Source of the DNA: an uncultured Candidatus Saccharibacteria bacterium
Lineage (GTDB): Bacteria > Patescibacteriota > Minisyncoccia > JAHISW01 > Tagabacteraceae
Direction: 5' to 3'
Assembly: GCA_964601305.1 (NCBI GenBank)
Contig: CAZRMW010000002.1
Location: 3,439-67,438, forward strand
DNA: 64,000 bases
In this document: positions 1 through 64,000 of the stretch, piece after piece
How the letters are laid out: the number at the start of each line of letters is the position of its first letter
How positions within the stretch are numbered: the stretch's first letter is position 1
The notes under the pieces: model-generated
Seen by the model: only the letters and a program-made list of their open reading frames with translations
Told to the model about the DNA's origin: nothing
The model's database searches: none
Position numbers and translations under genes: made by a program

Positions 1-3
1 TAT

Positions 4-38
4 AAAAACCCCTGGCGCATTTATGCCAGGGGTTTTTT
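4..38. terminator. bidirectional intrinsic terminator hairpin
   Basis: 8-bp stem CCCCTGGC (9-16) / GCCAGGGG (25-32) with 8-nt loop, flanked by an A-run (5-8) and a T6 run (33-38). Confidence 0.6.
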
Positions 39-44
39 GATTTA

Positions 45-482
45 TCAGTCACCTATAAATTTGTCAAATTCAAAACCAATCCTTCTTTCTATATTTTTAT
101 ACTCTCTTTGTTGTTCTCGTTGTTTTATAATTTTTTTTAATCCAAACACAGCATACAAAACCACATCCGATGAGTTTTTTTCTAAATAATTGTTAAACTC
201 TTTTAACATAAATTCCAAAACAAAAGGATCGAGCAATTTAAAACACAATGGTAGTGGATTATTTTCTTTTATACAAAACACTGTTTCTCTTTTACTTTCT
301 TCTCCTTCTTTTACATTAACTCTTATTTCATCTTTTGAAACTTTCTCTCCTGATTTTTCAGAAAATCTCCATTGAAAATAACCTTTTGCTATATCAACAT
401 CTTCTTTTGTTGTAATAACAGAATAATGAATATGTCCTTTCAAAAATCCTTTTTCTTTATCAATTTCAAACTCAAATTTCAT
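45..482 (-). CDS. hypothetical protein
   Basis: 145-aa ORF with no recognisable motifs; divergently arranged with the AbrB-like gene. Confidence 0.45.
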   Translation of the reverse strand: MKFEFEIDKEKGFLKGHIHYSVITTKEDVDIAKGYFQWRFSEKSGEKVSKDEIRVNVKEGEESKRETVFCIKENNPLPLCFKLLDPFVLEFMLKEFNNYLEKNSSDVVLYAVFGLKKIIKQREQQREYKNIERRIGFEFDKFIGD

Positions 483-560
483 TTTGTACTCCTTATTTGA
501 AGGTGTTAAAGAAATATCTACCTAAAGACTAATTTAATTCTTGCTTGTAGTCAAACAAAA

Positions 561-606
561 TAGTATATACGATAGTGTACACTATGATGTATACTATAGT
601 GTATAT
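561..606. promoter_or_regulatory. putative operator: perfect 14-bp palindrome ATAGTGTACACTAT (572-585) plus ATAGTGTA / TATACTAT repeats and an ACTATAGT palindrome
   Basis: Read directly from sequence; lies in the divergent promoter region and overlaps the 5' end of the AbrB-like ORF. Confidence 0.4.
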
Positions 607-775
607 GAAAGATAAAAAATATATTCACAAATTAAGAAAACTTTCTAAATATACTTATTCTTTAATAATTCCTAAAGAAATCATTAAAAAGTATAGTTGG
701 AGAGAAAAACAAAAAATAGAAATAAAAGACAAGGGTAGAGGTAAAGTAGAAATTAAAGATTGGAGAAGAAGATAA
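605..775 (+). CDS. AbrB/MazE-family (swapped-hairpin) small DNA-binding protein
   Basis: 56 aa from ATG at 605 (MKDKKYIHKLRKL...). The segment KYTYSLIIPKEIIKKYSWREKQKIEIKDKGRGKVEIKDW fits the MazE/AbrB pattern (S..IPK...... then G.V.I...G). The ORF-track start at 575 is a GTG inside the palindrome and is probably not used. Confidence 0.5.
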   Translation: MKDKKYIHKLRKLSKYTYSLIIPKEIIKKYSWREKQKIEIKDKGRGKVEIKDWRRR

Positions 776-896
776 ATACTATCTATTTACAAACTAGTTA
801 TTTTTTGCTATTATAAAGAAACAAAATCCTGATAAGGGTTTTTTATATAGGTCGGCTGATTTTTAAAATATATATTAAAATTAAACTTTTAATAAC

Positions 897-1127
897 ATGG
901 ACGAAGAAATGAACACAAACACAGAGGAGATGACAACTGACGCTCCTGCGACAGACGACGCTCCTACTACTGATACTCCTGTTGAGGAAACTTCTACAGA
1001 AGAAATATCAACAGAAAACCCTGTATCAGAAGAAACTACTGAAGAAGCTACACCTGAAGCCCTTGAGGCAACAGAAGAAGCCACTCCAGAGGCTACAGAA
1101 GAAACTTCTACTGAAGCTACAGAGTAA
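897..1127 (+). CDS. acidic Thr/Glu-rich low-complexity protein
   Basis: 76 aa with ATEEATPEA-type repeats; followed by a perfect palindromic terminator. The antisense Ser/Val-rich ORF 881-1132 is its mirror image. Confidence 0.35.
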   Translation: MDEEMNTNTEEMTTDAPATDDAPTTDTPVEETSTEEISTENPVSEETTEEATPEALEATEEATPEATEETSTEATE

Positions 1128-1132
1128 TTCAT

Positions 1133-1162
1133 AAAACATTCCGCAATATTGCGGAATGTTTT
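1133..1162. terminator. bidirectional terminator; perfect 22-nt palindrome CATTCCGCAATATTGCGGAATG
   Basis: Palindrome at 1137-1158 flanked by AAAA and TTTT; sits between the converging ORF 897-1127 and tyrS. Confidence 0.65.
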
Positions 1163-1165
1163 AAT

Positions 1166-2341
1166 TTAGAGAATAATTTTCACAAACTTTTTCTTACCAA
1201 TCCGGACTGTCCCGGATTTTTCTATTTTGTAGTGTATATCATCTATTTTTTCTCCATCAAAATCTATTGCACCATCCTTTATAAGTCTTCTAAAATCTGA
1301 AGAAGATTCTATAATATTATTATTTAAAACAATATCTTTTAATTCTTCTCCTTTTTTTACTTTAAATTCTTCTATATTTTCTGGTAATTCTCTTTTTTGA
1401 AAAGTATTTTCGAAATTTTCTTGCGCCTTCTTAGCTTCATTTTCTCCATGAAATATTTTTACTATTTCGTAAGCACATCTTTTTTTAGCATCCATTGGGC
1501 TTTCTTTTAAAACTTTTTCTATTTCTTCCAATTCAAGCCTAGTATTATTTATAGCAAAAATTTCTGTCATTTCGTCTGGTTGAGCCATTATGGCTCCAAA
1601 CATATCTGAAGGAGGTGTATTTATAAACACACCTTTACCATTACTTTTAGACATTAATTCTCCTGTTTTTGGGTTTTCCATAAGATTAACAGCTAAAACG
1701 AATTTGTCTTTATTTTTTAATTTCTTTAACAATGTACGCCCAACCATGGCATTAAAAATTTGGTCTGTACCACACATTTCTACATCTACATCCATAGCTA
1801 CACTATCGTACCCTTGCATAAGTGGGTACATAAATTCATTTAAATATATTGGTTTGTTTTCCTTCATTCTGTGTTCAAACATATCTCTTTCGAGCATTTG
1901 CTGAACTGTAAAATTACTTGCCAAATCAACAACTTCTTTAAAAGACAGTTTTGAAAGCCAATCATTGTTATATTTTATTTGTGGAGGATTTTCTTTTGCA
2001 TCAAAATCCATTAATGGTTTTACTTGCTTAACCCAACTTTCAACATTATTTTTTACTTCTTTTTCTGATAATTGTTTTCTTACAGCACTTCTGTCTGTGG
2101 GATCTCCAATTCTAGCAGTAAAATCACCAAAAAGAACTATAACCTCATGTCCTAGTTTTCTAAAATCTTCCAAAAGTAAGAAGTTTTTTGCATGGCTTAA
2201 ATGAAGCGCTGTAGATGTTGGATCAAATCCTATGTAAAATCGAAGTTTTTCTCCACTTTCAAGTTTTTTCTTAAATTCATCAATACTTGGAAGTACATCC
2301 ATAATAATCCCTCTACTAAATATTTTTTCTATATCACTCAT
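1166..2341 (-). CDS. tyrS: tyrosyl-tRNA synthetase
   Basis: Class I aaRS: GFDPTSTALHLSH (HIGH-type motif), KMSKS-like ELMSKSNGKG, and a C-terminal S4 domain (FRRLIKDGAIDFDGEKI) typical of TyrRS. Confidence 0.85.
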   Translation of the reverse strand: MSDIEKIFSRGIIMDVLPSIDEFKKKLESGEKLRFYIGFDPTSTALHLSHAKNFLLLEDFRKLGHEVIVLFGDFTARIGDPTDRSAVRKQLSEKEVKNNVESWVKQVKPLMDFDAKENPPQIKYNNDWLSKLSFKEVVDLASNFTVQQMLERDMFEHRMKENKPIYLNEFMYPLMQGYDSVAMDVDVEMCGTDQIFNAMVGRTLLKKLKNKDKFVLAVNLMENPKTGELMSKSNGKGVFINTPPSDMFGAIMAQPDEMTEIFAINNTRLELEEIEKVLKESPMDAKKRCAYEIVKIFHGENEAKKAQENFENTFQKRELPENIEEFKVKKGEELKDIVLNNNIIESSSDFRRLIKDGAIDFDGEKIDDIHYKIEKSGTVRIGKKKFVKIIL

Positions 2342-2410
2342 TCTTAAAGAGTACCAAAAAACTTGTTTTTTATCAATTTATAGTATAAATTTCGTGTTAT
2401 AATTAAAATT

Positions 2411-4579
2411 ATGAAAAAGAAAAATAAAATAAGAAATTTATTAGTTTACCTTACAACAGCTTTTGTTGTTTGTTTCTTGATTATTGGTTTTTTGTTTTTA
2501 TTATGGATTAAGTCCTTGCCAATACCAGATTTTGAAACTTTTAACGAAAGAAAAATCATCCAATCCACAAAAATATATGATAGAACAGGTAAAAATCTTT
2601 TATACGATGTTTTTAAGGATGTAAAAAGAACTGTAATACCATACGAAGAAATCCCTCTTCATATTAAAAATGCCACTGTAATAATAGAAGATGAAAATTT
2701 TTATCAACACAATGGTATAAGTATTGAGGGTATTTTAAGAGCATTTACAACCAATTTGAAACACGGAAAAATAAAAGGACAAGGTGGCTCTACAATTACA
2801 CAACAACTTGTTAAAAATAGTTTCTTAACACCAGAAAAAACTTTTACACGAAAAATAAAAGAAGCTATTATTGCACTCAAAATCGAAAGAGTATTTTCAA
2901 AAGAGAAAATTCTTACTCTTTATCTAAACGAAATTCCTTATGGTGGAACTAATTACGGAATAGAGTCTGCCTCTCAATCTTTTTTTAACAAACAAGCTAA
3001 AAATTTAACGTTAGCTGAATCAGCTTATTTAGCAGCTATACCACAAAGACCAACCTATTATTCACCTTATGGTTCTCATATTGATGAACTTGAAGAAAGA
3101 AAAACTTTTATTTTAGAAAAAATGCTTCAACTTGGTTTTATTTCTGAAAATGAATATAATAATGCAATTTCTGAAGAAGTAGTGTTTTCTAGTATACAAG
3201 AAAAAGGAATAGAAGCACCACATTTTGTAATGTATATAAAAAGCTATTTAGAAGAAATGTATGGGGCAGATTTTGTAGAATATGGCGGATTAAAAGTTAC
3301 TACAACATTAGATTTAGAATTACAAAAAGAAGCTGAAAAACTAGCTTTAGAGTATTCAAAAACTAATGAAAAAAATTTTAATGCAAAAAATACTGGTATA
3401 GTTGGTGTAGACCCAAAAACAGGACAAATAATTATAATGGTTGGTTCTAGAAATTATTTCGACGAAGAATATGAAGGAAAATACAATATAGCACTTGCAG
3501 AAAGACAACCTGGCTCCGCTTTTAAGCCTTTTGTATATGCTACAGCGTTTAAAAAAGGGTATACTCCAGAAACTGTTGTTTTTGATTTAAAAACAGAATT
3601 TAATTCTTCTTGTAATCCAGATAGTACCCCTAAATTTGGTACCGAAGAAGATGAATGTTATAGTCCTGGAAATTATGACAATATTTTTAGAGGTCCAGTA
3701 AGCCTAAGAAATGCTTTGGCTCAATCTATAAACGTTCCTGCTGTTAAAACACTTTATCTTGCTGGATTAAACGATTCATTAAACACTGCTAAAGATATGG
3801 GTATTTCTACTCTTACAGACCCATTACGATATGGATTAACCTTAGTTCTTGGAGGTGGGGAAGTAAGCTTGCTTGATATTACAAGTGCTTATTCTGTGTT
3901 TGCTAACGACGGAATAAAAAATAAGACTGTAGGAATTTTAAAAATTACAGATAATGAAGGAAATATAATTAAAAACTTCGAACCTCAACCAACAAGAGTA
4001 CTAGATCCTAATGTTTCTAGTATGATAAACGATGTTTTGTCAGACAATGTGGCGCGCACACCAGCTTTTGGAGCAAGATCCTGGCTTTATTTCTCAGACA
4101 GAGATGTTGCGGCCAAAACTGGTACAACAAACGACTATAGAGATGCTTGGGTGGTAGGATATACCCCAAATTTTTCTCTAGGTGTGTGGGTAGGAAATAA
4201 CGACAACACCTCTATGGAAAAAAGAGTTGCCGGATTTATTACAGCTCCTTTATGGAATGCAGTATTTAATAAAGTTTTTGAATCTTTACCAAAAGAAGAT
4301 TTTAAGAAAAATGAACAAAACAATATTCACAAAAACATAAAACCAGTACTACGTGGATACTATATGGGTAGTAAAACAAATTTAGTAGACACAGATAATG
4401 GACAAATAACAGAAAATATACCTACTCAAATTCATTCTATATTATATTGGGTAGACAAAAATGATCCAAACGGAGAAATACCAACAAACCCAGAAAAAGA
4501 TTCTCAGTTTTATTTATGGGAAAAACCAGTAAGAGATTGGTTGGCAACACAAAACATTATTGAAGAATATCAAAATTAA
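2411..4579 (+). CDS. class A penicillin-binding protein (bifunctional glycosyltransferase/transpeptidase, PBP1A-like)
   Basis: N-terminal TM; GT51 motifs EDENFYQHNGI and GGSTITQQLVKN; transpeptidase SAFKPF (SxxK), SIN (SxN) and KTGTT (KTG). Confidence 0.9.
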   Translation: MKKKNKIRNLLVYLTTAFVVCFLIIGFLFLLWIKSLPIPDFETFNERKIIQSTKIYDRTGKNLLYDVFKDVKRTVIPYEEIPLHIKNATVIIEDENFYQHNGISIEGILRAFTTNLKHGKIKGQGGSTITQQLVKNSFLTPEKTFTRKIKEAIIALKIERVFSKEKILTLYLNEIPYGGTNYGIESASQSFFNKQAKNLTLAESAYLAAIPQRPTYYSPYGSHIDELEERKTFILEKMLQLGFISENEYNNAISEEVVFSSIQEKGIEAPHFVMYIKSYLEEMYGADFVEYGGLKVTTTLDLELQKEAEKLALEYSKTNEKNFNAKNTGIVGVDPKTGQIIIMVGSRNYFDEEYEGKYNIALAERQPGSAFKPFVYATAFKKGYTPETVVFDLKTEFNSSCNPDSTPKFGTEEDECYSPGNYDNIFRGPVSLRNALAQSINVPAVKTLYLAGLNDSLNTAKDMGISTLTDPLRYGLTLVLGGGEVSLLDITSAYSVFANDGIKNKTVGILKITDNEGNIIKNFEPQPTRVLDPNVSSMINDVLSDNVARTPAFGARSWLYFSDRDVAAKTGTTNDYRDAWVVGYTPNFSLGVWVGNNDNTSMEKRVAGFITAPLWNAVFNKVFESLPKEDFKKNEQNNIHKNIKPVLRGYYMGSKTNLVDTDNGQITENIPTQIHSILYWVDKNDPNGEIPTNPEKDSQFYLWEKPVRDWLATQNIIEEYQN

Positions 4580-5676
4580 ATATTCTTCATCGGCGATATT
4601 AAATACTTAAATGAAGAATCTCCTAAACCTGTAACTAAGAGTGGTTTACCTTCGCCACTAAACTTAAAAATTATTTTTTCAGTACCAATAGAAGATAAGC
4701 ATTCCACAAGATAACGATAATTAAATACCGATGTTAAGTCATCACCCTCTATATCTCCTTTTATATTGTTAATATGTTCTCCTAGCTCAGAATTGTTAGA
4801 TAAAAATTCTAAAAAATTCTCCCCTTTATATATCTTTATTCTAATTTCGTTCAATTTACCACAAAACATTGCTGAGCTTTTTAAAACATTCAACAATTCT
4901 TTTTTACTTACTGTAGCAATATTTGTAAAATCTGTAGGTATTATTTGTTTATAATCAATGTATTTACTGTCAACCAATCTTGTTATGAATTGAATATTAT
5001 CCGACTCTAAAAGTATATTGTTATCGTCAATTTTTATTTTTAAATCACCGTCTTTGTTTTCAAAAATTCTCAAAATTTCAACAACACTTCTGTAAGGAAT
5101 CAAAAGATTGGGGAAATCTGAAAAATTATAATGAATTATTTTTTCAGCCAACCGGAAAGTATCAGTTGCAACAAAAGTTAAAGGGTTTTTTTCTGAAGAG
5201 TTTAAATAAACACTATTTAACTCTGGTTTCATTTCTGAAATAGATACTCCATAATATACAGATCTTAAACCAGACATAAAATCACTTACAGATAAGCTAA
5301 AATTCTTTTTTTCTTTTATTTCAGGAAGTATAGGGAAATCTTCAACCGGATACCCTTTGATTGTAGTAGAGCTACTATTTGTTATTACAACTAAATTTTC
5401 GCCTGAAGTAGAAAGTTTAATATTATCATCTTGAAGAGAAGAAACAAGATTTGAAAAAACTTTAGATGGTACGGCAATCTTACCTTCTTCTTTGATTTCT
5501 ACTGGTATAGTTACCCTTAAACCTACTTCAAGATTAGTACTTAAGAAATGAAGTTTATTTTTTCCTGTTTTTATAAGTACAGTATTTAAAATCGGTAGGG
5601 AAGGGTTTTTGTTTGGAATTTTTTCACTAAGAGAAGATGCTTCTTGTAGATATTTTTTTATACAATTAACTTTCAT
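4576..5676 (-). CDS. dnaN: DNA polymerase III beta sliding clamp
   Basis: 366 aa immediately downstream of dnaA on the same strand; three-domain clamp-like composition. Confidence 0.8.
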   Translation of the reverse strand: MKVNCIKKYLQEASSLSEKIPNKNPSLPILNTVLIKTGKNKLHFLSTNLEVGLRVTIPVEIKEEGKIAVPSKVFSNLVSSLQDDNIKLSTSGENLVVITNSSSTTIKGYPVEDFPILPEIKEKKNFSLSVSDFMSGLRSVYYGVSISEMKPELNSVYLNSSEKNPLTFVATDTFRLAEKIIHYNFSDFPNLLIPYRSVVEILRIFENKDGDLKIKIDDNNILLESDNIQFITRLVDSKYIDYKQIIPTDFTNIATVSKKELLNVLKSSAMFCGKLNEIRIKIYKGENFLEFLSNNSELGEHINNIKGDIEGDDLTSVFNYRYLVECLSSIGTEKIIFKFSGEGKPLLVTGLGDSSFKYLISPMKNI

Positions 5677-5898
5677 TATTTTATATATATTATATTAGTA
5701 ATATATTAATTAAATATTTATTATTACTATTAGCTTTGTGAGTATGTGTATAATTTTTTAATATTCTTTTAAAATATAGCTCAAAAAAATATTTGTTTAT
5801 AATAAGTTGTTGATAAATACACAATACTTTTGTTGATAACTTTTATGTTTTGTTTATTCCTTGTTTTTATACACAGTTTTGTTAGTAATTTATCAACA
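5677..5898. promoter_or_regulatory. oriC: putative oriC: DnaA-box cluster plus AT-rich unwinding element in the dnaA-dnaN intergenic region
   Basis: TGTTGATAA at 5808-5816 and 5831-5839 (reverse of TTATCAACA), TTATACACA at 5867-5875, TTATCAACA at 5890-5898; the consensus DnaA box is TTATCCACA. A >90% AT tract lies at 5681-5740. Confidence 0.6.
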
Positions 5899-7287
5899 TT
5901 ATTTATACAGGTAATCCCTAATTTTTTGTATATCACCTTTAATTTGATGATTGGTTTTTAAATCTCTTGATATTTTTTCATAAGCATGGATTACTGTGGT
6001 GTGGTCTCTTCCACCAAGTTTCTGACCAATATAAGGGTAAGATGCTTTAAAATCTTCTCTAAGTAAGTACATTGCTATTTGTCTTGGTAGAACATATTCT
6101 TTTCTTCTGGATTTTTCAAAAATTCTATTTTTTTCTATTTCATAAAATTCAACAATTGTTTCAATGATTTTATTGAAGGTAACTTTTTTTCTAGAGTAAA
6201 AAATATTTTTATTAATTAAATCTTTTAATTCGGTGGTTGTTAGATTTTTATCAAGAAGTTTTGTTTGCGCAGAAATAACATTTAAAGAACCTTCAAGCTC
6301 TCTAACATTATTTTTTATTATAGAAGCTATATATTCTATAATTTCTTTTGGTAATTCTATATTTTTTTCTGTTGATTTAGAATTTAAAATAGCCAATCTT
6401 GCTTCGTATTCTGGTCTTGATACATCGGCCATCATTCCTCCTTCAAATCTTGTTTTAAGCCTATCCTCAAGGTCTGGAATAGATTTTGGAGGTCTATCTG
6501 ATGAAAATATAATTTGTTTGTTGTTTTCATAGAGAGTGTTAAATATATGGAAAAACTCCTCTCTAGTTTTTGTTTTTCCAGACAAAAACTGAACATCATC
6601 CATTATTAATAAGTCATATTTTTTATATTCTTCTTTAAATTCGTATGTTTTGTATTTCTGAATAGATTGAACAAGATTACTTGTAAATTTTTCTGATGTT
6701 GTGTATTTAATTTTAAAATTTTTATTTTTTTCTCTTAATTTATTTCCAATAGCTTGAAGTAAGTGTGTTTTTCCAAGACCAGATTCTCCATACACAAATA
6801 GTGGATTATAAACAGATCCTGGATTTTTAGTTACTGCTATGGCCGCAGCATGAGCAAGTTCATTAAAAGAACCTACAATAAAATTATTAAATGTATATCT
6901 TTTATTTAAAGAACTATTATCTTCATATATATTAGAAAAACCTAATTGTGTTGTTGTATTTATATTTTTTTCTATTTTTTCATTTTCTTCTACAATTTTA
7001 AATATTTTATTTGTATTACTTTGAATATTAGAACAAATTATATATTCAACAGCTCTTATAGAAGGATCTATTTTTCTAAAAGCTCCTATTATAAATTTAT
7101 TATATTTGTTTTGTATCCATTCTTTTGCAAAACTATTAGGAACACTTAAAAAAACAATACCATTTTTTGTTTTATTTATATTAGTATTTTTAAACCAAGT
7201 TATAAAATTAGCTTTGGATATAATAGATTCTATTTCTAATAGAACTTTTTCCCAAACTTCATCTTTATTTGTCTGTTCTATAGTCAT
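5899..7287 (-). CDS. dnaA: chromosomal replication initiator DnaA
   Basis: Walker A GESGLGKTHLL, AAA+ core, and C-terminal DnaA signature helix-turn-helix (VLPRQIAMYLLRE...GGRDHTTVIHAYEKI). Confidence 0.95.
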   Translation of the reverse strand: MTIEQTNKDEVWEKVLLEIESIISKANFITWFKNTNINKTKNGIVFLSVPNSFAKEWIQNKYNKFIIGAFRKIDPSIRAVEYIICSNIQSNTNKIFKIVEENEKIEKNINTTTQLGFSNIYEDNSSLNKRYTFNNFIVGSFNELAHAAAIAVTKNPGSVYNPLFVYGESGLGKTHLLQAIGNKLREKNKNFKIKYTTSEKFTSNLVQSIQKYKTYEFKEEYKKYDLLIMDDVQFLSGKTKTREEFFHIFNTLYENNKQIIFSSDRPPKSIPDLEDRLKTRFEGGMMADVSRPEYEARLAILNSKSTEKNIELPKEIIEYIASIIKNNVRELEGSLNVISAQTKLLDKNLTTTELKDLINKNIFYSRKKVTFNKIIETIVEFYEIEKNRIFEKSRRKEYVLPRQIAMYLLREDFKASYPYIGQKLGGRDHTTVIHAYEKISRDLKTNHQIKGDIQKIRDYLYK

Positions 7288-7415
7288 TAAACTAATTATA
7301 TCAGTTTAGTATTAATAAGGTAAAATAATAAAAACTACTATAATGTTAACAAGTTGTGTATTACCTGTGAATATTGCTTTTTAATAACTTTGTTATATAA
7401 TAAGAAAATCTAATT

Positions 7416-7550
7416 ATGTCAGTCACATATAACCCAAAAAAAGGAAAAAGAAGTAAAACACATGGTTTTTTAAAAAGATCAAGTTCTCCTGGTGGTAAAA
7501 ATATTTTAAAAAATAGGAGAAGAAAAGGCCGAAAAAAACTTAGTGTTTAA
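7416..7550 (+). CDS. rpmH: 50S ribosomal protein L34
   Basis: 44-aa ORF MSVTYNPKKGKRSKTHGFLKRSSSPGGKNILKNRRRKGRKKLSV matches the L34 consensus (..KRxxTHGFxxRMxTxxGRxxLxRRRxKGRKxLxV). It is below the ORF-track size cutoff. It sits immediately upstream of rnpA, the canonical arrangement. Confidence 0.85.
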   Translation: MSVTYNPKKGKRSKTHGFLKRSSSPGGKNILKNRRRKGRKKLSV

Positions 7551-7556
7551 ATTATT

Positions 7557-7901
7557 ATGCTACCTCTTAAGAGTAGATTTAAAAAAGAGGATTTTGAAAG
7601 TATAAAAAATTTTAAGAGAAAAAGTTTTTCTTCTAAAAATTTTACTTTAAAATTATACGACTCTGCTTTTTCGCCGAGTCGTTTTGCTATTGTTGTTTCA
7701 AAAAATTTTTCAAAAAGTGCTGTCAATAGAAATAGAATAAAAAGACAAATTAAAGGAATTATAAATAAAAATATAAAAGAAATTAAAAATGGTTTTGCTA
7801 TAATTATTTATATAAAAAAAGAAGTAAAAGAAAAAATTAATTTTAAAGAAACACAAAAAGAAATTATAAATTTATTTAAAAAATCTAATATTTTAAAATA
7901 A
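7557..7901 (+). CDS. rnpA: ribonuclease P protein component
   Basis: 114-aa basic protein following rpmH in the conserved rpmH-rnpA-yidC-jag cluster. Confidence 0.75.
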   Translation: MLPLKSRFKKEDFESIKNFKRKSFSSKNFTLKLYDSAFSPSRFAIVVSKNFSKSAVNRNRIKRQIKGIINKNIKEIKNGFAIIIYIKKEVKEKINFKETQKEIINLFKKSNILK

Positions 7902-8698
7902 TGTTTTCTATAATATACAACACAATATTTTATGAACCTCTATATAATATATTAATTTTTTTAATTAACATATTACCTTTTCATAGTTTAGGTTTAGCTA
8001 TAATTTTACTCACAATAATAGTAAGATTAATTATTTTTCCATTTAGTCATAAATCAGTAATTACTCAAAAGAAAATTAAAGTAATAGAGCCAGAAATAAA
8101 CAAAATAAAAGAGAAATATAAGAATAAAAAAGAAGAACAAACAAGACAAATAATGAGTTTATATAAAGAACATGGAATTAGTCCTTTTTCTGGTTTTTTA
8201 ATGATTTTAATACAATTACCTATTTTTATTGCTTTATTTGTAATTCTTAAAGATATTTCAAATTTAAATGAAGATATTGTTTATTCATTCTTATTAATAC
8301 CAGAAAATATAAATACATTATTTTTAGGTTTTATAGAAATTTCTAAATCTAATCTTTTTATATCTATTTTAGCTGGTGTGTCTCAATTTTTTCAAATAAA
8401 ACTTGCAATGCCTATTACTCCAAAACAATCAAAAAACCCTTCTCTTTCAACAGAATTTCAAAGAAGTATGAGTATACAAATGAAATATATAATGCCATTT
8501 TTTATTGTATTTATTTCTCAAAAATTTCCTTCAGGATTAGCTCTTTATTGGACAACTTCAAATATATTTGCTATATTTCATGAAATTGCAGTTTCAAGAA
8601 AGTCTAATAAAATAATACAAAAAAATGACCCCGTAAAAGAATCTAAAGATTCCCACGAGGTAAAAAACCAACATGGAAGAGAAAATAAATCAAATTAA
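7901..8698 (+). CDS. yidC: membrane protein insertase YidC (short form)
   Basis: Multi-TM 265-aa protein with the conserved C-terminal YidC/Oxa1 region (ALYWTTSNIFAIFHE); position after rnpA. Confidence 0.8.
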   Translation: MFSIIYNTIFYEPLYNILIFLINILPFHSLGLAIILLTIIVRLIIFPFSHKSVITQKKIKVIEPEINKIKEKYKNKKEEQTRQIMSLYKEHGISPFSGFLMILIQLPIFIALFVILKDISNLNEDIVYSFLLIPENINTLFLGFIEISKSNLFISILAGVSQFFQIKLAMPITPKQSKNPSLSTEFQRSMSIQMKYIMPFFIVFISQKFPSGLALYWTTSNIFAIFHEIAVSRKSNKIIQKNDPVKESKDSHEVKNQHGRENKSN

Positions 8699-9131
8699 AA
8701 AATTAATAGAAGATTTATTAGAGAAATTAACTATTAATGGGAGAGTAGAAACAGAAGAAACAGTGGATGGTCCACAATTTATTATAAGAACTCCAGAAGG
8801 GGGATTGCTTATTGGTGAAAATGGAAAAAATTTAATTTCTTTTAATCATTTAGTAAAAAAAATTATATCTAAAGAAAAAAATAAAGAAGATTCTTTTTCT
8901 TTTTCTTTAGATATAAATGGTTATCAAAATAAAAAAATAGAAGACTTAAAAGATATAGCCAGAGTAAATGCACAAAGAGTAAGATATTTTAAAAAAGAAA
9001 TAATTTTAAAGGCAATGTCTTCTTATGAAAGAAGAATTGTTCATATGGCACTTTCAGATTCTCCCGATATTAGCACAGATAGCATTGGACAAGAGCCAGA
9101 GAGAAAAATTGTTATAAAACCATATCTCTAA
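8673..9131 (+). CDS. jag: Jag/KhpB-like KH plus R3H RNA-binding protein
   Basis: R3H motif region (SSYERRIVHMALSD) and its position after yidC. Confidence 0.7.
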   Translation: MEEKINQIKKLIEDLLEKLTINGRVETEETVDGPQFIIRTPEGGLLIGENGKNLISFNHLVKKIISKEKNKEDSFSFSLDINGYQNKKIEDLKDIARVNAQRVRYFKKEIILKAMSSYERRIVHMALSDSPDISTDSIGQEPERKIVIKPYL

Positions 9132-10312
9132 ATATCTAAACTCCAGAGAGTAAAATCTTTTTTGTTTTGAAAGAAAAGATTGTTTTCATTCTTATCTAAA
9201 AATATATTAATAATATCTAAATTAGAATTATTATAAAGATTTTCTGTTGAACCATCTTTTAAATCTATTTTCCAAATAGAATCATTAAAAGAAATTACTC
9301 CTTTATACCAATCGTCTGGATAATAAGCGGAAGGAATAAAAGAAGGAACTGCACAAAATATTACATCTGTGTTTAATTTACTAAAGATACATTTTTCAGG
9401 TAATGTTTTATAAGACAAAATAGAGATTTTTTTATCACTAGTATTATATATTTTTGTAGAGAGCTCTTTGTTTATTGACTCACTATATATAATTTTATTG
9501 TCATTTGGGGAATGAAGAGTAGTTAACCCTTTTATACCTCCTAATAATTTTGTAAAAGAGTTATTTAAAGGATTTAATTTATATAGAAACCCATCTAAAA
9601 AAGCAGAAGGTTTTGTTTGAAGGGTAATGGTGTTTTTTTGTGGCCAATTAATTAAAAAATTACTATATTCTATTTCTAATATTTCTTTTTTGTTTTTATT
9701 TTCAAAAGTAGAAGTAAAACCAGAAGTTATAATATCTTTCAATAAATAAAATATTTTATTTTCGCTTGATGATACTGTAATTTGAGATGTGTTTAATGGT
9801 AAAAAAACACCAGATGTAGAAGTTGCCAAAGAATTTATAAGAAATGTTTTTACTTGCTCATAATTTTCTTCTTCTTTTATGTCTGTGTATTGAAGTATTA
9901 ATTTTGTAGTATCTTTGGACCAAACGGCATTAAAAATTTTAGGAATTGTATTTATACTTATTTGTTTTTTTTCTTGACCATTATTGTTTATTTCATAAAT
10001 ATGACCAGTAGATTTTTCTATATATTTTATTTTATTCCCATCAAAAACAGCTCCAACAATAGGTAAATTAATAATTTGTTTTAATTTTCCAAATTGTTGT
10101 CCTTCAGAAGTATCTTGAGTTTCTCTTTCAAATACATCGTCTATGGAAATTTGATCAAAAGAAAGTTCTTCTTCATCTGTAGGAAACAAAGTAGAGAAAA
10201 AACCTTTTTCTTCTTTTTTTTCGTCCGATGGCCACAGCAAATAAACCGAAAGAATAGTTATAATAACTAATCCTGTGACTATTCCTATTATTGTTAAATT
10301 TTTTCTAGACAT
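9128..10312 (-). CDS. T4SS-like operon gene 11: N-terminally membrane-anchored extracytoplasmic protein
   Basis: Single N-terminal TM (LTIIGIVTGLVIITILSVYLLW) followed by a large beta-rich domain; last gene of the tightly packed minus-strand operon. Confidence 0.5.
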   Translation of the reverse strand: MSRKNLTIIGIVTGLVIITILSVYLLWPSDEKKEEKGFFSTLFPTDEEELSFDQISIDDVFERETQDTSEGQQFGKLKQIINLPIVGAVFDGNKIKYIEKSTGHIYEINNNGQEKKQISINTIPKIFNAVWSKDTTKLILQYTDIKEEENYEQVKTFLINSLATSTSGVFLPLNTSQITVSSSENKIFYLLKDIITSGFTSTFENKNKKEILEIEYSNFLINWPQKNTITLQTKPSAFLDGFLYKLNPLNNSFTKLLGGIKGLTTLHSPNDNKIIYSESINKELSTKIYNTSDKKISILSYKTLPEKCIFSKLNTDVIFCAVPSFIPSAYYPDDWYKGVISFNDSIWKIDLKDGSTENLYNNSNLDIINIFLDKNENNLFFQNKKDFTLWSLDI

Positions 10313-10323
10313 TTAAATTAAAA

Positions 10324-10896
10324 TTATTTAAAACAACATTCATTTCCCACCTGTGGTCCTGTGATATGTTTTATACATAGGCTATCGTCTGCAGGATTCC
10401 ATCCAGTACCTAATACATTATTATCACTACAACTTTCGTTATTTTGGGTAGAATAATTAGCCCAACTATAGATGTTTCCATCACTAGCTTTTGTTTTTGA
10501 CCCTTGGTTTTTAATTTCAAGTGGTGTAAGGCCTAAATCAAAATTTACTAAATCTGGATTTATAGTATTTAAAATTAAGTAAGAGCCTAAGATTAGTAAA
10601 ATCCCAAGTAAAGCTTGTGTAATCCTTGTTTTTGCTCTTCCTACTGTACTTTCATTTCCTCCGGCTGTGATATATTCAAAACCTCCAACTACTATCATAA
10701 CAACAGCTAAAATAGATCCAAGAACTATAGAAAATTGATATATCCTATTTGCATAGTCGGCTATACTTCCAACAGGTGCTGTTCCTCGCCCAGCGTATTC
10801 AGGGCTTAAAACACTAGCATAAACCAAACTGAAAGAAAAAAAGAATAATATTGTGAAAAGTATTGCGGATAATATGTTATGTGTTTTATGTTTCAT
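10324..10896 (-). CDS. VirB2/TrbC-like pilin-type protein with a Cys-rich C-terminal extension
   Basis: Signal peptide, then two hydrophobic helices separated by a short charged loop (…IYQFSIVLGSILAVVMIVVGGF…RITQALLGILLILGSYLILNTI…), the topology of T4SS pilins. An extra ~80-aa tail carries 6 Cys. Confidence 0.5.
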   Translation of the reverse strand: MKHKTHNILSAILFTILFFFSFSLVYASVLSPEYAGRGTAPVGSIADYANRIYQFSIVLGSILAVVMIVVGGFEYITAGGNESTVGRAKTRITQALLGILLILGSYLILNTINPDLVNFDLGLTPLEIKNQGSKTKASDGNIYSWANYSTQNNESCSDNNVLGTGWNPADDSLCIKHITGPQVGNECCFK

Positions 10897-10905
10897 GTTT
10901 TATGA

Positions 10906-11862
10906 TTAGAAACTTATACTTAATATTTCTTCTGCAAATTGCAAAATATTTGAAATGTTTTTTGAATTAAGATTTATGGTTGTGCTACCAGAAACATCAA
11001 TTGGTTTTTCTAAAAACAAAGTTCTTTTGTTTTTGCTTTCTAAAATTTCTTCATTATTCATATTCCATTCAAATGAAATATCTTCATCTTTTGTTTTTGA
11101 AAAGAAAAATGGTTCAGCAATTATATTAATTGTATCATTTAGTAAAGAAAAAGTATTAACAATGGGATTGTTGTATAAAACCCCTAAAAGTGGATGATCT
11201 TCATAAAAAATTACATTAGGCTCTATGTCGCTTGTAGAAATTCTAGTATTTTTTTCAAAAACAATACTTTTATCAGAATTTGAAATTTTAACACCTATGA
11301 CATTGTCGTTATAATTATCTATAGAAAAATTAAAGGTGTTTTTACCATACCCTGAAGCATTTAAAACTTTTTCATAATTTAAATACCACTCGTATTGTAA
11401 TTTAGATGTTGATAATCTTGATGATCCAGAGTAAATATATGGAATAGCTAACACATCTATTTGTGATTGTACTACTGGTAATGGGCTTCCTAGGTACCAA
11501 TAAGGGGTGTATGTATTTGGCTCTATAAGTATATCTATATCATTTCCTTTTATAGATAAACTTTTGCTAATATTTACACCAGAATCTGTTGTTATATACA
11601 CAGACAAACTTTTTGTTTTTCCTAGGTTTGGCATTTCAAAATTTATCATTTTCTCACCAACACCTTTTTTGACTGTTTTTCCACTTAAAACCCAAGTAAT
11701 ATTACTTCTGTTTACATCAAAACTATTGCTATTTATTTTTAGTGTAGCTTCTTTGTTTGGAAGAGGATAAGAGGGAATAAAATTAACACTAAAATCCTCA
11801 CCAATAGCATAGCTATGTTGAGCAAAGAAGATTAAAAATAATATTGTTAATACTTTTTTCAT
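10906..11862 (-). CDS. secreted protein (signal peptide), T4SS-like operon
   Basis: N-terminal signal peptide MKKVLTILFLIFFAQHSYA; no further recognisable motifs. Confidence 0.5.
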   Translation of the reverse strand: MKKVLTILFLIFFAQHSYAIGEDFSVNFIPSYPLPNKEATLKINSNSFDVNRSNITWVLSGKTVKKGVGEKMINFEMPNLGKTKSLSVYITTDSGVNISKSLSIKGNDIDILIEPNTYTPYWYLGSPLPVVQSQIDVLAIPYIYSGSSRLSTSKLQYEWYLNYEKVLNASGYGKNTFNFSIDNYNDNVIGVKISNSDKSIVFEKNTRISTSDIEPNVIFYEDHPLLGVLYNNPIVNTFSLLNDTINIIAEPFFFSKTKDEDISFEWNMNNEEILESKNKRTLFLEKPIDVSGSTTINLNSKNISNILQFAEEILSISF

Positions 11863-11866
11863 ATTT

Positions 11867-12235
11867 TTATTCTGTATATATTTTTATTAGCGTAGCTCCA
11901 ATGCAAACTGGTAATATTCCTATAAAAAAATCTGCGATACTTCCTAAACCAATTGTATAGGCGGTCTTTGAAATTTTCTTACCACCAAATTTTAAATAAA
12001 GCATTCCTCCCCATATAAAATTAAACACAATAGCAGTGTAGGGAATCAAACCTAAAATATCGAAAAATACTGCCCAAGCTAAAATCATCCAATGTTTAGA
12101 AATCTTTTTTCTAAAAGATAATATATTTATGGCCTCTTTTATTTTTTCAACTTTCTTACTTAAACTCTTTTTTTTCTTTCTAGACTGTTGGAGTTTGAGT
12201 AGGCGGTTGTTTTCTTGTTGTGTTGGTTGGGGCAT
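11867..12235 (-). CDS. small two-TM membrane protein, T4SS-like operon
   Basis: Two hydrophobic helices. The annotated start overlaps the VirB4-like gene by 56 nt, so the true start may be further in. Confidence 0.4.
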   Translation of the reverse strand: MPQPTQQENNRLLKLQQSRKKKKSLSKKVEKIKEAINILSFRKKISKHWMILAWAVFFDILGLIPYTAIVFNFIWGGMLYLKFGGKKISKTAYTIGLGSIADFFIGILPVCIGATLIKIYTE

Positions 12236-14072
12236 TTTGTTGTGGTTGTGTTAATGTTTGTTTGGCTTTTTTAATTGCCAAAAGTTGTCCAGGATCAGAA
12301 GTAATAATTTGGTCTTCAGTATAAGAAGCGATAACTTTTACGGCCACATGTTTTAGGCCGGCAAAAAATATTCCTTCACCCACATCAGATTCTAAAAGTA
12401 AAAATTTTTCTTCATCTGTTAATTTAAATATTTTTTGAAGACCATCTATAGCAGCGGGGGATTGTTTCAACAAAATTTGCATAGCTGAGTTTGTAATAAT
12501 AGGGCTTCCGTAAGGAGACTTTAAAAAATCTCCAACATCTTGAGTAATGGTGGCTAAACCTAGATAATATTTTCTACATCTTTTTGCAATATGTGTTAAA
12601 AAAGATGCTCCATCGTCTGATTTCATCATCCACCAAGCTTCATCAATAACCAAAAGTCTCTTTTTTAATTTTCTTCGAACAGAGTTCCAAATAAAGTGCA
12701 TAATAAGGTACATTGCTACAGGCCGAAGGTCATCTTCCATATCACGAACAGAAAATGTAATAAATTTTTGGTTTATATCTACATTTGTTGGTTGATTTAT
12801 AAATCCGGCCCATGTACCTTGAGTATATTTTTTTAAGTTTTGAGCCATTCTTTCTCCTCCCTCCATACTAGCCAAAACCAATTCTAAATCTGAAAGAATT
12901 GGAGGAACTTTATTTGTAAAATCAGACTCTGGAGTAATATCTCTAGAAGCATATGCTTCTGTAATCCCTCTATCTAAAATAGAATCTTCTTCTGGAGAAA
13001 GACCACCAAGCATTATTCTAAAAAGACCAACAAGATTTATAATATGAGACCTGAGTACATCTGAAGGAGACTCATCTTCTCGAGGCAAAGGCAAATCAAA
13101 AGGATTTATATGATGTTTAGATGTAAGAGAAATATTAAAATAATGTCCTCCCACTGTTTGAGTAAGATATTCGTACTCTTTTTCTGGATCAATAATAATT
13201 ACATCTATGCCATACATTAAAGATCTAAGAACTTCTAATTTCATAGCATAAGATTTTCCAGAACCTGCTTTAGCAAACGTTACGGAGTTATAATTTTCAA
13301 GAGAAAATCTATCAAAAAGAACTAAACTATTATTGTGTCTATTTATTCCATAAAGAATTCCTTTGTTTGAAGTAAGATCAAAAGAAACAAAAGGAAAGAG
13401 ACTAGATACAGGGGAAGAATTCATTTTATTGTGTACACTAAGTTTGTCTTCACCTAAAGGAAAAGATGTTTCTAATCCTTCTGCTTGTTGAAACAGAGCG
13501 GGTTTTGAATAAACAAGCTTTGATTCCATTGAAGATTTTACTTCTTTTTCTACAGAGTCTAATTCTTCTATACTGTCGGCATAAATAGTGATATATAATC
13601 CTAGATTAAAAAGTCTTTCTTGTGCTTGAGTTAGTTTATCTCTTAAATCTTCTAAATCTTGGTAAGCAGTGTCCAGCATAGGGTCTCGTATAAGACTTTT
13701 TTCTTCTCTTATACTAATTTGAGATTGGACTTCAGCAACTTTTTTCTGAAGTTGTTTAAGTACATAAGAGGTATCAACAGGATGAATAAATATAGAAATA
13801 TCAAAAATTTTATCCATATTTATAATTGGAGAAAACCACCCAACAGATAAAAATCTGGGATAACTAAAAACAAAAAGTGTTTTGGCTACTTTGTTTCCAA
13901 GGCGAACATAATTTGGTGTAATCTGCATTGCAGATGGAGCTATAATATCTTGAAGTTCTAGAACACTTTGTGAATGAATATCTTGAGGAAAAACCGGCAA
14001 AATACTTTCTTTTTCTTGCCCTGCTTTGAGAGGTTGTTGTTTCCCTTTTTTAAAAAAATCGAATAATGCCAT
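12180..14072 (-). CDS. VirB4/TrbE/TrsE-family conjugal-transfer ATPase
   Basis: 630 aa with Walker A FAKAGSGKSYAM, Walker B LLVIDEAWWMM, and the VirB4-type N-terminal region; Pro/Thr/Gln-rich C-terminal tail. Confidence 0.75.
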   Translation of the reverse strand: MALFDFFKKGKQQPLKAGQEKESILPVFPQDIHSQSVLELQDIIAPSAMQITPNYVRLGNKVAKTLFVFSYPRFLSVGWFSPIINMDKIFDISIFIHPVDTSYVLKQLQKKVAEVQSQISIREEKSLIRDPMLDTAYQDLEDLRDKLTQAQERLFNLGLYITIYADSIEELDSVEKEVKSSMESKLVYSKPALFQQAEGLETSFPLGEDKLSVHNKMNSSPVSSLFPFVSFDLTSNKGILYGINRHNNSLVLFDRFSLENYNSVTFAKAGSGKSYAMKLEVLRSLMYGIDVIIIDPEKEYEYLTQTVGGHYFNISLTSKHHINPFDLPLPREDESPSDVLRSHIINLVGLFRIMLGGLSPEEDSILDRGITEAYASRDITPESDFTNKVPPILSDLELVLASMEGGERMAQNLKKYTQGTWAGFINQPTNVDINQKFITFSVRDMEDDLRPVAMYLIMHFIWNSVRRKLKKRLLVIDEAWWMMKSDDGASFLTHIAKRCRKYYLGLATITQDVGDFLKSPYGSPIITNSAMQILLKQSPAAIDGLQKIFKLTDEEKFLLLESDVGEGIFFAGLKHVAVKVIASYTEDQIITSDPGQLLAIKKAKQTLTQPQQNAPTNTTRKQPPTQTPTV

Positions 14073-14074
14073 AT

Positions 14075-14743
14075 TTATTGTTGTTTATTAGTTTGTACTA
14101 AAGATGTTTTTTCTGTTTCCCCAGGATTGTATAAGCTGTGAAAAAGCTCTATAAGACCTTCTGTTTCTAATGGCATAGATCTTATGCCTACTCTTGCAAG
14201 TCCTTGTATTACAACGTCTGCTCGTTGTTGAAGTTGTATTTTTCTTTTTTCAAATTCTTCTTGAGGTGTAGTTGTTTGATCTTGTTTCTTTTTGAAAATA
14301 TTTGTAAAAAAATCAGAAACGGGATTTTTTTTAGTTTCAAGTATTGTTGGAGTATATGGTACTACTACATAGAAAGATTTAGTAACAATTTTTGTAGCAG
14401 TTACAAATTCTCTTATAAATTCTATATATTCTTTTGTCTGTATTTTTAAAAGTTCGTCTGTTTGTTCTTGTTCTTTTTGTTTTAAAATATCTATATAACT
14501 TTCTATATTTAATCCTCTAGATTGGATAAAAAATTGTATATGAAAATCTAAAGAGTTTAAAAAGTTTTGGTATTGAAGTATTATGGCTTCCTGCTCTTCT
14601 GTTGATTTTAGCGCGAAGTTTAAAGAAGAGGCCATAATTACCATACGAAGAGAATCGTCTTTTAAAATTAATACATCATCTTTTACTTCTTTTATAGAAA
14701 TAAGTTGTTGTGATGCTTTACTTGTTGTTTGTTGGTCTACCAT
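14075..14743 (-). CDS. hypothetical coiled-coil protein, T4SS-like operon
   Basis: 222 aa, no TM; immediately upstream of the VirB4-like gene with a 2-nt gap. Confidence 0.45.
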   Translation of the reverse strand: MVDQQTTSKASQQLISIKEVKDDVLILKDDSLRMVIMASSLNFALKSTEEQEAIILQYQNFLNSLDFHIQFFIQSRGLNIESYIDILKQKEQEQTDELLKIQTKEYIEFIREFVTATKIVTKSFYVVVPYTPTILETKKNPVSDFFTNIFKKKQDQTTTPQEEFEKRKIQLQQRADVVIQGLARVGIRSMPLETEGLIELFHSLYNPGETEKTSLVQTNKQQ

Positions 14744-15168
14744 TATTTTTCTTGTTTATTATCTGATTTTATATCTAAACTCCATGCTAAATCGCTAAGT
14801 TTTTCTTTTGTTAATTTAGGAGCTACAACTTGTTGTACTTGGGAAGGTTGTGTTTCAGGTTTCTTAATAACCTCTTTTTTAGGTGTCCTCGGTTGTTTTT
14901 TCCATGTATAAATTTTGTTTTTGGTAAAATAACTAAAAGCGTTTTCTAAAACTACTATAAAAGGTTTGTTGTTTATTTTGTAGAAGGCGAGTGCGGCTGC
15001 TAAAGCTGCAACAGGGATAGCAAGTAGTACAAATATAAAAAATGGGAAAATAATATAAAGTAAAAATATTATAGCACCTCCTCCAACAAGATAGATAAAT
15101 TGTTTGAGTGTTAGCGGCCCAAATATTTTATCTTCTACTTCTATAAATTGTGGCACTTGATATCTCAT
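14743..15168 (-). CDS. small membrane protein, possibly VirB3-like
   Basis: 141 aa with hydrophobic hairpin IIFLLYIIFPFFIFVLLAIPVAALAAALAFY, sitting upstream of the VirB4-like gene as VirB3 typically does. Confidence 0.4.
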   Translation of the reverse strand: MRYQVPQFIEVEDKIFGPLTLKQFIYLVGGGAIIFLLYIIFPFFIFVLLAIPVAALAAALAFYKINNKPFIVVLENAFSYFTKNKIYTWKKQPRTPKKEVIKKPETQPSQVQQVVAPKLTKEKLSDLAWSLDIKSDNKQEK

Positions 15169-15201
15169 TGTTTTATTTTATCACTAAATCTTTTAAATCT
15201 C

Positions 15202-15852
15202 CTAGTTTGTAGGTTCGCGGTATGGATCAGATCCTTTATATTTTGGTTCTGAAACAGGAGCTCGGTGCACTTCTTTTGTTCTTTTTTCAAAAATTTTATT
15301 GTCCCGTTTTTGTTTATTATTTATGTCAAACTTTTTAGGCAATGTTTGTGTGGGTGTAGGCTTTGTAGGTAGGGGAGATATTGGTTTTGATTCGGCAGTA
15401 GGGGAAGATTTTGGTATTTCTAAAACAGGTTCGCTTTTTTCTTCTTGATTTTTAACTGTAAATGTTTGTTGGGGTGTAATTATAGAAGACACAGGAGGTG
15501 TTGGTGTTTCTGTCTTCAGGGTTTCTTCTTCCTGACTATGAATTTTTCTTAAAGAACCTCTTATTTTTTTAAAAATCTTTTCGTTTATTTCGTGCGCAAT
15601 TTTTTTTGCTACCTCGTTGTCTATTTCCATTCTTGTAGCTAGGTTTTTTATAAAATTATTTGGGTGAGTAACTCCAAGCATAAATAAACCAGTTTCGTCT
15701 GTCATCGTGCTCGTTTTCATCGTTGTCAATTTATTTTCTTGCCCAATTTTTTGGAGAATTTCTCCTGTTTCTGAAGCCGAATAAGATCTCTGTATATCAG
15801 GAGGTAACTTACTAATTTTTTCTTGTAATTGTTGGAGTGTTAATTTTGCCAT
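15202..15852 (-). CDS. hypothetical protein with Pro/Thr-rich linker, T4SS-like operon
   Basis: 216 aa, no TM, low-complexity PT-rich C-terminal half. Confidence 0.45.
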   Translation of the reverse strand: MAKLTLQQLQEKISKLPPDIQRSYSASETGEILQKIGQENKLTTMKTSTMTDETGLFMLGVTHPNNFIKNLATRMEIDNEVAKKIAHEINEKIFKKIRGSLRKIHSQEEETLKTETPTPPVSSIITPQQTFTVKNQEEKSEPVLEIPKSSPTAESKPISPLPTKPTPTQTLPKKFDINNKQKRDNKIFEKRTKEVHRAPVSEPKYKGSDPYREPTN

Positions 15853-15853
15853 T

Positions 15854-17611
15854 TTATCTATATTGGTCTAATATGTTTGTTCCTTGTGGGGTGAGAGCCC
15901 AAGCCGCTGCAGATTTATTACCCGCTGTTTTTAAGGCTTGTGCTATCGTGTTAGGATCTCCCCCTAGACTATTTAAATGTTTGAACATAGTTTCAGCAGC
16001 GAAACCACCTTTGTTTGAAATATCAGAAAGCTCCTTGTTGCTAATGGTTTTTTGAAGATTACTAAGTTCGGATTGTGTAATTGTTGCTGCTCCAGCATTG
16101 TCTTTTTTTCCAAGTTTTCCAATATCTTTTCCTCTTTGTACTTTTCCATATTCTTTCTTTGTCTTTTCGAACTCTTCTATCCCTAATGCTCCAGTGTCTT
16201 TATGTGTAAGTTTGTCATAAGTTTTCTGGAAACTATCATCTGCTTCGACTAATTGCACCCTTTCTCTTGCGCTCATTTTTCTAAACATTTCGTCTCGGGC
16301 TTTTTTATCTTGTAAGCGCCCTTGCCCTAGTCTTGTTAAATACTCAGCTCTTTGTTTTGGAGAGAGAGTCATACCCCTTGCTACTAATTGATCTATTTCT
16401 TCTTTTCTTCCCCCAACCTCAGATATTTTTCTTAATCTGTCTGCTGTCCACCCACCAACAACAGGAGATCTTGCGGTGAGTTTTTCTAATTGTGGATTTA
16501 TGTATTTTTCTCCAGCTCTGGCAACAGTAGCTCTTGCTGCAAATTTACCAACATTTCCTGCATAGCCTTGGAGTTTTCCTTTAGTCCAATTTGCTGCTTG
16601 CACACCCATACTGGCACTTTTGTCTCCCATAATTTTAGCAATTTGTAGACACCCAAGCATTAAGATAATAAGAGTTACATAATTTACAAAAATTGCAGTG
16701 TTTGATGGGTCCATTATAAACCCATTAAAACCATCTTTGCTTCTGCCAAGTATTCCGTGTATTCCATTTGTAGACTCTATGGTTTTAACCACCAAATAAA
16801 ACATAAAAAGAAAGGCAGGGGCAAAGAAAGCTTGATTAAAAAGTCTTTTAAACCAGTCTTGGAAGTGTGTTTCAGTTTTTGGAAGTATGTTTGCTACAAA
16901 AGCCAAGGGAGCAAGAATCATAAGTATAGACAATACCACAGATCGTAAAATAAACATTATTCCTCCAGCAAACAAAGTGAACGCTGTTACAAGAGATATG
17001 GTGCATGCAAAAAGATAGGTTAAGATAACTCTCATCGTTGCTTGAGTTCCTGTTTGAAATGTATTTTCTGTTTTTGGAAAAACTGTCTGTGGTTCTATGC
17101 CACTAACAAAAGTTTCAGACAAACTCACATTTGCCGATGGTTTTATATTGTTGTAAAATTCTTGAGCCAAAACATTTGAGGCGCTAATAACTGTTTGGCT
17201 TATTATTAAACTAAAATTTACAAGAAGGGCTATAATAATTACTTTTACTAAAAGCTCTTTTACACCATAGCCACTAATTTGCAAAATTGTAGCAATACCA
17301 ATATATATCAAAATAAATATAAAACAGAGGTTTGCCAAATCTCTTGAAATTCTCCAACCATCTTCTACAAGACCCGAGCCTTGAAGTGCGGAGTTGTTTA
17401 TAGATACATTTATAGCTGCATCAAAGAAAAATCCAGAGGCAGCAAGAACCCAATTGCAGACAAGGAAAGCCATACTTCCGATGGCTGCGGGAAAATATGA
17501 AAATCCCTTATCAACCATATCCCAAAATCCAACAGCATGGGTAGTCTTTGGTCCTAAAAATACCCCAAGCGCAACTATAACTATTAAAATGTATGGTAAA
17601 TATTTTTTCAT
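15854..17611 (-). CDS. VirB6/TrbL-like polytopic membrane protein
   Basis: Signal peptide, more than 6 TM helices, and a long hydrophilic C-terminal domain. This is a VirB6-like topology; no sequence motif was checked. Confidence 0.5.
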   Translation of the reverse strand: MKKYLPYILIVIVALGVFLGPKTTHAVGFWDMVDKGFSYFPAAIGSMAFLVCNWVLAASGFFFDAAINVSINNSALQGSGLVEDGWRISRDLANLCFIFILIYIGIATILQISGYGVKELLVKVIIIALLVNFSLIISQTVISASNVLAQEFYNNIKPSANVSLSETFVSGIEPQTVFPKTENTFQTGTQATMRVILTYLFACTISLVTAFTLFAGGIMFILRSVVLSILMILAPLAFVANILPKTETHFQDWFKRLFNQAFFAPAFLFMFYLVVKTIESTNGIHGILGRSKDGFNGFIMDPSNTAIFVNYVTLIILMLGCLQIAKIMGDKSASMGVQAANWTKGKLQGYAGNVGKFAARATVARAGEKYINPQLEKLTARSPVVGGWTADRLRKISEVGGRKEEIDQLVARGMTLSPKQRAEYLTRLGQGRLQDKKARDEMFRKMSARERVQLVEADDSFQKTYDKLTHKDTGALGIEEFEKTKKEYGKVQRGKDIGKLGKKDNAGAATITQSELSNLQKTISNKELSDISNKGGFAAETMFKHLNSLGGDPNTIAQALKTAGNKSAAAWALTPQGTNILDQYR

Positions 17612-17614
17612 CTT

Positions 17615-19225
17615 TTATATATTGGTTACTCCTCCACCTCCCCCTCCTGGTGGTCCATCAGAGCCACTGTTAGAACCACTATCGTCGCTGTCATCACTTG
17701 TTCCCCCTCCGCCAGTGCTACTAAAATTCACAATGATTTTTTTAGTTTCTGTGTCGTAAAGTTCTTCGTTGTCTTGAACTCTTAAAATAATTGTCTTTTG
17801 TGTTGCTGATTTATATTTAATTTGTAATTCTCCTGGCTTAGCATCGCTTGGAATTTGAATTGAGAAGTCTCCTCCAGGGGTTGTAATACCAGCACCTTCA
17901 ACAATTTTTTCAAAAGTTCCATTTTTATCTTCATCTGTTGCCCACCAGTCGTATATTCCATCTCCATCAAAATCCCATTCATAAGAAATTATTTGGTTAG
18001 AGCTGTCGTTATCTTTAGAGTCCGATGGGTCTAGAGTAAAAAAGATACCTTCTGTTATTTGTATAATACCTTTTGGATTTACATCAAATTTTGCGATTGG
18101 TTTTGTAGATCCTCCTGTTGTTTGGGAAGTAGAAGAGTCTCCATTAGAACCGCTAGCTATAGCAGCCTCTACAGCAGCTTGATTAAATTCAAATGAAGGA
18201 GTTCCGTCGTAAAGTCCTGAGTTTTCTATGGCAGAAGCGTCACCACTACTGCTTATATCATCAGAGGTAAGGGCTGCAACCCCATCGTTTATAAGTCTAT
18301 TTATAAGCGCGTCTGTGATAGCTACCATATATGATTCCCACTCTTCGTTACTCATCAACCAGTCTACAGCACTATACGTGGCTTTCGAAAATCCTTCTCC
18401 TATTGTTTGAGCAGGTGTTCTTGTTTCCCACCTTGCGCAAGTGTATCCATTTGGTATATCTTCTTCTTTCCATGTGCCACTTTTGCTCCCATTTCTGCTT
18501 ATAACTTCTCTACAAACCTTATCATTTCTAAATCCTCCACCGGCCATCGCCTCATTTTTAGCAGCTTCTTCTGCTTCCTCTTCTTTTATAAACATTTCTT
18601 CCATTGTTATTAAATAAACTCCGTAAGGGTTGTTTTGATTTTCTGCAATTTTTATCCAAGCGTCCCAACCTCCATTTCCAAAATCGTTCATATAGTCGTT
18701 CCAAGCTACACCTATATCTGAAAGAGTACACTTTGTGGTGTTTTTAAATCTTTGCGGTGTGTTTAAGCCTATGTATATGTGTGGCGCCCAGTTTGGATTA
18801 CACAAACTATTCATTACATCAGGTCCAAGCATTTGCTCTAGTACTTGCCCTCCAGCCTGGTCTCCAATGTCTGTAAGAAAAGATTTCCAGTCTGAAACAA
18901 ATTTTGGTTTTCCACCTCCCTGTATCCAAGTAATTATTTCATTAGTAATTGTGTCTAGTAGGAGTTTTCTAAATTTTGCCATAGCTATTCTCATAAGAGT
19001 TTGGTCTTCGTCCCATGCCCATTTAAAAAGTTCAAACTTTTTTTTCCAAGCAAACTCTACAGCATCTCTTACTATTTGAGTAATTTGATCCCATACAGTT
19101 GCACAGTTTGAACAAAAAATGGCCTCTGTTTTTTTAGGATAGAGCAACCCACTTGTTAGAGAAAAACAGAAAAAAATCAGCAAGACTGTGGCAAAGGATT
19201 TTTGGTTGTTTTTAAAAAAATACAT
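17615..19225 (-). CDS. secreted protein with PKD domain and Gly-rich C-terminal tail
   Basis: Signal peptide; the PKD hallmark YEWDFDGDG; C-terminal GGGGTSDDSDDSGSNSGSDGPPGGGGGG. The start codon overlaps the upstream gene's stop by 1 nt (TAATG). Confidence 0.55.
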   Translation of the reverse strand: MYFFKNNQKSFATVLLIFFCFSLTSGLLYPKKTEAIFCSNCATVWDQITQIVRDAVEFAWKKKFELFKWAWDEDQTLMRIAMAKFRKLLLDTITNEIITWIQGGGKPKFVSDWKSFLTDIGDQAGGQVLEQMLGPDVMNSLCNPNWAPHIYIGLNTPQRFKNTTKCTLSDIGVAWNDYMNDFGNGGWDAWIKIAENQNNPYGVYLITMEEMFIKEEEAEEAAKNEAMAGGGFRNDKVCREVISRNGSKSGTWKEEDIPNGYTCARWETRTPAQTIGEGFSKATYSAVDWLMSNEEWESYMVAITDALINRLINDGVAALTSDDISSSGDASAIENSGLYDGTPSFEFNQAAVEAAIASGSNGDSSTSQTTGGSTKPIAKFDVNPKGIIQITEGIFFTLDPSDSKDNDSSNQIISYEWDFDGDGIYDWWATDEDKNGTFEKIVEGAGITTPGGDFSIQIPSDAKPGELQIKYKSATQKTIILRVQDNEELYDTETKKIIVNFSSTGGGGTSDDSDDSGSNSGSDGPPGGGGGGVTNI

Positions 19226-20322
19226 TATTGTGTCAGTTTTTTTTCAGCTAACTTTAAAAAATTGTTTATTAATTTTGACATTTCTTCTCTAATTTTTTGG
19301 TTTTCCTCTAGAGATAAGATTGTTCGTAGTGGGTCATCCTTAATTTTTTTAATATTTTCATATACTTTTTGTGTTGCTATAAAAAGCTCAACTTCTCTTT
19401 TGTGAATTTCTAAAAAATCAGATGGCACTAAAACTTTTTTCATATTTTTTGCAGAAATTTTGTAGTGTTCTATAAAATCGTCTATTTTTTTAAAATTTTC
19501 TGTTTGTATTGCTTCTTCTAAAATATCTTCTTCTGTTTCTTTGTGTGGTATTTCTGGAATAGCATCACCAACAGCTAATAGATATTTATTTATAGATGCT
19601 GGAGAATTATCTGAAGTAATTTTAAATTCAGAAGCTGGAATTTTTGTATAAAAACCAGATACAAAAGCAAGGAGTCCTTGATTGGTGTCTGAATCTAAAA
19701 GAGCAAAAACATTTTCTGTTTCAATTTGGTCTATTTGGGAAGGGTCTTTTATGTGCGAGCTAATAGTTTGCGCAAAGCTCTGTGTAAGATTTGAGTTTTC
19801 TGAGGCTGTTTTTGTATAAACTGGCGCCTTCTCAGATTTTTTACCGGTGTCTGGATTTGAGAGTGGGTCTAGCGGATCGTACCCAGATTGTGTTTCTTTT
19901 CCATCAGTGTGTCCGTCTTCGTCTGTGTCTGGATTATTTACATCTGTTTTCCAGAGAGTTTCCTCCCAATCTCTTAGACCATCTTCGTCGGTATCTAGAT
20001 TAACTTTTTCAACCATTTTAGGTGTGAGTAGGGCAGAAGTTTTTTCGTAAATTGTTTTTGGCTCTTTGTTTTTTACAAATAAAAACCAGCTTCCTAAGCC
20101 AAAAATGCCCAGCCCAAGCAGGATTACCAAAATAATTATTATTTTGTTTTTCACCCTTTTATTGTACCACTTTTTTATGGCTTTATTGTTGAGTTTTTTG
20201 GGGATAATTATTGTGTATTGACAAAATAAGCAAAAAATGCTTTTATGTGTAGAGAAAACGAGATAAATCTCGCCAGAGGCGAGTAAATTTTTAAAAAATA
20301 AATACAAATTTTTGAAAGCCAC
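19225..20322 (-). CDS. membrane-anchored protein with thrombospondin type-3-like Ca-binding repeats (first gene of the T4SS-like operon)
   Basis: TM segment IIIILVILLGLGIFGLGSWFLF followed by DTDEDGLRDWEE...NPDTDEDGHTDGKE (DxDxDG repeats). The annotated GTG start at 20322 and the first ~55 codons are doubtful; the real start is probably near 20160. Confidence 0.5.
   Translation of the reverse strand: MAFKNLYLFFKNLLASGEIYLVFSTHKSIFCLFCQYTIIIPKKLNNKAIKKWYNKRVKNKIIIILVILLGLGIFGLGSWFLFVKNKEPKTIYEKTSALLTPKMVEKVNLDTDEDGLRDWEETLWKTDVNNPDTDEDGHTDGKETQSGYDPLDPLSNPDTGKKSEKAPVYTKTASENSNLTQSFAQTISSHIKDPSQIDQIETENVFALLDSDTNQGLLAFVSGFYTKIPASEFKITSDNSPASINKYLLAVGDAIPEIPHKETEEDILEEAIQTENFKKIDDFIEHYKISAKNMKKVLVPSDFLEIHKREVELFIATQKVYENIKKIKDDPLRTILSLEENQKIREEMSKLINNFLKLAEKKLTQ
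20265..20284. repeat. hairpin repeat AAATCTCGCCAGAGGCGAGT, copy 1
   Basis: Identical 20-mer at 58495-58514; stem CTCGCC/GGCGAG. Lies in the leader of the T4SS-like operon. Confidence 0.6.
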
Positions 20323-20364
20323 GCCGCAAATTGTATATGCAGGCGGGCAAGGAGGTGTGAAATG
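20316..20364 (+). promoter_or_regulatory. conserved GC-rich leader element, copy 1 (AAGCCACGCCGCA ... TATATGCAGGCGGGCAAGGAGG)
   Basis: Near-identical to 45475-45527; ends in the extended SD AAGGAGGTG 8 nt before the ATG at 20362. Confidence 0.55.
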
Positions 20365-21123
20365 ACTTTTAGGTGGCAGGTTATACTGGCTATTTTCTTT
20401 CTGTCGTTAATGGCTGTAATGATGCTTGGTGGCTGTGCTGCAACTAAAATCCAAAAAGAGGCGTATGTTGGGAGTCAAAAAGCTGCTGAAATGTCGGCTA
20501 AGGTGGCTGCCATAAACAATGCAAAATTGGCTGGGGTTAATCCCGATTGGATTGCTGATCGGTTGGACATTCCAAGAGAGGCTATTAATTCTGGTGGAGG
20601 CAACGAATTTATGCCCGTGGTTTCTTCTTCAAGAAAAGCCTTTATGGGGCCTGTAAGAGAGGAGTTTAACAATATCACCCGAGGAGCTCTCGGCTCTGTG
20701 GGCGCTGCAGCTATTGGTGGATATTTCTACGAAAGGGGCCAAAAGGTTGCCGGAGAGTACTACGAAAAAGGCCAGGCGGCACGCCGTCCGTCTAATTTGT
20801 CGGTAAATACTGGAATAGGTGTAAGTGCTGGAATTTCTCCCAGTGTTACCAGTGGACAGTCTGGAGGCACAACAGTCTCAACTCAACCAACAGCACCTGT
20901 TGTTGTAAGTGTCCCAGGTTCTGGCACTAACACAACAAGCTCCAGTAATAATTCGTCTTCGACCACAACATCATCGACGACATATTATTACAACACTCCT
21001 TCTACAACGACTGGTCCTGGTGTTGTCATTTACAACCCGCCTATAGTGGGGCCCACACCAACGAGCCCGTCAACCACAACTCCAAGCGGTGGCCCTGCGG
21101 GAGGTGCAAATCACGAAGATTAA
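20362..21123 (+). CDS. lipoprotein with Ser/Thr-rich C-terminal region
   Basis: Lipobox MMLGGCAAT, a Gly-rich middle section, and an S/T/P-rich C-terminus; GC content is noticeably higher than the flanks. Confidence 0.6.
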   Translation: MTFRWQVILAIFFLSLMAVMMLGGCAATKIQKEAYVGSQKAAEMSAKVAAINNAKLAGVNPDWIADRLDIPREAINSGGGNEFMPVVSSSRKAFMGPVREEFNNITRGALGSVGAAAIGGYFYERGQKVAGEYYEKGQAARRPSNLSVNTGIGVSAGISPSVTSGQSGGTTVSTQPTAPVVVSVPGSGTNTTSSSNNSSSTTTSSTTYYYNTPSTTTGPGVVIYNPPIVGPTPTSPSTTTPSGGPAGGANHED

Positions 21124-21198
21124 AAGCAAGGGGAAGGCTTTCAAAGCTAACCCCTTGCATCTCATCTTGAAATCCTTAGTATTTACTTAATTAAGGAT

Positions 21199-22413
21199 TT
21201 GAATATGGGATTAATAATTATGAAAAATATGAATAAAATTAAATATATAGTTTCTACAGTGTTTATTTTCGCTGTTTTTATGGCGCCTACAAGTGTAGCT
21301 TTGGCCGATTCTTATATAAATTTAAATAGTCATCCATTAGATTTTGAGACCTTAAGAGTCGGAAATGTAACGCAAAACCCAAACACCACAAGCGCAGATT
21401 GGGGTACTTCAGTTTATGCAAATCCTGGAGATGTATTGTCTTTAGCTATTTATTACCACAATGCTACAGATAAAACTGCTCAGCATTTGAGGGTTCATCT
21501 TGTCCCTAAAAATAGTTTGGCAGAAGCAAAAATACATGTTTTTAAGGCAGAAATTTGGTCAAATCAACACAAACTTGTTTCTGGAAACATTACAATAAAA
21601 CTTTCAGAGCCAAGAAGAATTGATTATATAAAAGACTCTGTAGTATGGAGACCAAACCAAACTATTTATAGCTCACAAAACCTGCTTTTTGGTCAAAATC
21701 CAGACAATATTTTTACAAACGGAATAATTTTAGGAGATATTTATCCAGGATGGAGTACACAGGGAAATGTAGTAGTCGGTTTTAAAGTTGCTCAAAATGG
21801 AAACAGTGTAGCTCCTACAAATACAACTTCAAACAATTCTGTAAAAACAGTTTATGTGCCAGTAAACAACAATATTGGGTCCCCGTTTTTTATAGAAAAA
21901 GAAGTTGAGAATGTAGACAACCCAAACGGTACCGATTTAGAAGTAGCAGCCAAGAGGGGTGATCTTGTGAAGTTTAAAATTACCGTAAGAAATATTAGCG
22001 ATAGAGAACTTTACAATATAGAAGTAATAGATGAAATTTCTAATTTCTTAAGATTTGTAAACAGCGAGGAAGAAAATAGCGACTTTACTCAAAAGAAAAT
22101 TATTTGGAATATAGACAAACTTAGTCCTAAGGAAAAAAGAGAATTAGTTTTAGAAACTATTGTTGCTGATGACGCAGAATTTGAAGGTGTGATTAAAAAC
22201 GGGGGAGAAAGAACCACAGCTGAACTGAATGGGAAAATTCAAACATCAAACGAAGTGTTTGTGAGGGTTTCTAAAAGTGTAAATATTTTTGGGCCAATTG
22301 GTGGGTTAGCCGCTGGTTTGTGGAATTTTGGCTCTAATGTGCTTTATTATCTGGGTATTTTAGCCTTTATAATTCTAGCTATTTGGGGAACTCTAAAATT
22401 CGCCAAAAAATAA
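21199..22413 (+). CDS. cell-surface protein (signal peptide plus C-terminal TM anchor), DUF11-like repeat domain
   Basis: N-terminal signal peptide, beta-rich repeats, and a C-terminal hydrophobic anchor IGGLAAGLWNFGSNVLYYLGILAFIILAIWG followed by KFAKK. Confidence 0.5.
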   Translation: MNMGLIIMKNMNKIKYIVSTVFIFAVFMAPTSVALADSYINLNSHPLDFETLRVGNVTQNPNTTSADWGTSVYANPGDVLSLAIYYHNATDKTAQHLRVHLVPKNSLAEAKIHVFKAEIWSNQHKLVSGNITIKLSEPRRIDYIKDSVVWRPNQTIYSSQNLLFGQNPDNIFTNGIILGDIYPGWSTQGNVVVGFKVAQNGNSVAPTNTTSNNSVKTVYVPVNNNIGSPFFIEKEVENVDNPNGTDLEVAAKRGDLVKFKITVRNISDRELYNIEVIDEISNFLRFVNSEEENSDFTQKKIIWNIDKLSPKEKRELVLETIVADDAEFEGVIKNGGERTTAELNGKIQTSNEVFVRVSKSVNIFGPIGGLAAGLWNFGSNVLYYLGILAFIILAIWGTLKFAKK

Positions 22414-22417
22414 TAAC

Positions 22418-22528
22418 TATCGACATCCGATGTCGATAATTGAATATATGGCTTAAAATGGTAGAAACCACCTAAATGTAGAGCTACATTTAGGTGGTTT
22501 GTATCTGTTGGAAGCTAAGCTTCCAACA
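22418..22528. repeat. three consecutive perfect hairpins
   Basis: TATCGACATCCGATGTCGATA (22418-22438); a 17-bp stem AAACCACCTAAATGTAG...CTACATTTAGGTGGTTT (22465-22500); the palindrome TGTTGGAAGCTAAGCTTCCAACA (22506-22528). Confidence 0.7.
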
Positions 22529-22554
22529 GGTGAGAGGGAGTCTATTTGTGAGCT

Positions 22555-22581
22555 TGACAAAGTACATAGATGTAGTATAAT
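22555..22581 (+). promoter_or_regulatory. sigma70-type promoter (TTGACA, 15-nt spacer, TATAAT)
   Basis: TTGACA at 22555-22560 and TATAAT at 22576-22581, upstream of ORF 22671. Confidence 0.5.
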
Positions 22582-22670
22582 GTAGATAGAAAATAAAAGC
22601 CCCCGCCGAGCGGGGTAAATTGAAAACATAAATATAGATTTTTTGACAGCCTGCGGGCGGGGAGGTTCTG

Positions 22671-23081
22671 ATGAATTTTTATGACAGACCGATGAGTTCA
22701 TTGTCTTGGTTTATGGTCGGCTTCTGCCTCATTTTTGCACTTTTTGTACAGGGGTGTGGAGTACGTCTTCCTGTAGTAAGAATTCAGGAGGTACCAACAA
22801 TTTCGGGATTTTTTTACAACTACAAGGTTATGAATGGTCTTGGAAAACAAGTCCAGTTCACCTACAAAGGTCAGTTGTACACCTTGGATCCAGGAGCTCA
22901 TGCGAATATTCGTATCCCAATGCATGGGCGCAGACAGGAGATTGTTCTACCGATGATGGTCTATGATGGGCCAGACATGGTAGGAACGAAAGGTGTTAAA
23001 ATTTGGATTCCCAAGTTGTTTTCCAATGCATCAGCAAAGGAGGGATTTACCCATATTACGAGTTTTATAAAATTCCGGTGA
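22671..23081 (+). CDS. small putative lipoprotein
   Basis: 136 aa; hydrophobic N-terminus ending FALFVQGCG; preceded by the promoter and the GGGCGGGGAGG SD-like motif; followed by an intrinsic terminator at about 23105-23145; GC content is elevated. Confidence 0.5.
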   Translation: MNFYDRPMSSLSWFMVGFCLIFALFVQGCGVRLPVVRIQEVPTISGFFYNYKVMNGLGKQVQFTYKGQLYTLDPGAHANIRIPMHGRRQEIVLPMMVYDGPDMVGTKGVKIWIPKLFSNASAKEGFTHITSFIKFR

Positions 23082-23122
23082 ATTATTCGTTGGAGTTTCC
23101 CAAAAACAAAAACGGCTAGGTT

Positions 23123-23935
23123 TTACACCCGGCCGTTTTTAATTTTTTTATATAAACAATCCCAATCTTCTAAAGATAGATTTTCTGGGCGGGATTTTTC
23201 TGGAATGTTGCAACTCTCCAAAATATTGCCAGAAATATTTAAATTATTTTTTAGCATTTTTCTTTTTTGAGAAAATCCTTTTTTAATCATCTCAAAAAAT
23301 TCCTCCTCATCTATTCTGTTGGAAGCCGAGCTTCCAACACTTCCAACAAAAAAGTTTTTGGAGATATTTGATATTTTTAGTACTACAGAATCTACTTTTG
23401 GCTTTGGTATAAAATGTTTGGCAGGCACATTTTTTACTATTTTAGGCTCACCGTAAGCCCTTACGCTAATTGAAAGTACGCTGTTTTTTATTTTGCTTTT
23501 TTGTTTTTTTGCTTTTTTGTTTTTTTGTCCGACAATTCTTTCAGCAACTTCTTTTTGTACCATTAAAATTATGTCACTTGGCTGGTAATTGCTAGATAAA
23601 AATTTTTTGAGTATTTTGCCGGTAATGTAGTAGGGAATATTAGCGACAATTTTATAATTAGTGTACGGCAGTTCGCTGTCTTTAATATCTAAAATATCTT
23701 TATTTATCAACTCTAAATTGGTAATGCTAGAAAACTTTTCTTTTAGATTTTCAAAAAGTCTCTCGTCTTTTTCTATAGCAATTACCTCCTCGGCTTTTTT
23801 AATAAGTTCTTCTGTTAAGATTCCTTTGCCTGGACCAATTTCTAAAACGGTGTCGTTTTTTTCGACTTCTGCTAATTCAACAATTCTTTTTGCAATATTG
23901 GGAGATGTTAAAAAATTTTGTCCGAGTTTTGCCAT
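23123..23935 (-). CDS. rsmA: 16S rRNA (adenine1518/1519-N6)-dimethyltransferase
   Basis: KsgA motifs VLEIGPGKGILT, ANIPYYIT and FIPKPKVDS; contains the in-frame palindrome TGTTGGAAGCCGAGCTTCCAACA (23317-23339). Confidence 0.85.
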   Translation of the reverse strand: MAKLGQNFLTSPNIAKRIVELAEVEKNDTVLEIGPGKGILTEELIKKAEEVIAIEKDERLFENLKEKFSSITNLELINKDILDIKDSELPYTNYKIVANIPYYITGKILKKFLSSNYQPSDIILMVQKEVAERIVGQKNKKAKKQKSKIKNSVLSISVRAYGEPKIVKNVPAKHFIPKPKVDSVVLKISNISKNFFVGSVGSSASNRIDEEEFFEMIKKGFSQKRKMLKNNLNISGNILESCNIPEKSRPENLSLEDWDCLYKKIKNGRV

Positions 23936-24347
23936 ATAGTTTTAAAATACATCATCTCTTCTAAATCACAAGTTGTTTAACCCCGCCACAAAAACTAAAT
24001 TTCTACTAAAACACTCCCAAATTTTAAAATTATAGTCGCCTCATAACAAAAAACTCAAAACTCGTCTTCGATAAACTCAGACTCAAACAGTTGAGTTTTT
24101 CTATTCGTCTCCTTAATTTTTAAAAACTTTCCCGTTAAGTCGTAGAAATTTGTTTTTGTGGTGGTGTTTATAAAAAAAGAAAATAATACTAAATTTAAAA
24201 AATTTATCGCAGACCGAAGTGGGCATGGTTTTTTCTGGAAGAAAAAGAGCGAGGTCGAGATATAAGCAAATTTTTCCACGCTGGGGAAAAATATTGTGTT
24301 TTTTTAAATTTAGGTATTGGTTTCTTTGGGAAGGGGTAGTTTTATGG

Positions 24348-26300
24348 TTAGAAATCTAAAAAATTAGTTATTGTTACTTCATCGAAAGTTTCTTCGAAAA
24401 GTTCTTGGGGAATGTCGTTTATAAATCTGGAAGGTTTGTTTATTTGTCTGCCACCAAAAAGATTTCGGCTATAGGAAAAAGAAAGATGTAATTTTTCTTT
24501 TGCTCTTGTAAGGGCTACATAAAAAAGTCTTCGCTCCTCTTCCTCCTCATCTCTACCAAAAGACAACCCTTTTATATATGGGAAAAGCCCGTCTTCAAGG
24601 CCAACTATAAAAACATACGGAAACTCGAGTCCTTTGGCAGCGTGAACAGTCATAAGTCGAACACTCCCTCTTATTTTTTTATTATCATCCTTAATTTCAT
24701 CTTGGTCGCTAATTAAAGACACATCTTCTAAAAATCTTTCAACACCTGTTTCTGGGTCTAAGGTGTCGTATTTTTTACTAAGCACTAAGAGTTCGTTTAG
24801 GTTGTCTATTCTTGCTAAATCTTCTTCTGTCTTAGGGTTTAAGGTTTTTTTGTAGCCACTGTTGTTTATTATAAATTTTAGTGCTTCTGAAAGAGGCTTC
24901 TGTTGTAAAATTTTCTCTGTGCTTTTTAGAAAATCTAAAAAATCTTTCATTTTTGCTGCACGAGCTGGGGGGAGAGGATTACCGGCAATGTATGTTAGTA
25001 GGCTAGTTTTTCCAAGTCCGCGAGATGGTTCGTTTATAATTCGTTCCAAACTTACAACATCATCTGGATTAATGGCGGCCTTAACGTAGGCAACAATATC
25101 TTTTATTTCTTTTCTTTCAAAAAACCTTGTACCGATAACTTGATAGGGAATTCCACGTGTAATAAAAGCTTCTTCTAAAACTCTAGATTGGAAATTAGCT
25201 CTATAAAGCACAGATATTTTTGATGGTTGCAGACCATCTTCGATAAGCTTAAAAGATGTTTTAGCTATAAATTCGGCCTCTTCTTTTTCGTTTTGTGCGT
25301 CAAAAATAGTTAAGTTGTCACCTTCTTTAATCTCAGAAAAAAGATTTTTAGGCTTTCTCATTTTGTTTTTTTCTATAATTGCGTTGGCGGCTTCTAGTAT
25401 AGTTTGGCTAGATCTGTAGTTTTGCTCAAGCATTATTATTTTAGTGTTTGGCCAATCTTTTTCGAAGTTTAAAATATTTCCAAAATTAGCTCCTCTGAAG
25501 GAATAAATACTTTGGTCTTCATCTCCCACAGCACAAATATTTTTGTATTTTTGGGCGAGTAGTTTGGTAAGAACATATTGAGAGTGATTAGTATCTTGAT
25601 ATTCGTCTACTAAAATATATTTCCAGCGATTTTGGTATTTTTCTAGCACTTTTGGATGGTCTTCAAAAAGATAAACAGTTTTTGATATAAGGTCGTCGAA
25701 ATCGGCAGTTTTTTGTTTAACCAAAGATTCTTCGTATTTTTCCCAAATAGAAGCTACTATTTTGGGGAAAAATTTTACTCCCGCTTTTTGTTGATAATCC
25801 TCTAGTTTTACTAAATTTGATTTTTGTTTGGATATAATTCCTAGGATTTTTTTTGGGGAAAATTGTTTAGGATTTATTTCTAATTCTTTTTGACAATTTT
25901 TAATTGTCTTTAAAGATTCGTCACTGTTTAAAATAGAAAAATTTTGGGGCAAGCCCACCTTGCGTCCATTTTCTTTTAAAATTCTTAGGCATATTGCATG
26001 AAAAGTCCCAATAGCTGGAGAACTATCGAAATCCGATTTCAATAGTTGAAAAACTCTTTCTTTCATTTCTTTAGCAGCTTTGTTTGTGAAGGTGACAGCT
26101 AAAATTTGATTTGGCTTAACACTATTTTTAATGAGATTTGCAATTCTATGAGTGATAACCATAGTCTTTCCAGCTCCAGCGCCAGCTACAACGAGCAATG
26201 GACCATCTTTGTATAACACTGCTTCTTTTTGTTGAGGATTTAGATTTTTTAGGAGATCTTTCATTGGTTTAAGGTTAGTATAGTTTAGGTTAAAAGCCAA
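24348..26300 (-). CDS. pcrA: UvrD/PcrA-family ATP-dependent DNA helicase
   Basis: Superfamily 1 helicase motifs: Walker A AGAGAGKTMVITHR, the DEYQDT motif, and the C-terminal VALTRAKE. Confidence 0.85.
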   Translation of the reverse strand: MAFNLNYTNLKPMKDLLKNLNPQQKEAVLYKDGPLLVVAGAGAGKTMVITHRIANLIKNSVKPNQILAVTFTNKAAKEMKERVFQLLKSDFDSSPAIGTFHAICLRILKENGRKVGLPQNFSILNSDESLKTIKNCQKELEINPKQFSPKKILGIISKQKSNLVKLEDYQQKAGVKFFPKIVASIWEKYEESLVKQKTADFDDLISKTVYLFEDHPKVLEKYQNRWKYILVDEYQDTNHSQYVLTKLLAQKYKNICAVGDEDQSIYSFRGANFGNILNFEKDWPNTKIIMLEQNYRSSQTILEAANAIIEKNKMRKPKNLFSEIKEGDNLTIFDAQNEKEEAEFIAKTSFKLIEDGLQPSKISVLYRANFQSRVLEEAFITRGIPYQVIGTRFFERKEIKDIVAYVKAAINPDDVVSLERIINEPSRGLGKTSLLTYIAGNPLPPARAAKMKDFLDFLKSTEKILQQKPLSEALKFIINNSGYKKTLNPKTEEDLARIDNLNELLVLSKKYDTLDPETGVERFLEDVSLISDQDEIKDDNKKIRGSVRLMTVHAAKGLEFPYVFIVGLEDGLFPYIKGLSFGRDEEEEERRLFYVALTRAKEKLHLSFSYSRNLFGGRQINKPSRFINDIPQELFEETFDEVTITNFLDF

Positions 26301-26538
26301 ATTTTAGTTTTTTTGTGATATCCACAAGGTATTGATTTGCTATTGATTTTTTGCTTGTTTTGAGTACAATACAGAGACGGTTGAAGAGTCGATTATTTGA
26401 CAGAAATGGCTTAAATTAAGGCTTATTTTAACAAATTCACAAGCCCCAGAAGAAATAGATAGTAGCAAAAACAACGCAAAAATTTACAGATATACCAAAC
26501 GGGGCAACTTAAAACTTTTTATTATATCACTCACAGTA

Positions 26539-27522
26539 ATGGGTGTGTTTAGTCTTGCTAGTGCTGGTGTTGCAGAGGCAGGATTTTTTTCTTTCTTGGA
26601 CAAAGTTTTTGGTTTAGAAGAGGAAAAAATTGAAATCATTCAAAATTCTCAAACAGCATCTTTGCTTAAGCCAGTGGTAAATTCAGATTTAACTGCAGGA
26701 AAAGGTGGCGGTGGGCCGACCATTGTAGACAAGAGTGCGCTTTTGGCGGATACAGGGCCTTTGGGGAGTATTGCAGATGTTGAAGAAAAAATTGCTAATT
26801 CAGACAAGATTAGCATTTATGTAGTAAGAGAAGGAGATAGTTTGTCTGGCATTGCTAAAATGTTTGGCGTGAGTGTAAATACAATTATTTGGGCAAACGA
26901 TATTTCTAGAGGAGATTTAATTAAAACTGGAGAAACTCTTATAATTTTACCGGTTACGGGTATCAAATATACTATCAAGAAAGGAGATACTCTTTCTTCT
27001 GTTGCTAAAAAATACAAAGCTGATTCCGATGAAATTTTAGACTACAATGATTTAATAGATGGCAGTGAATTAGCTATGGGTGATGAAATTATTATTCCAG
27101 ATGGTGAAGCCCCATACAAACCTGTGATGAGGAGTTACGGTAAGAGTAGATTGAGAGGCTCTGGTGGACCAAACTATGTTGGGTACTATATAAGTCCAGT
27201 AAGTAACTCTAGAAGAACTCAAGGTCTTCATGGTTATAATGCTGTAGATTTGGCAAACTACTGTGGAGCGCCAATTTTGGCTGCAGCTTCTGGTGATGTA
27301 ATTATTTCTAGATCTTACGGTTGGAATGGTGGTTATGGAAACTACATAGTTATAAGCCACCCAAATGGCACACAGACACTCTACGCACACAATAGCAGAA
27401 ATATTGTAAGTCGTGGTTGGCATGTGGTGAAGGGGCAAGTAATAGGGTATATGGGAAGTACAGGTAAATCTACGGGATGCCACGTTCACTTTGAGATTCG
27501 TGGAGCCAGAAATCCATTTTAA
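26539..27522 (+). CDS. LysM-domain M23-family peptidoglycan endopeptidase
   Basis: Two LysM repeats (YVVREGDSLSGIAKMFGVSVNTI and YTIKKGDTLSSVAKKY) and the M23 motifs HGYNAVDL and GSTGKSTGCHVHFEI. Confidence 0.85.
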   Translation: MGVFSLASAGVAEAGFFSFLDKVFGLEEEKIEIIQNSQTASLLKPVVNSDLTAGKGGGGPTIVDKSALLADTGPLGSIADVEEKIANSDKISIYVVREGDSLSGIAKMFGVSVNTIIWANDISRGDLIKTGETLIILPVTGIKYTIKKGDTLSSVAKKYKADSDEILDYNDLIDGSELAMGDEIIIPDGEAPYKPVMRSYGKSRLRGSGGPNYVGYYISPVSNSRRTQGLHGYNAVDLANYCGAPILAAASGDVIISRSYGWNGGYGNYIVISHPNGTQTLYAHNSRNIVSRGWHVVKGQVIGYMGSTGKSTGCHVHFEIRGARNPF

Positions 27523-27591
27523 AAACGATAACAAGCAACTTATAATGAGTAACCAGTAATTACGTATTTTATACGTAGTTTTTTGTTGTGC

Positions 27592-27619
27592 TTGACAAAA
27601 TATATAAATAAGGTATAAT
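27592..27619 (+). promoter_or_regulatory. sigma70-type promoter (TTGACA, 16-nt spacer, TATAAT)
   Basis: Lies just after the M23 gene terminator (27560-27585) and upstream of the first Zn-ribbon gene. Confidence 0.55.
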
Positions 27620-27671
27620 ACGAACAGAAAATAAAGATAAACTTTGATATAAAGGATAAGGGAGGAAAATT

Positions 27672-27926
27672 ATGTATTCGGACAATCCAGCTTTCAAAAA
27701 AGGTCCTTACGGACAGTGCCCTGATTGTCGCTGGGTAGACTTAGAACTATCTGGCTTTGAAACAAAATCCTTGAGATGCCCAGTATGCAAAGAAAGGTTT
27801 GAGGCATCCGGGGAGGCCGAGTACCTCAAAAAATTGGCAAAAGAAAAGAGGGAAAAGGCGACTAAAAATTTTTTCAAAAACGCCTGGGGTATGCCCGGTC
27901 AGAAAAGGGTACAGCCTTCCCCTTAG
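27672..27926 (+). CDS. small zinc-ribbon protein, paralog 1
   Basis: 84 aa with CPDC...CPVC; SD AAGGGAGG; 33 nt identical to paralog 2. Confidence 0.55.
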   Translation: MYSDNPAFKKGPYGQCPDCRWVDLELSGFETKSLRCPVCKERFEASGEAEYLKKLAKEKREKATKNFFKNAWGMPGQKRVQPSP

Positions 27927-27952
27927 TATTCCCGTCCAGGGGGTAACATAAC

Positions 27953-28004
27953 ATCGAAAAGCCTTATGTACTATGCCAAGCGCGGCAAACATAAGGCTTT
28001 TTTA
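27953..28004. repeat. ~50-nt terminator-containing repeat, copy 1 (ATCGAAAAGCCTTATGTACTATGCCAAGCGCGGCAA...AGGCTTTTT)
   Basis: Second copy at 29124-29175, about 90% identical; hairpin plus T-run. Confidence 0.65.
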
Positions 28005-28073
28005 TTTGACTTTTTAGGGTCATTTTGCTTGAATGGTACTAAATTTGAAAATTTAAGAAGGAGATTGAAAAAT

Positions 28074-28328
28074 ATGGACGCAAATAATCCAGCTCTTAAG
28101 TCAGGTCCTTATGGGCAATGTCCTAAATGTCCCTGGACAGATTTAGAATTATCTGGTTATGAAAAAAAATCTTTAAGATGCCCAGTATGCAAAGAAAGGT
28201 TTGAGGCACATTGGGAAAAAATAGAAAAAGAAGAAGAGGGTGCAGAAGAAGCTGCTTGGGAGAAATGGATGTGGGCGAACAAGCCCTGGCTTCATAAATT
28301 AAAAAATCCCAAAAAGAAAAAACCTTAA
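28074..28328 (+). CDS. small zinc-ribbon protein, paralog 2
   Basis: 84 aa with GPYGQCPKCPWTDLELSGYEKKSLRCPVCKERFEA, parallel to paralog 1; SD GAAGGAG. The ORF-track start at 27966 runs through the terminator repeat and is spurious. Confidence 0.55.
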   Translation: MDANNPALKSGPYGQCPKCPWTDLELSGYEKKSLRCPVCKERFEAHWEKIEKEEEGAEEAAWEKWMWANKPWLHKLKNPKKKKP

Positions 28329-28348
28329 TAAAAAAGGGAGAAAATAAT

Positions 28349-28573
28349 ATGAATGAAAAAACAGAAATTGATGTTAGTGATTTGAAAGAATTTGTTCAGC
28401 TTACTTATGGTGGAATTAATAGTTTCAAAGACAGTTTAGCTTATTGGAAGCATCATCTGGAATACATAGACGATTCTGATAGTGTGCATAACAAAGAAGA
28501 GGTGGTAACAAGGATTAAAGAGATTGAGTTTTCAATAGAAAAAGCAGAAAATCTAATTAAAAAATATTCTTAA
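28349..28573 (+). CDS. hypothetical small protein
   Basis: 74 aa; SD AAGGGAG; own composite terminator (28596-28642) containing CCCCGCCGAGCGGGG. Confidence 0.45.
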   Translation: MNEKTEIDVSDLKEFVQLTYGGINSFKDSLAYWKHHLEYIDDSDSVHNKEEVVTRIKEIEFSIEKAENLIKKYS

Positions 28574-28715
28574 TTCGTTTTCGGGCGATATTGTAGAGCC
28601 TCATAAACCCCGCCGAGCGGGGTAAATATGAGGCTTTTTTATTGACTTAGAAACACAGAATTGTTAGTTTGTAATAAGAAAAACCTTGAAATATAACCCA
28701 AAAAGGAGACAACCA

Positions 28716-29102
28716 ATGAAAGGAATGGAAGATTTGATTAAAGTCCAAGAACAAATATTAACAGCTCAAAAAATATTGATAAAGCAAAATATTGAGGCAC
28801 AGCAGGTTCGTTTGTGGTCTGAGTATGGTGAAGAATTAGAAAGAATTAAGCAGGATAAGGTGAAAGACATAGAAGAAGGTGGGCGTGTTGAACAAGTCTT
28901 AGTGTTTTTACTTAATCTTTTTTTGGAGGTTCACGATGCTCAAGAAAGTTTATCCATAAGCTCCAAAGAAGAAAGAAAGTTTTTTGAAAGAAACTTTGCT
29001 CTTTGGATGAATCTACCAGCGATGAAAAAAATGTGGAAAAGAGTAAGACTCTGGAAGCATAAAGAGCATGTAAAATTTGTAGACAGTTTAATTAAAAAAT
29101 AA
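28716..29102 (+). CDS. hypothetical helical protein
   Basis: 129 aa from the ATG that follows SD AAAAGGAGAC; followed by repeat copy 2. Confidence 0.45.
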   Translation: MKGMEDLIKVQEQILTAQKILIKQNIEAQQVRLWSEYGEELERIKQDKVKDIEEGGRVEQVLVFLLNLFLEVHDAQESLSISSKEERKFFERNFALWMNLPAMKKMWKRVRLWKHKEHVKFVDSLIKK

Positions 29103-29123
29103 ATCAATTTACCTTAGGGTGAA

Positions 29124-29175
29124 ATCGAAAAGCCTTATGTACTATGCCAAGCGCGGCAAGTATGAGGCTTTTTAT
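29124..29175. repeat. ~50-nt terminator-containing repeat, copy 2
   Basis: See copy 1; its 3' half resembles the terminator at 28596-28642. Confidence 0.65.
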
Positions 29176-30701
29176 TTTTCTTTTGGCCTGTATTGCAATG
29201 CCTCGAAAATGTGTTTTTCTAAAATATCTTTGTTTTCATCAAGGTCCGCAATTGTGCGGGCTAATTTTATTACTCTATGGTACGCACGCGCCGAGAGATC
29301 GAGCTGTTTGGCAGCTTGGTCTAACGTTTCACGTACAGTATTTGAAATGTTTACAAATTTTTTAAGCTCGCGCACCCCCATTTCGCTATTTGTTATTGTT
29401 GATGTATCAGAAAATCTTTTCTTCTGAATTTCTCTGGCTTTTATAATTCTTTTTCTAACTTCACTTGAAGACTCGGAAACAATTTTGTCGTTTGAAAGTT
29501 TTTCAATTTCTATTTGAGGAACTTCTAACCACAGATCTACTCTATCTATAATTGGTCCAGAAATTTTTCTTTGATATCTTAAAAGTTCACCCTGTGAACA
29601 AATACAATCTTTTACAGTTGAAGTTAGGTTGCCGCAGGGGCATGGGTTCATAGCACAAAGTAAAATAAATCTTGCTGGAAACTTTAAACTACCACGAGCC
29701 CTGGAAATTGTTACTACACCGTCTTCTAATGGTTGACGCATAGCTTCGATGACCCTTTTTTCAAAGAGAGGGAATTCATCAAGAAAAAGAACTCCACGAT
29801 GACTTAGACTTATTTCCCCTGGTTTTGGCCATGTGCCACCACCAACAAGGGCAACATAAGAAGATGTGTGGTGTGGTGTCCGTAGGGGTCGATCTGCGCA
29901 ATATGGCCCGTCTAATGCGCCAGCTATACTGTGAATTGTTGTAATTTCTAAGGCCTCATCGAAAGATGGGGGAGGTAAAATAGCAGAAAACGCTTTTGCA
30001 AGCATTGTTTTTCCTGTGCCTGGAGGACCAGACATTGCTATATTGTGTCCGCCGGCTGCTGCTATCTCTAAACCTCTTTTGGCCGTTTCTTGACCTTTTA
30101 TGTCTGAAAAATCTAAGAGCCCACCCAGAAAATCTTCTGGTTTCATTTTTGTAGGAGATTGTTTTTCTAAAACCTCATCTTCATGGAGGTGTAAAATTAA
30201 ATCTTTTAGGCTGTTTATTCCATAAACATCAATATCTTTTATGAGGGCAGCTTCTTTGGCGTTTTCTTTTGGTAGATAAATTTCTTTAAAGCCTTTTTCT
30301 TTGGCAACTCTTGCAAGACTTAAAACTCCTTTTATTGGTCTAAGTGTACCATCAAGCCCGAGTTCTCCGAGAAAAATTTTTCCTTCAGTAGAAAAATGTA
30401 TTTGATCAGATGCTAAAAGAAAAGAAAGCGCTATAGCTAAATCAAAAACCGGTCCTTCTTTTTTAAGATCGGCCGGGGCTAGAGATATAGTTACTCGATA
30501 GTTTCCTTTTTGTGGTGAATCAAATCCATTGTTTTTTATAGCTGCAGAAACCCTGTCTTTTGCTTCGTCTACTGCCTTATCGGCGAGGCCTACAATAGAA
30601 AAACGATGAAGACCTTTTGTAAGGTCTATTTCTACATCAATGATTTTTCCATCTAACCCAAATGTTTGAGCAGAGTATATCTTTTTTGCCATTAGAGACA
30701 A
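29172..30701 (-). CDS. comM: YifB/ComM-family Mg-chelatase-like AAA+ ATPase
   Basis: N-terminal Lon-like domain, AAA+ core (Walker A GPPGTGKTMLAK, Walker B VLFLDEF), and the C-terminal ChlI-like region. Confidence 0.85.
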   Translation of the reverse strand: MSLMAKKIYSAQTFGLDGKIIDVEIDLTKGLHRFSIVGLADKAVDEAKDRVSAAIKNNGFDSPQKGNYRVTISLAPADLKKEGPVFDLAIALSFLLASDQIHFSTEGKIFLGELGLDGTLRPIKGVLSLARVAKEKGFKEIYLPKENAKEAALIKDIDVYGINSLKDLILHLHEDEVLEKQSPTKMKPEDFLGGLLDFSDIKGQETAKRGLEIAAAGGHNIAMSGPPGTGKTMLAKAFSAILPPPSFDEALEITTIHSIAGALDGPYCADRPLRTPHHTSSYVALVGGGTWPKPGEISLSHRGVLFLDEFPLFEKRVIEAMRQPLEDGVVTISRARGSLKFPARFILLCAMNPCPCGNLTSTVKDCICSQGELLRYQRKISGPIIDRVDLWLEVPQIEIEKLSNDKIVSESSSEVRKRIIKAREIQKKRFSDTSTITNSEMGVRELKKFVNISNTVRETLDQAAKQLDLSARAYHRVIKLARTIADLDENKDILEKHIFEALQYRPKEK

Positions 30702-30721
30702 TCTAGCACTCTAAGCGTGTT

Positions 30722-30976
30722 TTATGCAAGCCTTGTCTCTAAACTTGATATTCGTGTTTCTAGTCTATTTAAGTGCTCTCTCATTATGGTAAATTCTTGT
30801 TCTTGTTTTGTGTATAATTCTACAAATTTATCTATGCTAGAGCTAAGTCCTCTAATTTCAGTTTTAAATTCTTTTTTTGTCTCTTCTAGTCTTTTTTCAA
30901 CAGCATCAAGAATAACCACAGTTTGTTGCGAAAGTAATTTTTCCATTTTTTCAGATGTTATGTTTTCTTCTTTCAT
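30722..30976 (-). CDS. hypothetical coiled-coil protein
   Basis: 84 aa; heptad-rich. Confidence 0.4.
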   Translation of the reverse strand: MKEENITSEKMEKLLSQQTVVILDAVEKRLEETKKEFKTEIRGLSSSIDKFVELYTKQEQEFTIMREHLNRLETRISSLETRLA

Positions 30977-30986
30977 TTTTGTGTAT

Positions 30987-31340
30987 TTATTGTTTGTGTT
31001 TTATGCAAGTGGTGGCTGTGGGATCAGCTTCTAGTCTTTTTTCTTCAATTTTACAGCCCTCAGTACACATACCATAAGAATTATCTTCAATTCTTTTTAA
31101 GGCGTCTTTTACTTTGTTTAATCTTTCTTCTGTTTCTCTTTCCCTAGCTTCTTTGTTTTGAGATTCCTCAAAAACATCAGCCATTTCGCTTTGGTCTGTT
31201 GTCATTACATTTAAATCGTCTGGGGTTGTTTTCCAGTCATCTGGATTTTCTGGATCTGGTTTTGCAATACCTGAAAGTATTTTTTCTAGTTGCTCTTTTT
31301 CTTCTTCTAATTTTTGTTTAAAGTGTTTTGTGTTTATCAT
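30987..31340 (-). CDS. DksA/TraR-family C4-type zinc-finger protein (YteA-like)
   Basis: C-terminal YGMCTEGCKIEEKRLEADPTATTCIKH, matching the RLEAxPxATTC signature of the TraR/DksA family. Confidence 0.65.
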   Translation of the reverse strand: MINTKHFKQKLEEEKEQLEKILSGIAKPDPENPDDWKTTPDDLNVMTTDQSEMADVFEESQNKEARERETEERLNKVKDALKRIEDNSYGMCTEGCKIEEKRLEADPTATTCIKHKQ

Positions 31341-31346
31341 AATGAT

Positions 31347-32204
31347 TTAATTATATCCGAAAAGTGTAAATTGTCGAACAATTTCTTCAAAAGTTTTTGT
31401 GTCTTCAGTAATAATCAAAAACTTTTTATTAAAAAATGAATAAAGAAGAACGGTACCCTCTGCATTTTCTAAAATTCTCACATTCTGATTTTTTATTATT
31501 TTGTCTTTGAAGGCTAGAACCTCGTCTTTAGAAACTTTTTTGTTTGAAAGAAATCCAATGTCTTCAAAAATATTTTTTTCCCATTTTAAAATTCCAGAAA
31601 ATGCATTATCAAACTCACCGTCTTTTATTTTAAAAATTAAAGCAGGATGATTTTCTTGAAGAACCCAAAGCCCTAAGAAAAATTCATTTTCTAAAAATGT
31701 TGTTAGAAAAACAGGGACATTTGCTTCTAGTTCTCTTAAAAAATCTTTTGATGTTAAATATTTATCTGTTGAAAAGTCTAAAATAGGGAAATAAACTAAA
31801 TCTCCAGGAGTGAATTTTTTTTGAAAAACGTTAGTTAGTTGAGTTTTTAGGTTTTCATCCTCTCTTGTTTTTATAAGATTTTCATCTTGGCTTGCGATAA
31901 TTGGCGTCGGCACTGTCTCTATGGTTATTTTTGTTTCTTTTTCTTCTTTTCCTAAAAATAAAAATACTCCTAAAAACAAAACTGTTGTTAACAGAACACC
32001 TACAGAAATTAAGAATTTTTTATTTAGAAAAAAAGAACTTTTTATAGACTCTATTTTTTGCGTGGCCTGCTGTTTTTTATACAAGTCAGCGAGAGACGTT
32101 TTTCCTTTCTTTGCAGCTTCAGAGGCATCTGTTTTGAGTGTGCGAAGAGTATGAAGAGAACTTGTCTCCTTTTTTTCTTTGTTGTCTTGTGGATTTTGAT
32201 CCAT
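31347..32204 (-). CDS. membrane-anchored hypothetical protein
   Basis: 285 aa with a single TM (ISVGVLLTTVLFLGVFLFLG). Confidence 0.45.
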   Translation of the reverse strand: MDQNPQDNKEKKETSSLHTLRTLKTDASEAAKKGKTSLADLYKKQQATQKIESIKSSFFLNKKFLISVGVLLTTVLFLGVFLFLGKEEKETKITIETVPTPIIASQDENLIKTREDENLKTQLTNVFQKKFTPGDLVYFPILDFSTDKYLTSKDFLRELEANVPVFLTTFLENEFFLGLWVLQENHPALIFKIKDGEFDNAFSGILKWEKNIFEDIGFLSNKKVSKDEVLAFKDKIIKNQNVRILENAEGTVLLYSFFNKKFLIITEDTKTFEEIVRQFTLFGYN

Positions 32205-32217
32205 ATCGTTTTAAAAA

Positions 32218-34380
32218 TTAATTTTTATAACGAGGAATGTTTGGTTTTGTTGGGTGTTTTGGTTTTCCAAAGAAGTTTGGATCGGCTAACTTTACAGATA
32301 AACTTATTTTACCATTTATTTTGTCTACTTCTTTTATCTTTACAGGAATTGTGCCACCTTCTTTTACTAAATCAGTTACATTTTCAACTCTAAATGGGGC
32401 AAGTTCAGAAATATGCACTAATCCTTCTATTCCAGGCTTTATTTCTGTAAAAGCTCCAAAGTCCATAATTTTTACAATACGTCCAGTAAACATTTCGCCT
32501 ACTTTTGGTTCGTATGTTACATCTTCAACCATGGTTTTAGCTTTTTCTAAACCTTCCTTACTGTCTCCGGTAATAAATACTTGCCCTTCTTCGTCGATAT
32601 CTATTTGTACACCAGTTTCATCAATAATTTTGTTGATAGTCTTTCCTCCTGGGCCGATTAGCGCACCTTTCTTTTCTGGGTTTATAGTAAGGATTAATAT
32701 TTGCGGTGCATATTGAGAGGTTTCTTTTCTCGGTTCTGGTAGTGTTGTGAGAATATTTTCTAAAATTTCTTCTCTTGCTTTCTTACCTTGAGTTAATAAA
32801 TCTCCAAGCATCTTTGTAGTAAGACCCTTCACTTTTACATCCATTTGCAAAGCTGTAATTCCGTTTTTTGTACCAGCTGTTTTAAAGTCTGCATCTCCGT
32901 GGTGGTCTTCTGGTCCTTGAATATCGGTAAGTACTTTGTAAGAGTTGTCGTCTTTTACCATTATACCCATAGCGATTCCTGAAACAGGGGCTTTTATAGG
33001 TACTCCAGCATCCATAAGTGCTAATGTGGAGCCACAAACAGATCCCATTGACGATGATCCATTTGAAGACATTGTTTCAGAAACGACCCTAATTGTATAA
33101 GGGAAATCCTCTTTGTTTGGAATAACTGGCCTTAGAGCTTTTTCTGCAAGTGCGCCGTGTCCGATAGCTCGTCTATTAAATCCACCCAATCTTCCAGTTT
33201 CTCCTACAGAGAAAGGAGGAAAATTATAATGATGCATAAAACTTTTCTTTTCTCTTACTTCCATACCTTCGATTATTAGAAAATCACTAGGAGCTCCAAG
33301 TGTAGCTACAGAAAGCATGTGTGTTAGGCCTCTGTAAAAAACACCTGTTCCGTGTGTGCGGGGAAGTACCCCTGCTTTGGTAGATAATTGTCTTATTTCA
33401 TCTAATTTTCTTCCATCTGGTCTTACATCGTTTTCTAAAACATTTTTATGGATAGTATCGTCTATCATTTTTTCAAAATAATCACTCACCTGGTTTTCGT
33501 AAAATTCACCAAGGTTGTTTTCTGCTAGTTCTTCCCACTCTTTTTCAAGTTTTCCTAAAACAAAGTAATGCTCCTTTCTTTCTTCCTGGCTTACCACTGG
33601 TTCTGTAAGTGCTTTTTCAAGCCTCTCTTGAATATTTTTTTTGAAAAGTTCTTCCATTCCCTCTGGGTTTTCCTTTAGTTCTGGCCAAACTTTTTCTTTT
33701 CCAATTTCTTTTATTATTTTATTTTGAAAATCTGTAATTTTTTCCATCTCTGGCATTGCTACTTCTAAAGCCTTGAGTATATCTTCTTCTGGAACTTGGT
33801 TTGCACCACCTTCTATCATATTTACTTTCCCTTCTCTCCCACAAACAGCCAAATTTATGTCAGATTTTTCTTTATCTTCGTATGTTGGGTTTACAACAAA
33901 CTTTCCGTCTATTCGGCCTATTCTTACTGCTCCAATTGGGCCATCCCATGGAATATCTGAAGTAGACAAAGCCAAAGAAGCAGCAATAATTGCTGGTATG
34001 TCTGGATCGTTCTCTTCGTCTAACGAAAGAGGAGTAACGACAATTTGAATGTCGTTTCTGATTCTTTTATCAAAAAGAGGACGAAGTGTTCTGTCTATCA
34101 TTCGGCTGTTTAAGATAGCCTCGTCAGATGGCCTTCCTTCTCTTTTCATAAAGCGACCACCTAAAATTTTACCTGCAGCATAAAATTTCTCTTCGTAATC
34201 TACTGTAAGAGGGAAGTAGCTTATACCTTCTCTTAACCCCTCAGACATTACAGCCGTGGCCATTATGGTAGTTTCTCCATATTTTACGGTGACTGATCCG
34301 TTTGCCTGTTCTGTGAGGTCTGAAAATTCAGCAACAAGTGGTCGTCCACTAAAATCGAGTTCGTATTTTTTTGTTTTCAT
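32218..34380 (-). CDS. pnp: polynucleotide phosphorylase
   Basis: Two RNase PH domains plus C-terminal KH and S1 domains; lies downstream of rpsO. Confidence 0.9.
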   Translation of the reverse strand: MKTKKYELDFSGRPLVAEFSDLTEQANGSVTVKYGETTIMATAVMSEGLREGISYFPLTVDYEEKFYAAGKILGGRFMKREGRPSDEAILNSRMIDRTLRPLFDKRIRNDIQIVVTPLSLDEENDPDIPAIIAASLALSTSDIPWDGPIGAVRIGRIDGKFVVNPTYEDKEKSDINLAVCGREGKVNMIEGGANQVPEEDILKALEVAMPEMEKITDFQNKIIKEIGKEKVWPELKENPEGMEELFKKNIQERLEKALTEPVVSQEERKEHYFVLGKLEKEWEELAENNLGEFYENQVSDYFEKMIDDTIHKNVLENDVRPDGRKLDEIRQLSTKAGVLPRTHGTGVFYRGLTHMLSVATLGAPSDFLIIEGMEVREKKSFMHHYNFPPFSVGETGRLGGFNRRAIGHGALAEKALRPVIPNKEDFPYTIRVVSETMSSNGSSSMGSVCGSTLALMDAGVPIKAPVSGIAMGIMVKDDNSYKVLTDIQGPEDHHGDADFKTAGTKNGITALQMDVKVKGLTTKMLGDLLTQGKKAREEILENILTTLPEPRKETSQYAPQILILTINPEKKGALIGPGGKTINKIIDETGVQIDIDEEGQVFITGDSKEGLEKAKTMVEDVTYEPKVGEMFTGRIVKIMDFGAFTEIKPGIEGLVHISELAPFRVENVTDLVKEGGTIPVKIKEVDKINGKISLSVKLADPNFFGKPKHPTKPNIPRYKN

Positions 34381-34403
34381 AATAATGTTGTGCGACAGAT
34401 ATT

Positions 34404-34461
34404 ATTACGAATTCATGCGAATGACACTAATATAAATTGGTATAATTCGTATGCATTCGTA
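34404..34461 (-). promoter_or_regulatory. pnp 5'-leader imperfect inverted repeat (TTACGAATTCATGCGAAT / ATTCGTATGCATTCGTAA)
   Basis: 16 of 18 positions complementary, arms at 34404-34421 and 34444-34461 with a 22-nt loop, immediately upstream of the pnp start. Confidence 0.4.
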
Positions 34462-34513
34462 ATTTTTATGTCACTATTAATTTTTAATTTTAACAACTAA
34501 TAATTTTATTGGG

Positions 34514-35017
34514 TTATATTAAGTATTTTTTTTGGCTTTCACCTAAGTCTGTAAAATCGTCTGCACTTTCTTTTAATTTTGCAGAAGTAGATTTTTCAAA
34601 AGATATTATTTCTGTTTGGATGCCCTTGTTTGATTTTAAATATTCAACCAAAGGTACAAAATCTCCATCGCCAGTAACCAAAACCACAGCATCCATTTGG
34701 CTAGACAGCTTAATAGCATCTACTGTAATACCTACATCCCAATCGGCTTTTTTCATTCCACCATGAAATATTTGTAAATCTTTTACTTTTAGCTCTATCC
34801 CTATTTTTTCTAAAGCTTCAAAAAAAGATTTTTCTTCACCGCCTTCTGTTCGTATTACATATCCAATGGCTCGGATAAGTTGTCTATTACCAACTGCTGT
34901 TTTTAATACTTCTTTAAAATTAACCCTTTTTTTATAAAGGGCTTTGGCAGAGTGATACATGTTTTGAACATCTATCAGCACAGCAACTCGCTGATTTTTG
35001 TGTTTTGCTAATGGCAT
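34514..35017 (-). CDS. NYN/LabA-like (PIN-fold) domain protein
   Basis: VAVLIDVQNMY...VLVTGDGDF pattern typical of NYN/LabA nucleases; inserted between rpsO and pnp. Confidence 0.55.
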   Translation of the reverse strand: MPLAKHKNQRVAVLIDVQNMYHSAKALYKKRVNFKEVLKTAVGNRQLIRAIGYVIRTEGGEEKSFFEALEKIGIELKVKDLQIFHGGMKKADWDVGITVDAIKLSSQMDAVVLVTGDGDFVPLVEYLKSNKGIQTEIISFEKSTSAKLKESADDFTDLGESQKKYLI

Positions 35018-35036
35018 TTTTATAAAAGTTCAGAAA

Positions 35037-35366
35037 TTATTTAGAAACCTTTTTACTTGCCCCGCTCGGCGGGGTTTTTTTATCTGCAAGAGAACGGTTT
35101 CTTTTTAGTCCAAGTTTTTTGCTTATAGCTAAATAACTCTCTTCATTCTTTTTCTTTAAATAATCCATCAGTTTTTTCCTTTTTGAAACCATTTTAAGAA
35201 GGCCTCTCCTTGAATGATTGTCTTTTGGTTGGCTTTTTAAGTGACTAGTAAGCTCTTTTATTTGCTCTGTAAGCACAGCAACTTGCACCTCTGAAGAACC
35301 AGTATCTTTTTCATTAATACCGTATTTCTTGATGATTTTTTGTTTTTCTTGTGTTTTCATCGCCAT
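35037..35366 (-). CDS. rpsO: 30S ribosomal protein S15 with a C-terminal extension
   Basis: [52 protein letters not shown] matches S15. A 20-aa tail (…[14 protein letters not shown]) is encoded through the palindrome CCCCGCCGAGCGGGG (35060-35074). Confidence 0.85.
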
Positions 35367-35468
35367 TAATCAGTACTTTACTATACTTTAAGCCCTTTTG
35401 CAAGCCTACTTGATTGATGGTCGGGGAACAAGAAAAACCCCTGAAAGAGGGGTTTATTGAGGTAGAAG

Positions 35469-35864
35469 TTATTTTGGGGGAATAAAAGCTGTGAATTTTT
35501 TGCCACTTTTTTTGTATTTCATAGTGTCGATAGCATTAGTTATTGGAACTCCCAGATGAGTTCTTTTTCTCGGATATCTTTTTTGAACAAATGAATTAAA
35601 ATAGCCGTTATCGTCTATGACAATACCTTCCTGATTAAATACTATAATTCTGCAATTTCCGTGATTTTTCTTGCCACCATCTTGAATCAATATAGTAAAG
35701 GATTTGTTCTTACACCCAGTGAATTGTTTTAAAAGTTTATCTATTGTTTTGTCGAGAGGGTTTTTAAGATTGTTTCTGTTTTCTTTGTTCCACTCTTTCA
35801 TTTTTTCAAAAAACTGAATAATTTTTGGATGTAAACTTTCTCGCGTAGGCTTAAATGTTTTCAT
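35469..35864 (-). CDS. hypothetical protein
   Basis: Probable start is the internal Met (MKTFKPTRES…); the ORF track extends it to 35981. Confidence 0.4.
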   Translation of the reverse strand: MKTFKPTRESLHPKIIQFFEKMKEWNKENRNNLKNPLDKTIDKLLKQFTGCKNKSFTILIQDGGKKNHGNCRIIVFNQEGIVIDDNGYFNSFVQKRYPRKRTHLGVPITNAIDTMKYKKSGKKFTAFIPPK

Positions 35865-36029
35865 TTCTTCATTCCTTTCATTGTATCGTTTTTTATCTTC
35901 TTCTTCTTTTTTACCAATTTTAAAAATATAAAGCAACAAACAGCTTGAGAGTGGCGTGTAGTTGGTATGTATGGATACCAACGACCGTAGAACTTATACA
36001 TTTTTGTTTTTTGTGCTACTCTTAGAAAA

Positions 36030-36590
36030 ATGAAAAGAGAAACAACAATTATAGTGGGGAAAATAGTCTTAGCAACTGTTGCATCAGTTGGTCTTGTGAG
36101 TATGGCAGTATTGGCTCCAAATGCAGTTCAATGCTTGGAAATGTTTTGGGGCAAGGATAAAAGAAAATATAGTCCCAAATACCATGTTAATAAAACGATA
36201 TCTAAATTAAAACAACAAGGTTTAATAAAATTTGAAAATAAAAATGGTAAAAGTTTTGTACGACTCACCCAAAAAGGACAAGAGAGGTTGCTTAAATATC
36301 AACTCCAAGAACTAAAAATAAAAAAGACAAAAAAATGGGACAAAAAGTGGAGAGTAATTATTTTCGATATAAAAGAGAACAAAAGGTATATAAGAGATGG
36401 GTTAAGAATAGAATTAATTAGATTGGGTTTTGTGAGGCTTCAAAACAGTGTTTGGGTACACCCATATAAATGCGATGATGTAATAGCGATGTTTAAGGCG
36501 CATTTCAAAATTGGCAAAGATGTTTTATATATGACGGTTGAGAATATAGAAAACGATAAGTGGTTGAAGGAGGAGTTTGGATTAGTCTAA
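36030..36590 (+). CDS. winged-helix protein with PaaX-C/Cas2-like C-terminal domain
   Basis: N-terminal TM, a wHTH-like segment, then WRVIIFDIKENKRYIRDGLRIELIRLGFVRLQNSVWV (Cas2/PaaX_C-like beta-alpha pattern). The domain assignment is tentative. Confidence 0.35.
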   Translation: MKRETTIIVGKIVLATVASVGLVSMAVLAPNAVQCLEMFWGKDKRKYSPKYHVNKTISKLKQQGLIKFENKNGKSFVRLTQKGQERLLKYQLQELKIKKTKKWDKKWRVIIFDIKENKRYIRDGLRIELIRLGFVRLQNSVWVHPYKCDDVIAMFKAHFKIGKDVLYMTVENIENDKWLKEEFGLV

Positions 36591-36621
36591 CATTTCTCCT
36601 AATTTTTTAGTACTTTTGAGT

Positions 36622-36655
36622 GTGTATAAACCCTACGGTCGTAGGTTTTATACAC
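36622..36655. other. strong hairpin GTGTATAAACCCTACG / GTAGGTTTTATACAC
   Basis: 15 of 16 bp stem with a 3-nt loop and no U-run, just after the stop of ORF 36030-36590. Confidence 0.5.
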
Positions 36656-36711
36656 TATAACAATAATAGTATAATAATTAATAATTTGGGGATAACTGGC
36701 GAAAATAAAAA

Positions 36712-36745
36712 AACGTCCCCACCCCGGAGCAAGTGGGGTAGGGAC
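36712..36745 (-). terminator. intrinsic terminator on the minus strand (CCCCAC...GTGGGG followed by T7)
   Basis: On the minus strand the sequence reads CCCCACTTGCTCCGGGGTGGGGACGTTTTTTT; it terminates the small gene pair 36795-37240. Confidence 0.55.
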
Positions 36746-36794
36746 TTGGAGAGTTTGCGCCCGACGCAACAGCGGGAGCAACGCACTTTGTATT

Positions 36795-37022
36795 CTAATC
36801 TAGTAAAATCTCTTTGTAAAGCTTTTTGTCATTAAATATCCACATTCCAAGAGTTCCTCTATTAATCATTTCAATCAGTTTTTTTCTGATCTTTCTGTTT
36901 GAAATATAAGCGCTTATGCCTATGGTTGCACTTCTTGGATTTTTGTAAACAAAAGATATTGTTGTAAGGTTTAAGCAAAAAATAGTTTCTTCTTCTTTTT
37001 TATAAATTTCTAAAGATTGCAT
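36795..37022 (-). CDS. hypothetical small protein (downstream gene of an overlapping pair)
   Basis: 75 aa; start overlaps the stop of the upstream 72-aa gene. Confidence 0.35.
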   Translation of the reverse strand: MQSLEIYKKEEETIFCLNLTTISFVYKNPRSATIGISAYISNRKIRKKLIEMINRGTLGMWIFNDKKLYKEILLD

Positions 37023-37240
37023 TAGTCACCTTTTCTTTCAATTTCTCTCAAAAGATCACTAAAAGCTGTTTCAATTATTTCTACAGCTTCATTTTCTTTT
37101 TCAATATCTCTTAGTTTTATAACAACTCCTTTTGCAAGATCGTTGAGTAAATTTTCTAAGTTTTCTTCCTTATCTTGTCTTTTCTGAATTTTCCGTTTGT
37201 TTCTACTCGAGTTACCTTTCATATTAAACTCCTTTCTCAA
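37022..37240 (-). CDS. hypothetical small charged protein (upstream gene of an overlapping pair)
   Basis: 72 aa, Lys/Glu-rich; a toxin-antitoxin-like 1-nt overlap with the downstream gene. Confidence 0.35.
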   Translation of the reverse strand: MRKEFNMKGNSSRNKRKIQKRQDKEENLENLLNDLAKGVVIKLRDIEKENEAVEIIETAFSDLLREIERKGD

Positions 37241-37300
37241 AGTCGTCTAATTTCTTTGTATCAGTTTGATTGTGGTTGGTCAATATCGTAGAATTATTAT

Positions 37301-38182
37301 ATGTCGCAAAACATCAAAAAACTAAAAAACCAATATTTGGAATATATAGAAATAGAAAGAGGGCGTGCGCTTAAAACAGTTGAGAATTATGATAGATATT
37401 TGAAAAAGTTTTTTGATTTTTCTAAAGTTAAAAATCCGCAAGATATAAAAGATGAGACAGTTCGTAAATATCGTTTGTATTTAAATAGAGAGGGACTGAA
37501 AAAGAAAACACAAAACTATTATTTAATTGCGCTTAGAAATTTTTTAAAGTATTTAGCAAAGTTAGATATAAAAAGTTTGCCTCCGGAAAGAATAGAGCTT
37601 GCGAAAGTTGGGCAGAGGCAATTGGATTTGGTAAGTGGTGACGACCTTGAGAGGCTTTTGAGTTCACCGAAAGGCGCCTGCGAGGCTGATTTAAGAGACA
37701 AAGCTATTTTAGAGCTTCTTTTTTCTACAGGGCTTCGAGTGTCAGAACTCTGTGGTCTTAATATAGATAGCATAGATTTGAAGAAAGATGAGTTTTCTGT
37801 GAGAGGGAAGGGGGATAAAGTAAGATTGGTTTTTTTGTCAGGAAATGCTAAAAGTGCTGTGAAGAATTATTTAGATAAAAGAGCAAATATAGATGAAGAA
37901 GCAATGTTTGTAAATATAAGATCGGGAGGTCGGTTAACAGCAAGATCGGTGGAAAGAATCGTACAAAAATATGCCACTTTGGCAGGGATTTCTAAAAAAA
38001 TGACGCCCCATGTAATAAGGCATTGTTTTGCTACGGATCTTTTGGAATCGGGAGCAGACTTACGCTCGGTACAGGCACTTTTGGGGCATAGCAATATTAC
38101 TACTACTCAAATTTATACACACGTTACCGATAGACAGCTGAAAGAAATTCATAAAACCTTTCATGGAAAAAAGCGCCGATAA
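37301..38182 (+). CDS. xerC: tyrosine recombinase XerC/XerD
   Basis: The R..H..R..Y catalytic set: LFSTGLRVSEL, HVIRHCFATDLL, LLGHSNITTTQIYTHV. Confidence 0.85.
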   Translation: MSQNIKKLKNQYLEYIEIERGRALKTVENYDRYLKKFFDFSKVKNPQDIKDETVRKYRLYLNREGLKKKTQNYYLIALRNFLKYLAKLDIKSLPPERIELAKVGQRQLDLVSGDDLERLLSSPKGACEADLRDKAILELLFSTGLRVSELCGLNIDSIDLKKDEFSVRGKGDKVRLVFLSGNAKSAVKNYLDKRANIDEEAMFVNIRSGGRLTARSVERIVQKYATLAGISKKMTPHVIRHCFATDLLESGADLRSVQALLGHSNITTTQIYTHVTDRQLKEIHKTFHGKKRR

Positions 38183-38212
38183 AGGCGCTTTTATATTGGG
38201 GTATCTTTAATC

Positions 38213-38365
38213 TTACGAAGTTTTTCTGCCCCCATTTCTTATTCTAAAACTTTTTGCTTTTAGTTTTGCAAGTTTTTCTGCCGTTTCTGTATCTGGTGTG
38301 GGTTTTTTGTCTTTTTCAACGCAGAAAAACTGACACATTTTTTTTAAATGATCGATGGGCTTCAT
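38213..38365 (-). CDS. putative 50-aa Lys-rich small protein
   Basis: Strong SD GGGAGG 5 nt before the ATG; a promoter-like TTGACA-17-TAATAT lies at about 38470-38526 on the minus strand; unannotated because of size. Confidence 0.3.
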   Translation of the reverse strand: MKPIDHLKKMCQFFCVEKDKKPTPDTETAEKLAKLKAKSFRIRNGGRKTS

Positions 38366-38527
38366 TGCAACCTCCCTTCCCTCCGTAGCTTTATGCGAAG
38401 GAGGGTCTCTTTAAAGTTCTAGTTTTTCTAATTCGCTTTCAAAAAGATCTACTTAGGGTCTTTTCTGAAAATGAACTAAAACGTTTATCTAAAAAATATA
38501 TTAATTTAGCTTAGTACTTTTGTCAAG

Positions 38528-38551
38528 ATGAACATACCATGGTATGTTCAT
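38528..38551. promoter_or_regulatory. perfect 24-bp palindrome ATGAACATACCATGGTATGTTCAT (followed by the palindrome TGAACGTTCA)
   Basis: Lies between the tRNA-Ala 3' end and the minus-strand -35 element. Confidence 0.45.
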
Positions 38552-38579
38552 TGAACGTTCATTGATAGATTCATGAGGA

Positions 38580-38656
38580 TGGTGGACCCTACCGGATTTG
38601 AACCGGTGACTTCTTCCATGCCATGGAAGCACTCTGGCCAACTGAGCTAAGGGCCC
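38580..38656 (-). tRNA. tRNA-Ala (anticodon GGC), CCA encoded
   Basis: Manual fold: acceptor GGGCCCT/AGGGTCC with G3:U70, D arm GCTC…GAGT, anticodon loop ATGGCAT, T loop TTCAAAT. Confidence 0.8.
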
Positions 38657-38733
38657 CTAAATCTAAATTAAACTTAATTTAGATCGGGCGAACAATTTTG
38701 TTAACAAAATAGTTTTAGCCTTGTTAATTTTTA

Positions 38734-38805
38734 TGCCCTCACCAGGAATCGAACCTAGATCTGATCCTTAGGAGGGATCTGTTCTATCCGTTGAACTACG
38801 AGGGC
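38734..38805 (-). tRNA. tRNA-Arg (anticodon CCU)
   Basis: Manual fold: acceptor GCCCTCG/TGAGGGC, anticodon stem GATCC/GGATC with loop CTCCTAA, T loop TTCGATT; CCA not encoded. Confidence 0.75.
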
Positions 38806-38837
38806 TCGCTAAGTGTGATTTATCCCGCTCGGCGGGG

Positions 38838-39074
38838 TTATTTTACACCTAACAATTCTGAGATTTTAGCTTTGTCGAAACCAATTATTGTTTCGTCGCC
38901 AATCGTTATTACTGGTACAGCCATTTGGCCAGTTTTTTCTATAAGCTCGTTTCTTTTGGCTTCGTCTATAGATACATCAAATTCTTCGTATTCTATGCCT
39001 TTTTCTTTAAACCAATCTTTTGCCATTACACAGTAGGCGCAAGAAGGAGTAGAGTATATTTGTACTTTTTGCAT
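38838..39074 (-). CDS. glutaredoxin-like protein (NrdH/Grx family)
   Basis: 78 aa with the CAYC active site in YSTPSCAYCVMAKDWF and the thioredoxin-fold pattern. Confidence 0.8.
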   Translation of the reverse strand: MQKVQIYSTPSCAYCVMAKDWFKEKGIEYEEFDVSIDEAKRNELIEKTGQMAVPVITIGDETIIGFDKAKISELLGVK

Positions 39075-39148
39075 ATTTTTAAATTTTTAAAAATTAATAA
39101 TACACTAGTATTCTACACTAATTTATCTTTATAGCAATTTATTTTTTG

Positions 39149-39233
39149 TGCGCGGAAGAGGATTTGAACCTCCACGAGAGTAACTCTCACTACCCCCTCA
39201 AGGTAGCGCGTCTACCAGTTCCGCCACCCGCGC
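39149..39233 (-). tRNA. tRNA-Leu (anticodon GAG), class II with long variable arm
   Basis: Acceptor GCGCGGG/TCCGCGC, D region GCG-GAACTGGTAGA-CGC, anticodon loop TTGAGGG, variable arm TGAGAGTTACTCTCG, T loop TTCAAAT. Confidence 0.8.
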
Positions 39234-39237
39234 TATT

Positions 39238-39750
39238 CTACTCTTTAGTTTTTGTAGATTCTTCTTTTTTAGTTTCCGCGCCCAAACTTTCAGATTGAGG
39301 TGGACCCGCCTGAATGTCCTTTGGACTTTCGGCGGGTTCTTCTTTGTCTTCTTCTGGTTTAGCTTCCACTTTTGAAGCGTCCATAATAGTTTCTTTGATT
39401 TGTTTCATTTGCTTCATTTTCTTTCTTACTTGTCTTGCAGCCCTTTCTCTTAAGTAATAAAGTTTGGCCCGCCTTACTCTTTTTGGTCTGCTTATAAGCT
39501 CTATTTTTTCAATTTTTGGTGAATATAGAGGTAAGGTTATTTCTACTCCTACACCTCCAGAAATTTTTCTTATAGTAAAAGTGGCACCTGGCTCTGTGCC
39601 GTGTTTTCGTGCAAGCAAAAGGCCTTCAAAAGCTTGAAGCCTACTTTTTTTACCTTCTTGGATTCTTTGCCACACTTTTACTGTGTCTCCTGGGCGAATA
39701 TCCAAATTTTTTCTGTCTTCAGTTTTTACAGGTGTAAATTGCATTTGCAT
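39238..39750 (-). CDS. rplS: 50S ribosomal protein L19 with an acidic/Lys-rich C-terminal extension
   Basis: [31 protein letters not shown]…[10 protein letters not shown] matches L19; about 55 extra C-terminal residues. Confidence 0.85.
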
Positions 39751-40460
39751 TACTCTTTTCTATCACAGTTTTCTAGATTATTCAATACTCTTTGTAAATC
39801 TTCTGGTAAGTCGGCTTCTAACTTAATTTTTCCATTTTGGGGGAGAGAAAACTCTAAGGAAGAAGCATGCAAAAAGTGTCTTTGTAAACCAAAAGGGCAA
39901 ACAGGTGTCTTTGTATAAACTTTATCGCAAACTATAGGTTTACTTATAGCTTTTAGGTGGACTCTTATCTGGTGTGTGCGCCCTGTTTTGGGCGACACCC
40001 GTAAGAGTGTATATTCTTTATACTCTTGTTCGACATTATATTCTGTAATTGCTTCGCGGAGTTTTCCACGAGCTCTTTTGTGTGCTAGGCGTTTGGTCGG
40101 AGTTTTTGGACTTCGGCCAATTGGTATATCTATTGTTCCACTCTTTTTATTTATTTTGCCTTCAATAAGAGCCAAGTATGTTTTTTTAATTTTCTTTTCT
40201 TGGAACTGTTTTTTTAGGTATTCAAAAGTTTTTTGGTTTTTGGCAATTAGTAAAATACCAGAAGTGTCTCTGTCTAGTCTGTGTACTATACCTGGGCGTA
40301 TTTCAGGGTCATCTCCTACCTTTTTAACCTCAGGATAATTTTCTATAAGCCAATCGACTAATGTTTCATGTTTCATATTTTGTGCTTCATGAATAAGAAG
40401 CCCAGCAGGTTTGTTTATTGCAACAATATTTTTATCTTCATATATTATTTTTATATTCAT
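39750..40460 (-). CDS. RluA-family pseudouridine synthase
   Basis: [16 protein letters not shown] catalytic motif. True start is [10 protein letters not shown]…; the ORF-track N-terminal 16 aa run through tRNA-Val. Confidence 0.8.
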
Positions 40461-40461
40461 A

Positions 40462-40534
40462 GTGCGCCCTGCAGGATTCGAACCTGCGACCCCTTGCATG
40501 TCGAGCAAGTGCTCTGCCGGCTGAGCTAAAGGCG
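40462..40534 (-). tRNA. tRNA-Val (anticodon GAC) with an unusual C at position 33
   Basis: Acceptor GCGCCTT/AGGGCGC, D arm GCTC-AGCCGGCA-GAGC, anticodon stem CTTGC/GCAAG with loop TCGACAT, T loop TTCGAAT. Confidence 0.7.
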
Positions 40535-40564
40535 CTTAATTAAATACTATTATATTTGGCGTAA

Positions 40565-42298
40565 TTGGCAACGACGAGTATACTAAACTTTATGGAAAAC
40601 AAAAAATGGAAACTAAAAGAACAAATAGGGAGCGATTTGGAGGAACAACTTCTTCATTCTTTTGACATAGAACAAAAAGATAAAGAAAAGTTTTTAAACC
40701 CAGATTATGAATTAGGTTTGCGAGATCCTTTTGATATTCTGAATATGGACAAGGCTGTGGATAGAATTTTAGAGGCGATAGAAAAAGATGAAAAGATAAT
40801 TGTTTTTGGAGACTACGATGCAGATGGGGTTTGTGCTTCAGCAATATTTAATGATTTTTTTAGAAAAATAGATTTTGAAAATTTTGAAGTATATATACCA
40901 AATAGACGCACTGAGGGGTACGGTCTTAGTTTTGAAAAAATTGATCAGTTTGAAAAAGATGGAGTAAATTTAATTATTACTGTCGATTGTGGGATTACAG
41001 ACCATGAGGAAATAAAAAGAGCTAAAAATAAGAAGATAGATGTAGTGGTTACAGATCATCACTTGGATGCTATTGGTCCACCTTCCGATGCGGTGGCGGT
41101 TGTAGATCCAAAACAGAGTGCAGATAATTATCCATTCGATATGATGTGCGGTGCGGGGGTGGCTTTTAAAGTTGTTGAGGCTATTTTGAAGAAAAAAAAT
41201 TTTAATGTAGTCGAAGGCTGGACAAAATGGCTTTTGGATTTAGTTTGTATAGCCACAGTAGCAGATATGGTAGATTTGGTAGATGAAAATAGAGTTTTTG
41301 TAAAATATGGATTAAAAGTAATGGCGGTATCTCAGAGACCAGGACTTGTAGCACTTTATAAAAAACTAAAGTTAAAGCCTAAAAATATAACAGAAGATGA
41401 TATTGCTTTTTTAATTGCTCCACGTATAAATACTGCCGGTAGAATGGAACACGCAAATATTAGTTTCAATCTTCTTACAACAACCAATCCCGAAGAGGCC
41501 ACTTGGGGAGCGGGCAGACTCGAAGAAAAAAACATAGAGAGGAGACAGGTGGCGGAAGTGGTATTATCTGGCGTTGAAAAAAAGATGGAAAACATCCCGC
41601 CTAACAGCGAGGCAGGCAAAAAAATTCCAGAATTTTTGTTTTTTGGAGACGAGAGTTGGAATATTGGAGTTTTGGGTGTTGCCACGAATAGAGTTTTAGA
41701 AAAATATAACAAGCCAGTTTTTTTGTGGGGTAAAGGAGAAAACAAGGATATAAAAGGATCTTCGAGAAGTGACGGCACTGTAAATCTCGTAGAGGTTATG
41801 AAGATAGCAGCGAAAAAAAATAAAGGTTTGTTTTTAGACTATGGTGGGCATAAATTTGCGGCTGGTTTTACTGTTGAAGCAGAAAAAATTAAAGATGTAG
41901 AGAAAGCAATTCAGGAAGCTTTTAAGGAGGTAGAAAAAGAGGAAGTAGAAGATGAATTATTTATAGACAAAGAGTTGGAATTGGATAATGTAAATGTTGA
42001 TTTGTGGGAGGTAATAAACAAATTTAGTCCATTTGGTGTAGGCAACCCTAAGCCCAATTTTTTATTTAAAAATCTCAAGGTTCTAAATGTAAGAAAGTTT
42101 GGAAATGGAGGGATACATCTCGGGTTAGATTTTAAGACTAATAATGGTTTTGTGTCGGCAATAGGATTTTTTATGAATGGTAAAGATTTTGATGTGAAGA
42201 CTGGAGAAAAGATAGACTTAGTGGCAAATGTTGAGAAGTCGACTTTTAAAGGGTACGATGAAATAAGATTAAGAATAGTAGATTTTAAAGTTTTATGA
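40565..42298 (+). CDS. recJ: single-stranded-DNA-specific exonuclease RecJ
   Basis: DHH motifs (IIVFGDYDADGV, VVTDHH) and DHHA1 domain. Confidence 0.85.
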   Translation: MATTSILNFMENKKWKLKEQIGSDLEEQLLHSFDIEQKDKEKFLNPDYELGLRDPFDILNMDKAVDRILEAIEKDEKIIVFGDYDADGVCASAIFNDFFRKIDFENFEVYIPNRRTEGYGLSFEKIDQFEKDGVNLIITVDCGITDHEEIKRAKNKKIDVVVTDHHLDAIGPPSDAVAVVDPKQSADNYPFDMMCGAGVAFKVVEAILKKKNFNVVEGWTKWLLDLVCIATVADMVDLVDENRVFVKYGLKVMAVSQRPGLVALYKKLKLKPKNITEDDIAFLIAPRINTAGRMEHANISFNLLTTTNPEEATWGAGRLEEKNIERRQVAEVVLSGVEKKMENIPPNSEAGKKIPEFLFFGDESWNIGVLGVATNRVLEKYNKPVFLWGKGENKDIKGSSRSDGTVNLVEVMKIAAKKNKGLFLDYGGHKFAAGFTVEAEKIKDVEKAIQEAFKEVEKEEVEDELFIDKELELDNVNVDLWEVINKFSPFGVGNPKPNFLFKNLKVLNVRKFGNGGIHLGLDFKTNNGFVSAIGFFMNGKDFDVKTGEKIDLVANVEKSTFKGYDEIRLRIVDFKVL

Positions 42299-42738
42299 AT
42301 ATGAATAAAACAATTATATATACAGATGGTGGGTCTAGGGGTAACCCAGGACCGGCTGGTGTGGGGGTAGTGATTGCTAACGAAAAAAACCAAACTATAA
42401 AAGGTTATTCAAAAGCTATTGGAAAAAGAACTAATAATGAAGCAGAATATGAAGCTGTTATTTTGGCGATGCAAAAGACTAAGCAGCTTTTTGGTAAAGA
42501 AAAAGTTAAGAAAATGGATTTTGAATTTAGAATGGATAGTGAGCTTGTGGCGAGACAGCTTCGTGGGGAGTATAAAATGAAAGAAGAAAAATTAATTCCT
42601 CTTTTCATAAAAATTTGGAATTTAAGAACAGAGTTTGGTGAGATTGTATTTAAAGAGATTCCTCGTGAAAAAAACAAGACGGCAGATGCTCTTGCAAACG
42701 AAGCTATGGATACTAAAAAACAAGAAGGGTTATTTTAG
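42295..42738 (+). CDS. rnhA: ribonuclease HI
   Basis: IYTDGGSRGNPGPAG…EAEYEAVILAM…TADALANEAMD, i.e. the RNase H catalytic DEDD residues. Confidence 0.85.
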   Translation: MNMNKTIIYTDGGSRGNPGPAGVGVVIANEKNQTIKGYSKAIGKRTNNEAEYEAVILAMQKTKQLFGKEKVKKMDFEFRMDSELVARQLRGEYKMKEEKLIPLFIKIWNLRTEFGEIVFKEIPREKNKTADALANEAMDTKKQEGLF

Positions 42739-42763
42739 AATTTCAAAAACAGAAACTAATTAT

Positions 42764-43573
42764 ATGAAATCTAAAAAACAAAAAAATATAAAACCTATAG
42801 TTTTTCAAGATAAAGAAGTTAGACGAGTTTGGGACGAAAAAAAAGAAGAATGGTATTTTTCAATTATTGATATTATTGAAATTTTAACCGAAAGTCCGAG
42901 ACCAAGAAAATATTGGAATGCTTTGAAAACTAAATTAAAAAAAGAAGGCTCTCAGTTGTCCCAAGATGTGGGACAACTGAGAATAAAATCAGGAGATGGA
43001 AAACTTTATTTAACAGATGTTGCTGATACAAAAACTATTTTTAGGCTTGTTCAATCAATTCCAAGTAAAAAAGCAGAACCATTTAAATTGTGGCTTGCTA
43101 AAGTTGCTAATGAGAGAATAAATGAAATTTATGACCCTGAAATTGCTATAAATAGAGCAATTAAGATTTATCAAAGAAAAGGTTATGATGAAAAATGGAT
43201 AAATCAAAGATTAAAATCTATTGAAATCAGGAAAGAACTTACAGATGAATGGAACGAACGAGGAGTAAAAGAAGGGCTTGAGTATGCTATTTTGACAAAT
43301 GAAATTTTAAGATCTTGGAGTGAAATGGATACTTTGCAATATAAAAAGTTTAAAGGATTAAAAAAGGAATCACTAAAAGACAATATGTCTAATTTAGAAT
43401 TGGTTTTAAACATGTTAGCGGAAACTTCAACAACTGAAATTAGTAAAAAAGAAAAACCAAAAGATTTTAAGGAAAATAAAAAAGTAGCAAAAAAGGGTGG
43501 GAGTATTGCCCAAAAAGCAAAATTTGAACTAGAAAAAAAATTAAAACGGAATGTTTTAAAAGGCAAAAAATAA
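42764..43573 (+). CDS. Bro-N / DinD-like (phage antirepressor-type) domain protein
   Basis: The N-terminal region IVFQDKEVRRVWDEKKEEWYFSIIDIIEILTES fits the BRO-N pattern. Start taken at the internal Met to avoid overlap with rnhA. Confidence 0.45.
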   Translation: MKSKKQKNIKPIVFQDKEVRRVWDEKKEEWYFSIIDIIEILTESPRPRKYWNALKTKLKKEGSQLSQDVGQLRIKSGDGKLYLTDVADTKTIFRLVQSIPSKKAEPFKLWLAKVANERINEIYDPEIAINRAIKIYQRKGYDEKWINQRLKSIEIRKELTDEWNERGVKEGLEYAILTNEILRSWSEMDTLQYKKFKGLKKESLKDNMSNLELVLNMLAETSTTEISKKEKPKDFKENKKVAKKGGSIAQKAKFELEKKLKRNVLKGKK

Positions 43574-43586
43574 ATTCTATAAAATT

Positions 43587-44045
43587 ATGAATAAAAAAAT
43601 GTACAGAGCTTTTATAGAAATTCCAAAAGGAGATGATAGAAGAAGGCATATGAAATATGATAAAAGTGGCTTGATTGACTTAGGACCGATTAAAGATGTT
43701 ATTCCTGTGAATAATGGTATTATGCCCATTCATTATGGCTATGTTTTAGATACGATCAACAAAAAAGAAGACCCTCCTGAAGAATTAGATGTTTTAATCT
43801 TTTCAAAAAAACAATTTCAGATATCTGATGTTATAAAAATTAAACCAATCGCAATAATAAAAAGAGAAGACAATGATCACAAAATAGTCGCAACGGAAGA
43901 AAATGATTTAAGGGGTTGGAAGGAGATTCATGACAACGAAAAAGAACTAATTAAAAGCTATTTTGGTTACAAATCCAAAATTGTGAGTATAGAGGGAGAA
44001 AAGGAAGCTATTGATTTGATCGAAAATTCGTTGGTTGTTTCATGA
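43587..44045 (+). CDS. ppa: inorganic pyrophosphatase (family I)
   Basis: FIEIPKGDDRRRHMKYDK…YGYVLDT…DPPEELDVLIF matches family I PPase metal-binding motifs. Confidence 0.7.
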   Translation: MNKKMYRAFIEIPKGDDRRRHMKYDKSGLIDLGPIKDVIPVNNGIMPIHYGYVLDTINKKEDPPEELDVLIFSKKQFQISDVIKIKPIAIIKREDNDHKIVATEENDLRGWKEIHDNEKELIKSYFGYKSKIVSIEGEKEAIDLIENSLVVS

Positions 44046-45490
44046 ATTCTAAGCATTTTTTAATTTTTATAATTTTCTTTGGAGTCGGTGTTTTTGCTGG
44101 CTCATTTGTTAGTACGAGCTTATCTTTTTATTTGGGCTTGTTTTTCATTCTTCTTGCTATAGTTTTTCAACTAGTGAGGTTCAACCTCACTAGTTTGGTA
44201 TGGGTGCTAGGGGTGTTTGCGGTGGGGTGCGGTCTTGTCTATTTTGGTTTTGTGGCAGAGCCGGCGGATATGTCTTTTTTGGAAAGTAAAATTGGAGAAA
44301 GAGTTGTTTTGGAGGGTGTGGTGATAGACGAGCCAGATGAAAGAGAAAAATATACAAGATATGTTTTAGAGATAGATAAAGGGGTTAATGTTTTACTTAC
44401 TGCAAGACATTATCCAAAGTTTAAATACGGAGACAAGGTTGAAGTGAAGGGTGTTTTGAAGAAACCAAGTAATTTTAGTGAGTTCGACTGGAGGGCATAT
44501 TTAGCTAAGGATGATATTTATTTTGAAGTATTTTATCCAGAGATAAAATTTTTGTCTGCGCGTCAGGGGTCGGAAATTAAGTATCAACTTTTGGCTTTCA
44601 AGAAAAAATTATTAAACAACGTTTCGGCAGTAATTCCAGAACCTCACTCTGCACTTTTGGGAGGGCTAACTTTTGGCGCCAAGCAAAGCATGCCAAAAAG
44701 TTTGCTCGAAGATTTTAGAAGTACTGGGGTAATACACATAGTAGTGTTGTCTGGCTATAACGTAACAATAATTGCGGATTTTATAATGCGCATTTTTTCT
44801 TTTTTGCCATTTTATTTTGGTATTGGGTTTGGTGCGTTGGGAATACTTGCTTTTGCCATTATGGCTGGAGCTTCAGCGACCGTGGTGCGTGCTTCTATTA
44901 TGGCGATACTTGTGCTCTTGGCGCGTGCGACTGGAAGGATTTATGAAATTACAATTGCTCTTTTTGCAGCTGGATTTTTAATGGTGCTTCATAATCCAAA
45001 AATAATTCGGTTCGATTCTTCTTTTCAGCTTTCTTTTTTAGCAACTATGGCATTAATTTATGTGGCGCCTCTTGTAGAAACAAAACTAAAATTTTTGCCT
45101 AAAAAACTTCAGATTAGAGAAATTGCTACAGCTACTGTTTCTACACAGATTTTTGTGTTGCCACTTATTTTATATAAAATGGGTTTGTTTTCTGTTGTGA
45201 GCTTGCCAGTGAACTTGCTGATTTTATTTTTTGTACCGGCGACGATGTTTTTTGGGTTTATGACAGCAGCGACAGGTTTTCTTTCATATTTTATAAGCTT
45301 ACCTTTTTCTTGGATAACTTATGGGTTGTTAAATTATGAATTAAAAATTGTAGAAATTTTTGCAAGTCTACCTTTTGCATCTTTTGAAATAAGCAATTTC
45401 CCACTTTGGCTAATGTTGACAATCTATGTTTTTTACGCTATTTTGATTATCAGATTGAGAAACAAAAACCCAAAAAGCCACGCCGCATAA
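44042..45490 (+). CDS. comEC: ComEC/Rec2 competence channel protein (DUF4131 plus competence domain; lacks the MBL domain)
   Basis: N-terminal OB-like DUF4131 region, then a polytopic competence domain (HSALLGGLTFGAKQSMPKSLLEDFRSTGVIHIVVLSGYNV). Confidence 0.8.
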   Translation: MNSKHFLIFIIFFGVGVFAGSFVSTSLSFYLGLFFILLAIVFQLVRFNLTSLVWVLGVFAVGCGLVYFGFVAEPADMSFLESKIGERVVLEGVVIDEPDEREKYTRYVLEIDKGVNVLLTARHYPKFKYGDKVEVKGVLKKPSNFSEFDWRAYLAKDDIYFEVFYPEIKFLSARQGSEIKYQLLAFKKKLLNNVSAVIPEPHSALLGGLTFGAKQSMPKSLLEDFRSTGVIHIVVLSGYNVTIIADFIMRIFSFLPFYFGIGFGALGILAFAIMAGASATVVRASIMAILVLLARATGRIYEITIALFAAGFLMVLHNPKIIRFDSSFQLSFLATMALIYVAPLVETKLKFLPKKLQIREIATATVSTQIFVLPLILYKMGLFSVVSLPVNLLILFFVPATMFFGFMTAATGFLSYFISLPFSWITYGLLNYELKIVEIFASLPFASFEISNFPLWLMLTIYVFYAILIIRLRNKNPKSHAA

Positions 45491-45527
45491 TCTAAATATA
45501 TGCAGGCGGGCAGGGAGATCTAAAATG
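45475..45527 (+). promoter_or_regulatory. conserved GC-rich leader element, copy 2
   Basis: AAGCCACGCCGCATAAT…TATATGCAGGCGGGCAGGGAG…AAATG; overlaps the comEC stop codon and ends at the ATG of the small ORF. Confidence 0.55.
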
Positions 45528-45704
45528 CCCGAAGAAGAAAGATATACTTCAAAAGTTTGCAGAGAAAGAAGAGAGATTTTAGTATTTTTAAATGAAATAG
45601 GTCAGGATCTGAAGGATGTGAAAGTAGTTCCCTTTAAAGAAAAAATTGGTGTACATACCCTTGATAAATACGAAGTTATCTACGAAGACAAAGAAGAGAT
45701 ATAA
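45525..45704 (+). CDS. hypothetical 59-aa protein
   Basis: Sits directly behind the conserved leader with SD GGGAG; below the ORF-track cutoff. Confidence 0.4.
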   Translation: MPEEERYTSKVCRERREILVFLNEIGQDLKDVKVVPFKEKIGVHTLDKYEVIYEDKEEI

Positions 45705-45716
45705 AGGGGGTGTAAC

Positions 45717-45899
45717 ATGGATCAATTTGTACCAATGTTGCTTGATTCTCTTTGGGGAAAACTATTCTTTTCCTTCTTTGCTCTTCTTGGAGTTTTGTTT
45801 TTTTCGATGCTTGTATTTTCTGATTTTTGGATCAAAAAACTTCAGTTATCGATTGATTTTCTAGATAGTTGTATAAAAAAGCTTGAAGAATATAAATAA
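45717..45899 (+). CDS. hypothetical small membrane protein
   Basis: 60 aa with one TM; SD AAAGGGGG; a terminator hairpin follows at 45953-45985 (GCCCGATC/GATCGGGC). Confidence 0.4.
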   Translation: MDQFVPMLLDSLWGKLFFSFFALLGVLFFSMLVFSDFWIKKLQLSIDFLDSCIKKLEEYK

Positions 45900-46011
45900 A
45901 TATTGTCTTACTAAAAATAATGGTAGGGAAAAAGTAAAAAGTCTCTTGGTTATATAGCACAAGCCCGATCGGATGGTCGGGCTTTTATTTTTGTGCTAGT
46001 TTGTTTTTAAG

Positions 46012-46869
46012 ATGATAGATTTTTTGAAGAAAAATTTTGCTTACATTTTTGTTGGTGCGCTATTTTTAGGAGCTGTTTTTGTTTGGTTCATAGTTTTTAC
46101 AGAAGACAGAAGTGGGATAGAAGTAAGTTTTTTAGATGTTGGTCAGGGCGATGCAGTTTTTGTACAAGCTGAAAATGGCAACCAAGCTTTGATAGACGGC
46201 GGGCCAAACAAAGCTATCTTACAACAACTTGCGAGAGTGATACCATTTTATGATAGATCGATAGATATACTCATACTATCTCATGCACACAGCGACCATA
46301 TTGAAGGGCTTATCGAGGTGCTTAAAAGATATAAAGTTGGCATGGTGGTGGAGCCATGCTTGGATTACAAATCTGCAGAATATAGAGAATTTTTAAATAT
46401 TATAGAAAGTAAAAAAATTTTAAGGGTTTGTGGAAGTGGAGGGCAAAAAATAAATCTTAGTGAGGGTGTTTATTTTGATGTATTGCTTCCAGTAGGAAAT
46501 GTAGAAGGAAGAAAAGTTCATGATGCTATGTTTGTAGCAAAACTAAATTATAGAAAAACTTCTTTTTTGTTTACAGGGGATATGGAGAAAAACCAAGAAA
46601 AATATTTAGTGAGTGTTTCAGATAAAGATTTAAAAAGCAATGTGCTAAAGGTGGGGCATCACGGATCAGATACATCTAGCTCTGAAATATTTCTAGGCTT
46701 CGCTAGTCCAGAGTATGCAATAATTTCTTCTGAAGAAGGAAATAAATTTGGCCATCCACATAAAGAGACTCTAGAAAAATTAGAAAATTTTGAAATAAAT
46801 ACTTTAAGAACAGATAAGCTGGGAACAATAAAAATCTGGAGTGACGGAGAACAAGTTTTTATAAAATAG
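46012..46869 (+). CDS. ComEC C-terminal metallo-beta-lactamase domain protein (separate gene)
   Basis: N-terminal TM, then LDVGQGDAVFV…ILSHAHSDHIEGL (MBL HxHxDH) as in the ComEC C-terminal domain. Confidence 0.75.
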   Translation: MIDFLKKNFAYIFVGALFLGAVFVWFIVFTEDRSGIEVSFLDVGQGDAVFVQAENGNQALIDGGPNKAILQQLARVIPFYDRSIDILILSHAHSDHIEGLIEVLKRYKVGMVVEPCLDYKSAEYREFLNIIESKKILRVCGSGGQKINLSEGVYFDVLLPVGNVEGRKVHDAMFVAKLNYRKTSFLFTGDMEKNQEKYLVSVSDKDLKSNVLKVGHHGSDTSSSEIFLGFASPEYAIISSEEGNKFGHPHKETLEKLENFEINTLRTDKLGTIKIWSDGEQVFIK

Positions 46870-46923
46870 TATAAAAAACAAAAAGCGACGGGGAGCCCGT
46901 CGCTTTGAATTATTGATAATTAA

Positions 46924-47493
46924 TCAATAGTTTTTTGTTTTTTCTTGTAAAGCTCTTAAAACTTTTATAAAATTTTTACCTTCTATTTCTTCAGGAAACT
47001 GTTTGCTGTTTACAAAAACAATTTTTCTTCTCATGCCAAGTTTTTCTATAAGCATAAAAACCGCACCGTTATCGAAATTTATTCCTCTGCTGTCTGGTAC
47101 ATACCAGATGTGGATTTCATCAGCATCAAGCATCGCATAGAAATTTGTGTTTAAAATGGTGGTGCCAATAGGGTCTGTTTTTTGATGTGGATTATCTCTA
47201 AGTGGCCAGAAAACTTCATTTCCTTCTTTTTCAAGTTTTTTCACATAAGCACGGACTTTATCTATTTCATCTTGGCTTATAATATTATTGCTCCGTACTG
47301 GGCTAATAAAAAATACTCTTGTTTTTCTGGAAGCTCTTTCTTTTTCTTGTTTTTCTTTTGCCATTTTGATCATGGAATTTCTTAGTGGCTTCAGTTTTTC
47401 ATGAGTTTGTTGTTCAGCAGATTTTAACCAATCTGGCCTTGTGTCTTCTTTACCGTCATCTATCAAAAAAACTTGCCATATTTTCTTTCCCAT
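46924..47493 (-). CDS. hypothetical protein (possibly nucleoside 2-deoxyribosyltransferase-like fold)
   Basis: 189 aa; weak pattern similarity only. Confidence 0.3.
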   Translation of the reverse strand: MGKKIWQVFLIDDGKEDTRPDWLKSAEQQTHEKLKPLRNSMIKMAKEKQEKERASRKTRVFFISPVRSNNIISQDEIDKVRAYVKKLEKEGNEVFWPLRDNPHQKTDPIGTTILNTNFYAMLDADEIHIWYVPDSRGINFDNGAVFMLIEKLGMRRKIVFVNSKQFPEEIEGKNFIKVLRALQEKTKNY

Positions 47494-47684
47494 TTTTCAC
47501 CTCTCAACGTGCGTTTTTGTTTAAAATAAATATAGCAGAAAAATTTTTGGTTTGCTAGTTCTTTGGTTTTACTTAAAACTATCCAATTTCTGCGGTCGCA
47601 GTGTTTCGGATAATTTTGTTGTTTGTTGATAGTTCTTTAAAATTTGATTAGAATGATTTTATTGATATTTAACTAAAAATAAAA

Positions 47685-48305
47685 ATGGGAAAGAAAAATT
47701 TACCCGACAAGGCGGGAGAAAGGTCTCTTGTATTAATAAAACCTGATGGAGTTCAAAGAACTTTGATGGGAGAGATTATAAAAAGATATGAACGGACAGG
47801 ACTTAAATTAGTGGCGATGAAATTTATAGTGCCTACAGAAGAAATAGCAGAAAAACATTATTTAATAGATGATGGTTGGCTTGAAGCTGTTGGCACTAAA
47901 ACAAAAAAGGTCTATGAAGGAAAAGGAGAAAAACCTCCTTTTGAAAATCCTAAAGAAATTGGGAGGTGGGTTTTAGATAAAAATAAAAAGTTTTTAGCTT
48001 CCGGGCCTGTGGTAGCGATGATTTGGCAGGGGAATGAATCAGTAGCTATTATTAGAAAAATAACTGGTGGAACAGAACCAAGAACATCTGATGTGGGAAC
48101 AATAAGAGGAGACTTCACAATAGATTCGTACGCGATCGCAGATGGAGATAGTCGGGCTGTTAGAAATTTAGTGCATGCCTCAGGAACACCTGAAGAAGCG
48201 GAAAAAGAAATAAAAATTTGGTTTAGTGAAAATGAGATTATAAACTATCGTTTAGTTTCTGAACAAATTCTTTACGATGTAAATTTGGATGGAATTTTGG
48301 AATAG
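47685..48305 (+). CDS. ndk: nucleoside diphosphate kinase (long form with insertion)
   Basis: ERSLVLIKPDGVQR…, active-site region NLVHASGTPEEAEKEIKIWF; about 60 aa longer than typical NDKs. Confidence 0.8.
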   Translation: MGKKNLPDKAGERSLVLIKPDGVQRTLMGEIIKRYERTGLKLVAMKFIVPTEEIAEKHYLIDDGWLEAVGTKTKKVYEGKGEKPPFENPKEIGRWVLDKNKKFLASGPVVAMIWQGNESVAIIRKITGGTEPRTSDVGTIRGDFTIDSYAIADGDSRAVRNLVHASGTPEEAEKEIKIWFSENEIINYRLVSEQILYDVNLDGILE

Positions 48306-48330
48306 CTTCAAAATCGGATATTAGTTATTT

Positions 48331-48385
48331 CCTATTCTTCCTAAAATCCACGATCGTGAAAAATGGGTAGGATAGGTTTTTGGTT
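48331..48385 (+). terminator. terminator of ndk, member of a repeated terminator family (…CTAAAAYYACGATCGTGARAAAT…)
   Basis: Related copy at 62700-62756; hairpin plus T-run. Confidence 0.5.
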
Positions 48386-48608
48386 TATTTTTGTTAGTGG
48401 TATAATCAAAGTAGTTATTTGAAGATTTGTTTTTAGGTTAAATTGTTTTTCTAGGGAGTCTTATATTGGGCAGTGTCGACGGATTTGTTCTGGATATTGC
48501 TTCTGCGGGCACCCACCTGAAAAGTAGCTAAAAACACTCTTTTAAATAACTTGCCCCGCCAGGCGGGGTGAACCTCGCTCCTTGTTTTCAAGGGGCGTTG
48601 GTTTTTTT

Positions 48609-48673
48609 ACCCCCACACTTAATTTAGTAATTTTTTTGGCGCTTTGTGTCTTTGCTAAATTAAGTGTGGGGGT
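48609..48673. promoter_or_regulatory. perfect 19-bp inverted repeat ACCCCCACACTTAATTTAG…CTAAATTAAGTGTGGGGGT
   Basis: Arms at 48609-48627 and 48655-48673 with a 27-nt spacer, ending 15 nt before the RNase gene ATG. Confidence 0.6.
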
Positions 48674-48688
48674 GCTATACTAATCACA

Positions 48689-50056
48689 ATGACAAACAAG
48701 GCTAAACTTACATTTTATGGTGGAGCTCAAGAGGTAACGGGTGCAAATCATCTTCTGGAGACAGAAGGCAAAAAAATTCTTATAGATTGTGGGCTTTTTC
48801 AAGGTACGCCAAAAAATGAGGAAAAAAATTATGAAAAATTTGCTTATGACCCTAAAAGTATCGATATACTTTTAATTACTCATGGGCACTTAGATCATAT
48901 TGGTAGAATACCAAAATTAGTAAAAGAAGGTTTTTCTGGAAAGATATATTCGACTCCAATTACAAGAGATACTTCAAGACTTTCTTTGGAAGATAGTGTA
49001 AAGCTACTCACAAAAGAAGCTACAAGAGAAGACAAACAATCAATTTACAAAACAGAAGATGTAGAAAAATCTTTTTCTCTCTGGGAAACTTTTGAGTACG
49101 ACAAAGAGATTGTTTTTAACAATTTAAAAATTATTCCTAGAGATGCTGGGCACATACTCGGTTCTACAATGTATGAGATAATTTCTACAAGTGGCAAAAA
49201 AATTGTTTTTACAGGAGATCTTGGCAATCCACCCGTGCCGCTTTTAAGAAAGACATATAAAATAACAGAAGCAGATTATTTAGTAACAGAAAGTACTTAT
49301 GGAGACAAAGAGCATGAGGGAGCAAAAGAGAGAAAAATAAAAATAGAGCGAGCTATAGAAGATGTGGTAAAAAGCAAAGGTACTCTTATGATCCCAGCTT
49401 TTTCAATTGAGCGTACACAACAGCTTCTCTTCGAAATAAACGAGCTTGTAGAAAATGGACGGATACCACAGCTTCCGATTTTTTTGGACAGTCCACTGGC
49501 AATAAAAATCACTGAAGTCTATAAAAAATACGAAAGTTATTTTAATAAAAAAACTAAAGACATAATAAAATCTGGAGATGATATATTCAATTTTCCTGGT
49601 TTGCAACTTACCCGGACTGCTGAAGAATCTAAAAACATAAACAATGTTTCCGCGCCGAAAGTAATAATTGCTGGTTCAGGTATGTCTACCGGTGGAAGAA
49701 TTGTACATCACGAAAAGAAATATTTGCCAGACTCAAACAGTATCTTGCTTTTGGTGGGGTATCAGGCTGCGGGTTCTTTGGGGAGAAAATTGGAGGACGG
49801 TGCTAAATGGGTAAAAATTTTCAGAGAAGATGTGCCTGTAAAAGCAAAAATAGAATCTATAAAAGGATATTCTGCACATCCAGATATAAATAAACTTTTT
49901 GATTTTGTGGAAACAGCATCAAAAAATTTAAAAAAAGTTTTTGTAGTGCAGGGCGAGACAAAGGCTTCTTTGTTTTTTACACAAAGGATTAGGGATTATC
50001 TTGGTATAGATGCGGTTGCGCCAAAAATTGGAGATTCATTCGAGCTTGAGCTATAA
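48689..50056 (+). CDS. MBL-fold beta-CASP family ribonuclease (RNase J-like)
   Basis: LIDCGLFQG…ITHGHLDHIG (MBL motifs) plus beta-CASP and C-terminal RNA-metabolising MBL region. Confidence 0.65.
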   Translation: MTNKAKLTFYGGAQEVTGANHLLETEGKKILIDCGLFQGTPKNEEKNYEKFAYDPKSIDILLITHGHLDHIGRIPKLVKEGFSGKIYSTPITRDTSRLSLEDSVKLLTKEATREDKQSIYKTEDVEKSFSLWETFEYDKEIVFNNLKIIPRDAGHILGSTMYEIISTSGKKIVFTGDLGNPPVPLLRKTYKITEADYLVTESTYGDKEHEGAKERKIKIERAIEDVVKSKGTLMIPAFSIERTQQLLFEINELVENGRIPQLPIFLDSPLAIKITEVYKKYESYFNKKTKDIIKSGDDIFNFPGLQLTRTAEESKNINNVSAPKVIIAGSGMSTGGRIVHHEKKYLPDSNSILLLVGYQAAGSLGRKLEDGAKWVKIFREDVPVKAKIESIKGYSAHPDINKLFDFVETASKNLKKVFVVQGETKASLFFTQRIRDYLGIDAVAPKIGDSFELEL

Positions 50057-50064
50057 TATAAAAC

Positions 50065-50661
50065 ATGAACAAAATAAAGAAAATAAAACCATCGGAGCAT
50101 TCTCATATGAAGTTTAAGGTCTGTATTTCTGGTGCAGCAGAAACAGGGCATTGTAAAGATCCGAACACTTTAGAACTTGCAAAGGAGTTGGGTAAAGAAA
50201 TAGTAAGGCAAAATGGCGTGCTGGTAACAGGTGCAACAACAGGGTTTCCTTTTTGGGCAGCAATTGGAGCCAAAGAAGAGGGAGGGATTTCAATAGGTGT
50301 TTCCCCTGCATTTTCTGAAAAGGAGCATATAGAAAAATACAAGTTGCCTGTAGATTATTTCGATATGATTATGTATACCGGGCACGGGTATTCTGGCAGG
50401 AATCTCCTGCTTACAAGGATCTCAGACGCTGTGATTGTAGGATGCGGAAGAATAGGAACTGTAAACGAGTTTACGATTGCTTTTGAGGATGATAAGCCAA
50501 CAGGAGTACTAAAAGGAGAATGGGCGACAGATGAAGTGATAGAACATATTATAAAAGAGGGGCACAGGCCAAATGAAAAAGTTGTTTATGATACTAATCC
50601 AAAAACTCTCGTTAAAAAAGTTATAGAGCTTGTTCGAGAAGAAAAGGTAATAGAAATATAG
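50065..50661 (+). CDS. LOG/TIGR00725-like (SLOG) Rossmann-fold protein
   Basis: VCISGAAETG…VLVTGATTGFPFWAAIGA…AVIVGCGRIGTVNEF. Confidence 0.5.
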   Translation: MNKIKKIKPSEHSHMKFKVCISGAAETGHCKDPNTLELAKELGKEIVRQNGVLVTGATTGFPFWAAIGAKEEGGISIGVSPAFSEKEHIEKYKLPVDYFDMIMYTGHGYSGRNLLLTRISDAVIVGCGRIGTVNEFTIAFEDDKPTGVLKGEWATDEVIEHIIKEGHRPNEKVVYDTNPKTLVKKVIELVREEKVIEI

Positions 50662-50665
50662 AAAA

Positions 50666-51802
50666 ATGTATAAGTTTTTTGAGGGTATGGGTATCGTTGT
50701 TGGTCTAATGTTTGGTGCAGGTGTTTTTGCTTTACCTTTTGCAATAGCGCAGTCTGGTATTTTGTGGGGAATTGTTCATTTAATAATCGCTCTGACACTT
50801 ACTCTGTTTTTACTTTTTCTGTATTCTGGTGTTTGTTATTTCACAGAAGGAAAACATCGGTTTACTGGGTACACAGGGTTAATTTTAGGCAAGAGAGCTA
50901 AGTTTTTTTCTTTTTTAGTTACCATGGCGGCATACTATGGTTCGCTTCTTATATATATAGTGCTTGGTGGATTATTTCTTTCTAATTTTTTTACTAGTTT
51001 CTCTTCCTTTTATTTTACCTTGATCTTCTTTGGTGCTGGTGCGTTTTTTCTTCTTCTAAATTTAGAAAAAATTGCTTGGATAAACCTATACCTTACAATT
51101 CCTTTGTTGGGTTTTGTACTCTATCTTTTGTTTTCAGCATTGCCTTTTATTGAGCTTAATAATTTTCCATTAACTCTAAATGGCTTTACCACTAAGGGAT
51201 TATGGTTTTTACCCTATGGTGTGTGGCTTTTTTCTTTAGGAGCATTTGCTGCTATACCAGAACTTAAAGATATATATGCGAAGGATTCTATAAAAAAATT
51301 TAAAAAAGTTATTTTGGTAGGTGTTGTATTATCGGCATTCTTTTATTTGATGTTTGTTTTCTCGATAGTTGGTGTGAGTGGAATAAATACTACAAAAGAT
51401 GCTTTTTCTGGAGTTTTGCCAGCGTTGGGTCCGCAAGTTATAGCAATAGGGTCTTTGATGGGGTTTTTGGCCGTATTTACTTCTTTTTTAGCTTTAGGTG
51501 TGGATATGAGGGGGATATTTAGATATGATTTTGGTTTTTCTAAGTATTTAGCCTGGTTTTTGGTGGTTTTTCCTCCTGTTTTTCTGTTTTTATTAGGTTT
51601 TCAGGATTTTACCTTAATTTTGGGCTTGGTTGGAACTGTCGGGATGGGTTTTACTGGGATATTTGTGATTTTAATGGCTAAAAAATTGAGAGAAAGGGGG
51701 GTAATCACAGATGGGATAAAACTTAGTAAGACCAAGGAGTTTTTGGCTTCTTTGGCTCTTTTGTCGGCTGTTTTTTACGAAATATACAGTCTTTTATTTT
51801 AG
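50666..51802 (+). CDS. amino-acid permease-like transporter (aromatic amino acid/HAAAP-like)
   Basis: 10-11 TM helices; N-terminal GLMFGAGVFALPFAIAQSG typical of Trp/Tyr permease family. Confidence 0.5.
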   Translation: MYKFFEGMGIVVGLMFGAGVFALPFAIAQSGILWGIVHLIIALTLTLFLLFLYSGVCYFTEGKHRFTGYTGLILGKRAKFFSFLVTMAAYYGSLLIYIVLGGLFLSNFFTSFSSFYFTLIFFGAGAFFLLLNLEKIAWINLYLTIPLLGFVLYLLFSALPFIELNNFPLTLNGFTTKGLWFLPYGVWLFSLGAFAAIPELKDIYAKDSIKKFKKVILVGVVLSAFFYLMFVFSIVGVSGINTTKDAFSGVLPALGPQVIAIGSLMGFLAVFTSFLALGVDMRGIFRYDFGFSKYLAWFLVVFPPVFLFLLGFQDFTLILGLVGTVGMGFTGIFVILMAKKLRERGVITDGIKLSKTKEFLASLALLSAVFYEIYSLLF

Positions 51803-51928
51803 TTTGTTTGCTAATACTTGGTTTTTTTGTTTATTTTTTGTTATAATTCTAAGGAAGAAAGCGCAGAGAGTCGATTTTAGTTTCCGCCTGAGGCGGACAA
51901 GTTTATATAATTAATTTATTTTTTTAAT

Positions 51929-52300
51929 ATGTCTTTTATGGATAAAATTAAAGGTGTTTTTAGTGGAGCTAAAAATGAAGATACTTCTATGGGTGCAGGT
52001 GATGCAGGCATGCCACCAGTTGAACCTGCTTCACCAATGGGCGAGCCTACAACATCGGATGTTCCGGAAGTTCCAGTTTCAGAGCCAATGGCTACCCCAA
52101 CTCCAGCAGAGCCTGCTTCGCCAATGGGCGAGCCAGTAGCTGCTCCAGAGCCGGAGCCTATGGCTAGCCCAACTCCAGCTGAGCCTGAAGCTCCAGCTGT
52201 AACTCCCGAGACACCCCAGCCACAACCTTCGGATGTAGGCGGGCAGGCAGTTGAGGGTGGAGAAGAAAAGCCAGTAGAAGGTGGTGGAATGGCTTTGTAA
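51929..52300 (+). CDS. Pro/Ala/Glu-rich repetitive protein
   Basis: PAEPASPMGEP repeated; GC-rich; followed by terminator 52321-52362. Confidence 0.4.
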   Translation: MSFMDKIKGVFSGAKNEDTSMGAGDAGMPPVEPASPMGEPTTSDVPEVPVSEPMATPTPAEPASPMGEPVAAPEPEPMASPTPAEPEAPAVTPETPQPQPSDVGGQAVEGGEEKPVEGGGMAL

Positions 52301-52368
52301 AGTTTTTTTCTTTATACTTAAAAAACCCGGCGAGCTAGCTAGCTCGACGGGTTTTTGTTTTCATAGAT

Positions 52369-52860
52369 CTATGGCCAAAGAATGTGGCCGGTAATTTTGT
52401 CTTCAATTTTTTCGATAGAAGAGTATCCAAAAGTAAAAACTGTTTCAGAGGATAAATCGGTAATTTCAATTTGGCGTTTTTTAAATATGATAGAAGCTTT
52501 TTTTATAAATATCGTTTTGGGATTGGGGTCGTTTGCAATAACAATGCTTTCCACTTCCTTTATTCTCGGATATATAATAGCACCTTTTGTTAAGTGAATA
52601 ACTGCCTGCCCAACAAACTCTTTAAGATCGGACTTTATATTAACTTGTCCACCATATCTGCTAGCGTAAATATAAAACACTCCATCTTTTTTGTTTACTA
52701 CCGATTTGCAGAGCTGTACGGCTTGTTCAAAAGTGCTAACATCATCCCCACCAATTTGGTAATATTCTTGCTTAAATAATAAAATGGCTCTAAGTCGCCC
52801 GCTTTTTTCTGGTCTTAAATTTTTCTTAGAAATTTTTTTGAGCCTTACAAAGTCGCCCAT
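52369..52860 (-). CDS. hypothetical protein
   Basis: 163 aa, no recognisable motifs. Confidence 0.4.
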   Translation of the reverse strand: MGDFVRLKKISKKNLRPEKSGRLRAILLFKQEYYQIGGDDVSTFEQAVQLCKSVVNKKDGVFYIYASRYGGQVNIKSDLKEFVGQAVIHLTKGAIIYPRIKEVESIVIANDPNPKTIFIKKASIIFKKRQIEITDLSSETVFTFGYSSIEKIEDKITGHILWP

Positions 52861-53154
52861 TTCAAGCCTCCTTTTAGTAAATGATTATAGTTTTCAAATC
52901 TTTTTATCTGACAAAAAGATAGCATAGGAGTTTTTTGGTGTCAATTACCCTAAAACGGGGGGGGTTTTCACCAAATAGGATTAAAAATGCCTGCCTGCCG
53001 GTAGGCAGGGCTTAATAGAGCTATGTAATTTGCATAAATTCATAAAATTAAAACGGCTCTGTTGAGCTATTAATGTAGGTTTAATCAAAGTTGCGGTGAT
53101 ATCTTAGTGCTTTTGACCCCTTTTACTAAATTTGAGTAGTGATACACTAAAGAT

Positions 53155-53607
53155 ATGCCTACTTTATTAAACAACAAAAGAGCAGATTTTGATTATGAAG
53201 TATTAGAAAAGTTTGATGCAGGAATCAAGCTTCTTGGTTTTGAAGTAAAATCTTTAAAAATGAAGAGAGGAAACCTTACTGGCTCTCATATAATCATCAG
53301 GGGAGAAGAAGCATATATGGTAGGTATGGAAATACCGCCATACCAGCCAAAAAATACTCCTACAGACTATGATTCAGCGCAGACTAGAAAACTTTTACTC
53401 ACAAAAAAAGAAATAAAATATTTAGATGGTAAAGACAGCCAAAAAGGATTAACCTTGATACCATTGACTATTTATACAAAAAATGGTTTAATAAAAGTAT
53501 CTTTTGCAGTAGCAAAAGGGCAAAAAAGATACGACAAAAGAGAAAAAATAAAAGAACGTGAATCAAAAAGAGATATAGAACGTAAATTGAAATCACAGAA
53601 TATATAA
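53155..53607 (+). CDS. smpB: SsrA-binding protein
   Basis: FDYEVLEKFDAGIKLLGFEVKSL…TRKLLLTKKEI…VAKGQKRYDKRE matches SmpB; immediately precedes the tmRNA. Confidence 0.85.
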   Translation: MPTLLNNKRADFDYEVLEKFDAGIKLLGFEVKSLKMKRGNLTGSHIIIRGEEAYMVGMEIPPYQPKNTPTDYDSAQTRKLLLTKKEIKYLDGKDSQKGLTLIPLTIYTKNGLIKVSFAVAKGQKRYDKREKIKERESKRDIERKLKSQNI

Positions 53608-53954
53608 GGGAGTGATCGGCTTTGATAAGAAGCTTCTTTTAAAACAGTGCATATCGAGTATTCTAAAATCTCGTTAAACTTTTAGAGCTTCAAATAAATG
53701 CAAATTTATTTAAAACTCCAGCTTTAGCTTACGCTTAAAGCTCGTTCCCTTACTCATTCTCAATAAGTAAGGAAGAACGTCATCATTGAGATAGATAATT
53801 TTTATTGGGCTTTGAAAAATTATTGAAACAAAACAAAGCCAAAGCTAAGAACTTTTTGCTCGGTTTTTATTTCTTAGTCTAAACAAACCAAGCTAAATAT
53901 GTAGATACTTTTTAAAAATCTTTTTACACGGCGGTTCGATTCCGCCCACTTCCA
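53608..53954 (+). ncRNA. ssrA: tmRNA (transfer-messenger RNA)
   Basis: 5' GGGAGTG pairs with 3' CACTTCC including G3:U70; T arm GGCGG-TTCGATT-CCGCC. PK1 region CAGTGCATATCGAG resembles E. coli GGUGCAUGCCGAG. Tag ORF gca aat tta ttt aaa act cca gct tta gct tac gct taa encodes ANLFKTPALAYA (53700-53738); the GCTTTAGC core is conserved. CCA is not encoded. Confidence 0.85.
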
Positions 53955-54377
53955 CAAAATATTAATTCCCGAAGCGTTAGCTTTGGGGATTTTGATTTTG
54001 TAGGTTGGTGGCGGAATTGAACAGGCGGAGGCGGGCACCGTCGCCGACTAGCGAAGCTAGTGGCGCGCGGTCGCCGAGCCCGGGGAGGAAGTTCTTAGTG
54101 AAGACAAGTGCAAAGCACGAAGTCTGAGCTTAGAAACTTGACCCTCGATTCCGCCCACTTCCACAAAATATTAATTCCCGAAGCGTTAGCTTTGGGGATT
54201 TTGATTTTGTAGGTTGGTGGCGGAATTGAACAGGCGGAGGCGGGCACCGTCGCCGACTAGCGAAGCTAGTGGCGCGCGGTCGCCGAGCCCGGGGAGGAAG
54301 TTCTTAGTGAAGACAAGTGCAAAGCACGAAGTCTGAGCTTAGAAACTTGACCCTCGATTCCGCCCACTTCCACAACT
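53937..54377 (+). repeat. 209-bp tandem repeat (2.1 copies) beginning inside the last 18 nt of ssrA
   Basis: CGATTCCGCCCACTTCCACAA recurs at 53937, 54146 and 54355 with identical 188-bp GC-rich spacers. Confidence 0.9.
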
Positions 54378-54526
54378 TGAGAATAAGGAGCTTGCTTTTT
54401 TTATAGAAAAAATCTACTCTTTGATAAAGCACATTAACATTCGTGCGTGTCAAATATCCGTGCAACAATGGTACGCCAGCTTGCACATTTTTAACCCCCT
54501 AACCTCTTTAAAAAGGAGAATAAATT

Positions 54527-55465
54527 ATGGGTACGCCAAAAGAATTATTTCCACCGACAATTGCAAGAAAAATTGAATTACTCGAGTTTGGCAGAAAAAC
54601 AGGGAAAAGGTTAGATGTGAATGACTTTGCAGATGTTCTTGAAGAAACAGCGAAAACTATTCTTCCGCTTGTACCGTGGTTGGATAAACAGGTTTTCAAC
54701 AAGACCTTTGTTAAAAGGCACGATGTACCAGAAAAATACAGAAGAAAAAGGGGCTTGTTTTTATTTAGAGAAAGAGGTGTTGTAAGTGTTTATCTTCAAC
54801 GTTCAGGGAAATGGTTTTTGTGTTTCAATGACACTTTTCTATCAATATTTAATAATCCGTGTTCTATTTTTTGTGAAATCAACTCAGAGTTGTTCGCTAT
54901 GGTTTTTTGGGAACACTCAAAATATTTTTTAAGCAAAGGTGGAAGATTGGTTGAAAAAGAAGCTCCTTTTATGAAAGATATCTTTCTTTATCACGACATA
55001 GTCCTTAATTTTGTTTCTCAATGTTTTGAATCGATAAGAAAACTGATCGAAGAAAAAGAAAAGAGAATCAATACAATGAAAGATTGGATGAATTTGGGCA
55101 TTGATTTTTCTGAATCTCTTGACCCGCTGACTTCCACAGATAAAGAGATAGAAGTTGAGAGATTTTGCATGTGGAAAGACGAGATAAAAGGCCCAAGAAG
55201 AAGCCGGCTAACTGGTTCTTATTTTTGTCCGAAAGCCCTAGATTTGTTTTGGGAAAGTGTTAAAGATAGAAAACACATAGGAGATGGTTGGGATGTTGAA
55301 CAGACCGACATAGACACTTTTTCTCCAGAATCCTTGCAGAGATTTTTAGAAAAGATTTATTGGAATTTTGAAGAAGCAGAAAAGGAAAATGTGCTTGGCA
55401 GGGGGCCAATAACGGATTCTGAAATAGAAGTTTTGAAAAAAGTTGTTGAATCCTTGAAAAAATAG
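54527..55465 (+). CDS. hypothetical protein (cargo of the tmRNA-adjacent segment)
   Basis: 312 aa; SD AAAAAGGAG; no recognisable motifs; GC content is somewhat above the local average. Confidence 0.5.
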   Translation: MGTPKELFPPTIARKIELLEFGRKTGKRLDVNDFADVLEETAKTILPLVPWLDKQVFNKTFVKRHDVPEKYRRKRGLFLFRERGVVSVYLQRSGKWFLCFNDTFLSIFNNPCSIFCEINSELFAMVFWEHSKYFLSKGGRLVEKEAPFMKDIFLYHDIVLNFVSQCFESIRKLIEEKEKRINTMKDWMNLGIDFSESLDPLTSTDKEIEVERFCMWKDEIKGPRRSRLTGSYFCPKALDLFWESVKDRKHIGDGWDVEQTDIDTFSPESLQRFLEKIYWNFEEAEKENVLGRGPITDSEIEVLKKVVESLKK

Positions 55466-55475
55466 GATTTTTTAT

Positions 55476-55513
55476 AAAAAAGCGAAGCTCTGCGGAGTCT
55501 CGCTTTTTATATT
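55476..55513 (+). terminator. terminator AAAAAGCGAAGCTCTGCGGAGTCTCGCTTTTT, copy 1
   Basis: Near-identical copy at 56050-56088. Confidence 0.6.
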
Positions 55514-55773
55514 TGCATTAAAATTTGCATCGAATTTAAATATTTTCAAAACCTACTCTAACTAGTGCTATCACCTCAGTTAGAGTAGGTTTTAAACTGT
55601 CTCGCTAATTCAGCTATAGCAGTTTTAAGTAGATAGTATTAAGAGCATAGTATTAAGAGCATGGAATTTCAAATATTAATTGGTTTACGATTGCAAAAAA
55701 TTGACAAATAATAAAATTAGTGATATGTTGCTACCAACAGAAAATTAAAAATAAAATAAGGAGGACAGCTCGA

Positions 55774-56016
55774 ATGAAAAAAAATGCAAGGATAACACTT
55801 GAGAAAATAAGGAAATACTACGAAAAAAGAAAAAAAACTTCTGATCGTTTTGATTCTTTCGTTAGTGGAATTTGGTTGGCAACAAATGAAAAAGCTAAGT
55901 TAACAGAAAATCAAGAAGGTAATTTATGGGGGATAATGATGTCCCTCCATTCAGAAGAAAATCTGACGGTTTTGGATGAAATAACTGTTGCTACTTGGAT
56001 TAATTCTTGTCGTTAA
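55774..56016 (+). CDS. hypothetical 81-aa protein
   Basis: SD AAGGAGG before the ATG at 55774; followed by the duplicated terminator. Confidence 0.45.
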   Translation: MKKNARITLEKIRKYYEKRKKTSDRFDSFVSGIWLATNEKAKLTENQEGNLWGIMMSLHSEENLTVLDEITVATWINSCR

Positions 56017-56049
56017 GATTTAATGTTCCCATATTTGACCTATCTCTCA

Positions 56050-56088
56050 AAAAGCGAAGCTCTGTGGGGCCTCGCTTTTTTATATTGA
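56050..56088 (+). terminator. terminator AAAAAGCGAAGCTCTGTGGGGCCTCGCTTTTTT, copy 2
   Basis: Hairpin plus T-run. Confidence 0.6.
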
Positions 56089-56159
56089 CTAATTTAAATA
56101 TATGTATATAATGGTAAATAAGAATAAGAGGCCGAAGGGCCTTTTAAAAATGATTTAAA

Positions 56160-56345
56160 ATGTTTACAAAATTAGTCAATTATTTAAAGGGTACAAAATC
56201 AGAGCTTGGCTCTGTAAACTGGCCTACAAAAAATCAAACAATTAATTCTACATTGTTAGTAATTGGTTTTTCTTTGTTCATTGCATTTTTTTTGGGATTT
56301 TTTGATAAAATTTTTACATTTTTACTAAAAACATTTGTTTTATAA
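56160..56345 (+). CDS. secE: preprotein translocase subunit SecE
   Basis: 61 aa with a single C-terminal TM (LLVIGFSLFIAFFLGFFD); directly upstream of nusG. Confidence 0.75.
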   Translation: MFTKLVNYLKGTKSELGSVNWPTKNQTINSTLLVIGFSLFIAFFLGFFDKIFTFLLKTFVL

Positions 56346-56348
56346 AAT

Positions 56349-56963
56349 ATGGCAGAGGAAATAAAAAAGAAAAAAGAGAAAAGAGAAATTTCTGAGCAAG
56401 ATACTCCTAATGAAATAAATAAACAAGGAGGTGAGGAGGAAGGTAGGGCTTGGTATGCTCTGCACACATATTCTGGATACGAAGATGCAGTTGTTAGAAA
56501 TCTTAAACAAAGAATAGAATCTTTGGGAATGGAAGATAAAATTTTTAATGTAATAGTACCAACGGAGAAAAAAATAAAAATAAGAGCAGGTAAAAGAAAA
56601 GTAGTTGAAGAAAAGCTTTATGCGGGGTATGTTTTGGTAGAGATGGTTGTTACCCACGATTCTTGGTATGTTGTAAGAAATACGCCAAGGGTAACAGGTT
56701 TCGTTGGTTCTGGTACCGTACCGCTTCCTTTAGAAAAAGAAGAAATAGACGGATTGTTTAAGAGAATGGGTGTTAAGGAGCCAAAATACAAATTGGATGT
56801 TGTAGTCGGAGAGTCTGTTAAAATTACAGATGGTCCATTTAAAGATTTTGAAGGAAGAGTAGAAAGTACAGATGAGGAAAGAGGAAAGATAAAAGTACTT
56901 GTTTCTATGTTTGGTAGGGAAACTCCTGTAGAATTAGACTTTTTGCAGGTAAAGAAAATTTAA
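56349..56963 (+). CDS. nusG: transcription antitermination factor NusG
   Basis: NGN domain (WYALHTYSGYEDAV) and C-terminal KOW (VVGESVKITDGPFKDFEGRV). Confidence 0.85.
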   Translation: MAEEIKKKKEKREISEQDTPNEINKQGGEEEGRAWYALHTYSGYEDAVVRNLKQRIESLGMEDKIFNVIVPTEKKIKIRAGKRKVVEEKLYAGYVLVEMVVTHDSWYVVRNTPRVTGFVGSGTVPLPLEKEEIDGLFKRMGVKEPKYKLDVVVGESVKITDGPFKDFEGRVESTDEERGKIKVLVSMFGRETPVELDFLQVKKI

Positions 56964-56972
56964 ATTTTAAAC

Positions 56973-57164
56973 ATGTCACAGAAAACAAACAAATCATATA
57001 GTAAAAGACTCAAAGTTACCAAAAATGGTAAGGTTGTTCAGCGCAGACCTGGTATGGGGCATTTTAATGCCAAAGAAGAAAGAAAAGGGCAGTTAAAGAA
57101 AAAAAGAACAAAACATTTTAATATTTCAAGTAAAACATTAAGCGGATTTATACCGCACGAATAA
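56973..57164 (+). CDS. rpmI: 50S ribosomal protein L35
   Basis: 63-aa basic protein with a KR.K.T..GK…H… pattern; adjacent to rplT. Confidence 0.65.
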   Translation: MSQKTNKSYSKRLKVTKNGKVVQRRPGMGHFNAKEERKGQLKKKRTKHFNISSKTLSGFIPHE

Positions 57165-57168
57165 AAAA

Positions 57169-57534
57169 ATGGTTAGAATAAAAAGAGGTACAATTTCATT
57201 AAAGAGGAGAAGAAACGTTTTAAAACAAACGAAGGGTTATAAGTGGGGAAGGAAGTCTAAAGAAAGGGCAGCTAAAGAAGCAATTTTTCATGCAGCTACT
57301 CATGCCTTTCAAGACAAAAGAAAAAAGAAAAGAGTTTTTAGAAAATTGTGGCAGATAAAAATAAATGCAGCTGTTCGTCCGCTAGAGGTTTCTTACAGTA
57401 GGTTTATAGACATGCTTAAAAAAGCTGAAGTTGGTTTGGATAGAAAAATATTGTCGCAATTAGCAGAGCACAAACCAGAAGTTTTTAAAAAAGTTGTTGA
57501 AGAGGTAACCCCGCCGAGCGGGGCAAGAAAATAA
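57169..57534 (+). CDS. rplT: 50S ribosomal protein L20 (C-terminal tail encoded by the palindrome)
   Basis: MVRIKRGTISLKRRRNVLKQTKGY…RKLWQIKINAAVR matches L20; the last codons (…TPPSGARK) read through CCCCGCCGAGCGGGG at 57509-57523. Confidence 0.85.
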   Translation: MVRIKRGTISLKRRRNVLKQTKGYKWGRKSKERAAKEAIFHAATHAFQDKRKKKRVFRKLWQIKINAAVRPLEVSYSRFIDMLKKAEVGLDRKILSQLAEHKPEVFKKVVEEVTPPSGARK

Positions 57535-57543
57535 AATAAAATT

Positions 57544-58062
57544 TTGAAGAGACCAAAAATAAACAACGAAATAAGAGCAAAAGAAGTCCGTTTAATAGAT
57601 GAAGAGAAAGGAGATTTAGGGGTTTTTGAAATTTCAAAAGCTATAGAAATGGCGCAAGGGAAGGGGTTGGATTTAATAGAAATTTCAGCAAAGGTAAAAC
57701 CTCCTATTGCTAAAATGATGGATTTTGGTAAGTTTTTATATAAAGAAAAAAGAAAACAGAGAGATGCAGCCAAAAAATCGAGTGGATCGGAAATGAAAAG
57801 TGTAAGGATTGGGCTTGGTACATCTGGAAAAGATTTAGAGTTAAAGGCAAAAAAAGCCTCGGAATTTATAAAAGAAGGGAACAGAGTAAGAGTGGAGCTT
57901 TTTTTAAGAGGAAGAGAAAAATATTTGGATAAAGATTTTTTGAAGGAGAGATTAGAAAGGGTAATAAATTTAATAACTGAAGAGCATAAAACTTTGCAAG
58001 AAATTAGAAAAGGTCCACGAGGAATATTTACTATTATAGAAAAACATGGCAAAAGCAATTAA
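57544..58062 (+). CDS. infC: translation initiation factor IF-3 (non-AUG start: TTG at 57544 or ATT at 57541)
   Basis: [34 protein letters not shown]… matches the IF3 N- and C-terminal domains; no in-frame ATG is available. Confidence 0.8.
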
Positions 58063-58468
58063 AACAATTTTTAAGATTCAAATTCCTGCAGGAAAAGCTG
58101 CACCAGCTCCTCCTATTGGTCCAGTTTTGGGTCAGCATGGTGTTAATATTGGAGATTTTGTAAGTAGATTCAACGATGCTACCAAAGAAATGGGGAGCGA
58201 TATTGTTCCAGCAGAAGTGACAGTTTATGAAGACAGGACTTTTGATTTTAAGCTTAAAACACCGCCTGCATCGGATCTTCTTAGAAAAGCTGCTGGTATC
58301 GAGAAGGGTTCTGGTAAACCAAATGTAAAAAAAGCAGGAAGTGTTAGTAAAGATCAAATAAAAGAAATTGCTGAGCGCAAAATGGAAGATTTAAATGCAA
58401 ACGATGTAGATGCTGCAATGAAGATTGTTGAAGGTACTGCGCGTTCAATGGGTATTGATGTAAAGTAA
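58046..58468 (+). CDS. rplK: 50S ribosomal protein L11
   Basis: [25 protein letters not shown]…TARSMGI matches L11. Confidence 0.9.
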
Positions 58469-58494
58469 TTTAAGACTTTTTTAAACAGAAAACG

Positions 58495-58514
58495 AAATCT
58501 CGCCAGAGGCGAGT
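58495..58514. repeat. hairpin repeat AAATCTCGCCAGAGGCGAGT, copy 2
   Basis: Identical to 20265-20284; downstream of rplK. Confidence 0.6.
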
Positions 58515-58544
58515 GAACTTTGAAAATATTTAGGGGGATATGAA

Positions 58545-59096
58545 ATGAAGAAACAAGTAGAGCGTCTTTCAAAAGAAGATTATCAGCGAATGATAACTTT
58601 TTTTGTTGCAACCCGTGGTACTTGTGATCGTTTGAGAGCTGCCACCACTTTGTGGGATGAAGTAGGTAGAATGATATCGATAGGCTATAATGGTTCACCA
58701 CCAGGTGATTTACATTGCGATGAAAAAGGTCATTTATTGGTTGACGATCACTGTATAAGAACAATTCACGGTGAAAGAAATGCCATTTTTAATACGGTTA
58801 ATCTAAAAAAACTCAAAAGTGCTACTGCGCGCATGTTGGGTACGCCTTGTTATAATTGTGTGAAGGATTTAGTTACCAATGGAATAATTACCATCGATAT
58901 TCTTAGTCCATACAACAACTCGCTAGGAATAGAAAATGTTGAAGATTTATGTAGACGTAAGAATGTAAAACTTATATTTACTAAATTTGATTTTGTAAAA
59001 GTTTTACAACAATCTGTTGATTTTTTGCAGGGACCTGGTGGACCACTTAAAGACTTGCAAGATATTCAAGTTAAATACAAAGGAGAAAATAAATGA
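58545..59096 (+). CDS. deoxycytidylate (dCMP) deaminase, ComEB family
   Basis: Zinc-binding motifs HGERNAI and PCYNCVK. Confidence 0.75.
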   Translation: MKKQVERLSKEDYQRMITFFVATRGTCDRLRAATTLWDEVGRMISIGYNGSPPGDLHCDEKGHLLVDDHCIRTIHGERNAIFNTVNLKKLKSATARMLGTPCYNCVKDLVTNGIITIDILSPYNNSLGIENVEDLCRRKNVKLIFTKFDFVKVLQQSVDFLQGPGGPLKDLQDIQVKYKGENK

Positions 59097-59824
59097 TAGA
59101 CGAAAGAACGAACTATGTTGAAGGAAGAAGAATTGACGATGTGTGGCGTGACGCAATGTGGTTGTGTATAAAAAACGGTTGGGATTTTGTTGTGAAGGGC
59201 GGAAGTTACAAGGGGCAGATAAGAAAACAATTATCGAGGGCACAGTTAGTTATTACAGACCCAGGAGAAAGACCACTTACTCCTTTTATGCCTCCAAATT
59301 TGGATCCAACAACTTCTGAGGAAGAAATAGAAAAATATTTTTTGACGTATTTAATGAATGATGTACCAGAGCCCGGAGAGCAGTATACTTATGGAACATT
59401 TATAAAACCACAATTACCAAAAATAATCGATATTTTGATAAAAGCAGAGGGGAACACAAATCAGGCGTGTATAAGTGTTGGAGATAAAGAGTCTCCATTT
59501 CTTGACGATCCTCCGTGTTTACGCATGGTTGATTTTAAAGTTGTCGAGAGAAAATTAGAGATGACGGTATTTTTTCGTTCTTGGGATTTGTATGCTGCAC
59601 TACCTCAAAATCTTGGCGGACTACAAATGTTAAAAGAATATGTGCTTGTAAATTTGCAAAACCATTTTGATGTTGAAGATGGTCCACTAATTGCTTATAG
59701 TAGTGGTCTTCATATCTATGAACAATATTTTAAAATAGTAGATATGTTAAATGTAGACAAAATAAAAATAGGAGTACAGGCGATAAAAGATAAAGAAAAA
59801 TTTCTTTCTGAAAAAGGTATTTAA
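59093..59824 (+). CDS. thymidylate-synthase-family protein (divergent ThyA-like)
   Basis: DPPCLRMVDF (compare ThyA PPCH with the catalytic Cys) and FFRSWDLYAALPQNLGGL (compare ThyA Q.YQRS.D..LG.PFNI); shorter than typical ThyA; overlaps the dCMP deaminase gene by 4 nt. Confidence 0.5.
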   Translation: MIDERTNYVEGRRIDDVWRDAMWLCIKNGWDFVVKGGSYKGQIRKQLSRAQLVITDPGERPLTPFMPPNLDPTTSEEEIEKYFLTYLMNDVPEPGEQYTYGTFIKPQLPKIIDILIKAEGNTNQACISVGDKESPFLDDPPCLRMVDFKVVERKLEMTVFFRSWDLYAALPQNLGGLQMLKEYVLVNLQNHFDVEDGPLIAYSSGLHIYEQYFKIVDMLNVDKIKIGVQAIKDKEKFLSEKGI

Positions 59825-59865
59825 ATTAAAAAAAGCGTGCTCGCGTGAAATGCGAGGACGCTTTT

Positions 59866-60726
59866 TTACTTGTGGCCTTCTATATATTCAAGAGCTACTC
59901 TTAAGGCATCTTCATTTTCTTTTACTAAAATGTCTGGAACAATCTTGTTTTTACCGCTTTGATATTTTAACTCTGATGTTGTAATAGATATCTTAAAACC
60001 ATCTTTTATCTTATAAAAATCACTTTGGGTAAGATTTTTCCCAAAACTAGGCGTGCCTATAACAACACCTCTTTTAGTTCTTTGAATAACATCCGCAAAA
60101 ATTTCTGCAGCACTTGCTGTGCGACTATTGATTAAAACGAAAATCTTATGTTTCAAAAAAGCAGGAGACCGTGTAATGTACCCAGAAGCTCTTTTTGTTT
60201 TCGTGAAGATTATATTTTCTCCAGGAGGCAAAAAAAGATCTAATAATCTAGAAGCATTGAGTATAAAACCTCCATAGTTGTCTCTCAAATCAAAAACAAT
60301 AGTCTTTATTTTTTTATTTTTTTTAAGTAATCGTTTTATTTTTTCTTCTATTGGATAATTAAAGTCTGAGATTTTTGTAATATAGATCTCGTTTATAATA
60401 ATATTACTAATAAAAGATTGTTTTCTTGCTGGTGTTGCTTCTTTGTTTATTGTAAGTTTGTTATTTTTTATCGAAATTGTCGCGTAAGGATCTATTTTTC
60501 TGAATTCTTTTAAAAATCCAATCATAGCGGCTATCTTTAGCTTTTTCTTTTGTTCTTCACTTAGATTTTTAAGTCCATTTTTATCTATTATATCTAATGT
60601 CCTTTCAACTACACCAGAAACTTCGAAACTTATAAGAGGTTTGTTTAATCTTGATATACCTACAAAAACTCCAATAATCAAAAAAATGAGAAATATTAAC
60701 AAAGGATTAATTTTTATCTTTTTCAT
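59866..60726 (-). CDS. S41-family (C-terminal processing) peptidase, membrane-anchored
   Basis: N-terminal TM; VFDLRDNYGG…LINSRTASAAEIFADVIQ (S41 catalytic region). Confidence 0.7.
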   Translation of the reverse strand: MKKIKINPLLIFLIFLIIGVFVGISRLNKPLISFEVSGVVERTLDIIDKNGLKNLSEEQKKKLKIAAMIGFLKEFRKIDPYATISIKNNKLTINKEATPARKQSFISNIIINEIYITKISDFNYPIEEKIKRLLKKNKKIKTIVFDLRDNYGGFILNASRLLDLFLPPGENIIFTKTKRASGYITRSPAFLKHKIFVLINSRTASAAEIFADVIQRTKRGVVIGTPSFGKNLTQSDFYKIKDGFKISITTSELKYQSGKNKIVPDILVKENEDALRVALEYIEGHK

Positions 60727-60871
60727 GAGATACTCCTCTTGTTTTTCAAAGTTTACTTGCCTTTGGCAAGGTTCTCTGTTTTAACTGTCTCACAGTTTGG
60801 ATGTTTTTGCTAGCATATGGTATTTTTATAAAAAACAAAGCAATTTTTGACAACAAAATAAGGAGTTCAAA

Positions 60872-61579
60872 ATGTTTATAGTTATTGAAGGTACAGATGG
60901 TACAGGGAAAACGACCCAGTTTAATAAGCTAAAAGAAAAATTGACACAAGAAGGACATAGTGTTGCGGTTTTTGATTTTCCTCAGTATGGAAATCCTTCA
61001 GCTTTTTTTGTGGAAAAATACTTGAATGGTAGATATGGAAGTGCTGATGATGTTGGGCCAAAAAGAGCATCCGTTTTTTACGCAGTTGATCGTTTAGACG
61101 CTTCTTTTAAGATTAAAGAAGCTCAAAAATTAAGAAAGATTTGTTTGTCCAATAGATATGTTGGGTCAAACATGGGGCATCAGGGCGGAAAAATTAAAAA
61201 TGAACAAGAGTTGATAAATTTTTTGGTATGGGTACAAAACTTTGAGTATGGATTAATGGGGATTTCAAAGCCAGATGTTTCAATTATTTTGCATATGCCG
61301 GCAAAGGTTGCACAAACACTGGTTGATAAAAAAGGAGAGAGGGAATATATAGGTGGCAAAAAAAGAGATATTCATGAAGATTCTTTGAGTCATCTTCAAA
61401 ATGCAGAAAAAACTTATTTAAAAATAGCCGAACTGTTTCCGAATGATTTTGTCGTCGTTGAGTGTTTTGAAAATGGAAGAATTTTGTCTGAAGAAGAAAT
61501 CCACGAAAAAATTTATAGCATTGTGAAAAAATTCCTGAAGGTAAGGAGGGAAAGATATGAAAATAACAGAAGAAGATAG
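60872..61579 (+). CDS. tmk: thymidylate kinase
   Basis: P-loop IVIEGTDGTGKTTQ, DRLDAS (DRY-like) and lid region. Confidence 0.8.
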   Translation: MFIVIEGTDGTGKTTQFNKLKEKLTQEGHSVAVFDFPQYGNPSAFFVEKYLNGRYGSADDVGPKRASVFYAVDRLDASFKIKEAQKLRKICLSNRYVGSNMGHQGGKIKNEQELINFLVWVQNFEYGLMGISKPDVSIILHMPAKVAQTLVDKKGEREYIGGKKRDIHEDSLSHLQNAEKTYLKIAELFPNDFVVVECFENGRILSEEEIHEKIYSIVKKFLKVRRERYENNRRR

Positions 61580-62633
61580 TTGTAAAATATATACAGGAAA
61601 TGATCATAAAAAAAAGAAAACAAGAATTATTTGGGCAACTGGTTTACCTTGTAATGGACGAAAAAAAATTTTAAGGGCATGGAAAAAACAAGCTAAAGAA
61701 AAGAAAAAAAATGTCGAAGTTTTTTATGTTGGAGATATGATGAAAGAGCAAGGAAGAACTATTCAAAGAACATGGCCCTCAAGAAATGTTTTGCGAGTAG
61801 CTTCACGATTTTTAGATGAAAGAAAATCTGCTGTCTTTGAAAAAATTCTTAAAAACATTGCAGAAAATTTTTATGATACAGTTGTTATAGTAGACCATTT
61901 AAATTTTCTTTGGGATAACGATTTTTTGGAAGCTCATGCTTCTTTTTCTTATATTCCAGTTGTTCAACCAGATGTTTTTGTTTGTTTTGTAGATGGTCCA
62001 GAAATTATTTCAAAAAGGTTAGCAAAAAACGATATGTGGAAGACACAATCTTTAAGGGCTCAGAACATTATTCTTTGGCAAAGTTCCGAGATAATGCTCA
62101 CAAAGAGTTTGGCAGAATCTCAGAGAAAAAGATGGATAATACTTCCTACAGGAGAGGAAAAGGAAGTTTTTTATGAGATAGCAAAAGATCCAGATGTAGA
62201 ATTGTTTTATATTATGATACCGATTACACACTTACTTGGGAAAGAAGGGGAAGAGGGGAGAAAAAAAGTAGATGATCTTATAAGAATGGTAAAAAAGGCG
62301 TACCCAGCAATGATCAATCCATATACCCTCCCCGTCGGCGACATAAAGATTGCTGGTTATTCAGAAAAATTAAGAGCCATTCATGATCATGTGTTAAATT
62401 TAAACGAAAGATTTATGAATCAGGCGGGCAGTGGAATCGTGCTTATGCCTGACAAGATTCCAAGTGATGGTGTAGGTTATGAACAACCAACAATGTCTCA
62501 AGCGGGAAAGGATGTTTTTACATTTTATCCTCACGATAAAGCAGGTCCACACAAAGCTCGATTTTCGACAAAAATATTTAAAACAATGGAAGAAATGGTT
62601 GAATTTCTTGAAAAAAAAGCTCATCCTGAATAA
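61557..62633 (+). CDS. hypothetical protein (overlaps tmk by 23 nt); possible nucleotide-kinase-like N-terminal region
   Basis: 358 aa; weak P-loop-like IIWATGLPCNGRKK; no confident family. Confidence 0.35.
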   Translation: MKITEEDSCKIYTGNDHKKKKTRIIWATGLPCNGRKKILRAWKKQAKEKKKNVEVFYVGDMMKEQGRTIQRTWPSRNVLRVASRFLDERKSAVFEKILKNIAENFYDTVVIVDHLNFLWDNDFLEAHASFSYIPVVQPDVFVCFVDGPEIISKRLAKNDMWKTQSLRAQNIILWQSSEIMLTKSLAESQRKRWIILPTGEEKEVFYEIAKDPDVELFYIMIPITHLLGKEGEEGRKKVDDLIRMVKKAYPAMINPYTLPVGDIKIAGYSEKLRAIHDHVLNLNERFMNQAGSGIVLMPDKIPSDGVGYEQPTMSQAGKDVFTFYPHDKAGPHKARFSTKIFKTMEEMVEFLEKKAHPE

Positions 62634-62659
62634 ATTGAAGTGTAAAGCCTTAAAGGGCT

Positions 62660-62756
62660 TGCCCCGCTGAAAAAGTGGGGCTTTTATTTGTGAAAATTCT
62701 ATTCTTACTAAAACTTACGATCGTGAGAAATAACAAGAATAGGGTTTTTGTTTTTG
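62660..62756 (+). terminator. tandem terminators: GCCCCGCTGAAAAAGTGGGGCTTTT, then a CTATTCTT…ACGATCGTGAGAAAT…AAGAATAGGGTTTTTG hairpin
   Basis: The second hairpin belongs to the same family as 48331-48385. Confidence 0.55.
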
Positions 62757-62785
62757 AGTTGGTGTTTTTGTGATAATATAGTTTT

Positions 62786-64000
62786 ATGAAGACAATAAAG
62801 ACAATTTTGGAAAACGAGACCGGGAAAAAGGTTGTTTGGAACGACAATTTTAAGGTTTACGGTGTTAACCTGGAATCTAAAAGTGAGGCGGAAAAAATTA
62901 GTAAAAAAGTCCAAAAAGAGGGTTTCAGTACTTCTATTATAGAAAAAGCCAGTAGGTTTTTCCTAAATGTGACTCCAGATGAAAAAGTCCTAAAAAGCAT
63001 TTTTAAGGATCTTTTGAATAAAGATATTTTTAATTTCGGAGAAGAAAAAGTGCAGGTGGAATTTATTTCTGCAAATCCTACAGGTCCACTTACGCTTGGA
63101 AATGGCCGAGGTGGAGTGTATGGAGATGTGCTAGCAAATGTTTTAAAGAAAGCTGGGTACGATGTTACAAAAGAGTACTACATAAACGATGCGGGCGGGC
63201 AAATAGAAATTTTGGGGCACTCTGTGCTTGGCGATGAGGAGGGACAGTATAAAGGAGAATATATAGACGAGCTTTCTAAAAAATTTACAGAAGGCAGTCC
63301 GGTGGAGGTGGGACAAAATGCTTTGGAAATAATTTTTGAGGGAATTAAAAAAACTGTTTCAGAGATGGGTATAGAGTTTGACAAATGGTTTTCTGAGCAA
63401 AAAGAACTTAGAGACAAAGGCAAGGTAGATGAAATAATAAATTGGTTTAAAGAAAAAGATTTGGTTTATGAAAAAGATGGAGCGCTTTGGTTTAAAGCAA
63501 GTGAATTTGGAGATGTGGAAGACAGAGTTTTAATAAAACAAAATGGTGAACCCACTTACTTCGGGGTAGACTGTGCATACCATAAAAACAAGTTTGTGGA
63601 GAGAAAGTTTGATAAAGTAATAAATATTTGGGGTGCAGATCACCACGGCGACGTAGCCAGAGTAAAAGGTTTTGTGGAAGCTTTGGGATATAAAGATAAG
63701 TTAGAAATTATTTTGATGCAATTTGTAAGGCTGGTGAAAGATGGCAAATCTGCGAGAATGTCTAAAAGAGAAGGTAATTTCGTTTTGGTAGACGATATAC
63801 TAAAAGAAGTGGGTAAAGATGTTTTTAGGTATTTTATGCTTACGCGCTCTGCTAATACTCATATGGATTTTGATATGGATCTAGCAAAAGAGCAAAGCAA
63901 GAAAAATCCAGTTTATTATATTCAATATGCTGGGGCAAGGATGAGTAGCCTCTTGGAGAAAGCTAGCTTTCAAGAAAAAGCAAAAGAAAGTAGCGAGAGT
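62786..64000 (+). CDS. argS: arginyl-tRNA synthetase (3'-truncated by the window end)
   Basis: Open frame to the window end (405 codons); N-terminal add-1 domain; ISANPTGPLTLGNGRGG (HIGH-region equivalent of ArgRS) and RMSKREGNFV (KMSKS). Confidence 0.85.
   Translation, partial: MKTIKTILENETGKKVVWNDNFKVYGVNLESKSEAEKISKKVQKEGFSTSIIEKASRFFLNVTPDEKVLKSIFKDLLNKDIFNFGEEKVQVEFISANPTGPLTLGNGRGGVYGDVLANVLKKAGYDVTKEYYINDAGGQIEILGHSVLGDEEGQYKGEYIDELSKKFTEGSPVEVGQNALEIIFEGIKKTVSEMGIEFDKWFSEQKELRDKGKVDEIINWFKEKDLVYEKDGALWFKASEFGDVEDRVLIKQNGEPTYFGVDCAYHKNKFVERKFDKVINIWGADHHGDVARVKGFVEALGYKDKLEIILMQFVRLVKDGKSARMSKREGNFVLVDDILKEVGKDVFRYFMLTRSANTHMDFDMDLAKEQSKKNPVYYIQYAGARMSSLLEKASFQEKAKESSES

Follow-up and report, generated by a model that had tools for sequence, protein, structure and literature searches.

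Introduction

What kind of T4SS is encoded by the eleven genes that lie beside dnaA in this genome, and what does it do for the cell? The original prediction, made on the window (the whole 64-kb stretch of DNA analysed), described a chromosomally fixed, non-mobile, T4SS-derived apparatus and implied that it was new. We conclude that the block is very probably a vertically inherited, origin-proximal Patescibacteria T4SS in its Parcubacteria/Paceibacteria arrangement, descended from monoderm MPF-FATA conjugation machinery whose DNA-processing parts were lost. The system is already known and the block is a typical example of it, with the missing relaxase, the pilin and the dnaA position included: relaxase-free, dnaA-adjacent Patescibacteria T4SSs with VirB4, TrsD, PrgI, VirB6 and VirB2-like pilins were published in 2023-2025 (Wang et al. 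2023, Cell, PMC10633639; Quinonero-Coronel et al. 2025, Microb Genom, PMC12102498; and a 2025 FEMS review), and the implied newness does not survive. The same system, with the same gene set and near-dnaA position, was found in 2,407 assemblies (PMC12102498).

Tn-seq in Southlakia epibionticum showed that epibiotic growth requires the T4SS and its pilins, and this species has no recognisable coupling protein or relaxase (PMC10633639; PMC12857230). These essentiality data come from Saccharimonadia only, a different class from Paceibacteria. A cultured Microgenomatia strain is reported to form tubular connections with its host, possibly T4SS pili, and to take up host RNA (bioRxiv 10.64898/2026.06.21.733656).

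An eleven-gene block in a fixed chromosomal position

ORF calling across the 64-kb window fills positions 9128-20322 with eleven minus-strand ORFs, and JGI calls the identical 11 genes on the source contig, which bears out the predicted gene count and extent. The genes are as follows:

9128..10312, minus strand: g1, 394 aa, TM anchor, disordered linker and beta-propeller
10324..10896, minus strand: g2, 190 aa, VirB2-like T4SS pilin (Pfam PF18895)
10906..11862, minus strand: g3, 318 aa, secreted or anchored, with what are probably three Ig-like repeats in tandem
11867..12235, minus strand: g4, 122 aa, small, hydrophobic, apparently a membrane protein
12180..14072, minus strand: g5, 630 aa, VirB4 ATPase of the CD1110 / MPF-FATA type
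14075..14743, minus strand: g6, 222 aa, TrsD-like, homologue of the VirB4 N-terminal domain
14743..15168, minus strand: g7, 141 aa, PrgI-family membrane protein, VirB3 equivalent
15202..15852, minus strand: g8, 216 aa, presumably cytoplasmic, C-terminal DPYREP motif
15854..17611, minus strand: g9, 585 aa, extended VirB6/TrbL-like polytopic membrane protein
17615..19225, minus strand: g10, 536 aa, TM/signal, helical domain, PKD-like beta-sandwich and poly-Gly tail
19225..20322, minus strand: g11, up to 365 aa, TM anchor, TSP3-like repeats and C-terminal domain

The predicted spacing holds for most of the block (gaps of 1-33 nt and two 1-nt overlaps), but it did not cover one exception, the 122-aa g4 (11867-12235), which shares 56 nt with the 3' end of virB4. 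The block lies 1.8 kb from the end of dnaA (7287), and ksgA occupies 23123-23935; the chromosomal setting near dnaA, dnaN, rnpA and ksgA is thus present here, with the same neighbours in related loci.

We compared this neighbourhood across 80 GTDB species representatives of the Parcubacteria/Paceibacteria group. The order uvrD-ksgA-g11-g10-VirB6-g8-PrgI-TrsD-VirB4-g4-g3-pilin-g1-jag-yidC-rnpA-dnaA-dnaN is near-identical in nearly all 80, with dnaA found downstream of g1 in 55 loci and most of the other loci truncated. Because gene order is nearly unchanged in 80 genomes, we conclude that the block is vertically inherited and is not a mobile element, in agreement with the original prediction and with published work (PMC12102498; PMC10633639). 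Over these loci, median identity is 70% for VirB4 versus 49% for DnaA, 48% for UvrD and 36% for DnaN, and the exposed parts of the system are only 26-39% identical. Selection on VirB4 is strong, and across the 80 loci its constraint exceeds that on DnaA.

The predicted absence of conjugation genes from the locus and its surroundings also stands. Twenty further ORFs of the window, ten that adjoin the block or are 450 aa or longer and ten of 136-391 aa, gave no relaxase, T4CP (VirD4/TcpA) or VirB11 in a Pfam scan. No integrase lies in or beside the block, the closest tyrosine recombinase being XerC/D-like and 17 kb away; no att-like repeats flank it, just AT-rich chance repeats, and there is no compositional break at its edges. 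A published survey counted 5,713 VirD4 homologues in 2,918 Patescibacteria genomes, mostly far from virB4, and a T4CP could be encoded elsewhere in this genome, outside the 64-kb window.

A predicted cytoplasmic-membrane translocon

Four of the genes are predicted to encode a cytoplasmic-membrane translocon comprising VirB4, a separate TrsD-like protein, PrgI/VirB3 and an extended VirB6. The VirB4 assignment in the original prediction is upheld by a match to the NCBIfam CD1110 family (NF045971; 365 bits, cutoff 325, over model positions 181-732 of 752), by a Pfam P-loop_TraG match (9e-26), and by Walker A (AKAGSGKS) and Walker B (LLVIDE) motifs; against the VirB4 and TrbE equivalog models the protein stays far below cutoff. 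All 80 loci contain a match. Database searches returned more than 8000 VirB4 relatives, of which the best 120 are 71-84% identical, besides the 100% self-match, and among the matches listed the organism names are Patescibacteria/Parcubacteria lineages or just 'bacterium'.

Two nucleotides upstream of virB4, g6 resembles the N-terminal part of VirB4 models (Mbov_0397 positions 98-247 at 2.6e-10; CD1110 positions 2-117 at 5.6e-7), matches TrsD/TraD under the curated cutoff (2.5e-4), and carries a precomputed match to the TraC-like PF26593. All 80 loci have it, with a median identity of 49%. We assign it as a TrsD-like, separate copy of the VirB4 N-terminal domain and the fifth T4SS part of the block. 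The original prediction had overlooked this gene.

The protein described as small, membrane-bound and VirB3-like proves to match Pfam PrgI (1.2e-10; 42.2 bits, cutoff 27) and TcpE (2e-4), with matches in 76 of the 80 loci. The two-helix VirB2/TrbC-like pilin is likewise corroborated: it matches T4SS_pilin (PF18895) with 29.7 bits against a cutoff of 26.6, and TrbC at 0.0012. A signal peptide and two TM helices are followed by a 70-aa C-terminal tail with 4 Cys; homologues, matched in 67/80 loci, keep this core and vary in their extensions, for a total length of 106-582 aa. It is the sole pilin gene in the window.

The VirB6/TrbL claim stands in part. At family level g9 is likely a VirB6/TrbL, with TrbL matched by 7 of 37 syntenic orthologues (best 1.3e-7), but the window sequence itself stays below the Pfam cutoff (1.4e-4, 22.2 bits against 25.9). 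Its other matches are CD3337/EF1877 (2e-4) and a weak precomputed TrbL_3. Orthologues, with matches in 62 of 80 loci, range from 416 to 1195 aa, and the C-terminus of g9 is a hydrophilic region of ~250 aa.

Six accessory proteins

The remaining genes (g1, g3, g4, g8, g10 and g11) are as syntenic as the core and encode six co-inherited accessory proteins, of which g1, g3, g10 and g11 are predicted to be exposed outside the cell. Such proteins are indeed without counterparts in canonical T4SSs, as the original prediction held, but their peculiarity was overstated: they are conserved and not particular to this locus, and the genes are already drawn, as unannotated genes, in the published neighbourhood.

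An AlphaFold2 model of g1 (pLDDT 88.9) consists of an N-terminal TM anchor, a disordered linker and a beta-propeller predicted to face outward, for which the best Foldseek matches are WD40/TolB-type propellers (~1e-9). Matches occur in 68 of 80 loci, and in these g1 invariably closes the block; PD40 is present in one homologue and PG_binding_1 in two. The g3 protein, matched in 78/80 loci, is secreted or anchored and probably has three tandem Ig-like repeats, each putative repeat containing an invariant Trp (W56, W158 and W265); the Ig-like matches are weak (Hoc at 0.0067; BiPBP_C in 5 of 37 members).

Direct tblastn finds g4 in only 4 of 80 loci. An ORF of at least 70 aa nevertheless occupies the g4 position in 43 of the 64 loci where VirB4 and g3 were both mapped, and 39 of 44 g4 sequences, the window's included, join one BLAST cluster. 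It is apparently a small, hydrophobic, fast-evolving membrane protein. The g8 protein has no hydrophobic segment and is presumably cytoplasmic. Its N-terminal ~100 aa form a conserved domain, which a Pro-rich linker separates from the nearly invariant C-terminal DPYREP motif, in which P209 is invariant and D208, Y210 and E212 are conserved in at least 90% of an alignment of 38 orthologues. Matches were found in 45 of 80 loci, and searches of Pfam and the PDB returned no relatives.

In g10, a conserved helical domain (residues ~42-314), without a Pfam or PDB sequence match, is joined by a disordered linker to a beta-sandwich (388-500). The PKD domain claimed for this protein is supported by fold: AlphaFold2 models the sandwich with confidence and Foldseek places a PKD domain first (5e-5), with 22% identity to the ColG PKD. 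Although the window protein has no Pfam match for PKD, 10 of 45 homologues match PKD_4. The N-terminal domain defines a family of ~3,700 cluster representatives that is without a Pfam model, whose adhesin-type ends are interchangeable, the end at the window locus being PKD-like.

For g11, homologues begin near residue 57 (~position 20153); the GTG start at 20322 probably lies upstream of the true one, and the true length is probably about 309 aa. The claimed TSP3 Ca-binding repeats are weak in the single sequence (Pfam TSP3_bac 0.008; NCBIfam MtsD/CglD 0.002) but emerge from a profile of 20 orthologues, which matches the Bap Ca-binding region (6e-8) and has the consensus DTDxDGLxDWEExLWGTDPxNPDTDGDG. 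The C-terminal domain is predicted, from its sequence only, to be helical and has no family match. Matches by tblastn, in 24 of 80 loci, are invariably to the first gene of the block.

Proposed mechanism and alternatives

In canonical VirB/F T4SSs, pilus biogenesis needs VirB4 and no coupling protein. Here, VirB4 would extract pilin and drive its polymerisation into a pilus or tube, the exposed accessory proteins would carry the structure across the wall and bind the host cell, and the resulting T4SS structure would support a host-dependent (epibiotic) lifestyle. As to the direction of transport, our rough apportioning would give import of host macromolecules (nucleic acids) into the epibiont the largest share, though short of half, and effector export the next; adhesion only and other functions would take small, equal shares. 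The arguments that favour import over export are indirect.

We further propose, as an unlikely conjecture, that the six accessory proteins form a Paceibacteria-specific, wall-spanning, host-binding module that replaces VirB8, VirB1, VirB5 and the coupling protein, that g10 sits at the pilus tip as a VirB5-like adhesin whose exchangeable end determines host range, and that the machine, working in reverse, is an essential channel through which host nucleic acids are imported. If true, this would account for VirB4 being more conserved than DnaA.

The best-placed alternative is effector export, in which proteins are passed into the host cell or onto it in order to subvert it, in the manner of pathogen T4SSs and with the pilus as a delivery needle; we regard this as possible but somewhat doubtful. 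Researchers in the field have proposed it (PMC11665869; PMC10633639), some T4SSs, such as Ptl and Brucella VirB, export proteins with no coupling protein (PMC12102498, PMC12857230), and fast-evolving exposed parts with swappable adhesin domains fit a host-specific interaction. However, the conserved block holds no candidate effector or chaperone genes, all 11 genes looking structural, and no T4CP that could recruit substrates is present in the window. The very high conservation of VirB4 across hosts is neutral on this point.

A VirB2-type pilus that only attaches the cell to its host, or moves it, with nothing in transit, is a distinctly unlikely account. The presence of a pilin in the block, the adhesin-type domains on g10 and its homologues, and the need of canonical pilus biogenesis for VirB4 but not for a T4CP all agree with it; against it, these organisms also have type IV pili, which in Saccharibacteria already give adhesion and motility, and in that group the T4SS is independently essential (PMC10633639; PMC11665869). 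An extended, VirB6-like channel subunit has also been kept.

H. pylori ComB and archaeal Ced are T4SS-derived importers without a T4CP, and the original prediction suggested, as one option, DNA uptake with the block co-operating with ComEC and ComM, a role that would be analogous to ComB. This is very improbable. Both proteins are encoded within the window (ComM at 29172-30701, ComEC at 44042-45490) and VirB4 weakly matches CedB (2.9e-10), but ComM and ComEC lie 9 kb and 24 kb from the block and outside the mapped conserved neighbourhood, whose limits in the 80 loci are ksgA-uvrD and dnaA-dnaN, and the CedB match of 39 bits is far under the family cutoff of 700 (CedD, 23 bits against 600). Further, comEC in S. 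epibionticum is required for transformation and dispensable for growth, whereas the T4SS is essential (PMC10633639; PMC12857230); its essential role therefore does not run via ComEC.

Finally, that the block is an integrated conjugative element, ordinary or in decay, with its relaxase and T4CP outside the window is hardly credible: CD1110-type VirB4 is typical of Firmicutes ICEs, just 64 kb of the genome is visible and relaxases do occur in a small number of Patescibacteria (109 in 103 genomes; PMC12102498), but the constant position and order of the block between housekeeping genes in 80 species, the conservation of VirB4 above DnaA, the lack of an integrase, att repeat or compositional break at its edges, and a published VirB4 tree of vertical, class-specific descent (PMC12102498) bring this reading close to refutation.

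Essential in the single species tested and near-universal across a huge bacterial radiation, the Patescibacteria T4SS poses a genuine question of role and cargo. The locus described here is no new kind of system, and our additions concern its accessory genes. It offers a clean Paceibacteria template: the 11 genes in constant order, five families of accessory proteins describable by fold or motif, the ~3,700-representative family of the g10 N-terminal domain with its interchangeable adhesin domains, and the stronger constraint on VirB4 than on DnaA. These are useful leads for studying the machine, short of discovery.

Comparison with known systems

Relative to MPF-T VirB/VirD4 systems (Agrobacterium, R388), the locus has functional equivalents of VirB2, VirB3, VirB4 and, probably, VirB6, whereas VirB1, B5, B7, B8, B9, B10, B11 and VirD4 were not detected at the locus and the cell envelope is monoderm. 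Like it, the ComB and Ced systems use a VirB4-type ATPase and have neither T4CP nor relaxase, and they give a precedent for inward transport; they differ in that CedB is matched so far below its cutoff, ComB-type VirB7-10 proteins are absent here, the mapped conserved neighbourhood has no ComEC linkage, and import by the present system is a proposal.

The monoderm MPF-FATA systems (pCF10 Prg/Pcf, pGO1/pSK41 Trs, C. difficile CTn2 CD1110) are closer. VirB4 here passes the CD1110 cutoff, pGO1 also has a separate TrsD-like protein, the PrgI-type VirB3 is common to both, VirB6 is weakly CD3337/EF1877-like, and neither has an outer-membrane core (VirB7/9/10). Unlike them, the block lacks a relaxase, T4CP, oriT, VirB8-like protein (PrgL/TcpC) and PrgK-type hydrolase, has a VirB2-type pilin that is missing from Gram-positive systems, and occupies an origin-adjacent chromosomal locus, not a plasmid or ICE.

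Closest of all is the published Patescibacteria-clade T4SS (PMC12102498; S. epibionticum SEML1_0006-0019, PMC10633639). The block differs from it in having one pilin gene with a Cys tail, versus arrays of 2-11 pilins mainly in Saccharimonadia and Microgenomatia, and in lacking, within the block, genes for a VirB1-like hydrolase or a VirB8-like protein; g1, g3, g8, g10 and g11 are without functional description in those papers. None of these differences is essential. As here, the published system combines an MPF-FATA-related VirB4 and adjoining TrsD with PrgI/VirB3 and a VirB2-like PF18895 pilin, has no relaxase or T4CP nearby, and is chromosomal and vertically inherited beside dnaA, dnaN, rnpA and ksgA; its VirB6 likely has a counterpart in g9.

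An eleven-gene block beside dnaA

ORF calling fills positions 9128-20322 of the window with 11 minus-strand genes (g1 to g11, numbered by rising coordinate), the number originally predicted, and the JGI gene calls for the source metagenome contig comprise the identical 11 genes. The predicted spacing holds for the gaps of 1-33 nt and for two 1-nt overlaps; it fails at g4 (122 aa), which overlaps the 3′ end of virB4 by 56 nt. The gene extents also need one correction: orthologues of g11 start at KNK immediately ahead of the TM helix, and on this alignment the GTG start at 20322 probably lies ~56 codons too far upstream. The block is preceded by the following genes:

4576-5676, minus strand, dnaN
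5899-7287, minus strand, dnaA
7557-9131, plus strand, rnpA, yidC and jag

Scans for promoters and terminators did not outperform shuffled sequence. The dnaA-dnaN intergenic region (5745-5898) holds a cluster of five 9-mers that resemble a DnaA box with one mismatch, which suggests that oriC lies between these two genes. If so, transcription of the 11-kb T4SS operon would run towards the origin and meet the rightward fork head-on. The operon has the same orientation relative to dnaA and dnaN in related loci, and a head-on arrangement, if oriC is placed correctly, bears on the published gene-dosage idea.

Core secretion components

VirB4 (g5, 630 aa) scores 365 bits against the NCBIfam model 'VirB4-like conjugal transfer ATPase, CD1110 family' (curated cutoff 325), with an alignment that covers model positions 181-732 of 752; it also matches Pfam P-loop_TraG (9e-26) and carries both Walker A and Walker B motifs. 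Directly upstream of virB4, g6 (222 aa) matches the N-terminal positions 2-117 of CD1110, positions 98-247 of the Mbov_0397 VirB4 model (2.6e-10) and TrsD/TraD (2.5e-4). The product of g7 (141 aa) belongs to the PrgI family (42 bits, cutoff 27), and the g2 pilin (190 aa) to T4SS_pilin, PF18895 (29.7, threshold 26.6). The VirB4, VirB3-like and pilin assignments of the original prediction are therefore above their cutoffs; the TrsD-like g6 had been overlooked.

The polytopic g9 (585 aa), first read as VirB6/TrbL-like, itself falls slightly below the TrbL cutoff (22.2 vs 25.9). Support for the assignment comes from its relatives: 7 of 37 syntenic orthologues match TrbL (best 1.3e-7), and the precomputed annotation of g9 is TrbL_3. 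With ~250 hydrophilic residues at its C-terminal end, g9 would be an 'extended' VirB6. Among g3, g4 and g8 no VirB8-like component was recognised; g3 appears Ig-like, g8 lacks relatives and g4 is small and hydrophobic. A pilin-core HMM run over the window recovered g2 alone and no second pilin gene. In the pilin genes of the related loci the core, a signal peptide with two TM helices, is conserved; species differ in total length, from 106 to 582 aa, through variable extensions before or after the core that often contain Cys.

Accessory proteins

In the confident g1 model (394 aa, pLDDT 88.9) a disordered linker joins a TM helix to a beta-propeller, for which WD40 and TolB propellers are the best fold matches (~1e-9). 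In g3 (318 aa) a signal peptide precedes three putative repeats that each have one invariant Trp; its Ig-like matches are only weak. In g8 (216 aa), which has no TM segment and is presumably cytoplasmic, a conserved N-terminal domain and a Pro-rich linker lead to a nearly invariant C-terminal DPYREP; a search for family matches found none, and this tail might be a docking peptide. In g11 a TM anchor is followed by a DTDxDGLxDWEE...DTDGDG repeat, whose profile matches the Bap Ca-binding region at 6e-8; its C-terminal domain has no family match.

In g10 (536 aa), a TM helix and a helical domain of ~270 aa are followed by a disordered linker and a beta-sandwich. The best match of the beta-sandwich is a PKD domain (Foldseek 5e-5; 22% identity to the ColG PKD). 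The helical part is modelled at moderate confidence only (pLDDT 66); it has no Pfam family, and searches for PDB relatives with profiles built from 45 and from 105 homologues gave coiled-coil noise only. These same absences leave the reading of g10 as a VirB5-like protein or a hydrolase without support. The N-terminal helical domain (residues 1-340) nonetheless defines a family with 3,676 cluster representatives (E<=1e-3), whose members bear exchangeable carbohydrate-binding or Ig-type domains at the C terminus. Among 45 homologues the C-terminal end swaps the PKD-like domain for CHB_HEX_C/Fn3_assoc in 19 and PKD_4 in 10, and F5/8-type-C or Ig-like ends are also found. A putative machine-docking module that is conserved, joined to a binding module that is exchangeable, is the pattern expected of an adhesin.

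Conservation and synteny

VirB4 has >8000 database relatives, the best 71-84% identical, and the named organisms among the matches listed are Patescibacteria, Parcubacteria, Paceibacterota and Taga-, Giovannoni- and Niyogibacteria. Scanning a single genome for each GTDB species yielded the 80 related loci; their record titles are the submitters' wording, those with a lineage name being Parcubacteria groups and many TPA MAGs being titled 'Saccharibacteria'.

Related loci with a match to each block protein (tblastn, all window proteins against 80 loci)
VirB4: 80/80
TrsD: 80/80
g3: 78/80
PrgI: 76/80
g1: 68/80
Pilin: 67/80
VirB6: 62/80
g8: 45/80
g10: 43/80
g11: 24/80
g4: 4/80

At the g4 position, an ORF is present in 43 of the 64 loci in which both VirB4 and g3 could be mapped, and 39 of 44 sequences from this position join one BLAST cluster. 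The order uvrD-ksgA-g11-g10-VirB6-g8-PrgI-TrsD-VirB4-(g4)-g3-pilin-g1-jag-yidC-rnpA-dnaA-dnaN is unchanged in nearly all sufficiently long loci. This constancy of order and position shows the block to be fixed and vertically inherited.

The same synteny, across 80 species, bears on mobility. A relaxase, VirD4/TcpA, VirB11 and an adjacent integrase are all missing from the Pfam-scanned ORFs of the window, as originally predicted for the block and its surroundings; no att-like repeats were found in the window, and no compositional break at the block. Because of the synteny, the missing relaxase, coupling protein and integrase, and the lack of att-like repeats, an integrated conjugative element is rejected, and the view of a non-mobile, chromosomally fixed T4SS-derived apparatus is upheld.

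Median identities over these 80 loci place VirB4 (70%) well above its housekeeping neighbours (DnaA 49%, UvrD 48%, KsgA 44%, YidC 42%, DnaN 36%). PrgI stands at 50% and TrsD at 49%; the exposed parts (g1, g3, pilin, VirB6, g10, g11) range over 26-39%. That the T4SS ATPase surpasses the replication initiator in conservation is consistent with an essential role of housekeeping type, and fast-evolving surface parts fit host interaction.

Possible function

Judged by its matches, the gene set shows a predicted monoderm-type inner translocon plus a pilin, with DNA-processing parts absent nearby. In VirB and F systems, VirB4 by itself is able to power the extraction of pilin and the assembly of a pilus; because it suffices, a pilus or tube would be the minimal product here. 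Inward transport by machines derived from a T4SS has two precedents, ComB and Ced, both without relaxase or coupling protein. In Southlakia epibionticum the T4SS is essential though comEC is dispensable (PMC10633639; PMC12857230), a 2024 PNAS perspective puts the T4SS forward as a route by which nucleotides may be acquired (PMC11665869), and a cultured Microgenomatia strain is reported to have tubular host connections and to take up host RNA (2026 preprint, 10.64898/2026.06.21.733656), the connections being, by its authors' suggestion, maybe T4SS pili. On these grounds we lean tentatively, at less than even odds, towards import of host macromolecules. Effector export seems somewhat unlikely, and a role in adhesion only is improbable.

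Joint action with comEC and comM, also proposed originally, is contradicted by the S. epibionticum genetics; in the window ComM lies 9 kb and ComEC 24 kb from the block, and neither is among the neighbours mapped in related loci.

Other features of the window

Three plus-strand genes lie between g11 and ksgA:

within 20362-23081, plus strand, 253-aa S/T/P-rich secreted protein
within 20362-23081, plus strand, 404-aa DUF11/CLIPPER surface protein with a C-terminal TM helix
within 20362-23081, plus strand, 136-aa lipoprotein-like protein

All three lack matches in the 80 related loci, whose ksgA directly adjoins g11, and the GC content of the stretch is ~0.39 against ~0.3 nearby. Surface-protein genes appear to have been inserted at the head of the T4SS operon in this lineage specifically. 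Two copies, 92% identical, of a 25-nt palindromic sequence (TCTGTTGGAAGC..GCTTCCAACA) are present, one intergenic after the DUF11 gene (22504-22528) and the other within ksgA (23315-23339).

Directly past uvrD and 6 kb from the block, 26539-27522 (plus strand) encodes a LysM + M23 peptidase; some VirB1-like proteins carry M23/LysM domains (PMC12102498), and a wall-remodelling partner of the T4SS is possible. PNPase (32218-34380) lies 12 kb from the T4SS, and PNPase and VirB4 have been tied to feeding on host RNA in the phylum (2026 preprint). An XerC/D-like tyrosine recombinase (37301-38182) adjoins four tRNA genes (38583-40535). Directly upstream of comEC sits a BRO-N domain protein (42635-43573) that may be a phage remnant, and a tmRNA gene occupies 53608-53957.

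Comparison with described systems

The essential T4SS of S. epibionticum (SEML1_0006-0019; Wang et al. 2023, PMC10633639) is nearest to Gram-positive conjugative systems, yet it includes pilins, and neither a coupling protein nor a relaxase is recognisable in it (PMC10633639). In a survey of 3,035 genomes, VirB4 of Patescibacteria formed one monophyletic clade within MPF-FATA (Quinonero-Coronel et al. 2025, PMC12102498), with TrsD, PrgI/VirB3, VirB6 and VirB2-like (PF18895) pilins near virB4, relaxases nearly all absent, and the Paceibacteria and Microgenomatia cluster near dnaA, dnaN, rnpA, ksgA and rpmH (PMC12102498). The Patescibacteria T4SS has since been put forward as a new member of the T4SS superfamily (2025 FEMS review, PMC12857230). 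The locus described here shares with that system (PMC12102498) a TrsD-like protein, PrgI/VirB3, a PF18895 pilin and proximity to dnaA, dnaN, rnpA and ksgA; g9, below the TrbL cutoff itself, is its likely VirB6. Because system, gene set and position were already published, the original reading is right but not new, and what it leaves of value is the description of the accessory families and the contrast in conservation. The locus is a typical Paceibacteria example of this published system.

Follow-up and report, generated by a model that had tools for sequence, protein, structure and literature searches.

REPs fall into GTAG- and CGTC-tagged superfamilies associated with RAYT (HUH Y1 transposase), and their families are mostly specific to one species or genus, and one genome carries tens to thousands of copies. 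The genomes of Patescibacteria (CPR) are tiny and gene-dense, and these bacteria are commonly regarded as repeat-poor. Published studies have described REPs located inside genes, at the ends of proteins and in genes of replication and repair (PMC3733652), and RPEs inserted in-frame in protein-coding genes (PMC10969869). The 64,000-nucleotide stretch of DNA analyzed here (hereafter the window) carries a hairpin element that probably belongs to a new low-copy, untagged REP/RPE-like family of ~31-36-nt GC-rich imperfect palindromes in Patescibacteria. We favor a REP-like repeat over a portable promoter since the hairpin family is found in several Patescibacteria lineages, sometimes in-frame within genes.

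The original prediction reported two near-identical copies of a leader element, and this repetition is far beyond chance: with up to three mismatches, the 17-mer TGCAGGCGGGCARGGAG was found four times (two of them exact) against 0.03 expected from shuffles, and GCCACGCCGCA has two exact occurrences. The two blocks common to copies 1 and 2 are the arms of a single imperfect hairpin with the pattern GCC(A)CGCCGCA-loop-TGC(A)GGCGGGC, in which the two bulged A's are conserved and the loop varies (Table 1). Folded as ssDNA or RNA, the ~33-nt unit (about 31-36 nt) has a stem of 10-12 bp, two invariant bulged A's and an A·A mismatch, the family consensus being (G)GCC-A-CGCC-GCA-A-RY-NNN-RY-A-TGC-A-GGCG-GGC-(RGG). 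In copy 1, the arms (GCCACGCCGCA and TGCAGGCGGGC) enclose a 9-nt loop (AATTGTATA); this copy scores 55.5 bits with the covariance model and its DNA fold reaches -8.5 kcal/mol (z -2.4). Copy 2 has identical arms and a 13-nt loop (39.7 bits, fold z -3.7). The covariance model also detects a decayed copy 3, in-frame within ORF 51929..52300 (..VTPE[TPQPQPSDVGGQ]AVEGG..), whose stem is retained via compensatory changes, which brings the copy number to three in about 78 kb of the source genome. Across 14 copies, 95.8% of cells are paired versus 28-37% in slid controls. The stem is maintained through compensatory changes: four pairs show double changes, and the observed covariation score was reached by none of 500 shuffles.

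Table 1. Location of the hairpin copies and of neighboring features in the window
Feature	Position	Strand	Remarks
Copy 1 hairpin	20318-20348	+	AAAGCCACGCCGCA AATTGTATA TGCAGGCGGGC AAGGAGGTGTGAA ATG; ATG at 20362
SD (AAGGAGG), 6-nt spacer, ATG of lipoprotein ORFan	20349..20364	+	generic RBS
Lipoprotein ORFan, directly 3' of copy 1	20362..21123	+	lipobox LGGC, S/T/P/G-rich, 48% GC
SD-like region proposed as third relative	22599..22665	+	CCCCGCCGAGCGGGG hairpin 22601-22615 plus G-rich SD region 22650-22665
Xer-type recombinase	37301..38182		sole recombinase found in window
comEC-N (DUF4131 + Competence)	44042..45490	+	3' end runs into copy 2
Copy 2 hairpin	45477-45511	+	AAAGCCACGCCGCA TAATCTAAATATA TGCAGGCGGGC AGGGAGATCTAAA ATG; ATG at 45525
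SD (AGGGAG), spacer, ATG of 59-aa ORFan	45512..45527	+	
Two small ORFans 3' of copy 2	45525..45899	+	59 aa; 60 aa with TM helix
Canonical terminator after small ORFans	45961-45993		
MBL gene	46012..46869		separate, past terminator
Copy 3 hairpin, decayed	52213-52247	+	covariance model, 25.3 bits, E about 1e-3

Three other readings of this hairpin are extremely unlikely, namely an ordinary intrinsic terminator, a GC-rich palindrome arisen by chance and a DNA-uptake sequence. Copy 2 does lie at the end of comEC-N and its hairpin is followed by TTTTTGGGTTTT on the minus strand, as would suit a terminator; however, this strand has no convergent gene to terminate, the plus strand has AAGGAGG or AGGGAG instead of a T-run, and the genuine terminators of the window differ in sequence and have a T-tract. 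The terminator scan reported other hairpins of the window and not those of copies 1 and 2. Furthermore, chance cannot account for 22 identical arm nucleotides in three lineages with AT-rich genomes, and the DNA-uptake sequence was rejected since single arms are not over-represented (five found with up to two mismatches versus 1.46 expected).

Both intact copies are followed by an SD and an ATG, as initially noticed, with identical spacing: the hairpin ends exactly 13 nt before the ATG and the SD begins 1-2 nt past the hairpin. The proximity of copy 1 to a T4SS-like operon was confirmed, this copy being located in a divergent intergenic region adjoining genes for a VirB4/TraG-type ATPase, TrbL/VirB6, PrgI and a T4SS pilin. 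The downstream genes had been described as GC-rich, which holds for the lipoprotein gene following copy 1 (48% versus a mean of 33%) and fails for the genes following copy 2 (32% and 29%). Homolog searches with the lipoprotein and the 59-aa protein gave none at all. That the element is a portable promoter and translation-initiation module, as first proposed, is very improbable. The equally spaced strong SD and ATG would fit such a module, and the G-rich 3' tail of the element (GGGC-RGG) could supply the 5' half of the SD. However, the promoter scan of the shared part found no -35/-10 hexamers, and the two copies have unrelated sequences upstream. Moreover, the RBS of the gene 52369..52860(-), AAGGAGGCTTGAAATG, matches the copy 1 tail at 14/16 positions though unrelated. 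Since unrelated RBSs of the window are equally similar to it and since SD-ATG is absent after the hairpin at copies in other genomes, this tail is generic and is not part of the element. What had looked like the "leader" of two ORFan genes would then be no dedicated expression signal.

A third, partial relative of the element had been proposed upstream of ORF 22671. The corresponding sequence (22650-22665) was not picked up in the window by the covariance model of the ~33-nt element; it sits 35 nt downstream of a hairpin belonging to a distinct family, CCCCGCCGAGCGGGG, which explains the proposed relative. This family has four exact copies in the window versus 0.01 expected, one of them lying in the loop of a terminator. 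The presence of a second mini-hairpin family shows that the source genome hosts such elements in general. The comEC-N gene takes its last five codons (..KSHAA) and its stop codon (45488-45490) from the 5' arm and loop of copy 2. This position had been interpreted as a point of comEC fission, which does not stand: the closest homologs examined are ~420-510 aa long and have only DUF4131 and Competence, so that comEC and MBL were already separate in the ancestor of the clade, and the element was rejected as the cause of the split.

At least three lineages carry the element, at loci unrelated to one another and in either orientation. The same 11-nt arms were found at about eight other sites of Collierbacteria and Woesebacteria contigs, both orientations being represented. 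Arms and 9-nt loop length are both shared by copies from Collierbacteria (L022/L065, L073/L086, L083 and L095) and from Woesebacteria CP066693 (L025), as well as by two contigs (L043 and L058) that were deposited in MAGs labelled Pseudomonadales and have a GC content of ~42-48%, for which reason we do not take this taxon as established. The complete 917-kb Woesebacteria chromosome carries one exact-arm copy. Since the collection scans demanded exact arms, ascertainment of the copies is biased. The remaining matches come from genomes of 50-74% GC and have loops unlike the family consensus, most of them of differing length; by our estimate, their number is the one expected by chance.

An exact insertion of 33 nt (11 codons) can occur within ORFs and be tolerated there. 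Apparent in-frame insertions of the RPE type were found in prepilins and in ComM, in RecF, in a CsaA-like protein and in ORF 51929. The insertions of 11 aa include MKG[HAASCACRRAG]QLMIE in a prepilin leader, SGQ[ATPQATHAGGQ]AALIL, KRL[ATPQATHAGGQ]AKIY in ComM and ...FSG[ATPQASHAGGQ]ADIIRL* at the C-terminus of RecF; the CsaA-like protein carries MIMA[TPQASHAGGQ..]. The ComM protein of the window has a 9-residue gap exactly where the ComM insertion sits. In addition, an antisense copy encodes PARLHTKFAAW, and decayed copies are present in three or four prepilin leaders of one Collierbacteria operon. None of the six frames of the insertion unit contains a stop codon. The six-frame peptide search for in-frame copies gave scores of only ~10-12 bits (E ~1e5). 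We also considered and rejected the element as a prepilin-leader coding sequence: a search with MKNKATPQASHAGGQGFTLIELLV... gave generic pilins without the leader, and the same DNA is used in other frames and orientations.

The orthologs from L083 and L022 constitute a filled/empty pair with a 33-nt difference (11 codons), which is the only clean pair of this type. The closest relative (ComEC identity 69%) lacks copies 2 and 3, and no copy of the element was found in 47 kb of this relative (three overlapping contigs); the ortholog of ORF 51929..52300 in the relative L104 lacks copy 3. The element is where strain contigs end or diverge, the arms being identical at 22/22 positions and the loop differing at 3/9 positions. 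Among ~60 ORFs of the window scanned with Pfam, neither an HUH/Y1 transposase (RAYT) nor any other candidate mobilizing gene was found. The copies compared showed no clear target-site duplication; a "CAGGC" repeat flanks the L083 insertion and is inconsistent across copies. The flanks of 10 intact copies have no GTAG/CGTC tag on either strand. A phage origin was rejected, the scan of viral contigs giving only one unrelated GC-rich match.

These copies might alternatively be site-specific recombination sites at cassette boundaries, i.e. analogues of attC, dif or pdif at which a Xer-like or other recombinase would insert ORFan cassettes, a reading that we regard as improbable. It would account for the 11-9-11 layout with extrahelical bases, which resembles recombinase core sites and attC hairpins, for the position of copies 1 and 2 at the 5' edge of ORFan genes, for the gene content of the comEC-MBL interval, which differs between relatives, and for the strain contig L002, which is identical to the window 3' of the loop and differs in the loop and upstream sequence; a Xer-type recombinase is also encoded in the window. 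However, neither putative cassette has a second site at its far end, the solitary 33-nt insertions in ORFs have no cargo, and loops of 9 versus 13 nt with stem-extending covariation misfit a duplex crossover spacer. Moreover, the GTTRRRY/RYYYAAC box is absent and the Xer-like tyrosine recombinase reaches 144.8 bits, below the integron-integrase cutoff of 265. Copies 1 and 2 were also rejected as attL and attR of a 25-kb island, since the interval consists of housekeeping genes (ksgA, uvrD, comM, pnp, rpsO, tRNAs, rplS and recJ) and the loop lengths differ.

A role as a cis-regulatory RNA leader is possible although rather unlikely. The bulged hairpin would then act in the 5'-UTR as a protein-binding translational operator or as an mRNA-stabilizing stem-loop for SD-led DNA-uptake, pilus and T4SS genes. 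The arms and bulged A's are invariant between lineages whereas the loops drift, and about nine of the 12 independent copies are sense. The contexts are enriched for comEC, comM, recF, prepilins and a T4SS neighbor. Furthermore, most genes of the window have no SD, so that the SD-led genes after copies 1 and 2, with the hairpin next to the SD, are unusual long-leader genes. Against this role, the element is missing at orthologous positions of relatives, some copies are antisense (L043 and L073) or lie deep within ORFs far from starts (L095 and L025), the downstream genes have no family in common, two of them being ORFans, and the pilin-leader peptide is not widespread. In addition, the Rfam 15 scan at gathering thresholds gave the tmRNA and four tRNAs only, and the permissive scan nothing credible at the element.

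If the element is a REP/RPE-like repeat, it may spread, or may formerly have spread, as a hairpin via a putative trans-acting enzyme, landing preferentially beside G-rich sequences (CAGG/AGG, SD-like). It would be retained at tolerant places such as gene ends, leader peptides, linkers and 5' UTRs. In the window, the intact copies would abut the SD of lineage-specific ORFan genes by chance or would have been co-opted beside it. If downstream genes are affected, for instance because a stem-loop in the 5' UTR stabilizes the mRNA or modulates the access of ribosomes, the element would have been co-opted for this secondarily. The low copy number, the lack of a mobilizing gene in the window, the lack of a clear target-site duplication and the single clean filled/empty pair count against a mobile repeat. 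The arms are perfectly conserved across lineages that are 15-20% apart in GC, also in AT-ameliorated copies, which fits purifying selection for a function better than selfish DNA. Besides, the identical 13-nt spacing of copies 1 and 2, together with the antisense intergenic copy of L073, which ends 6 nt ahead of a start codon, hints that the element has a translation-linked role or a target preference.

It is conceivable, if quite unlikely, that the hairpin is the site of a putative conserved Patescibacteria-wide protein reading a bulged ssDNA or RNA hairpin (a recombinase/transposase or a translational regulator), which would install or control lineage-specific surface and ORFan genes beside the DNA-uptake machinery. 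Such a protein would explain the 22-nt invariant arms in genomes of 33%-50% GC and the fixed 13-nt spacing to the start. The DNA-uptake machinery meant here comprises comEC, comM, recF, type IV prepilins and T4SS.

A conserved ORF-compatible mini-hairpin common to several classes would newly mark horizontal exchange or a shared hairpin-recognizing enzyme in Patescibacteria (CPR). The element is a source of small in-frame protein insertions, as in prepilin leaders, ComM and RecF; in practical terms, it causes contigs to break and MAG annotations to show odd C-terminal extensions.

Among known systems, the element resembles REPs in being a dispersed GC-rich imperfect palindrome of the 20-40-nt class found in both orientations. 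As for REPs, it is often located at gene 3' ends and sometimes within ORFs, at termini or in replication/repair genes, and a ssDNA or RNA hairpin is probably its active form (PMC3733652). However, it has no GTAG/CGTC end tag, a very low copy number and no RAYT seen, it is often intragenic, and the same sequence is common to different Patescibacteria classes. It shares with RPEs, which were described in a small AT-rich genome (PMC10969869), the property of being a palindromic repeat located in-frame in unrelated genes and adding a peptide without inactivating the gene; RPEs are nevertheless about 100-150 bp long, restricted to Rickettsia and unrelated in sequence to this 33-nt element. The GC clusters and hairpin elements of yeast and sponge mitochondria are likewise reported to be short GC-rich hairpins that invade AT-rich compact genomes, coding regions included (PMC8811140, PMC2800124); they belong to organelles, however, are unrelated in sequence and attain far higher copy numbers.

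Like attC and Xer dif/pdif sites, the element is an imperfect inverted repeat with extrahelical bases at the boundaries of variable gene sets. Unlike attC, it has no R''/R' boxes or GTT/AAC core in any copy despite its bulged bases, it is conserved in sequence and not in structure alone, its loop length varies, and each putative "cassette" has a single site, with no arrays and with the integron integrase absent from the window. Finally, MITEs (Correia/NEMIS, ERIC) are also non-autonomous short repeats with inverted-repeat ends that can create or modify expression signals of their neighbors, but they span 70-300 bp, with TIRs of 15-30 bp and target-site duplications, whereas the element has 33 nt and no evident duplication.

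The repeated GC-rich leader sequence of the original prediction is real: its copies read as described and are far above chance, the 17-mer TGCAGGCGGGCARGGAG with up to three mismatches matching the window (33% GC) four times, twice exactly, against 0.03 expected. A single imperfect hairpin, GCC(A)CGCC GCA ... TGC(A)GGCG GGC, has the two conserved blocks as its arms and is predicted to fold at -17 to -20 kcal/mol as RNA in context and at -8.5 and -10 kcal/mol as DNA in the two intact copies (z -2.4 and -3.7). The loops of these copies are unlike in sequence and length (9 versus 13 nt). The element matches no Rfam family. Its GC-rich consensus is free of stop codons in all six frames, and comEC-N takes its final five codons (KSHAA) and its stop codon from the 5' arm and loop of copy 2.

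Coordinates of the hairpin copies and associated features (window positions unless another contig is named)
Feature	Position	Description
Copy 1	hairpin 20318-20348, ATG 20362	AAAGCCACGCCGCA-AATTGTATA-TGCAGGCGGGC-AAGGAGGTGTGAA-ATG
Copy 2	hairpin 45477-45511, ATG 45525	AAAGCCACGCCGCA-TAATCTAAATATA-TGCAGGCGGGC-AGGGAGATCTAAA-ATG
Copy 3	52213-52247	decayed, in-frame within low-complexity ORF 51929..52300
Highest-GC genes	51929-52300, 20362-21123, 22671-23081	52%, 48%, 42% GC
CCCCGCCGAGCGGGG family	22601-22615(+), 28608-28622(+), 35060-35074(-), 57509-57523(+), 38823-38837(-), 48554-48568	
Canonical terminator	28598-28640	one CCCCGCCGAGCGGGG copy in its loop
Three adjacent near-perfect palindromes	22415-22441, 22462-22503, 22505-22529	immediately past DUF11 gene
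C-terminal extensions	39238-39750(-), 35037-35366(-), 57169-57534(+)	L19 (170 aa), S15 (109 aa), L20
Extension hairpin	39305-39336	CCCGCC...GGCGGG
PaaX-like and Xer-type genes	36030-38182	
comEC-N to MBL gene	44042-46869; L103 10001-13554	
ComEC inserts	L106 3451-3475	
tmRNA gene	53608-53957	
Tandem duplication	53936-54375	perfect, 209 bp, 2.1 copies
Toxin-antitoxin pair	L107 12846-13328	RHH/HigB-like, between argS and ileS

The proposal that this sequence is a portable promoter and translation-initiation module is largely wrong: our scan found no promoter-like site within the sequence shared by copies 1 and 2, their flanks 5' of the hairpin are unrelated, and the tail running from the Shine-Dalgarno (SD) sequence to the ATG is generic. 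Since each copy's SD-spacer-ATG tail resembles unrelated ribosome binding sites (RBSs) of the window at least as closely as it resembles the tail of the other copy, the specific repeat is the hairpin only. For instance, AAGGAGGCTTGAAATG, the RBS of gene 52369..52860(-), shares 14 of 16 positions with copy 1. A strong SD precedes about a quarter of window genes, and most genes have no SD; among these roughly three quarters, many carry a TATAAT-like box 5-9 nt ahead of the ATG. This sequence pattern suggests that leaderless or short-leader mRNAs may be widespread, SD-led genes being a minority. In both intact copies, the ATG lies exactly 13 nt from the hairpin end and the SD starts 1-2 nt past the stem. 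This spacing, in part unexplained, could stem from co-option or from the element favouring G-rich targets. A functional reading, as a protein-binding leader hairpin or an mRNA stabiliser, is therefore still alive, given this fixed position beside the SD and the 22 GC-rich bases that are perfectly conserved even in AT-ameliorated copies.

Both 11-mers, separated by a flexible gap, were searched in one genome per species (596 Gb) and in JGI metagenomes. The majority of matches lie in genomes of 50-74% GC, with loops unlike the family consensus and mostly of other length, and we estimate their number to be about that expected by chance. A distinct set, found in contigs of 40-50% GC, has a uniform loop length of 9 nt and a homologous loop (A-RY-NNN-RY-A). 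It comprises Collierbacteria MFAI01000036 (L022, the same as L065), L073 (the same as L086; Collierbacteria by its cluster at at least 90% identity), L083 (pilus operon of an L022-like organism), L095, Woesebacteria CP066693 (L025), and L043 and L058, which come from MAGs labelled Pseudomonadales, a label that does not establish their taxon. For 22 specified GC-rich bases in genomes of about 35-40% GC, we infer a negligible chance expectation. Copies lie in-frame within the leader of a prepilin (MKG[HAASCACRRAG]QLMIEILV) and at the N-terminal end of an adjacent protein of the pilus operon (SGQ[ATPQATHAGGQ]AALILIM). Others are in ComM (KRL[ATPQATHAGGQ]AKIY), in the RecF C-terminal tail and in a tRNA-binding protein resembling CsaA. 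In antisense, the element occurs inside a large membrane protein and 6 nt 5' of a glmM-like start. The window ComM has a 9-residue gap precisely where the ComM insertion sits, and an ortholog pair from L083 and L022 differs by exactly 33 nt, with flanks GGTCAG/GC and GGGCAG/GC.

A covariance model (R1) built on nine copies revealed copy 3, whose ORF has an ortholog without it in the closest relative. In L043 it matched a second copy, in three more L022 prepilin leaders decayed in-frame copies (e.g. MKNKATPKAMHLGGRG/FTLLE), and in a further ~14 kb of the source genome none. Across 14 copies, bases pair in 95.8% of cells versus 28-37% with a slid partner, four pairs show compensatory double changes (e.g. 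GCA/TGC to AAA/TTT, ACA/TGT or CAA/TTG), and the observed covariation score was reached in 0 of 500 shuffles; the alignment is model-fitted and these counts therefore lean towards structure. Both bulged A's are retained in nearly all copies.

Two metagenome contigs of the source organism begin at the element. Contig L002 matches the window exactly from the 3' arm on, whereas three of its nine loop bases and its upstream flank differ; both arms are nonetheless intact. This points to constraint on the arms within a diverged segment, to the hairpin as a boundary of recombination, or to the two together. The window itself is chromosomal and near the origin (dnaA, dnaN, rnpA, yidC, ksgA, uvrD, comM, pnp, rpsO, tRNAs, rplS, recJ, ppa, ndk, tmRNA/smpB, nusG and others). 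Copies 1 and 2 as the ends of one island are ruled out because the intervening 25 kb is housekeeping. The T4SS-like operon predicted beside copy 1 is genuine: lying to its left on the minus strand, it encodes a TraG/VirB4-type ATPase, TrbL/VirB6, PrgI and a T4SS pilin. Searches of 5.8 or 1.8 billion proteins gave no homologs for the lipoprotein (253 aa) after copy 1 or the 59-aa protein after copy 2. Less likely is a reading of the hairpin as a recombination site bordering such variable ORFan genes, and the predicted cassette boundary is unproven.

The three window genes richest in GC (window mean 33%) are precisely the ones in contact with hairpin elements; no protein family matches any of them. 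Those at 51929..52300 and 20362..21123 are of low complexity (P/A/E- and S/T/P/G-rich); the former has internal direct repeats of 72 and 87 nt, and the latter is the lipoprotein gene without homologs. Elsewhere, a PaaX-like protein with a Cas2-like middle domain adjoins a Xer-type tyrosine recombinase that scores above the archaeal XerA model cutoff. The 209-bp duplication unit starts with the final 22 nt of the tmRNA gene, is present in one unit fewer in sister contigs L107 and L108, and could be a remnant of an element integrated at tmRNA. Just past the right end of the window, L107 carries a toxin-antitoxin pair.

The element did not cause the fission of comEC. The closest homologs examined (52-72% identity by best local alignment) have about 420-510 aa and DUF4131 and Competence domains only. 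L103/L104, the closest relative (69% identity), carries an ordinary terminator after comEC-N, then a PaaX-like gene and then the MBL gene. From these short homologs and this gene order, the split is therefore ancestral and the interval variable. Throughout the clade, the MBL domain is encoded by a gene distinct from comEC-N (DUF4131 + Competence), and what lies between the two varies: two ORFans in the window versus a PaaX/Cas2-like gene in L103. The window lineage groups with Parcubacteria-type comEC. Four ComEC homologs (P0001, P0003, P0019 and P0023) carry short lineage-specific in-frame inserts, among them PSTSSGQA (DNA CCTTCGACAAGCTCAGGACAAGCT), NPTAGSAQG, ALPAGR and SLPAGKAG; such inserts suggest that additional families of small GC-rich insertions exist within genes of Patescibacteria.

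The predicted third relative, preceding ORF 22671, is not the same element and is accounted for by another mini-hairpin family, CCCCGCCGAGCGGGG (flanks AA..[T/C]AA). This second family is more abundant in the window: four exact copies against 0.01 expected, one copy with one mismatch and one variant. Two copies fall within the last codons of rpsO and rplT. Mini-hairpin elements are therefore a general feature of the source genome. C-terminal extensions of ribosomal proteins L19, S15 and L20 overlap GC-rich hairpins.

Being a short GC-rich imperfect hairpin found at unrelated sites in both orientations, with presence/absence polymorphism, tolerance at protein termini, leaders and linkers, and a maintained stem, the element fits the REP/RPE kind of dispersed mini-palindrome. 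Intragenic REPs, some of them in genes for replication and repair or at protein termini, are documented (PMC3733652), as are in-frame RPEs (PMC10969869). Tagged REP superfamilies bear GTAG or CGTC; the element has neither and is not a member. It further differs from REPs in that no RAYT was seen with it, its copy number is low and identical sequence is common to different classes. Because it is untagged, without a RAYT seen, low-copy and cross-class, we class it as a new family of REP-like hairpin repeats in Patescibacteria, within the general REP/RPE kind.

Follow-up and report, generated by a model that had tools for sequence, protein, structure and literature searches.

What are four small genes doing between a cell-wall peptidase gene and comM in the genome of an uncultivated, ultra-small Parcubacteria (CPR) bacterium, and how did they come to lie there? 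We addressed this question in a 64-kb window, meaning the whole 64,000-nucleotide stretch of DNA that was analyzed. One flank of the locus encodes a protein with LysM and Peptidase_M23 domains and the other a ComM/Mg-chelatase protein, and these two conserved genes meet tail-to-tail at the junction. Between them lies an insert of ~1.65 kb with four small open reading frames (ORFs) on the plus strand, encoding 84, 84, 74, and 128 amino acids. This is the arrangement described in the earlier note, except that the fourth product has 128 rather than 129 residues. The left edge of the insert is marked by a hairpin (27558..27586, plus strand) that serves the M23 peptidase gene as terminator; its ACGTA...TACGT stem is followed by a T-run (-7.5 kcal/mol; z-score, -3.5).

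The same junction was compared in related Parcubacteria. It measured only 34-36 nt in L007 and L009 and 143-174 nt in L010 and L015, and in L012, L016, L013, and L011 it held unrelated cargo of 0.6-2.5 kb. The ~275-aa junction proteins of L013 and L011, considered as a possible shared cargo, proved to lack homology, and this idea was dropped. Since the junction is short or occupied by unrelated genes in these relatives, the array is a lineage-specific insert at a variable junction, and housekeeping homologs conserved at this position, which the earlier note had named as the finding that would speak against its reading, were not found there. ComM itself showed at most 66% identity to the proteins of Candidatus Tagabacteria, Terrybacteria, and other Patescibacteria. 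Even the nearest relatives sampled are distant, so the apparent restriction of the array to one species may partly reflect poor sampling.

The four genes look real and self-contained. Zn1 (27672..27926), Zn2 (28074..28328), p74 (28349..28573), and p128 (28716..29102) are each preceded, 6-10 nt 5' of the ATG, by a strong Shine-Dalgarno sequence, as had been claimed: GGGAGG (27660-27665), AAGGAG (28058-28063), AGGGAG (28335-28340), and AAGGAG (28703-28708), respectively, all read from the plus strand. The annotated frame gave the best coding score for all four ORFs, and the AT skew was positive over 27400-29000, matching other plus-strand genes. Codon usage of Zn2, p74, and p128 fell within the native range. 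That of Zn1 was atypical; its coding score was the best among the six frames, yet lay under the 5th percentile of the native range. The four proteins are small, soluble, and presumably cytoplasmic, and none was found to carry a signal peptide, a transmembrane segment, or a known toxin fold. p74 is acidic (pI 4.9) and p128 is basic (pI 9.1). From its single sequence, p128 was modeled by AF2 with confidence as five helices (pLDDT 87, pTM 0.75).

Part of the array could nevertheless be non-functional, with p74, p128, and perhaps the tail of Zn1 being young de novo or decaying ORFs at a permissive intergenic site, and with selection acting only on the zinc head described below. p74 and p128 have no homologs, and the array is invariant among the strain variants L001-L005; as these identical variants provide no comparative support, the two ORFs could be young or without function. 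The low codon-usage score of Zn1 points the same way, as does a 58-nt deletion in p128 on the L004 strain contig. However, the scaffold with this deletion is short and belongs to the same assembly series, so that the deletion may be an artefact, and the apparently shorter p128 variants of L001 and L003 are runs of N. Moreover, p74 and p128 have coding scores in the native range, far above those of the other five frames, and correctly spaced, strong Shine-Dalgarno sequences, and the confident fold of p128 also argues against decay. We therefore regard loss or lack of function in part of the array as rather unlikely.

The evidence for selection came from the first two genes. As the earlier note had recognized, Zn1 and Zn2 are paralogs sharing a four-cysteine head (residues 1-45), in which 35 of the 45 residues are identical (E = 3e-26); the corresponding DNA is 80% identical across 142 nt. 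Two CxxC knuckles, C16-P-x-C19 (CPDC in Zn1, CPKC in Zn2) and C36-P-V-C39, are invariant in both proteins and supply four putative zinc ligands, so that the head most likely binds one zinc ion. The 39-residue tails are charged and unrelated to each other: that of Zn1 is basic and predicted to be helical, and that of Zn2 (pI 8.7 for the whole protein) is acidic and then Trp- and Lys-rich. A Zn1 model built by AF2 on the alignment of the two paralogs was unusable (pLDDT 51), and a search of the 64-kb window for more paralogs found none. Over codons 1-34, dS between Zn1 and Zn2 was 1.65, which is saturated, and dN/dS was 0.11. These values indicate that the zinc head is under purifying selection and that the duplication is old, contrary to the suggestion of a recent event. 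By contrast, codons 35-45 (RCPVCKERFEA) showed no differences. The resulting 33-nt identical tract (27774-27806 and 28176-28208, plus strand), which adjoins the end of the Zn1/Zn2 homology, is improbable by chance (P = 0.0013 by a codon test, 0.013 by Fisher's test, and 0.005 by permutation). The tract that had led the earlier note to consider gene conversion is thus real and conversion-like, and it reflects either a short gene conversion or constraint at the nucleotide level.

Hairpins followed by T-runs recur in the array. A recurring terminator element had been described, and we found three copies of a ~55-nt version: T1 (27953..28007, plus strand), a long-stem hairpin predicted to be the intrinsic terminator of Zn1; T2 (28590..28644, plus strand), likewise a predicted terminator; and T3 (29124..29178, assigned to neither strand). 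T3 is 91% identical to T1, and T2 is 73% identical to T1. All three start 17-27 nt 3' of stop codons and consist of a 14-bp outer stem, an internal loop, and an inner GC hairpin, with T-runs of 5-6 nt directly after the stem-loops. A simple terminator scanner missed them, as it does not allow for loops and internal loops of this size. The fold energies of T1, T2, and T3 were -22.3, -28.5, and -21.7 kcal/mol (z-scores, -5.6, -7.6, and -4.4), and none of 200 shuffled sequences folded as stably. Within the window, pattern search and nhmmer located the full element at T1, T2, and T3 and nowhere else, and the full pattern gave no match in 100 shuffles. T3 folds better on the plus strand (-21.7 versus -16.8 kcal/mol). 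The comM stop codon (29172-29174) and the T-run of T3 overlap, and T3 is therefore probably a terminator common to p128 and comM. A 120-aa version of Zn2 with its start inside T1 was a gene-caller artefact. A permissive Rfam search of 27400-29300 returned only two chance-level matches.

The inner hairpin of T2 has a wider distribution. Its core, CCCCGCCGAGCGGGG (28608-28622), was also present at 22601, 35060, and 57509, with near-copies at 38823 and 48554, making six sites dispersed across the window; two of the six lie at the 3' ends of rpsO and rplT, where the reading frame continues through the core. The cores of T1 and T3 look like degenerate versions of it. As a short GC-rich palindrome, the T2 core resembles REP-like hairpins and Rickettsia palindromic elements, but it is only 15 nt long and no associated transposase was identified. 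The full cassette was rejected as a dispersed repeat of the REP/MITE type, since only the core is dispersed in the 64 kb. Recombination among the terminators, as proposed in the earlier note, is possible. Over its 5' 37 nt, T3 resembles T1; it differs from T1 at three sites, and at two of these it has the T2 state. Between T1 and T2, two stem pairs are altered on both sides. Compensatory drift predicts G-U wobble intermediates, and both T2-like states of T3 match these exactly.

The division of the array into transcription units was considered from its promoter-like sites and terminators. A convincing promoter was found for Zn1 only, and not for most of the genes as had been stated. This site, P1 (27592..27619, plus strand), matches the consensus at 12 of 12 positions (TTGACA-16 nt-TATAAT), lies 52 nt 5' of the Zn1 start codon, and is one of just two perfect sites in the 64 kb. 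A -35-like TTGACT is conserved after T1 (28006-28011) and T2 (28643-28648), and no good -10 hexamer follows either copy. Hairpin terminators, which had been attributed to most of the genes, were predicted after Zn1, p74, and p128, but Zn2 has none. p74 has no promoter; its start codon follows the Zn2 stop codon at a distance of 20 nt, with a Shine-Dalgarno sequence of its own and no intervening terminator. We infer that it is co-transcribed with Zn2. The array would thus comprise three units, Zn1, Zn2-p74, and p128, a model that the weak promoters of the last two make uncertain.

Small orphan ORFs in the same orientation, each followed by an imperfect palindrome of ~50 nt, also recall integron cassette arrays, including attC clusters without an integrase. 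The array could accordingly be the remnant of a mobile element, either such a cluster or a decayed prophage or integrative element, with T1-T3 as recombination sites. T1 and T3 form direct repeats around 1.1 kb, and the junction varies in relatives. The ends of the elements (GCCTTAT/ATAAGGC, GCCTCAT/ATGAGGC, and GCCTTAT/ATGAGGC in the three copies, or GCCTYAT...ATRAGGC) loosely recall those of attC sites, which are GCCTAAC...GTTAGGC. However, attC sites are defined by a conserved inverse core RYYYAAC and core GTTRRRY, and the AAC/GTT triplets are missing from all three copies. In addition, the stems are near-perfect, have no obvious extrahelical bases, and are followed by T-runs; the elements (44-52 nt) fall short of the usual attC length; and Zn1 has a perfect promoter of its own. 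An Xer-like protein encoded at 37301-38182, 8 kb from the array, is the closest tyrosine recombinase; it scored 144.8 bits against the integron-integrase model TIGR02249 (cut-off, 265) and best on XerD/XerC. Given the absence of attC core triplets and of an adjacent integron integrase, we rejected an integron cassette array. The base composition of the array did not differ from that of its flanks, and both the element and the proteins were absent from viral collections. A mobile-element remnant is therefore highly improbable.

All four proteins are orphans, and our searches recovered this species only. Against 5.8 billion protein clusters (word-indexed), Zn1, p128, and p74 matched only themselves and strain variants. 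A profile of the Zn1/Zn2 alignment, run with HMMER against 1.84 billion representatives, found only itself and two spurious matches, P0006 and P0007, which on inspection were Cys-rich or repetitive proteins. The profile and structure searches that had been suggested as a check yielded no family above threshold in Pfam or NCBIfam for any of the four, and the confident p128 model had no fold match in BFVD or PDB (Foldseek, nothing below E = 0.39). For the curated zinc-finger families of Pfam and NCBIfam, the best score of Zn1/Zn2 was 15.6 bits against a cut-off of 27.8. Sequence searches of PDB gave nothing significant. Metagenome contigs searched with the neighboring protein p285 and the Zn profile contained no relatives, and this collection apparently lacks the organism.

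The earlier note had likened such arrays to defense, anti-defense, toxin-immunity, or phage-derived islands, and several features would fit a conflict module of this kind. Zn2 and p74 have the layout of a type II toxin-antitoxin system (two small, adjacent, co-oriented genes with 20-nt spacing) and opposite charge (pI 8.7 versus 4.9). Zn2, with its Trp- and Lys-rich tail, could be a toxin neutralized by p74, with Zn1 and p128 as effector or immunity variants, and a common head with unrelated tails is reminiscent of polymorphic toxins. Different cargo in each relative and orphan status, the latter typical of fast-evolving conflict genes, are also consistent with it. On the other hand, neither Zn2 nor p74 showed homology to known toxin or antitoxin families. 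No significant match was obtained in PADLOC-DB v2, where the best were LmuB (E = 0.01, 12.2 bits, over 34 residues) and PDC-M14A (E = 0.018) and p74 and p128 had no match at all, or in PHROGs (best E = 0.0048, to families of unknown function). Scans of IMG/VR viral contigs with the Zn profile, p128, the T element, and the 33-mer found nothing, and Zn1 and p128 had no tblastn match at E ≤ 1 among GenBank phages. No mobility or defense gene adjoins the array, the neighbors being housekeeping genes; codon usage is native-like in three of the four ORFs; and signal peptides, transmembrane segments, and toxin folds are lacking. The case for conflict is architectural, and architecture is a weak guide for genes so small. 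These results count against the island reading, and a conflict module appears unlikely.

We consider it probable that the locus is a lineage-restricted accessory insert; its small zinc-head proteins may have a regulatory or adaptor role. Zn1 and Zn2 go back to an old duplication, with the head preserved by selection and the tract at its end homogenized, most likely by gene conversion. Each of the three putative units would close with a predicted intrinsic terminator, the three being copies of one ~55-nt cassette that comprises an outer palindrome around a GC hairpin, a T-run, and, in two copies, the -35-like hexamer; the T2 hairpin would be the dispersed motif from which those of T1 and T3 may have degenerated. 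Because the terminators are copies of one cassette, the array probably grew by local duplication of gene plus terminator. By analogy with one-domain zinc-finger small proteins of other prokaryotes, the head may be the part through which both proteins dock onto a single cellular partner (nucleic acid or protein), and the differing tails and the presumably co-transcribed acidic p74 may lead to different outputs. A more far-reaching possibility, which we think quite unlikely, is an undescribed small-protein module in which a zinc head is combined with interchangeable tails and partners, serving as an effector-immunity or host-interaction system of an episymbiotic CPR bacterium, with M23/comM as a recombination-prone cargo hotspot across Parcubacteria made modular by duplicated terminator-promoter cassettes.

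Like the small zinc-finger proteins of other prokaryotes, Zn1 and Zn2 have fewer than 100 residues, a single four-cysteine module with two CPxC-type pairs, and a short tail, and are encoded by stand-alone genes. They differ in having no sequence relationship to those proteins, a CPR host, two paralogs with swapped tails, and zinc binding that is putative; the Gly that trails the CPxC motif in the archaeal set is absent here. T1-T3 likewise resemble intrinsic terminators in their GC-containing stem-loops and T-runs at gene 3' ends, whereas their unusually long, two-tiered stems, their relatedness as cassette copies, and the TTGACT in two of them are unlike ordinary ones. T3, between the convergent p128 and comM, corresponds to a bidirectional terminator, and L007 and L015 have single hairpins at the same position. 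Known one-domain zinc-finger small proteins include a set in Haloferax volcanii, Brz of Halobacterium, and NblD of cyanobacteria (PMC6562870, PMC2253796, PMC7865187). Many in this class are confined to particular lineages and function by binding a partner. Such proteins bind DNA, RNA, and proteins versatilely (PMC6562870), which for Zn1 and Zn2 serves as an analogy only.

The genomes of CPR bacteria are tiny but retain many small genes that have yet to be explained. The present case is cleanly delimited, with a conserved syntenic junction whose cargo differs from lineage to lineage, and here the cargo includes a small, putatively zinc-binding family that is clearly under selection and for which about 15 billion predicted proteins yielded no relative. 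As it stands, the array is a well-documented instance of ordinary lineage-specific "dark matter" rather than a new type of system. If a function could be assigned, it would represent a new small zinc-finger family and would show how accessory genes build up in reduced genomes.

The region between the LysM and Peptidase_M23 domain gene (26539-27522, plus strand) and the ComM/Mg-chelatase gene (29172-30701, minus strand) contains four plus-strand ORFs, as determined by reading the sequence of 27000-29700 together with an ORF listing. They encode Zn1 (27672-27926, 84 aa) and Zn2 (28074-28328, 84 aa), two paralogs with a four-cysteine head, followed by p74 (28349-28573, 74 aa) and p128 (28716-29102, 128 aa). 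The four small ORFs of the earlier note were thus all recovered, with the last at 128 aa instead of 129. Each carries an SD site (GGGAGG, 27660-27665; AAGGAG, 28058-28063; AGGGAG, 28335-28340; and AAGGAG, 28703-28708, respectively) with a 6-10 nt spacing to the ATG, and the AT skew of the array is positive throughout, matching the other plus-strand genes of the window. JGI and ENA call Zn2 as a 120-aa protein (27966-28328) from an ATG within a hairpin (T1, below), and NCBI calls the 84-aa form; because the SD site belongs to the 84-aa start, which also mirrors the N-terminus of Zn1, the longer form was rejected as a gene-caller artefact. The isoelectric points were 9.3 (Zn1), 8.7 (Zn2), 4.9 (p74), and 9.1 (p128), and no signal peptide or membrane segment was visible by eye in any of the four sequences.

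Coding potential was scored by codon-usage log-odds trained on 28 long ORFs from the window (native mean, 0.38; SD, 0.14; 5th percentile, 0.15). The annotated frame scored highest of the six for every array ORF. The scores of p74 (0.41), p128 (0.28), and Zn2 (0.25) were within the native range, and the codon usage of Zn1 was atypical (-0.01). That p74 and p128 are partly non-coding is disfavoured by these scores and by the SD sites of both genes, and for p128 also by a confident predicted fold, a five-helix model with a pLDDT of 87 and a pTM of 0.75. The AF2 model of Zn1 was unreliable (pLDDT, 51).

Zn1 and Zn2 share 35 of their 45 N-terminal residues (E = 3e-26), with the cysteine pairs C16-P-x-C19 and C36-P-V-C39 invariant in both. 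Their DNA homology runs from 7 nt upstream of the ATG through codon 45 and then ends; the tails, 39 residues each, are unrelated. For codons 1-34, the Nei-Gojobori method gave a dS of 1.65, a dN of 0.18, and a dN/dS of 0.11, which indicates an old duplication and purifying selection on the head. This selection is the best evidence that Zn1 and Zn2 are real genes. In those first 34 codons, the two genes differ in codon at 10 of the 22 conserved residues; codons 35-45 are identical at 33/33 nt (27774-27806 versus 28176-28208). Given the 10/22 rate, zero differing codons among 11 has P = 0.0013; Fisher's test on the tract gave P = 0.013, and permutation for an identical stretch of 33 nt or longer gave P = 0.005. 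The tract suggests either a short gene conversion that stops where the homology does or a nucleotide-level constraint. A recent duplication, previously read from this identity as an alternative to gene conversion, is contradicted by the dS of the preceding codons.

Pfam, NCBIfam, PADLOC, and PHROGs yielded no match above a curated threshold for any of the four proteins. Searches of 5.8 billion clusters by word index returned nothing beyond the query and near-identical strain forms, and searches of JGI metagenome contigs, IMG/VR, GenBank phages, and PDB sequences were empty. When 1.84 billion representatives were searched with a full HMMER profile of the Zn1/Zn2 alignment, the true matches were just the two paralogs; two further matches were rejected as artefacts, being Cys-rich or repetitive proteins. 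Neither BFVD nor PDB gave a significant match to the p128 model. A conflict system, either toxin-antitoxin or defence, is suggested solely by the architecture and the charge complementarity, but every homology test run came out negative. The defence, toxin-immunity, or phage-derived origin proposed in the earlier note likewise found no homolog in these searches, which included PADLOC, PHROGs, IMG/VR, and GenBank phages.

Three copies of an ~55-nt hairpin element lie in the array: T1 (27953-28007), T2 (28590-28644), and T3 (29124-29178). A degenerate pattern matched only these three in the window and none of 100 shuffles, and an nhmmer profile revealed no further full copy in the window. The RNA folding energies were -22.3 (T1), -28.5 (T2), and -21.7 (T3) kcal/mol, and none of 200 shuffles was equally stable. 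Each stable fold is directly followed by a T-run, so that by sequence T1-T3 qualify as intrinsic terminators. T3 probably acts for comM as well, since the comM stop codon overlaps its T-run. The minus-strand fold of T3 is weaker (-16.8 kcal/mol) because its three differences from T1 form G-U pairs on the plus strand and mismatches on the minus strand. In the three-copy alignment, two outer-stem pairs read UA/UG/CG and GC/GU/AU across T1/T3/T2, so that compensatory changes separate T1 from T2, with T3 as a wobble intermediate. On these three sequences, T3 would fit equally well a recombinant of T1 and T2, in line with the recombining terminators of the earlier note, and stepwise compensatory drift.

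A perfect promoter match, TTGACA-16-TATAAT, is located at 27592-27619; the 64 kb contain just one other. The T1 and T2 repeats continue directly into TTGACT (28006-28011 and 28643-28648), with poor -10 candidates on reading the sequence (best, TTGAAT and TAGTTT). Of the consensus-like promoters previously ascribed to most of the genes, only that of Zn1 is firm. Since the p74 start codon follows the Zn2 stop by 20 nt and no terminator intervenes, we infer three transcription units: Zn1, Zn2-p74, and p128.

The core of T2, its inner GC hairpin, is the 15-nt CCCCGCCGAGCGGGG (28608-28622). Exact copies also occur at 22601-22615, 35060-35074 (minus strand), and 57509-57523, and near-copies with one or two changes at 38823-38837 (minus strand) and 48554-48568. 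These four exact and two near copies in a 35%-GC window compare with 0.05 expected by chance, and five of the six share the orientation of the local genes. The cores of T1 and T3 align to CCCCGCCGAGCGGGG without gaps and look degenerate. These results indicate that the T cassette is an outer palindrome built around the genome's own dispersed hairpin. Relatives lack the hairpin at the syntenic loci, and it could be a REP-like element, a terminator lacking a U-tract, or a processing site.

What usually follows a copy of CCCCGCCGAGCGGGG is YAAR, not a T-run. One copy (22601) falls within a 5' leader, another (38823) lies 13 nt upstream of a tRNA, and others are at the 3' ends of genes. The leader is that of a solitary gene for a predicted 136-aa lipoprotein (22671-23081; lipobox LFVQGC; higher GC, 0.45; no Pfam match), driven by the second perfect TTGACA-16-TATAAT site (22554-22581). 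In rpsO (35037-35366, minus strand) and rplT (57169-57534, plus strand), the motif lies within the ORF directly past the conserved core, and translation would continue across it in frame, so that S15 and L20 both gain C-terminal extensions with TPPSGA, that of L20 ending in ...VVEEVTPPSGARK. These recall palindromic elements with in-frame insertion.

The ComM protein reaches no more than 66% identity to its homologs in Candidatus Tagabacteria, Terrybacteria, Niyogibacteria, and other Patescibacteria, which indicates that the source organism is a poorly sampled Parcubacteria-group CPR bacterium. M23 is convergent with comM in 8 of 11 CPR relatives, and several keep the wider order of PNPase, the neighbouring p285, DksA, and ComM, followed on the far side by M23 and UvrD. 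The comM-M23 gap is 34-36 nt in loci L007, with a single hairpin, and L009, with none evident, and 143-174 nt in L010 and L015, the latter with a terminator-like hairpin. Larger gaps hold a 135-aa hypothetical protein (L012, 0.6 kb; 7571-7978), an alpha/beta hydrolase (L016, 1.0 kb; 7718-8461), a homolog of the 135-aa protein (38% identity) plus a 275-aa hypothetical protein (L013, 2.0 kb; 3067-3471 and 3935-4762), or a DUF4349 protein plus an unrelated 277-aa protein (L011, 2.5 kb; 7908-8930 and 9035-9868). The ~275-aa proteins of L013 and L011 are mutually unrelated and lack Pfam matches, and none of this cargo resembles Zn1, Zn2, p74, or p128. The variable gap and differing cargo indicate that the array is a lineage-specific insert at a junction that takes different cargo by lineage and that looks to be a general hotspot for insertions.

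The GC content of the array is indistinguishable from that of its flanks, the neighbouring genes are housekeeping (KsgA, UvrD, PNPase, an NYN-domain protein, and S15), and the closest recombinase, Xer-like, is 8 kb off. The reading as an integron-cassette array fails on three counts: the attC core triplets, the integrase, and the promoterless state of cassettes. A three-tRNA cluster (38583-39233) is adjoined by a PaaX_M protein with a Cas2-like central domain (36030-36590) and by this closest recombinase, an Xer-type tyrosine recombinase (37301-38182). A 209-nt unit (2.1 repeats, 100% identity; 53936-54375) begins within the 3' end of the tmRNA gene (53608-53957), and could be an att duplication of an integrated element or an assembly artefact.

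Strain-variant contigs from five samples (SAMN11854485, SAMN11854489, SAMN10231901, SAMN10231904, and SAMN10231923) were 98.7-99.7% identical, with the array invariant. Divergence is confined to one patch at the M23 3' end (27492-27554), which has the look of a recombination tract bordering the insert on its left. Against two of the contigs (L003 and L004), ~19 of 63 positions differ in a stretch made up of the final 30 nt of the M23 gene, where changes are mostly synonymous with one R-to-K, and the 30 nt that follow; identity resumes at the M23 terminator and holds across the entire array.

Overall, the observation of the earlier note was confirmed and its interpretation borne out in part. 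The best-supported statement is structural and evolutionary: a small accessory cluster of orphan proteins, with a selected paralog pair predicted to bind zinc, lies at a variable convergent-gene junction and is organised by duplicated terminator cassettes. One-domain zinc-finger small proteins bind DNA, RNA, or proteins (PMC6562870). On that model we propose, with low confidence, that the conserved head may be stabilised by zinc and serve as a docking module for a single shared partner, with the differing tails and p74 modulating the output. Judged by sequence, Zn1 and Zn2 are a new small zinc-finger family, one that falls within the ordinary lineage-specific dark matter of CPR bacteria.
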